From contig CAYVYK010000011.1 in NCBI GenBank assembly GCA_964455675.1, forward strand, positions 47,222-67,221: a stretch of 20,000 nucleotides of DNA, read 5' to 3'. The notes beneath the pieces were generated by a model. The model saw only the letters and a list, made by a program, of their open reading frames with translations, ran no database searches and was not told the DNA's origin. This document shows positions 1 to 20,000 of the stretch, piece after piece. Each line of letters opens with the position of its first letter. Positions within the stretch are counted from its first letter, which is position 1. Source of the stretch: an uncultured Methanosarcinales archaeon. Its GTDB lineage: Archaea; Nanobdellota; Nanobdellia; Woesearchaeales; CAYVYK01. Both the position numbers and the translations under genes were made by a program.

Positions 1-402
1 TTCGTCAATCATTCCCCTCAGAAGAGACTTTGCACGCTCAACGACGAACTGGCGCTTCGAAATGCGAACGTCCTCAATATTGTCGACGTGAATCTTTGCA
101 TTGCAGGGGCCAATACGCTGAATGACTTCTAAAGCAGCGCCTATGATTGCGGTTTCTGCTTTGTCAAGAGAAGAGGGAATGATAATCTTCCCGGCAGTCT
201 TTCCTCCCTTCGTCTCGGTGTTAACCTCGATTCTACCAATGCGACCCGAGCGCTGTAGCTCGCGCAGTTCCAGATCGGAACCTAGCAACCCCTCGGTCTG
301 GCCGAAGATAGCACCGATGACATCGGGCCGATCGACAACGCCCTCAATCTCAATGTTTGCGTGAACAATGTACTTACTGGTGACTGGACTAATTTTTCCC
401 AT
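1..402 (-). CDS. dnaG: Archaeal DnaG-type primase / exosome-associated Toprim protein, N-terminal part (runs off window)
   Basis: Own translation from ATG at 402: [60 protein letters not shown]...[24 protein letters not shown], the conserved archaeal DnaG N-terminus. GGAGG RBS just upstream. Missing from the ORF track because it is open at the window edge. Confidence 0.93.
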
Positions 403-1330
403 AGGGATCTCCTCCACGCAAGCCCAAAGAACGAACTGATCAGTATTACGGATCGCGGGGCCAAACGAGTTTGAAACAAGGCCGTTTTGATCGTTACGCG
501 TTGCAGTGAGCTTGATTTGTGGCTTTACAGACAGAACAAGTGTTTTTTCACTCAAACAACTCATTTATGGGACTTTTATTGGATAACAACCATGAATGAT
601 GATATTGACGTGAATGAACATTGAACACCGGTCCTTCCGAAGCCTGTATGATTATGAAAGGTAATGGTGCCCGTTCCACTAACGGTAAGGCTCACGGCAC
701 GAAATGCTCGTACGCTCCCCTTCCCAACTCTCGTGACGGGCTGATCCGCGCAAGAGTGTCTCAAAATCACCGCCAAAACGTCGTTTCAGCTCAATTAAGG
801 ACCCATTTGCACAGTGCGTAATACGATATTTGGGGGTCAAGATCAGCATATAAACATTTGGGTGACCGAGGGGAAATCTAAAAAAATCCCAATGGCGTAC
901 CCACCGACGAAATCAGACCGTTTCAGCGCAGATATGAAGTCTGTGCCATTGTAGCTTGATGGCAGGACCTGTTCACAAAAGATCCTTCAAAATCCAGGAT
1001 TATCATAACGAGTCTTCGGCACACCCTTTTACTTCATTTGGGTTCGCGCGAACCACCACTCCGCAAAACACTAAGCATACATGGTACGCTTGTGCCCAAG
1101 CGAATTATGTTCACTTTGGACGCTGGCGAAAACAAAAACGGCCTGACGGCACGCCCTGTCCGCTCTGTACAACGATCGATGGACAGGGCAACTTCCATTG
1201 TAAAAATCGGGAAAAATTGCCATGCAATGATTTTTTTGTCTCAGTCATTTCCTTTCGGGGACGATAGTAGACTTAAGGCATGCTCCATTTAGGGTTTATA
1301 TATGACAAAGAGGTGACAGGAGGTAAAAAT

Positions 1331-1618
1331 ATGCCAGATGAAGCAATGGAAGAGTTCTTCCCGAAAGGACAACGACCAGATGGTAAATTCAGCATTGACG
1401 AAGCAGTGCGAGAAGCAGAAGCGGTAGGACAGCTAGCGGTACATAACCCACTTGCAGCGCTGTACGTAGTCGAAAAGCTCCCTGGAAGCCCCGAGACTAA
1501 AAGGCCACTGTACGCATTGGTACAGTACGGAATGCAGATGAGACACACCAGACCAGATGTTGTCGATCAAGTCATCGGGTACTGCGGTGATCGCTGCGGA
1601 TACGGGAAAGCTGCTTAG
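1331..1618 (+). CDS. Hypothetical protein (95 aa)
   Basis: AGGAGGT RBS before ATG at 1331 and TTTATATA box at ~1296. No recognisable family. Confidence 0.7.
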   Translation: MPDEAMEEFFPKGQRPDGKFSIDEAVREAEAVGQLAVHNPLAALYVVEKLPGSPETKRPLYALVQYGMQMRHTRPDVVDQVIGYCGDRCGYGKAA

Positions 1619-1655
1619 CGACAGAATATCGGCCGGCTCATGCAGCCGGCCCATT

Positions 1656-2279
1656 CTATACCCCAAGCAATCCTTTCGCCAATCCTTCCAATACCCAGAA
1701 GCCGTCAAACGGAGGTATTGGCAACATATTGAATATGAACAAGAATCCATTAATGCGACCTGCGATAGCGAGCGGGAGATTATACTTTCTCGGGAACCAC
1801 TGATATTTCAACCCTAGACGAGCGACAATCCATAACAGCCCATTGATTGCAGGACCAGAAAACGCGATGATTGCTGAGGGAAGGGGACCTGTCGACGTAT
1901 GCTGAACAAAACCAGGAACAAAAAGCAGAACTGGAAAATTAAAAAAACTCAGGATGACCGCACCGATCAGCAAGATACAAGAGAAATTGAACAAAGGAAC
2001 ATTTCCCAGAATAGCCTGAGACGAACACCCCGCGAAAAATATCGCGTGAGCCCCAAACGCTATAGCAACAAACTTATGTCCAAGTTCGTGCAGAACAATA
2101 CCCGGAGCCACAACGGCAGCGGCAAACCAGAACGCCTTCCAGCGATCACTCTTCTTCTTCAAGTAATAATCCACTGGATCAACAGAACGGGCTGGGCGGA
2201 AAATTCGCATGAAAATGTATCCAAGCGCAGCAGTCATGATGAGGATATCAACGATCTCAAAAAGATTGATGAATGCCAT
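1656..2279 (-). CDS. Site-2 protease (peptidase M50 family) membrane metalloprotease, archaeal type
   Basis: HELGH zinc motif, SGPAIN segment, NMLPIPPFDG motif and several TM helices. Start taken at MAFINL (2279). Confidence 0.92.
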   Translation of the reverse strand: MAFINLFEIVDILIMTAALGYIFMRIFRPARSVDPVDYYLKKKSDRWKAFWFAAAVVAPGIVLHELGHKFVAIAFGAHAIFFAGCSSQAILGNVPLFNFSCILLIGAVILSFFNFPVLLFVPGFVQHTSTGPLPSAIIAFSGPAINGLLWIVARLGLKYQWFPRKYNLPLAIAGRINGFLFIFNMLPIPPFDGFWVLEGLAKGLLGV

Positions 2280-2349
2280 ATATAGGAAAAAACATGGAGG
2301 GTTTTTATTATTTTGGTTTACGATAGAGCGAGAAGCAGGACGCTTCACA

Positions 2350-2368
2350 AGCAAAACTCTTATAAATC
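2350..2368 (+). promoter_or_regulatory. Archaeal BRE/TATA promoter of the 2389 gene, in a divergent intergenic region
   Basis: gcaaaactcTTATAAAt about 25 nt upstream of the ATG at 2389. Confidence 0.55.
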
Positions 2369-2388
2369 ACACACACTTGAAATGAGGC

Positions 2389-3372
2389 ATGAGCACTCCC
2401 ATCCAGCATTACATCAAAAAACTCAAAGATTCTGGATACAGCGACCAAGTAATCCTTGATGAGTTCAAGAATAAGGGGTATGAAGAACACATCATCAAAG
2501 AGGAACTCAAGAATTACCATCACACGCTGAAAGAAAAGGAACCACCAACCACAGCAGAAAGGTATATTGCCATGGTCGGAGCAGGATGCGTCGTGCTTTT
2601 CATGATCTGGGTGATGAGCAGAACACAATCATCACCGTTTTGGATTCTTGTCGGATTCCTCCCAAGCCTCTGCGTCGTTGTGCTTACCCTTGTGCTGATC
2701 GAGCAGATGCCACGAAAACACAAAGCGTACCTGTGGGTGCTGCCACTCCTGACATCAGCAATCTACTACACGCTTGGAATGTCCACGCTCGAATTGGATG
2801 ACCGGATGGACCTTGGCGGAGTTACCATGCTCAACTTCATCGTGGGCATGCTCTACATATTTCTCATCAATTTCCTCATGCACCGACCTTTCGAACTGCC
2901 AGCAGCAAAGCCTACAATCAGGCGAGCAGAACCACAAAAAAAACAAAAAATTGAGGAGAGCATCCAGGCCCTCGAAGACAAACTTAAAGCCATCAACTTT
3001 GCAATCGGAAGAGTGTACCGGCGGACAAACGGAGGGACGCTTGAGATCAGGAACAAGATCAAAATACCTGCAGAAGTCTACAACTTCTTCAGCCAGATAA
3101 CAGCTGAGCACGCGCAAGCGCATCCAGCACAAGTAAAACAAATCCTTCTGGACCTGCAGCAAAAACTCAAGGCGCTCGAAAAAACCGAAAAAGAACTTTT
3201 CGGAGAAGGCATCTCAACACTCAAGAACCTCAAGAGACATTGGGATGGGAGCAACCGAGTCCTTGACGTCCTCGCATGGAATGACGACGATCCAGTCAAC
3301 AGCTACTACACAAGCGCAGAACAATTCTGCAAGGAAGCAATTGAGGAACTTGACAAGATCGCCAAGAAGTAA
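2389..3372 (+). CDS. Hypothetical membrane protein (N-terminal small helical domain, ~4 TM helices, C-terminal helical domain)
   Basis: 327-aa ORF. The YIKKLKDSGYSDQVILDEFKNKGY N-terminus is a style common in DPANN proteins. Four hydrophobic segments. Confidence 0.85.
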   Translation: MSTPIQHYIKKLKDSGYSDQVILDEFKNKGYEEHIIKEELKNYHHTLKEKEPPTTAERYIAMVGAGCVVLFMIWVMSRTQSSPFWILVGFLPSLCVVVLTLVLIEQMPRKHKAYLWVLPLLTSAIYYTLGMSTLELDDRMDLGGVTMLNFIVGMLYIFLINFLMHRPFELPAAKPTIRRAEPQKKQKIEESIQALEDKLKAINFAIGRVYRRTNGGTLEIRNKIKIPAEVYNFFSQITAEHAQAHPAQVKQILLDLQQKLKALEKTEKELFGEGISTLKNLKRHWDGSNRVLDVLAWNDDDPVNSYYTSAEQFCKEAIEELDKIAKK

Positions 3373-3426
3373 TACTTGTTCTTTTTTATACAAAACCATA
3401 TAAAATAAAGATGACTCTATACTGAC

Positions 3427-3783
3427 ATGACAGTCTTCGTCGCAACTCTTGGGAGTGATACCGGAACACGCAAGCACGTCCAGCGTATCATCGAAGAAGG
3501 AGAATGGGACAAGAGCGTTCTCATCACGACAAAGGATGCCCAGACAGGATTCACCTGTGCCAAAGACATAACGTGGGTCATCGTGGATACAGAACTCTTT
3601 CTAACACCACTTAAGGAACACATAAAGAAGGCCATAACAGGGAGCATTGGATTTGGAGATGTAGCAGTAAATTTTGTATCGGGCGGCGGAAAAATCCATA
3701 TGGCTACACTTGGTGCACTTCTGGAACTCGGAGCAGGCATACGACTTATCGCGCTCACGCCGGAAGGCGTACGAGAGATCTAA
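3427..3783 (+). CDS. Stand-alone CARF/Csa3-like Rossmann-fold protein
   Basis: N-terminal VFVATLGSD and VAVNFVSGGGKIHMA resemble the two CARF motifs (xTLG.. and D/NxS/TGGxK). 118 aa with no effector domain. TATAAA box at ~3399. Confidence 0.6.
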   Translation: MTVFVATLGSDTGTRKHVQRIIEEGEWDKSVLITTKDAQTGFTCAKDITWVIVDTELFLTPLKEHIKKAITGSIGFGDVAVNFVSGGGKIHMATLGALLELGAGIRLIALTPEGVREI

Positions 3784-3798
3784 AAAAAAAGAAAAAAA
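3782..3798 (-). terminator. T-tract archaeal terminator between the convergent radA and CARF-like genes
   Basis: aaaaaaaaagaaaaaaa on +, which is poly-T on the radA strand. Confidence 0.45.
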
Positions 3799-3851
3799 TC
3801 CCCGGGGCGACGGGGAGAGGTGCGAGGATTACAGAACAGTAGCAGACATCA

Positions 3852-3885
3852 TTACAGCACGTCTTTAATGCCACCAAGCTCAACC
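3852..3885 (-). repeat. Second, recoded copy of the radA 3' end (VELGGIKDVL*)
   Basis: Direct repeat of 3973-4006. The copy reads GTT GAG CTT GGT GGC ATT AAA GAC GTG CTG TAA; the gene reads GTT GAG CTT GGT GGC ATT AAG GAT GTG TTA TGA. Confidence 0.9.
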
Positions 3886-3971
3886 CAAACTTTTCCTACG
3901 CTTGGGTACCTCCCTACGGTCGGTACCACCGCTCCGAAAAGTTTGATCAAAAAAAAAGCGCCTAACGGCGC
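3886..3971. repeat. Nested inverted repeats (REP/MITE-like palindromic element)
   Basis: caaacttttc (3886-3895) pairs with gaaaagtttg (3936-3945) and encloses two ggtacc palindromes (3905-3910, 3922-3927). An A-run and the hairpin gcgcc-taac-ggcgc (3958-3971) follow. Confidence 0.7.
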
Positions 3972-3972
3972 A

Positions 3973-5019
3973 TCATAACACATCCTTAATGCCACCAAGC
4001 TCAACCTGGAAGGGCGCTTCACCTTCTGCAAGATTAGGGCTGTCGACAAGTTTGGCAACACGAGAACCCTTCTTGCCTTTCCGCAGGTAGATACGGAATG
4101 TCGATGCATGGCCAACGATGTGACCACCAATCGGCGCGGTTGGATCACCAAAGAACTGGTCGGGTTTGGACATGACCTGATTCGTCACATACACACAAAG
4201 ATTATGCATGTCCGCGACCTTCAGCAGCACGTGCATGTGACGATTGAGCTTTTGCTGGCGATCAGCAAGAGTCCCGCGGCCAATATACTCCGCACGGAAG
4301 TGCGCAGAGAGCGAATCAACGACGACAAGCTTCACGTTCAGATGTTCCTTAGATATAAGGTCATCAATCCGTTCAGCAAGCAGCATCTGATGATCTGAAT
4401 TATATGCTCGTGCAACCTTGATGTTTGCAAGTATCTTCGTTGGATCAAGGCCTGCGCCTTCCGCAAATTGCTTAATACGCTCAGGACGGAAGGTATTTTC
4501 CGTATCGATGTACACTGCGATAGCGGTTGGATCATCAATCTGAGTACGCACGCACAAAAGATGACCTATCTGCGTCTTTCCTGAACCATACTCACCAAAG
4601 CATTCAGTGATGGCACCAGTCTCAAAACCACCACCAAGCAGATCATCGAACGCTTTCGCTCCGGTCGTTATCTTGAACACACGCTCACGGCGCGCGAGCA
4701 GATCCATCCCGGATTCAAAACCCATATCAAGATTAGCGCGCGCAGCGGCAATGATGCGCTTTGCAACCGCATCACCCATACCGGCTGCATCAATCAGTTC
4801 GCCTGGCGTTGCGACAGCGATGGACATCAGAGTGTTGAAGCCAACCTCACGCAACTTTGCAGCAGTTGCCGCACCAACACCCGGAAGCTCTTCGATTGAT
4901 AATTCCCGCCGGTCAATAGGCTTTTCAGATTTTTCTGGCGCTGCCATCTCCACCACAACCTGCTGTTCCTCTTCCATCATGAGTTCCTGCTCCTGCATAT
5001 ATTTATTTGGTTTCTTCAT
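3973..5019 (-). CDS. radA: DNA repair and recombination protein RadA
   Basis: N-terminal HhH (IEELPGVGAATAAKL), Walker A GEYGSGKT, YIDTENTFRPER, VVVDSLSAHFRAEY, TNQV and PIGGHIVGHAST motifs. AGGTGA RBS. Confidence 0.97.
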   Translation of the reverse strand: MKKPNKYMQEQELMMEEEQQVVVEMAAPEKSEKPIDRRELSIEELPGVGAATAAKLREVGFNTLMSIAVATPGELIDAAGMGDAVAKRIIAAARANLDMGFESGMDLLARRERVFKITTGAKAFDDLLGGGFETGAITECFGEYGSGKTQIGHLLCVRTQIDDPTAIAVYIDTENTFRPERIKQFAEGAGLDPTKILANIKVARAYNSDHQMLLAERIDDLISKEHLNVKLVVVDSLSAHFRAEYIGRGTLADRQQKLNRHMHVLLKVADMHNLCVYVTNQVMSKPDQFFGDPTAPIGGHIVGHASTFRIYLRKGKKGSRVAKLVDSPNLAEGEAPFQVELGGIKDVL

Positions 5020-5035
5020 CGTTTCACCTGGGTTA

Positions 5036-5308
5036 TTATAACACCGCTTCCTCGGTTACGGAAGGGTCGGCATCTTGTCCACGTAGGACAAGATACTCGT
5101 ACGCCTTCTGAAGGACGAGGGACGCCTTTGGCAAATCATTCACCCGCAAGGAATTGGCAGTCTGCCATGTACCTTTTGGATCCATATAGCGGCGCTGGAG
5201 AGAAATGGTTCGGTACTCGGCAGCCTTGCCATCCCTCGATGTGCCCTGATTTTTCCACACGGTTGCGGACACAGCTCCCGTGGTAAACTTCTTTTCTGGT
5301 GCTTGCAT
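5036..5308 (-). CDS. Small conserved hypothetical protein, putative PC4/whirly-like ssDNA-binding protein, co-transcribed with radA
   Basis: PEKKFTTGAVSATVWKN...YRTISLQRRYMDPKGTWQTANSLRVNDLPKA: beta-rich with aromatic and basic residues, a C-terminal helix and an acidic tail. GAGGTGA RBS before ATG 5308. The function is inferred. Confidence 0.7.
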   Translation of the reverse strand: MQAPEKKFTTGAVSATVWKNQGTSRDGKAAEYRTISLQRRYMDPKGTWQTANSLRVNDLPKASLVLQKAYEYLVLRGQDADPSVTEEAVL

Positions 5309-5404
5309 AACAATCACCTCATTGCTTTTCGCATTTTGTTTCATATCTCCCGTCGGATATCTCTTCACCGGAGATTGAGGATAGCTACTACACAGATGGG
5401 ATTT

Positions 5405-5423
5405 CCTTAAATAGGTCATTTTA
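5405..5423 (-). promoter_or_regulatory. Archaeal BRE/TATA promoter for the ssDNA-binding-like gene and radA
   Basis: Minus strand reads aaaatgaccTATTTAAGg. Confidence 0.5.
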
Positions 5424-5665
5424 GCGGTTGGCCAGTGGCTCGTGCTTATTTTCTATATAGTAAATATTATACAAAAAAATAATGACCGTGTGCGCGAAGG
5501 GTTCGCAATCATCCCTCACGCGGACAAACAGCGTCTCTCAGCGACATGTTAATCGCCACGCGACAAAGAAACATCGCAGCACACTTCACCCCGCGGTGAA
5601 CTGTACTATTGGAGATGAGAGACACTACAAAGTCAGAAAGTAGATGTGACCCAACCTACCGGGAT

Positions 5666-5797
5666 TTACACATTCCGTCGCCTCAACCGAAGAAGAAGGC
5701 AGATGAGAATGGCCAGCCCGATGGGTACAACGATGTAGTGAAGCCAATCCACCCATGTGGGTGTTGAAAGGGCTTTCCAAAAACTCTCCCAGTTCAT
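5666..5797 (-). CDS. 43-aa single-TM membrane protein directly downstream of a Cys-rich secreted protein (candidate immunity/accessory peptide)
   Basis: Own translation: MNWESFWKALSTPTWVDWLHYIVVPIGLAILICLLLRLRRRNV*. AAGGAG RBS; TM helix with a positive-inside tail. Below the ORF-track length cutoff. Confidence 0.75.
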   Translation of the reverse strand: MNWESFWKALSTPTWVDWLHYIVVPIGLAILICLLLRLRRRNV

Positions 5798-5856
5798 ATC
5801 ACACTCCTTAGTTTTCGAGGATCCAGACTTGACTCTTCGGATTTCAGTTATCGGGC

Positions 5857-6819
5857 TTAAGGAACTGGATTACCCTGCTGCGGATCACCCTGAACAGGCT
5901 TTACGCTGCAGTGTTTCTTGTAGCAATCGTCCTTGCACCAGTCATACTGCAATCCCGCGGCAGTCTTGTCGTGATCGTAATTGTTCGCACAGATTGAGAG
6001 GCCAGTGTACAAGCAGGCAAGCAGGACGCAACCACACACTGCAAGACCAAGCCAGAGCCCGCCACCACCACGCTTCAGGAGGCTTGCGAGACAGGCGACA
6101 ACACCAGCAACACCGCAGGTCAGCATGCAGTTCTCAACACAGCCCTGCAAGCGGTTTCCGGCAAGCGTCATTGCGCGGTTGTACTGGTCCTTGCAATCAT
6201 CGACGCATTCAGTGTATGCGGCAAGGTCACGGCAGTACATTTGAGCGTTCGTGCCTGCTTTCTCAACCAAATTCATCGCCAGGGGAACAAAGGAACGCTC
6301 ACGCTCGGGAGGGCTAGCCTGCCAGACATCCATGCAGAAAGTGACGCCGGAGACCAAACAATACACATCACCGAGATCCACCTTCAAGACAGCAGAACCA
6401 ACCTCCGTCTGAAGATCGATGATGTCCAGCTGCTGATCGGCCGGAAGATCCATCCAACTGATGTCCTCAGCAAAGGACTCAACAACCGCTTCGAACGAGG
6501 CAGACGGATCAGTCACGCGAGACATGATGAGCACATAAGCTTCATCAAAGTCCGCATCCGCGTTCAAAACAATGTCCTCGCGGGCATTGTATTCCTCAAA
6601 TCCCACGAAGCCCCGCTCCGAGAGCAGACGGAAGAATTCCTCCTGGAACTGGACGAGCTCGGGAGGAAACGCAATGACGGGATCGCCTGCGTCCTCCACA
6701 ACTCCCATGGGAATTCTCGCCGGAGGATCGCCGAACAAGGGCTGCATGCTGAATGGCATGAGCAAAAGAACCAGGAAAATCCCTTTCCACAACCGATACG
6801 TCATGAGAGAATTTGACAT
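5857..6819 (-). CDS. Secreted protein with acidic N-terminal region and Cys-rich hydrophobic-hairpin C-terminal domain (halocin C8/bacteriocin-like)
   Basis: GAAGGAG RBS before MSNSLM, signal-peptide-like N-terminus, and 14 Cys in the last ~130 aa flanking GVAGVVACLASLLKRGGGGLWLGLAVCGCVLLAC. Confidence 0.7.
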   Translation of the reverse strand: MSNSLMTYRLWKGIFLVLLLMPFSMQPLFGDPPARIPMGVVEDAGDPVIAFPPELVQFQEEFFRLLSERGFVGFEEYNAREDIVLNADADFDEAYVLIMSRVTDPSASFEAVVESFAEDISWMDLPADQQLDIIDLQTEVGSAVLKVDLGDVYCLVSGVTFCMDVWQASPPERERSFVPLAMNLVEKAGTNAQMYCRDLAAYTECVDDCKDQYNRAMTLAGNRLQGCVENCMLTCGVAGVVACLASLLKRGGGGLWLGLAVCGCVLLACLYTGLSICANNYDHDKTAAGLQYDWCKDDCYKKHCSVKPVQGDPQQGNPVP

Positions 6820-6927
6820 GACTACTACTCCTTCTCGAAATGGGCACACGTGCCCGAACACACATCTACCGACGGCATTTCCACACCATGCGGAAAACAA
6901 AAACCGCTCGGCAGTTCCTTCCCATCC

Positions 6928-6964
6928 AAAAAGGGAAGCCGATCATGTGACTGATCGGCTTCCC
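6928..6964 (-). terminator. Intrinsic terminator
   Basis: Perfect 13-bp stem gggaagccgatca/tgatcggcttccc followed by TTTTT on the minus strand. Confidence 0.85.
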
Positions 6965-6992
6965 ATGCTACACACTCAGTCATTCCTCCAAT

Positions 6993-7403
6993 CTAGGAGG
7001 GCGGGAGACGCATCTTGCTCAATTCGCCTGCGCCCTGCAGAATGATGTGGTTGAAGGCCGCTTGCGCGATCTGCAGACAGGTCACCTCCCAGAGCCGGTT
7101 CTTCACCATGAGGGAGACGAAGTCGACCTGAGCTGAGAGGCACAGCTCGACATCGCGGCGGATCGACTTGAGCTCATCGATCAGCTTCACGACATCAGGG
7201 AGAGTGAGGATCGGCTGCGCCTTGTGCTGCTCCATGTACTCGAGGACTTCCCGCATGCCGCCCGTGAATACCTCAAGGCCCGTAACGTCACGACCGTCGA
7301 TGGCCTTGCGTCGATCAGGAGAACGCTTAACGTCACGATTGAGTAGATCTGTGAGCGCCTGGAAGTCCTCGACTTCTTTTTTGAATCCTTCAACGTCCGG
7401 CAT
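6993..7403 (-). CDS. Hypothetical helical protein (136 aa)
   Basis: AAGGAGA RBS, ends just before the terminator, no family recognised. Confidence 0.75.
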   Translation of the reverse strand: MPDVEGFKKEVEDFQALTDLLNRDVKRSPDRRKAIDGRDVTGLEVFTGGMREVLEYMEQHKAQPILTLPDVVKLIDELKSIRRDVELCLSAQVDFVSLMVKNRLWEVTCLQIAQAAFNHIILQGAGELSKMRLPPS

Positions 7404-7514
7404 TGGAGCATCTCCTTTTACTAGTGCCGGCTCGTCCGCGCGCCGCCCACCGAGGGAGGACCGAACGAGAACAATAGAACCACGGTATTATGATAGTTCT
7501 CCGGTGACCGCTGT

Positions 7515-7718
7515 TCACATGCCGATCAGGCGACTGATGAACCGCCAACTCACCCACAGCAGCCCGAGAACCGTTGTCCCGAACAGCAGGATGAGGAAGA
7601 CGAGCACACACCACTGCAGTCCCGTCAAGCGCGGCAGTGGCGCTTCCGAAATCGATTCACACGCCGGACAGAACTCCGCATCTTCCGGCAGTTCCGCACC
7701 ACACTCTTCACATTGCAT
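7515..7718 (-). CDS. Zinc-ribbon membrane protein
   Basis: MQCEECGAELPEDAEFCPACES (CxxC-x10-CxxC) followed by one TM helix. AAGGAG RBS. Confidence 0.8.
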   Translation of the reverse strand: MQCEECGAELPEDAEFCPACESISEAPLPRLTGLQWCVLVFLILLFGTTVLGLLWVSWRFISRLIGM

Positions 7719-7766
7719 GTGGAACTCCTTGTACTACCCGCCAGACCGGAGGGAAGTTGTGGCAGT

Positions 7767-8105
7767 TCAGCTACAGGGTTTCGTGCACTCGACAGAGAGA
7801 TCGAGCAGCACGCCATCGATCCGCAAGAACGGCTTGATGCGCTCGGCGACCACCTGTAGGTCTTCACGATTCTGCGCGAACACAACTCCGTAGCGCGTCG
7901 GCGTGAGCACGCACTTGTCACGAACACGAACACACCTCGTGTCACAGAATGCGAACTCAACACTCTGCTCAAAAGGCAGCCCGTGCAGCGCCGTCAGGAT
8001 GCACTCGAGCAGGGATGTCGCGTCATCGCCCGGAACACCGTTGACGAACGCAAGATGAATCTCGATCAACATTCGACGAATCTCGAACAACATTCGATCG
8101 CCCAT
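7767..8105 (-). CDS. Hypothetical protein (112 aa)
   Basis: GGAG RBS, co-oriented with its neighbours, no family recognised. Confidence 0.6.
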   Translation of the reverse strand: MGDRMLFEIRRMLIEIHLAFVNGVPGDDATSLLECILTALHGLPFEQSVEFAFCDTRCVRVRDKCVLTPTRYGVVFAQNREDLQVVAERIKPFLRIDGVLLDLSVECTKPCS

Positions 8106-8152
8106 ACTTGCTCCTATCCAGTCGTGCGAGACGGCAGGCCAATGAGGTTTTG

Positions 8153-8201
8153 AAAATAAACGGGCCGCCGCACATCAGGTGAATCAGCGCGGCGGCCCGT
8201 T
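8153..8201 (-). terminator. Intrinsic terminator after the GHKL ATPase gene
   Basis: Stem aacgggccgccgc (8159-8171)/gcggcggcccgtt (8189-8201) followed by a T-rich tract on the minus strand. Confidence 0.75.
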
Positions 8202-8238
8202 CAGTAAGACAGACGCAGCCATCGTCATGTACCAATGG

Positions 8239-9774
8239 CTATTTACCTGGCTGGAATCGCATCGCATCCACGTAGGGAAGCATCCATGACTCCGCGACGT
8301 CGATGAAGCCAGGGACTTGCGCTTGATTTGGCGCCATCAGACCTGCAAGCCTCGTCGCCACGAGGAACCCGATGTACTGCTGCAGAGCGACGTTTCCATG
8401 CTGCTCCGCATCGATCATGTCACGATGGGTGAGGTTGATGACGATCGCGCGAGCTTCGTCACCACCAGAACCGAGGCGAGCCCGCCAGAGATTCCCATGA
8501 GTCTCGTCGCCCTCCTTGAAGACGATCCGAAGCTGGGAACTCTGGACCTTATACGCCCGAGGCTTACGCGCCTTTGGCTCAGCACGCCGAATACTTGGCA
8601 CCTCGGCCTTCTTGCGCACCTTCTTGCGCGTCTGCGTTGGTGGAGGTTCGGGCGTTCGATCGGGCTTCTTGAAGAATTCGGGAACGAGCTCGGGATCCTG
8701 GAAGATGTCACTCTCCAGATTCCGGATGACGCGCTCCGCGACCTCCATGAGGCGATCTTCCTCGCGCTGCTCCTTCAAGCGCTCAAGCCAAGGCTCTCCG
8801 TAGTCGACGACGAACTGAAGAACCGCGTCCTGAAACGCCTCAAGACCCTCGTTGACCTCAAAGTTCGTGCGGTCAGGATCGATCGTGCAGAAATCCACGC
8901 GGATGCGACCCTGCACATAACCGCATCCGAAGAAGTGACTGACCGCGGGCCAGACGTCACGAAGGTTCGACAGCGGGAACGAATACTTCCCCTGGTGGTC
9001 GACGAGCACGCGCGGATTCTTCACCTGCGTGACCGTGAGGTAGACCTCAAAGGACACCGTACCGCGCGGAGTCTCGATGAGGAATTCCTCGCGTCTCCCA
9101 GGAAACTCGATGGGGTGGACGATCTTTTCGACGGGAACTCCTTTCTCGTCCACAACCTCAATCCGGATCTTGATGCCGGAATCGCGGATTCTTCCCGGGA
9201 ACGTCTGGGCGATAGTATCGACGATCTCGTCGAGCAGGTTTGGGATCTTCGCGAGCCGCCGGATGTGAGCGCCGTCAATATCCTGAACATCAATGTAGCT
9301 CGACATCCCGGCATAACGGTCCTTGAACCCCCAGCTCACAGGCAAGTGCTTGCCAGCGAATTCGACGTCCCTTTGGCCCGCAACCGCCTCACGGTCCAGA
9401 ATGATCTCGAAGAACGGGGGCGGATTGTGGACCGTTGCATCGCGCGTGATGATGCGGTACTTGGCTCCAACAGCGAGAGGCGCGAGATTACCGATGCCCT
9501 TCTCGCCGATGTCGTCATCACCCTTCTGACGCTGACCGACGCAGTTGATCCGACGAGTGATCTCCTCAAGCGACGCGCCAAGACCATCATCCCAGGACTG
9601 GAGACGCCGACGCTTGAGATTCAAGCGGATAAGCGCAGTCTGCGCCTTCTTGTCGAGGAGATTCTGCACGAGCTCCAAGATGACCTGTTCGAGCGTTCCA
9701 TACTTCTGAGCGAGGTAGAGGGCAACGTTGCCCTGGTGGTACCCAAGTTTAACACCGAACGTTTGTTCAATCAA
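8239..9774 (-). CDS. GHKL (HATPase_c_3, MORC-like) ATPase
   Basis: Bergerat motifs ELVQNLLD, WDDGLG, IGEKGIGNLA and a later T (IITR); S5-like region GYVQGRIRVDFCTIDPDRTNF; MORC-like C-terminal IVINLTH. Probable TTG start at 9774 after AAGGAGGT (the ORF track starts at GTG 9795). Confidence 0.85.
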   Translation of the reverse strand: MIEQTFGVKLGYHQGNVALYLAQKYGTLEQVILELVQNLLDKKAQTALIRLNLKRRRLQSWDDGLGASLEEITRRINCVGQRQKGDDDIGEKGIGNLAPLAVGAKYRIITRDATVHNPPPFFEIILDREAVAGQRDVEFAGKHLPVSWGFKDRYAGMSSYIDVQDIDGAHIRRLAKIPNLLDEIVDTIAQTFPGRIRDSGIKIRIEVVDEKGVPVEKIVHPIEFPGRREEFLIETPRGTVSFEVYLTVTQVKNPRVLVDHQGKYSFPLSNLRDVWPAVSHFFGCGYVQGRIRVDFCTIDPDRTNFEVNEGLEAFQDAVLQFVVDYGEPWLERLKEQREEDRLMEVAERVIRNLESDIFQDPELVPEFFKKPDRTPEPPPTQTRKKVRKKAEVPSIRRAEPKARKPRAYKVQSSQLRIVFKEGDETHGNLWRARLGSGGDEARAIVINLTHRDMIDAEQHGNVALQQYIGFLVATRLAGLMAPNQAQVPGFIDVAESWMLPYVDAMRFQPGK

Positions 9775-10186
9775 CGGCCACCTCCTTGCGGTCACTTAGA
9801 ACCCGCTCCCTCATCATTTCGCTCGTGATCGCACGAACTGCCTCGAGGAACTCATGGAATGACCCGCCGAGATCTTGTCGCAGACGCACCCGATAGGTGC
9901 TATCATCCTCGTTGACGAGTTGTCTCAGGAGCGGGGTCAGCACAATGATCTGATCACCAGCGAGCTTCACCACACGATCCAAGATTGGGGATTTGTGCTT
10001 ACCGGCAAGCAGATCGTCCAGTAACTTGCGGTACTTCTTCGCGGGCTTCAAACCCTTCAGCCAGTTCTGGACAGTTGTTCGAGGAACTGCTTTTCCGGTC
10101 TCCTTTCGGAGGTGCACGACGAGTGCGGCAGCTCCCTGTAGGTCGTGCTGGGCCATATAGGCCTCGAGCCTTTCCTGGTACATCAT
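9767..10186 (-). CDS. XRE-like helix-turn-helix protein
   Basis: GKAVPRTTVQNWLKGLKP resembles an XRE recognition helix. ATGA overlap with the upstream gene; overlaps the start of the GHKL gene. Confidence 0.65.
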   Translation of the reverse strand: MMYQERLEAYMAQHDLQGAAALVVHLRKETGKAVPRTTVQNWLKGLKPAKKYRKLLDDLLAGKHKSPILDRVVKLAGDQIIVLTPLLRQLVNEDDSTYRVRLRQDLGGSFHEFLEAVRAITSEMMRERVLSDRKEVAVD

Positions 10187-10470
10187 GACCCTCGCACTGG
10201 CATGATCAAGACCTTCGGCCGATGGGTACCATGCCATACTATTACACCATCGACCATGATTCGGTAGTGCTGCTTTGTTTCCTCCCGTCGCTTTTTGCGA
10301 TGGAGCTGCTGGCACTCCCGAACCAACCGTTGTTCGGACACTCTCCTGCCCCGAAACCGCAGACGAAAATTTGCCAACAGACTCGCACGACGATCAGTGT
10401 CGTACGGGTGCATCGTCGGCGGTCTCACAGCAAGGAGAAACTCTGTTTCTCTTTGAGTGAGTTTCATCAT
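10183..10470 (-). CDS. Small basic protein, short paralog of 10516-11091
   Basis: LLAVRPPTM...FRLRF...RLVREC and IMVDGVIVWHGTHRPKV match segments of the adjacent gene. Confidence 0.75.
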   Translation of the reverse strand: MMKLTQRETEFLLAVRPPTMHPYDTDRRASLLANFRLRFRGRRVSEQRLVRECQQLHRKKRREETKQHYRIMVDGVIVWHGTHRPKVLIMPVRGS

Positions 10471-10515
10471 GATACATTCCCTCGGAGGACCGCGCGACCC
10501 TACGCGATGGCGCAA

Positions 10516-11091
10516 TCAGAGCGTCTCGGTCGTGACTGATCTGAGCTCGACGTTCGGACGCTTGGAACCTGACCACACCTGGACGCCGTCCACGAGGAGA
10601 ATGAAGGATGCTCCCGGTGCGCATGCCATGACTTTCGCTTCGGCCGCCGGAGCTACGGGAATTGCCCCACGCTTCCGCAGGACGTAGAAGTGCTGCTGGA
10701 TACTGCGCGACGTGACCTTGCAGCCGAACGTTCGGTTGAACTTTGCCGCGCGTCGCTTCCACGACCCGCTCCGCTCGCCGAGCCCGATGATGAACTGATC
10801 CTGCTCGGGAGTGTACGTGTGCAGCGGTCCGCGGCCGACCTTGTTATTGATCACTTTCGCGACCCTGGCCTTCGGCGGCACAATCGCGACGGTCTTGCCG
10901 TGCATCTTCCAACACTTGCGGATGAGGGAAGAGTCCTTGACCCACGCCGGAACGGTGGGAAACCGGGCACGGAATGCAGCAACGAACGCCTCACGCGCCG
11001 CGCCGTCTACAGTCTTCATCGAGGGCGGCGTCACGGAAGCCAGATACTCCATCTGAACTCTTGAGTAACGATATTTCTTGTGTTTCTTCAT
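10516..11091 (-). CDS. Basic DNA-binding protein with Myb/SANT-like HTH repeats
   Basis: YTPEQDQFI...SWKRRAAKFNRTFGCKVTSRSIQQHF is a Myb-like pattern, with a related N-terminal repeat (YRYSRVQMEYL...FRARF). AAGGAG RBS. Confidence 0.7.
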   Translation of the reverse strand: MKKHKKYRYSRVQMEYLASVTPPSMKTVDGAAREAFVAAFRARFPTVPAWVKDSSLIRKCWKMHGKTVAIVPPKARVAKVINNKVGRGPLHTYTPEQDQFIIGLGERSGSWKRRAAKFNRTFGCKVTSRSIQQHFYVLRKRGAIPVAPAAEAKVMACAPGASFILLVDGVQVWSGSKRPNVELRSVTTETL

Positions 11092-11252
11092 GAGTGACTC
11101 CTTGTTCTTCACAGGCAAGGCCTGCACCAATTACCGTTGACCGTTTACGACCTTATATCACGCACCAGGTGCAGAAGATGCACCAAGGGTTAGAAGAATG
11201 GAACCCGAGGCGATCACCAACTCAGGATGATCGACCAAGGAAAGAACTTCCC

Positions 11253-11291
11253 AAAAAAAGGAGCCGAGGCGCGGGGATGCACCCCGGCTCC
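11253..11291 (-). terminator. Intrinsic terminator downstream of the M50 gene
   Basis: ggagccg...cggctcc stem followed by T7 on the minus strand. Confidence 0.7.
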
Positions 11292-11422
11292 ATGGAAGCG
11301 CGACCCGTCGACAACCGCGCATGCCAACAAGTCAACTCCTCTCCCTTCCTTCCTCCTCCAATTTTTTGAAGAGATCGGAGCGCGCCTCCGAGATGTGCGC
11401 GGTAGGAGTTTACTCTCAAATG

Positions 11423-12268
11423 TCAGAGCTTAGGTACGGCTGGAATTGTCTGCACCATGATACCCACAAAGGCGGCAATCATCCCCAGGTAGACTCCAAG
11501 GACGAGAAAAATCTGCCACCAGCGCATTGCAGGGGGGGCCTCCACCTTTCTCCGTGCATCATCCAGAATTCCGTGAGCGATGAGAGCGTCCGGAGTGCTC
11601 AGACGATCCTCATGCTGCGCCAAGAATTTGCCCATGCGCTCAAGAATTCTTGGCGCAACGAACAGATTCTCATAGTCCCGTCTGATACTGCTGAGCGACA
11701 TCAAGGCGAGCAGCCCGAAAAACATGGTGTTCCTCGGACTGCCCAGATATACTGCCAGCAGGAAGAGTCCGCCGATAGCGGCCACCTTCAGACTGAACCC
11801 GAGAACGCGGTGCACGGAGTAGGCAACCTCACTAACGATTCCGCCGCCATCGAGCGGATAGATCGGCAGGAGGTTGAAGAGGTTGATGAGCGCGCAGATC
11901 AGCGCTGCCCTTGCACAGAAGATGTTGCCAGTGTGCACGAAAATCTGCGCGAGCACAACGCAAAACAGGAAACCAAACATCGGACCCATGAGGTAGATGA
12001 TAGCTTCCTGCCAGCGAGTCTTGGCACGCTCGGCACTCAGCGCGACGCCCCCCATGAAGGGAATCATGAACACGCCGAGCGTCTTTATCTTGAAGAATCG
12101 GGACGCGGACAAGTGGCCCTGCTCGTGCACGAAGATCATGAGGAGCAGGATCCCGCCCGTTGCCCAGCCGAATAGAAGCGCGTAGGCAAGGAGCGATGCC
12201 ACGAAGAGAACAAGCTTGGTCCGCAAAGCGTGTTCCTTCACCTGCGTTGCCATGAATGACATACTCAT
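11423..12268 (-). CDS. Site-2 protease (peptidase M50 family), bacterial type
   Basis: HEQGH, FMIPFMGG, YLMGP and NLFNLLPIYPLDGG motifs; multiple TM helices. Confidence 0.92.
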   Translation of the reverse strand: MSMSFMATQVKEHALRTKLVLFVASLLAYALLFGWATGGILLLMIFVHEQGHLSASRFFKIKTLGVFMIPFMGGVALSAERAKTRWQEAIIYLMGPMFGFLFCVVLAQIFVHTGNIFCARAALICALINLFNLLPIYPLDGGGIVSEVAYSVHRVLGFSLKVAAIGGLFLLAVYLGSPRNTMFFGLLALMSLSSIRRDYENLFVAPRILERMGKFLAQHEDRLSTPDALIAHGILDDARRKVEAPPAMRWWQIFLVLGVYLGMIAAFVGIMVQTIPAVPKL

Positions 12269-13083
12269 CCTCGATCCTGCGGCTTCGCAATCCAGGCAGA
12301 CCAGAGCGGAAAGCTCAGGCCTTCGCGCACGAGGGTGGCAAGCACGGGAAGCCGCAGGGTATCGTGCTTACCGACCGAACCTTTCGATGGCGCCCCGTGA
12401 ACACGCAGCTTCAGCATCCGCACGATGTCCGCGATGACAGCGAGCGGATTTCGTTCGCCAGGTTCACGCTGAACTGCCATACCGCACATCCAGTCGGCAG
12501 GAAGCAGGACATCTGCGTCGAGCGACGGAATCGAGATTGCACGCGAGGTCAGAGGCTGGAGGGATGCCAGCACAGCCTCTGACAACTTCCACACATTCTT
12601 CAGTTCGGGACTCTCCTCGCAATGCGTCAGGTACAGCGTGTCCTTGTCACCAAGAGGGATCGCGACGACGACTCCGGGCTGTACCGCGGACCGAAAGACT
12701 GACGCATCGCGCAGCAGCAGCATCTTGCCATCCGCGATCGCCTCGCCCACGCACACGTCAAGTGACAGAACGACAGCGGCGAGGAGATAGGGCGGCTCGG
12801 ATGCGCAAAGATAGGACCGCACCGGCGCGCCGATCTGATCCGCCACAAACTCGCAGAGAAAATCGCGGTTATAGCCAACCAGTACCTTCATCTCCGGAAT
12901 CAAAGTGAGAGAAGGCCTGCAGCGTGGAGCGAGCTGGGTCATGAAGTCCTGCTGCACAAACATTGCAGGACTGACGTTATCAGGGTACCAGTGGCACGTG
13001 CCGCCGACAAGACGCTCGACCGCGTTCACGATCGCAGCGGCGGAGTGCACCGATGTTCCGATGTTACGCTCTATTCCGATCAT
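12265..13083 (-). CDS. Hypothetical protein with degenerate serpin-like C-terminal half
   Basis: GGAGGT RBS before ATG 13083. VVAIPLGDKDTLYL, AISIPSLDAD..WMCGM and LRLPVLATLVREGLSFPLWSAWIAKP parallel serpin sheet B/C strands. ATGA overlap with the M50 gene. Confidence 0.6.
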   Translation of the reverse strand: MIGIERNIGTSVHSAAAIVNAVERLVGGTCHWYPDNVSPAMFVQQDFMTQLAPRCRPSLTLIPEMKVLVGYNRDFLCEFVADQIGAPVRSYLCASEPPYLLAAVVLSLDVCVGEAIADGKMLLLRDASVFRSAVQPGVVVAIPLGDKDTLYLTHCEESPELKNVWKLSEAVLASLQPLTSRAISIPSLDADVLLPADWMCGMAVQREPGERNPLAVIADIVRMLKLRVHGAPSKGSVGKHDTLRLPVLATLVREGLSFPLWSAWIAKPQDRG

Positions 13084-13130
13084 AGCACCTCCATGTTCAT
13101 CCCCTTGAAGCCGAATCAACACGCCACCTG

Positions 13131-13808
13131 CTAGTCCTTAGCCGTGTGCGCGTCCGCGATGGCGTCCTCGATACACACAAGCAGGAGCGCGTGGGGAAGC
13201 GAGATGCCGCTCTCGTAATCCACGATAGTGACGACGTAAGTATCGCCATCTACGAACGTGGCCTCGCGATCGACATCATAGTCGACGTTCCCCGCCAGGT
13301 CCTTGAGCTTGTGATTACTCCAGGCCATGTTGCCGTGCTTTTCCGAGCGGCCGACTTCCTTCTTGTCTGCGTCGTAAAAGTGGAAAACGTAGCTCAGTGG
13401 AGAGAACAAGCTGTCGAACGACTCCTCGCCGATGTGGCCGGTGACCTTGCCGCTGCCGTCGTAACAAATCGCGGCGCGGTTCCACTGAAAGAACCCCTTC
13501 TGCTCCTCCTCGCGAGCAATCACTTTGCCATCACTTGCCGCGAGCGTGAAGATGTCGCCGAAGGTTTTCCACGATTTACCCTTCACGGTGGCGACGATCT
13601 CCTTGTTGACAATGAGGTCGTAGTGCTTGCCAAAGGAGAAGCGCTTCTCGCGGACGGTGATCGACCTCGCCGCGAACAGCTTGTCCATCGGCTTGTCGGT
13701 GCAGACCGGGTAATCGTCGACGAACGCGTAGCCGACCACGCTGACCAGAATTATGATCGCGGGCACCAGAAGGATGAGGGACTTGCTCGATTTCATGCTG
13801 GATTTCAT
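13131..13808 (-). CDS. LURP-one / Tubby C-terminal / phospholipid scramblase-like protein with N-terminal membrane anchor
   Basis: ITVREKRFSFGKHYDL...VATVKGK...FTLAASDGKVIA repeated beta hairpins and a final hydrophobic helix (HALLLVCIEDAI). GAGGT RBS. Confidence 0.75.
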   Translation of the reverse strand: MKSSMKSSKSLILLVPAIIILVSVVGYAFVDDYPVCTDKPMDKLFAARSITVREKRFSFGKHYDLIVNKEIVATVKGKSWKTFGDIFTLAASDGKVIAREEEQKGFFQWNRAAICYDGSGKVTGHIGEESFDSLFSPLSYVFHFYDADKKEVGRSEKHGNMAWSNHKLKDLAGNVDYDVDREATFVDGDTYVVTIVDYESGISLPHALLLVCIEDAIADAHTAKD

Positions 13809-13891
13809 ATTTGATACCTCATGCGGGAACTTGCAGGGAGTTCCCGTACACCAAGGCACCCTGCTGCCTCTGTTGTTGATTCTGCTGTTGC

Positions 13892-15265
13892 CTATTCCGC
13901 GGACAACGCTTCTGCAGACAATGCGCGAGGCGCGTCCGGCTCAGGCATCTTAATCACGACTCGATTCTCTGCGACCTCACCACCCTCGCCAGAGAGTTCC
14001 CTCAGAATCGCAGCCTCCTCCGTAGAATCATCCGGCAGATGATCCACCACATTCGCGAGTGCGGCCATCGAACTTAGCTCATCCATCATCTCCTGCGTGC
14101 TGGCGGCGACGGCCGTCAGTTCCTGCATTGACGGCAGAGCGACTTCCCTTGCCACCCTGCTCGTCTGAAGATGAAAGATGTGCGTACCCAAGATGTCAAG
14201 CTGCTGACCGTACACATTCGCGAAGTTCCGTTGACGACGAAGAGTGGAACGCACCTCGCGGATCTTCGACGCCGCGCGACGTTTATCCAGTACTGAGGTA
14301 GTAGCCGCGCCGGCAGACAGCAGATCCTGCTCTTCGTTCTCCAGCAGGTCAATCTGCTGCAGCGCCTCATCACGCCGTCGGGCAATGAGGACGCGAACCT
14401 CAGAAAGATGGTTCACCTTGCGGGCGAGACGCGCGTCCTTGGAAACGATTAGACGCACGCTCTGACCGAGGCGCGCAAACAAGCGATGTGACTTCGCCTC
14501 AGGGGCGCCGCGATACAGCAGAGAAACTCCTGAAGCAGTGGAGACATGGAGCTCGCGATCCTTCTCTGTAGCAGCATGCACGAGATCCACGGCAACAGCC
14601 GATGGAACCTCCAAGCACTCCGCCACCTCCTGGATCGTAACGCCGCCAGTGAGAAGCTGAGAGTTGAGCTCGCTGATCGCCTGCGCAGCACCCTCTCGAT
14701 TCGCAACGGAGGGATCGAAGAGCGCAAGCAAAGCGGGGTTAATGCTGCGGTCAAGCGACAGCACCTTCCAGTGCTCGTCGACGAGCACCAAGGAGACGCT
14801 CTTTGGGACCAGCATTCGAGCACAATCCTCGACGTCCTGCTCGAAACCGGACGGGCTGAAGACGACGATGCACTGCGGCGTTTTACACGACACGACCACG
14901 CGGTTGAGGTGATCTAAGAAGTCCCTGCAGCCAACCTCGTCGGGACGATCATGGTCGAGATAGAGACGAGGAGGAGCGAGGACTGACACTGTGAGGATGC
15001 TCCGCACATACCCGCCACCATGCAGCGGACTCCAACCGAGATGAAACATGGAGAATCCGCGACTTAGCGGCAGACTATCGATTACGTCCTGGTCGTACAC
15101 GCGCCGATCGATCAGTTCAGCACGAAGATCCTCGGCAAAGTCGAAGAACACCCGCTCGCGACGACCCGGAAGCAGACGTGCAGACGCAGAGCGCAGATTT
15201 TCCTCAAGCCCTTTGAGGAACTCGTCCTCCTTTTTACGAAACCCCCTTGTCACTGTACCATTCAT
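13892..15265 (-). CDS. Multidomain protein: REase-like alpha/beta domain, winged HTH and C-terminal Snf7/PspA (ESCRT-III)-like helical hairpin
   Basis: CIVVFSPSGFEQD (Mrr-like strand-GF), GGVTIQEVAECLEVP (wHTH), and a coiled-coil hairpin RRRDEALQQIDLLENEEQDLL...KRRAASKIREVRSTLRRQ...QQLDIL followed by acidic helices ending EEAAILRELS. Confidence 0.6.
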   Translation of the reverse strand: MNGTVTRGFRKKEDEFLKGLEENLRSASARLLPGRRERVFFDFAEDLRAELIDRRVYDQDVIDSLPLSRGFSMFHLGWSPLHGGGYVRSILTVSVLAPPRLYLDHDRPDEVGCRDFLDHLNRVVVSCKTPQCIVVFSPSGFEQDVEDCARMLVPKSVSLVLVDEHWKVLSLDRSINPALLALFDPSVANREGAAQAISELNSQLLTGGVTIQEVAECLEVPSAVAVDLVHAATEKDRELHVSTASGVSLLYRGAPEAKSHRLFARLGQSVRLIVSKDARLARKVNHLSEVRVLIARRRDEALQQIDLLENEEQDLLSAGAATTSVLDKRRAASKIREVRSTLRRQRNFANVYGQQLDILGTHIFHLQTSRVAREVALPSMQELTAVAASTQEMMDELSSMAALANVVDHLPDDSTEEAAILRELSGEGGEVAENRVVIKMPEPDAPRALSAEALSAE

Positions 15266-15335
15266 GATGAACACTCCCAATACGCTGGATAGTGCCCAGC
15301 GATGACGAGTAACAGGTTAATTGATACGCATCTCG

Positions 15336-17759
15336 CTAGCGGTCGCGACGCAGCAGATCCGCAACCACTCGAGGGATACCAAGAGCACCACGAAGACCTC
15401 GGCTCGAGCGCGCGGCAGTCCACAGCTGCCGAACAGGCCCTCTCTGCATATACTCACCACCTCCCTCGGCGAGGAGATCACCCAAGCCAACCTCATTCAG
15501 AAGCCCAGGCAGGTTCCCATCGCCGATGCCAGGAGTCAGGCGGTGCTTGCGATCATACCGGAAGCATGCCGCGCCACCCTGCTGCTCGAGCTGGGCAGCC
15601 AGCATCTGGATTTGGGTGGCGAGGATGACACTCGCGCCGTGCTGCTTGAGCCGCTGCAAGAGCGCGTTGCCCGCAATGTAGCCAGCCTGCTCCTGCGTAC
15701 CAAACCCAAGCTCGTCGAGCAAGACGACCACAAGACGGCCGTCGACGTTCTTGATGCCCGCGAGCACGGATGCTGTTTTCTTCCAGAGGAGGGAGCACGT
15801 GGACGCGCTCTCCTTCTCGGTTGTCTTGACGAACACAACACCGAGGACTTGCTTGATGTTCGTCTTGAAGTAGCTGCCGAAGATGGGAAGCCCGCTCATA
15901 GCAGACCAGAGGTCGAGACCAATCGTCTTGAGCGCTACACTCTTGCCGCCGCCGTGCTCGCCCGTGATGACGAGAATATCACCGTTCAAGTCGGGAAGAG
16001 CGCCGATCGGCCGGGGCCGCTGATTCTCGCCGAGCACGAGGAGCTGGATCGGAAGCAGATCCTTGAACGCAACGACGTGATCGTCACCATCCTGGATGTC
16101 AGCGAAGCAGATCGAATGCGGCAGCTTCTTCTCGCGCAGATCGTCCTGCATCTGGTGATACCGATGGATGATGCTCGAAACGTGGCAGAGCGTCTGCATC
16201 GCACGATCGAAGAAACTCCTCGCATCTTGCGCGGCCTCGTAAAGCGCATGAAGCGCGGGATCGGTGTAGAGATGCTTTAGGGCAAACCACCGAAAGTACT
16301 GATCAGTGCCTGGGGACTTTGCGCCAAACTGCGTATAGAACAGATCTCCTGCGGACTTCTGCAGACGCGCCGTGAGGGCGGCGAGGCTTAGCAGGCGAAC
16401 GCGCTCGGTGCGCTGATTCAGATATTCCCGACGACAGCTCTGCATCGCCGCCTGCTGCAGGGTCGTGTACCCGGCGAAGTCCTCACCGAAGTTAGCCTCG
16501 TAGCGTTCCTCCTGGACAACCGGATCGAGGCTGAAAATCTCGACCTTGAGGCCGCCATGATCATAGGCGAAGCGAACCTTGAGCTTGCTTTTGTTCAGCA
16601 TCTCGCACAAGCTCTCGTTCCAACGAACGGACTCCCGCAGTTTCGTCAAAACCGCAGTCATCACCTCGAGAACCGTGCAGTCAGGGACCTTCGTGATCAC
16701 CATCCGCTCGCACACACTGCGACGATGTTCCTCATTCGCAATGTCAATGCGACCCCTCTTCCACTCGCTCAGGAACGGCACCCAGGACTTGGGATGAAGC
16801 ACACTGAATCCCTCCGACCACTCGGGATAGGGAATCACCGACGCACTCGTGAGGTCGGAAGCGTACTTGCGATGACCACTCGCCGTGCAGCCGATCGGAG
16901 TTAGGACGGCCAGGGTGAACTCTGGGGGCTTCGTCCAGAGAGAGCGATCCGATATACGCCTATCACCCATCTCCAGATAGACTTCACGCTCCCCGGCTGG
17001 TGCGGATGTACGCTTCGACGGCGTGGGCTTTTGATCACGGCGCCGAATGGGCACGTCATCGTCGCCCGAACCGCCATCATCGTCCGTGCCAGCAGAATCC
17101 GTGTCCTCCTCATCGGTAGTGGTGAGTGTGGTCCCTTTTTTCTGGAGTTCATCATCAGAGAGCCTTGTGAAGAGGCGAGCGCCTGTACCAAGTGTGAACT
17201 CAATCGTGCCAGCCATGACGGACATCTTCTCGACCTCGCCCGTGATCGCGACGGCCATCTGGGATTCGAGAGGCTCAATGCAGGAGGACATCCTCAGCGT
17301 CGCGGCGAACTCCCGAACGTTGGCCGGAACCTGGCTGCGCACCTTGCTCATCAGCTCGAGGAATGCGTGCACACGGCGCCAGTGCGGATTGTGAGGAACC
17401 AATGAGAAATACGTCAGAAACGCATCGGCAGATTCAGGAAGCGGAGCAGTGCGCACACCTTCACGCATGATGAAGTCCATGAGATCGGGATTTTCGTGCA
17501 GAAAACGACAGAGGGCGTGGCGACGGCGGATCTCGTCCTCAACGCAGATCCCGAAACTTTCACGGAGCGGGGAATTCTCCAGGCCCAGGGACTCGAGGAG
17601 CATCTCCGTCGGGAGGTCATCAGCGTTGATGACGTGAAACCTCTCCTCCCGACGGATGTCAGTCCGCCAGAACGGAATGTCCGGATACTCGATTTCAGGG
17701 GGAAGGATGGGTTGAATGTCCATCCTTGGCTGCAACTCATCGACTGGTTTTGTGTCCAT
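15336..17759 (-). CDS. Large protein with C-terminal MutS-domain-V-type P-loop ATPase (degenerate)
   Basis: ILVITGEHGGGKSVALKTIGL...AMSGLPI, VVLLDELGFGT and VILATQ motifs. AGGAGG RBS before MDTKP (17759). Confidence 0.82.
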   Translation of the reverse strand: MDTKPVDELQPRMDIQPILPPEIEYPDIPFWRTDIRREERFHVINADDLPTEMLLESLGLENSPLRESFGICVEDEIRRRHALCRFLHENPDLMDFIMREGVRTAPLPESADAFLTYFSLVPHNPHWRRVHAFLELMSKVRSQVPANVREFAATLRMSSCIEPLESQMAVAITGEVEKMSVMAGTIEFTLGTGARLFTRLSDDELQKKGTTLTTTDEEDTDSAGTDDDGGSGDDDVPIRRRDQKPTPSKRTSAPAGEREVYLEMGDRRISDRSLWTKPPEFTLAVLTPIGCTASGHRKYASDLTSASVIPYPEWSEGFSVLHPKSWVPFLSEWKRGRIDIANEEHRRSVCERMVITKVPDCTVLEVMTAVLTKLRESVRWNESLCEMLNKSKLKVRFAYDHGGLKVEIFSLDPVVQEERYEANFGEDFAGYTTLQQAAMQSCRREYLNQRTERVRLLSLAALTARLQKSAGDLFYTQFGAKSPGTDQYFRWFALKHLYTDPALHALYEAAQDARSFFDRAMQTLCHVSSIIHRYHQMQDDLREKKLPHSICFADIQDGDDHVVAFKDLLPIQLLVLGENQRPRPIGALPDLNGDILVITGEHGGGKSVALKTIGLDLWSAMSGLPIFGSYFKTNIKQVLGVVFVKTTEKESASTCSLLWKKTASVLAGIKNVDGRLVVVLLDELGFGTQEQAGYIAGNALLQRLKQHGASVILATQIQMLAAQLEQQGGAACFRYDRKHRLTPGIGDGNLPGLLNEVGLGDLLAEGGGEYMQRGPVRQLWTAARSSRGLRGALGIPRVVADLLRRDR

Positions 17760-17770
17760 AAAAAAACCTC

Positions 17771-18130
17771 CTAGAGCGCGAGGAGCGCTCCTGAAAGAAA
17801 GGCAGTCAGCCACACCAGATAGGCGCGGACGCTCCATGTTCTGAAGTGGCGCCGCCAGGATTCATGGTTTGTCAACCATACTCCCGCAGCCCAGCATGCA
17901 TGAAGTCCCATGATGAGCAATGCAGGTAAACCAAGCACTGTGTGAGCGGATCGACCGACAGAGCTTGATGTGTGCAACGTAAACATGGCAGCAGTACCTC
18001 CAAGATCACAGAGGAAACCACACCAGAAGCACACAATGATCCACGCGCGCAACCCAATCCGTCGCTCACAAAACACAGAGAGAGAGTAACATGCGCACGC
18101 GAGAATCATCAATAGCACAGGGACGAACAT
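17771..18130 (-). CDS. HsmA / TIGR03987-family 4-TM membrane protein
   Basis: CYSLSVFCER...FWCGFLCDLGGTAAM...HTVLGLPALLIMGLHACWA...FRTWSVRAYLVWL matches the family pattern as I recall it, including conserved His residues. Confidence 0.78.
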   Translation of the reverse strand: MFVPVLLMILACACYSLSVFCERRIGLRAWIIVCFWCGFLCDLGGTAAMFTLHTSSSVGRSAHTVLGLPALLIMGLHACWAAGVWLTNHESWRRHFRTWSVRAYLVWLTAFLSGALLAL

Positions 18131-18194
18131 GTATCACCATCCTGAGGTTATACCTCCTCTCAACAAACTATTGCTCTTCTGCTAAAAGGAGGCC

Positions 18195-18223
18195 CGGGGA
18201 GCGGGCAGCTCTGCCAGCTCCCC
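18195..18223 (-). terminator. GC-rich hairpin after the Zn-ribbon gene (possible terminator)
   Basis: ggggagc-g-ggcag-ct-ctgcc-a-gctcccc, with TTTT a few nt later on the minus strand. Confidence 0.5.
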
Positions 18224-18234
18224 AAGCCAAGGAG

Positions 18235-18666
18235 TTAACCGCACGCAACAGCAGTGCCGCACTCCGGACAGCGACCTGAGGCGTTACCCGTCAGATCGTA
18301 GCCGCAGTGCGCGCAGTGACCGACCTTCGGCCGCTGCCTGATGTCGACAACGACTGGCGCAAAAGCGCACACCATGACGAGCAAGCTTCCGACCTGCAGT
18401 GCACTCCGCAAGGACTCAGGCATCATGCCGTATGCAGCAGGCAGCGAGAGCGCAAGCGGGGCGAATGCACCGACCATCGCGTACTTGCTCATGCGACAGG
18501 CGAGACCGCTCGACATCAGAACGCCGCCCGCCATGATCAGCTGGATCAGCGGGAGCGTGGAGCCAACGCGAGCGACGCGAAACGGAGCGTCGAGTTCGGT
18601 GTACATGATGAAAAGTGCCCCGAATGTCAGAAGCAAGCCCACGATGAACATCACCACGTGTCGCAT
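18235..18666 (-). CDS. 4-TM membrane protein with C-terminal zinc ribbon (GHCxxCGYDLxGNxSGRCPECG)
   Basis: Four hydrophobic helices then CAHCGYDLTGNASGRCPECG. Starts 4 nt after the Cys-rich gene stop, with a GAGGTGA RBS. Confidence 0.85.
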   Translation of the reverse strand: MRHVVMFIVGLLLTFGALFIMYTELDAPFRVARVGSTLPLIQLIMAGGVLMSSGLACRMSKYAMVGAFAPLALSLPAAYGMMPESLRSALQVGSLLVMVCAFAPVVVDIRQRPKVGHCAHCGYDLTGNASGRCPECGTAVACG

Positions 18667-18670
18667 TGTT

Positions 18671-19645
18671 TCACCTCACAACCGAAGCCGGAGGACTGGA
18701 CGCGGATGATCCCGAGCCGCCCGAATTATTCACGGCAGCAATGCAGTCGTCGAGGTTGTGTTTGCACCAGGCCATCGCGTTATCGTACTGATCTTGAGCA
18801 GCGTCGACGGCACCTTCCCAGCTGTTCTGGCAGATCGTCGCACCGAGGACAGACTCAGTCCCCATGAGGCACAGACACCCGTACCAGCAGATGGGCGCGA
18901 ATGGACCCCCAGCGGTACATCCAAGACATGTTGACTGCAGTGCGACGCCGAGGCCGACGGCGCCCATGCACAGCCACCAGTCATCGCTCGCACCCTCGAG
19001 GTCCTCGTCGAGCTCGTTCTGGGCGTTATCGCGGCACTGGTGAAACTGGTTGTAGCAGGGAGCGAACTTGGGATTGAGTACGGACATGTTCAGGTCGCAC
19101 TCCAGCAAGGAACGCCGACGGTCGGCCTGGTCGGTCGTCAGAATTCCTTTCACTAGCAGATACGACCACTGAACACCCAGGTCATCTGCCCAGGAGAACA
19201 GCACGCCGGTAAATGCGGCCTCGCCTTGACTGGTCGTAACGACGCCGCTACAGTTTCCGAAAAGGTAGTTACGAGCGCGCAGGTTCGCCTCGTCCTCGGG
19301 CGGAATGTCACCGAGCTGCAACAGGTCGTCGACGGTGAAGAGTTTCACCGTCAGCGGCTCGAAGAGAAACGTCTCCGGATTCTCGTAGTAGTTACGCCAG
19401 CCGTTTGAGACCTGACACGTCGATGGAACACCCTCGAGGTAGAGAGGAAGCTCCGAGCAGTACTCGTAGGGCGTCGTGAACACCGCGCAATACTGCGCCG
19501 CGATGTCGTCCAGTACTCCCGTCAAGAGGCTGTACTCCTCGGAAGTGATCGGGGCACCGGAGCAGTCCGTGTTTTGCGCCGGATAATCCGCACAGGCCAC
19601 GGACGAGAGTAACAATACAACCACGGTGATTTGTTTGCGTAACAT
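18671..19645 (-). CDS. Secreted (possibly lipo-) protein with Cys-rich hydrophobic-hairpin C-terminal domain (halocin C8/bacteriocin-like)
   Basis: GGGAG RBS before MLRKQITVVVLLLSSVAC, acidic N-region, and 12 Cys in the last ~140 aa around MGAVGLGVALQSTCLGCTAGGPFAPICWYGCLC. Confidence 0.72.
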   Translation of the reverse strand: MLRKQITVVVLLLSSVACADYPAQNTDCSGAPITSEEYSLLTGVLDDIAAQYCAVFTTPYEYCSELPLYLEGVPSTCQVSNGWRNYYENPETFLFEPLTVKLFTVDDLLQLGDIPPEDEANLRARNYLFGNCSGVVTTSQGEAAFTGVLFSWADDLGVQWSYLLVKGILTTDQADRRRSLLECDLNMSVLNPKFAPCYNQFHQCRDNAQNELDEDLEGASDDWWLCMGAVGLGVALQSTCLGCTAGGPFAPICWYGCLCLMGTESVLGATICQNSWEGAVDAAQDQYDNAMAWCKHNLDDCIAAVNNSGGSGSSASSPPASVVR

Positions 19646-19877
19646 GAAGGTTCTCCCTTGTCCCAGGGTTGAAAACACCGCTTTCCGCCCACTGCAGAAA
19701 GCAAGACTTCTGCCCTCGCTCGAAAACACAGCAGAGCTGTGAACCCATGGGATACGCTCGCTAGACACCTCCTTTCGCAACGCGGATTCGTTTCTCCGAG
19801 TCGCAGAAAATACTCTCATCCACGTCCTTGCACCGAGGGTGGTCGTACCACACGCGCTCTCGCCAGGATCATACACC

Positions 19878-19913
19878 AAAAAAGGTGTGCGGGAGATTTC
19901 TCCCCCGCACACC
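19878..19913 (-). terminator. Intrinsic terminator
   Basis: ggtgtgcggg/cccgcacacc 10-bp stem followed by T6 on the minus strand. Confidence 0.8.
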
Positions 19914-19935
19914 AAAGGGGACACTCAGCTACCCA

Positions 19936-20000
19936 TCACGCGGCGCAGGTAATCAGCCTACCGCATTCTGGACAGCGACCGGAAACGTTGCCCTTCAGGT
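19936..20000 (-). CDS. 3' end of another Zn-ribbon protein paralogous to 18235-18666 (partial)
   Basis: Own translation: ...LKGNVSGRCPECGRLITCAA*. Confidence 0.8.
   Translation of the reverse strand, partial: LKGNVSGRCPECGRLITCAA

Follow-up and report, generated by a model that had tools for sequence, protein, structure and literature searches.

A Planctomycetota-centred family with a candidate ESCRT-III/PspA-like module fused to a winged helix and an Mrr-type fold, and a diverged copy in a DPANN archaeon

Introduction

Archaeal ESCRT loci contain winged-helix (wH), Ser/Thr kinase, ESCRT-III, Vps4, and SPFH components, according to the passages of Makarova et al. (2024, PMC10936438) on these loci. 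The ESCRT-III superfamily has bacterial members in PspA and Vipp1 (IM30, PF04012). Main-text passages of Ravi et al. (2024, PMC11237479) report bacterial operons of PspA/Snf7 with an AAA+ ATPase, as well as longer ones that additionally encode a permease, a solute-binding protein, and an ABC ATPase. Vps4-like ATPases appear to be absent in bacteria, and ESCRT-III homologues are missing from DPANN, as stated in PMC7619361. The FtsZ-less planctomycetes divide by something like binary fission (PMC6952346).

The window analysed here, a stretch of 20,000 nt of DNA, comes from a DPANN archaeon. For one of its open reading frames, the original prediction was a single-chain, polymerising sensor and membrane-remodelling protein with a restriction endonuclease (REase)-like fold, a winged helix, and a C-terminal module of the Snf7/CHMP/PspA type. 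This interpretation was supported in part; the fusion, the REase-like fold, and the helix order of the C-terminal module were recovered, whereas Pfam matches and partner genes in the window were not, and the profile matches were marginal. To our knowledge, a PspA fused to REase-like and wH domains is not known. No REase-like/wH/PspA fusion appears in the main-text passages of PMC11237479, in whose main text the terms 'Planctomycetes' and 'restriction endonuclease' each occur 0 times; an overlap through its supplementary tables is possible.

Gene and protein family

The open reading frame was a genuine gene on the reverse strand encoding a protein of 457 residues, P0001, and all peptides quoted in the original prediction were found in its translation. 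The frame 13892..15280 was open from a TTG codon, giving 462 residues, and the ATG codon at 15265, giving 457 residues, agreed with the N-termini in the family alignment. The features are listed below by their positions in the window, with the basis of assignment in brackets.

13892..15265, reverse strand: whole gene, 457 aa and stop codon, P0001 (open reading frame list, translation, family N-terminus alignment)
15280, reverse strand: alternative TTG start
15176..15265, reverse strand: aa 1–30, N-terminal helix (residues 3–26) packing on the alpha/beta domain (AlphaFold2 with alignment, pLDDT 78–96)
14708..15175, reverse strand: aa 31–186, alpha/beta domain, Mrr-type REase-like (conserved columns, hhalign, Mrr_cat matches)
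14498..14707, reverse strand: aa 187–256, winged helix-turn-helix
14435..14497, reverse strand: aa 257–277, linker and amphipathic basic 'alpha0'-like helix (AlphaFold2 model, charge and moment computation)
14144..14434, reverse strand: aa 278–374, long helical hairpin (alpha1, 275–321; alpha2/3, 325–374)
13976..14143, reverse strand: aa 375–430, acidic alpha4 (380–405) and alpha5-like helices (414–430) (AlphaFold2 model, charge, CHMP4B profile alignment)
13895..13975, reverse strand: aa 431–457, low-confidence tail (pLDDT, terminal residue counts)
5600..20000, no strand: high-GC (55–60%) island holding the gene and reaching the contig end (GC, junction bridging)

P0001 had no match in Pfam, NCBIfam, PADLOC, or PHROGs, and word-index homologue searches returned the query itself or very few proteins. 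In a library of 1.84 billion representatives, 173 homologues reached E ≤ 1e-3, and 82 of them reached E ≤ 1e-10. Because these homologues kept the same three-part length and domain order, the architecture of P0001 was more than a chance arrangement. At least two matches of ~200 aa (P0051 and P0070) were rejected as stand-alone ESCRT-III-like proteins, since they clustered at 90% identity with proteins of 476–483 aa and their source contigs were ~1 kb long.

When GTDB species-representative genomes were searched with a 14-sequence family alignment, 181 family loci were found. Among the best 80 of these 181, 78 were titled Planctomycetota, Phycisphaerae, or Planctomycetales and two 'uncultured bacterium', in agreement with the earlier description of a bacterial-type fusion. 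Of 151 genomes sampled in the class Phycisphaerae, 40 carried the family, which is therefore not a class-wide division machine. P0001 shared at most 36% identity with any relative, and its branch measured 2.04 substitutions per site. It is a strongly diverged representative of this unnamed family, whose centre lies in Planctomycetota.

Predicted structure of P0001

The AlphaFold2 model of P0001 based on 150 family sequences had a mean pLDDT of 88.0 and a pTM of 0.76, and reproduced the layout that had been proposed from the sequence; modelling from the sequence alone gave a poor result (pLDDT 44.8). The N-terminal half was composed of a helix (residues 3–26), a mixed alpha/beta domain (residues 35–182), and a winged helix (residues ~190–252). 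The C-terminal half contained short helices (residues 261–273), a hairpin of two long helices (residues 275–321 and 325–374), two further helices (residues 380–405 and 414–430), and a tail. The helices that followed the short amphipathic helix were 47, 50, 26, and about 11–17 residues long. In the tail (residues 431–457), block-mean pLDDT values were 47–55, and values below 50 were confined to residues 447–451 and 454–457.

The wH domain was formed by a three-helix bundle with a beta-hairpin wing. It resembled DNA-binding wHTHs and ScpB, and its similarity to PadR-type regulators did not go further than the fold they have in common.

The REase-like domain

The D...(D/E/Q)xK catalytic residues define the Mrr_cat family of restriction endonucleases. 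When the family profile was compared with 26 Mrr_cat domains by hhalign, a match of 73% probability (P 3.1e-5, 50 columns) was obtained, with a reversed control of 0.2%, and the Pfam model of Mrr_cat (PF04471) weakly matched 5 of 58 members (best E 0.023). These matches lend support to the REase-like fold assigned to this domain by the original prediction. The Mrr_cat alignment was limited to the domain's second half, where a strand, the (T/S)xSGF(T/S)..A motif, a helix, and a strand with 'lvLvd/E' were aligned, whereas the catalytic half was unaligned. In the 58-sequence family alignment, the S137-x-x-G140-F141 motif and the 'DPE' at residues 184–186 formed nearly invariant columns. No conserved acidic or lysine columns corresponding to a catalytic D...(D/E)xK were found at residues 60–136 of the same alignment, unlike in Mrr_cat, and the REase-like domain of the family is therefore presumably non-catalytic.

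The C-terminal module

The C-terminal ~190 residues of the family may be read as an amphipathic alpha0, a basic alpha1–alpha2/3 hairpin, an acidic alpha4–alpha5 region, and a tail. The net charge of P0001 was +10 at residues 257–374 and −13 at residues 380–457. The basic-hairpin/acidic-tail pattern noticed earlier was thus real in this protein, and a basic core with an acidic C-terminal part was present in 208 of 212 C-terminal modules of the family. The alpha0-like helix, RLFARLGQSVR, had a hydrophobic moment of 0.81 and a net charge of +4. The segment of linker and alpha0 started with a conserved Met in 45 of 58 full-length relatives, and P0001 lacked that Met. The hairpin was the best conserved part of the family, with the motif QQ(I/L)(N/D)(I/V)..TH(I/L)(H/F)(N/H)L, and the alpha4/alpha5 region carried the motif S.EE.AIL.E(F/L) in 41 of 58 members. 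The C-terminus of the relatives was of a conserved PEAG/PEAS/PEAT type, and P0001 ended in LSAE.

When the module was compared with Snf7/CHMP4 ESCRT-III proteins (PF03357), the helix order and the helix lengths were similar (alpha0, alpha1–alpha2/3 hairpin, alpha4, alpha5), and the basic core and acidic C-terminal part were shared, in accordance with the Snf7/CHMP/PspA type that had been predicted. In contrast to these proteins, the module formed the C-terminus of a fusion of 457–500 aa in a bacterial (Planctomycetota) family, and no recognised MIM motif was demonstrated in the family. The Pfam profiles of Snf7 and PspA_IM30, the models by which the prediction was to be checked, did not match P0001, which had no Pfam match of any kind at E ≤ 0.1. 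The family member with the best Snf7 score (P0142) reached 17.1 bits, below the cut-off of 27.3, and no member passed this threshold. Weak Snf7 matches were found in 3 of 58 C-terminal modules, and the scores were comparable for other coiled-coil families and for DUF489, which matched 5 of 58. The ESM Atlas neighbours included a Lentisphaerota cluster (score 0.89) in which 16% of members carried Pfam Snf7.

In the profile search against 177,635 PDB sequences, the C-terminal module matched alpha4–alpha5 of CHMP4B (3um3_B) with an E of 0.014, a marginal match above which two designed coiled coils were ranked. With the full-length profile the CHMP4B match weakened to E 0.65, with designed coiled coils on top, and the Phycisphaerae-only tail profile gave 0 matches in the PDB, so that CHMP4B was lost. 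When the module was compared with 31 planctomycete PspA sequences by hhalign, the match had a P of 9.6e-5 and a probability of 58% over 74 columns (reversed controls, P 0.02), and it dropped to 23% (P 8.9e-4) with a larger family profile. The amphipathic helix also resembled the motif M-x-(I/F)-F-(S/D)-R-(L/V) with which these PspA proteins begin. The module differed from PspA/Vipp1 in that PF04012 gave no match and the hhalign probability stayed at 23–58%.

By structure alone, ESCRT-III could not be told apart from generic helical hairpins. After re-ranking of the Foldseek matches, chains of the ESCRT-III superfamily took 9 of the top 10 places, whereas generic helical hairpins scored equal to ESCRT-III in the unbiased structure search. 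The Foldseek match to Vipp1 (6zvr) had a probability of 1.00 and a TM(target) of 0.61 over 144 columns, and the best rows as ranked were MukE/MukF and GntR/MarR regulators. These rows, the equal scores of generic hairpins, the designed coiled coils that headed the profile searches, and the resemblance of the wH domain to DNA-binding wHTHs and ScpB are what would be expected if the C-terminal part were a generic antiparallel coiled coil for dimerisation, in a DNA-binding or nucleoid-associated regulator with no part in membrane remodelling. This alternative was judged unlikely, as it leaves unexplained why an amphipathic basic helix is conserved and why 208 of 212 modules keep the charge polarity, and it accounts neither for the stand-alone paralogue of the module encoded next door nor for the recurrent CdvC-like AAA, SPFH, and PspC neighbours described below.

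The C-terminal module is supported, but not proven, as a relative of the ESCRT-III/PspA superfamily. In the explanation that we consider the most probable one, proteins of the family carry an ESCRT-III/PspA-like module on the same chain as a winged helix and a catalytically dead domain of the Mrr-type REase fold, in a cis fusion. The basic face of alpha0 and the hairpin would bind the inner membrane leaflet and self-assemble as ESCRT-III and PspA do, and the acidic C-terminal part might auto-inhibit the protein, recruit partners, or both. The N-terminal REase-like and wH unit could serve as a built-in adaptor or nucleator, the role that ESCRT-II wH proteins play in trans; alternatively, it could couple the membrane state to DNA binding.

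Gene neighbourhood in Phycisphaerae

The strongest support for the ESCRT-III/PspA reading came from the gene context in Phycisphaerae, for which 48 loci with enough flanking sequence were counted. A paralogue of the C-terminal module (~202 aa) was encoded downstream in 30 of these 48 loci. It was matched to the module by hhalign with a probability of 84.7% (P 6.6e-6, 159 columns; reversed control, 0.4%). A second helical protein of ~205 aa was encoded in 25 of the 48. The profiles of these two ~200-aa proteins gave no meaningful match in the PDB. An SPFH/Band-7 protein was found in 26 of 43 loci, a Ser/Thr kinase with a zinc ribbon was encoded upstream in 47 of 62, and a gene with a PspC domain was present in 3 loci.

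The search for Vps4/AAA ATPases in homologue neighbourhoods, proposed with the original prediction, was positive in Phycisphaerae, where 29 of 48 loci had a gene for a CdvC/Vps4-like single-AAA ATPase no more than 6 kb downstream, and negative near the window gene and elsewhere in its genome. This ATPase was the only hit with an end-to-end alignment to the NCBIfam model CdvC (residues 14–365, profile positions 17–362 of 370, E 9.2e-67). Its score of 225 bits fell far short of the threshold of 650 set for the model, and the models for PAN and CDC48 were equal to CdvC on the AAA core. A ranking of PDB matches to the ATPase carried no information, since chains with two domains (Cdc48/p97) were favoured by the addition of two matches. 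The N-terminal domain of the ATPase showed no significant match to MIT and no meaningful match in the PDB, where the entry nearest to an MIT domain was chitin synthase 1 (2mpk, E 0.59). The predicted complex between this domain and the C-terminal tail of the family had a score of 0.01 (mark, 0.32), which weighs neither way on binding.

The mix of kinase, wH, ESCRT-III-like, Vps4-like, and SPFH proteins paralleled the parts list of archaeal and Asgard ESCRT loci as given in passages of PMC10936438. The family differs from these loci in that its wH is fused to the ESCRT-III-like module and is not a separate ESCRT-II-type protein, and its parts are putative counterparts of theirs. The block was also flanked by ABC, FtsX, and periplasmic-binding-protein genes, similar to the longer operons in the main-text passages of PMC11237479, and its PspC and SPFH neighbours occur in known Psp loci described in the same passages. 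The PspC and SPFH partners expected of a PspA_IM30 protein were found at the family level only, and neither was encoded in the window.

In the genomes of five Phycisphaerae, no canonical PspA over the Pfam cut-off was found (5 of 5), and PF04012 and Snf7 gave no match at E ≤ 1 above cut-off among the operon proteins. The family system could therefore stand in for PspA. Together with the PspC and SPFH genes in the block, and with the PadR-like wHTH regulators that adjoin PspA in many lineages (passages of PMC11237479, restated in PMC10936438), this absence fits a one-component membrane-stress switch, in which the PspA-like module would sense or bind damaged membrane and thereby free or sequester the fused wHTH/REase-like DNA-binding unit, which in turn would regulate neighbouring genes; regulator and effector of the Psp response would then share a single chain. 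Such a switch was regarded as somewhat unlikely, since the wH lacks a specific PadR-type match and the CdvC-like ATPase and the two ~200-aa helical proteins fit a polymer-recycling machine better.

In the favoured ESCRT-III/PspA-like reading, the Phycisphaerae protein may cooperate with the paralogue of its C-terminal module, the ~200-aa helical protein, the CdvC/Vps4-like ATPase, SPFH, and the Ser/Thr kinase. A bolder version is doubtful; in it, a clade of Phycisphaerae would own a true ATP-driven ESCRT-like machine, born in bacteria or transferred in, for membrane scission in division, vesicle formation, or repair. The kinase, the family as a cis-fused 'ESCRT-II-like wH plus ESCRT-III' nucleator, the paralogue of its C-terminal module, a further candidate ESCRT-III-like subunit, the Vps4/CdvC-like ATPase, and an SPFH scaffold would be its parts. 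In that case, no ESCRT-III-like gene would have been seen in a DPANN archaeon before the window gene, whose origin would be bacterial.

If the C-terminal module is a true relative of ESCRT-III, this would be a bacterial system with an ESCRT parts list, and the family would join a winged helix and an ESCRT-III-like module in a natural 'Rosetta-stone' fusion, in which the proposed ancient partnership of wH and ESCRT-III is directly testable within one polypeptide. Where Phycisphaerae without FtsZ cut or repair their membranes, the family is a concrete candidate for the task. The window copy itself is of smaller value, as it is diverged, partner-less, and located in a foreign island of orphan genes.

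The archaeal copy and its island

The gene lay in an island of 57–58% GC (55–60% over 5600..20000), compared with a genome average of 49%. The junction between the island and the archaeal DNA was bridged by contigs of two sequencing runs, and the left flank of the island encoded archaeal RadA and DnaG. None of 60 relatives from the same order carried the P0001 gene. Within the best overall explanation, it is likely that the DPANN archaeon acquired the gene with the foreign island. The two island borders shared no att-like direct repeat, their longest exact match being 14 nt; the window contained no tRNA, and the end of contig C11 did not overlap with the start of contig C7. The host genome contained no paralogue, no PspA, and no partner genes of the family, and the window copy thus stands without its Phycisphaerae partners in the archaeal host.

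The gene and its neighbours were closely spaced on one strand, and the genes of the island were mostly orphans. The upstream gene (15336–17837, 833 aa) encoded an ATPase resembling MutS_V (E 1.5e-6 in Pfam) and mutS2 (8.5e-12 in NCBIfam, residues 620–763), and a further gene (8239–9795, 518 aa) encoded a GHKL ATPase (HATPase_c_3, E 4.3e-7). The Atlas look-up of a downstream gene of 285 aa returned only unnamed or inconsistent clusters.

The two ATPases, the tight one-strand spacing, and the foreign, orphan-rich island would suit a conflict or defence island in which P0001, as an Mrr-like nuclease-fold protein, cooperates with these ATPases. This possibility was considered very improbable. PADLOC gave nothing for P0001 and only sub-threshold matches for its neighbours, and the family lacks a conserved catalytic D...(D/E)xK. 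The context of the family elsewhere was entirely different, as none of 10 neighbouring window proteins, the MutS-like one included, recurred in the best 80 of the 181 family loci. Plasmids, phages, and IMG/VR viral contigs yielded no family relatives. A Menshen antiphage paper was set aside, as ESCRT-III is named only in its reference list.

Horizontal transfer could also have brought the window copy in as a passenger without function or in decay, an intact reading frame that no longer does the job of the family. Its long branch (2.04 substitutions per site), its best identity of 36%, the loss of the conserved internal Met and of the terminal motif, the absence of partner genes from the genome, and the absence of the gene from 60 of 60 same-order relatives point in this direction. 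This alternative was considered rather improbable, however, since all 457 codons are open, the core motifs and the charge polarity of the family are retained, and the alignment-based model was confident across the folded parts.

Family members and distribution

From a TTG, the frame at 13892..15280 of the minus strand ran open over 462 codons, and the ATG at 15265 gave P0001, a protein of 457 residues whose N-terminus aligned with the N-termini of its relatives. The predicted ORF was real, and every peptide originally quoted from it was found in the translation. P0001 had no match in Pfam and NCBIfam at E ≤ 0.1, in PADLOC and PHROGs, or among the PDB sequences (phmmer), and a word-index search returned only the query itself. 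In a full-library HMMER scan (1.84 billion cluster representatives), 173 relatives were found at E ≤ 1e-3, of which 82 reached E ≤ 1e-10 and 13 reached E ≤ 1e-30. The best non-self matches shared 33–36% identity over nearly the whole length. The full-length matches were mostly 470–510 residues long, and 58 of them were aligned (A1). Many matches of ~200 residues spanned residues 270–445 only. At least two of these, P0051 and P0070, were rejected as proteins of that size; they were fragments from ~1-kb contigs and shared 90%-identity clusters with proteins of 476–483 residues.

Few members carried a name, the title being 'hypothetical protein [Phycisphaerae bacterium]'. Pattern scanning of the GTDB species, each represented by one genome, gave 181 relatives. 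The titles of the best 80 of these 181 loci were Planctomycetota, Phycisphaerae, or Planctomycetales in 78 cases and 'uncultured bacterium' in two, in keeping with the bacterial type originally proposed. The family was present at E ≤ 1e-10 in 40 of 151 genomes sampled from the class around one carrier genome. None of the 75 family matches scanned had a Pfam match above threshold in this region, and one contained an unrelated HisKA domain. P0001 is very probably a member of a new, mostly planctomycete family, in which a domain resembling a dead restriction endonuclease (REase) is followed by a winged helix and an ESCRT-III/PspA-like module.

Predicted structure and N-terminal domain

The AlphaFold2 model of P0001 built without an alignment had a pLDDT of 44.8 and was confident for the hairpin only, whereas the model built with 150 family sequences had a pLDDT of 88.0 and a pTM of 0.76.

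Elements of the AlphaFold2 model of P0001
Residues 3–26, N-terminal helix
Residues 35–182, alpha/beta domain
Residues ~190–252, winged helix
Residues 261–273, two short helices
Residues 275–321 and 325–374, the two helices of a long hairpin
Residues 380–405 and 414–430, further helices
After residue 430, C-terminal tail of low confidence

Residues Ser137, Gly140, and Phe141 were nearly invariant within the consensus 'SxSGF..A...A......vLxEP' of A1, a pattern that we take to recall Mrr-type restriction endonucleases in their second half. Mrr_cat was the sole recurring globular family, with weak Pfam matches in 5 of the 58 members (best E 0.023). When family residues 28–186 were compared by hhalign with 26 Mrr_cat domains drawn from planctomycete genomes, the probability was 73% (P 3.1e-5, 50 columns), against 0.2% (P 0.38) for the column-reversed control. 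The alignment covered the non-catalytic half only, and no conserved acidic or lysine columns were present in A1 at the expected D...(D/E)xK site. The domain is therefore read, from its sequence, as a putative dead REase-fold domain. Of the REase-like fold and winged helix originally proposed, the winged helix was present in the model and half of the REase fold was matched, but the catalytic half and its D...(D/E)xK site were not.

Comparison of the C-terminal module with ESCRT-III and PspA

The C-terminal module of the family comprises an amphipathic helix, the hairpin, acidic helices, and the tail. A Foldseek search of the PDB with the P0001 model gave no match at E ≤ 1e-3; Vipp1 (6zvr) was aligned over 144 columns with a probability of 1.00, a TM(target) of 0.61, and an E of 0.15. 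After VIA-align re-alignment of the 1000 chains that Foldseek ranked best, nine of the top ten belonged to the ESCRT-III superfamily, CT398 being the sole exception.

Chains in the VIA-align re-ranking, with scores
9ftl, Asgard ESCRT-IIIB, 9.5
8qbr, Vipp1, 9.4 (117 residues aligned)
7o3x, Vipp1, 9.3
9hzm, SynPspA, 9.0
6tz9, CHMP1B, 8.9

Chains of the ESCRT-III superfamily led the re-ranking, but structure alone did not separate the module from a generic coiled coil.

In the PDB sequences, the profile of the 58 modules (A3) matched CHMP4B (3um3_B) at E 0.014, with alpha4–alpha5 placed onto alpha4–alpha5, and two designed coiled coils ranked higher. The same chain was matched at E 0.65 by the full-length family profile and was not matched by the Phycisphaerae-only tail profile. 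When A3 was compared by hhalign with 31 PspA genes extracted from planctomycete genomes, the probability was 58% (P 9.6e-5, 74 columns), both reversed controls giving P 0.02; a 212-sequence family profile gave 23% (P 8.9e-4; reversed 0.033). Weak Pfam matches were found to Snf7 in 3 of the 58 members and to DUF489 in 5, and to several coiled-coil families. In the ESM Atlas, the module adjoined unnamed, mainly planctomycete clusters of ~200 residues (scores 0.93–0.94) and a Lentisphaerota cluster (0.89) with Snf7 on 16% of its members.

Residues 261–271 of P0001 formed a strongly amphipathic basic helix with a hydrophobic moment of 0.81. The basic hairpin and acidic tail of the original prediction were borne out by net charges of +10 for the core and −13 for the C-part, a polarity shared by 208 of 212 family members. 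Structure, sequence, and physicochemistry were consistent and pointed in the same direction, each being marginal alone. This convergence of individually weak evidence moderately favors homology of the module with ESCRT-III.

The module opened with a Met, at the column of P0001 residue ~264, in 45 of the 58 relatives in A1 and in all 14 sequences of a smaller alignment, and gene callers placed the starts of the ~200-residue fragments exactly at this Met. This Met may be left over from the gene fusion, or translation may also begin there and give a stand-alone ESCRT-III-like isoform. The family C-termini ended in the conserved residues ...R..(A/E)PEAG, PEAS, or PEAT behind a variable Pro/Ala-rich linker. 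The terminus was EAG or EPG in 23 of 58 (A1), and among 70 plus-strand family ORFs called in planctomycete loci it was PEAS in 16 and PEAT in 9. These residues could act as a signal for docking or processing. Neither the Met nor the ...E(A/P)G-type terminus was present in P0001.

Gene context in Phycisphaerae

Gene context was the strongest argument for the ESCRT-III/PspA-like reading. In Phycisphaerae, the family gene lay in a same-strand block (L040:7500-14957 and equivalent stretches of the 80 best planctomycete loci, L002–L081), with ABC, FtsX, and periplasmic-binding-protein genes on its flanks. The counts are lower bounds because the ORF caller was crude and many loci were cut by contig ends.

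Genes of the Phycisphaerae block
Upstream, GGDEF/HAMP protein
Upstream, small membrane protein
Upstream, Ser/Thr kinase with zinc ribbon (47 of the 62 loci whose upstream flank was long enough)
Downstream, ~202-residue helical protein, paralogue of the C-terminal module (30/48)
Downstream of the paralogue, PspC-domain ORF (3 loci; Pfam E 1.5e-22)
Downstream, second helical protein of ~205 residues (25/48)
Downstream, single-AAA ATPase of 372 residues (29/48)
Downstream, SPFH/Band-7 protein of ~600 residues (26/43)

The ~202-residue protein matched the module over 159 columns at 84.7% (hhalign, P 6.6e-6; reversed control 0.4%), and in one genome it matched the family profile at E 1.5e-25. The ~205-residue protein ended in a Leu-rich amphipathic helix (...LAGLRAELDSLK). 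The paralogue, ATPase, and SPFH protein co-occurred in 15 of 43 loci. The alignment of the ATPase with NCBIfam's model of archaeal CdvC ran from end to end (E 9.2e-67; protein 14–365, profile 17–362 of 370); models for PAN and CDC48 scored equally, over the AAA core only, and all three scores were far under their cut-offs. By eye, the N-terminal ~90 residues of the ATPase resemble an MIT domain, and a profile search with them gave no significant match. PspA or Snf7 exceeded the Pfam cut-off in none of the five Phycisphaerae genomes checked (those of L040, L015, L024, L049, and L034), and PspA did so in 49 of 201 genomes from a phylum-wide sample.

In the accessible text of the sources, archaeal ESCRT loci carry winged-helix proteins, Ser/Thr kinases, and SPFH proteins (PMC10936438), bacterial PspA/Snf7 members are linked with AAA+ ATPases and ABC-transporter genes, and Vps4-like ATPases were transferred to bacteria (PMC11237479); a Vps4-like ATPase is also described as apparently absent from bacteria (PMC7619361). 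Phycisphaerae are described there as lacking FtsZ, with division akin to binary fission (PMC6952346). 'Planctomycet' and 'restriction endonuclease' each had 0 occurrences in the main text of PMC11237479, and no description of the family or operon was found in the accessible Phycisphaer*-ESCRT or Planctomycetota-ESCRT-III literature, whose supplementary tables may list the family.

At the family level, the block looks equivalent, in bacteria, to the ESCRT systems of archaea, and the AAA neighbor sought by the original prediction was present there. The original interpretation was partly supported, by the family architecture and the gene block, but each likeness of the C-terminal module was marginal alone; its polymerization and its binding to membranes are inferred, as is what the N-terminal half does.

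The island around the window copy

The host genome (1.72 Mb, 25 contigs, 99% complete) had a GC content of 49%. Archaeal genes lay in the left part of the window, for RadA (450 bits against a cut-off of 259) and for the first part of DnaG, and GC was 55–60% from ~5600 to the contig end. A second contig, C7, opened with ~38 kb of the same composition and contained one further patch. The two stretches are probably a single island of at least 50 kb, divided by an assembly gap. The junction was spanned by a contig of run X1, possibly the source sample (window 3000–7554), and by one from a second sample of the same study (5221–10258), with similar sequencing depth on either side; it did not arise as an error of one assembly. 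In X3, a freshwater metagenome from a different study, several contig pieces of 151–178 nt were at least 95% identical to the island (6653–15499), with almost no sequence of the archaeal flank; this coverage is too thin for interpretation. Among signals of mobility, neither a tRNA nor an att-like repeat nor an integrase was found. The island contained mostly orphan genes.

Island genes near P0001 (window positions)
8239–9795, minus, 518-residue protein with GHKL ATPase N-terminus
11423–12268, minus, M50 (site-2-protease-type) membrane metalloprotease (Pfam E 7.3e-17)
12265–13122, minus, 285-residue orphan, overlapping the M50 gene by 4 nt
15336–17837, minus, 833-residue orphan directly upstream of P0001

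Downstream of P0001, on the same strand, a membrane-anchored protein of 242 residues was followed by the 285-residue orphan and the metalloprotease, which may together form a membrane-linked operon specific to the window copy. The only domain recognized in the 833-residue orphan was a C-terminal ATPase like MutS domain V (Pfam MutS_V E 1.5e-6, just below cut-off; NCBIfam mutS2 8.5e-12, residues 620–763); no close relative was found, the sole non-self match being MutS2 at E 3e-5. The 518-residue protein matched HATPase_c_3 (E 4.3e-7) and a sacsin-type P-loop domain (2.7e-5).

When ten neighboring window proteins were searched by tblastn in the planctomycete loci, relatives of each were found within ~9 kb of the family gene in 0 of 80, whereas P0001 itself was matched in 80 of 80. 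Elsewhere in the host genome, neither another family member nor a PspA was present, nor any paralogue of the neighboring helical proteins, and the gene was absent from all 60 relatives of the same order. ESCRT-III is described in all major archaeal lineages but DPANN in the accessible text of PMC7619361. In a FastTree of 122 full-length members, P0001 branched between the two main clades without a resolved placement, its terminal branch measuring 2.04 substitutions per site. In the window, the gene is a passenger of a foreign island, diverged from its family and lacking its partners.

The high-GC DNA at the very start of C7 encoded a 939-residue protein (C7:27-2843, minus strand) with major-vault-protein domains (MVP_shoulder E 6.4e-18, Vault_3 4.2e-8, Band_7 2.7e-6, Vault 1.3e-4). 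A vault-protein homologue within a DPANN genome island is unusual. The island also contained a same-strand run (C7:21138-29941) encoding a VWA protein, an OmpA and solute-binding-like protein, a 301-residue protein, a substrate-binding protein, an ABC ATPase, and a 631-residue AAA ATPase. This run resembles the 'PspA/Snf7 with TM segment + AAA+ + ABC + PBPB-OmpA' operons described in the accessible text of PMC11237479. The 301-residue protein, its sequence interrupted by N's, had two TM segments and a coiled coil, and it matched the family module weakly (hhalign 33.8%, P 4.3e-4).
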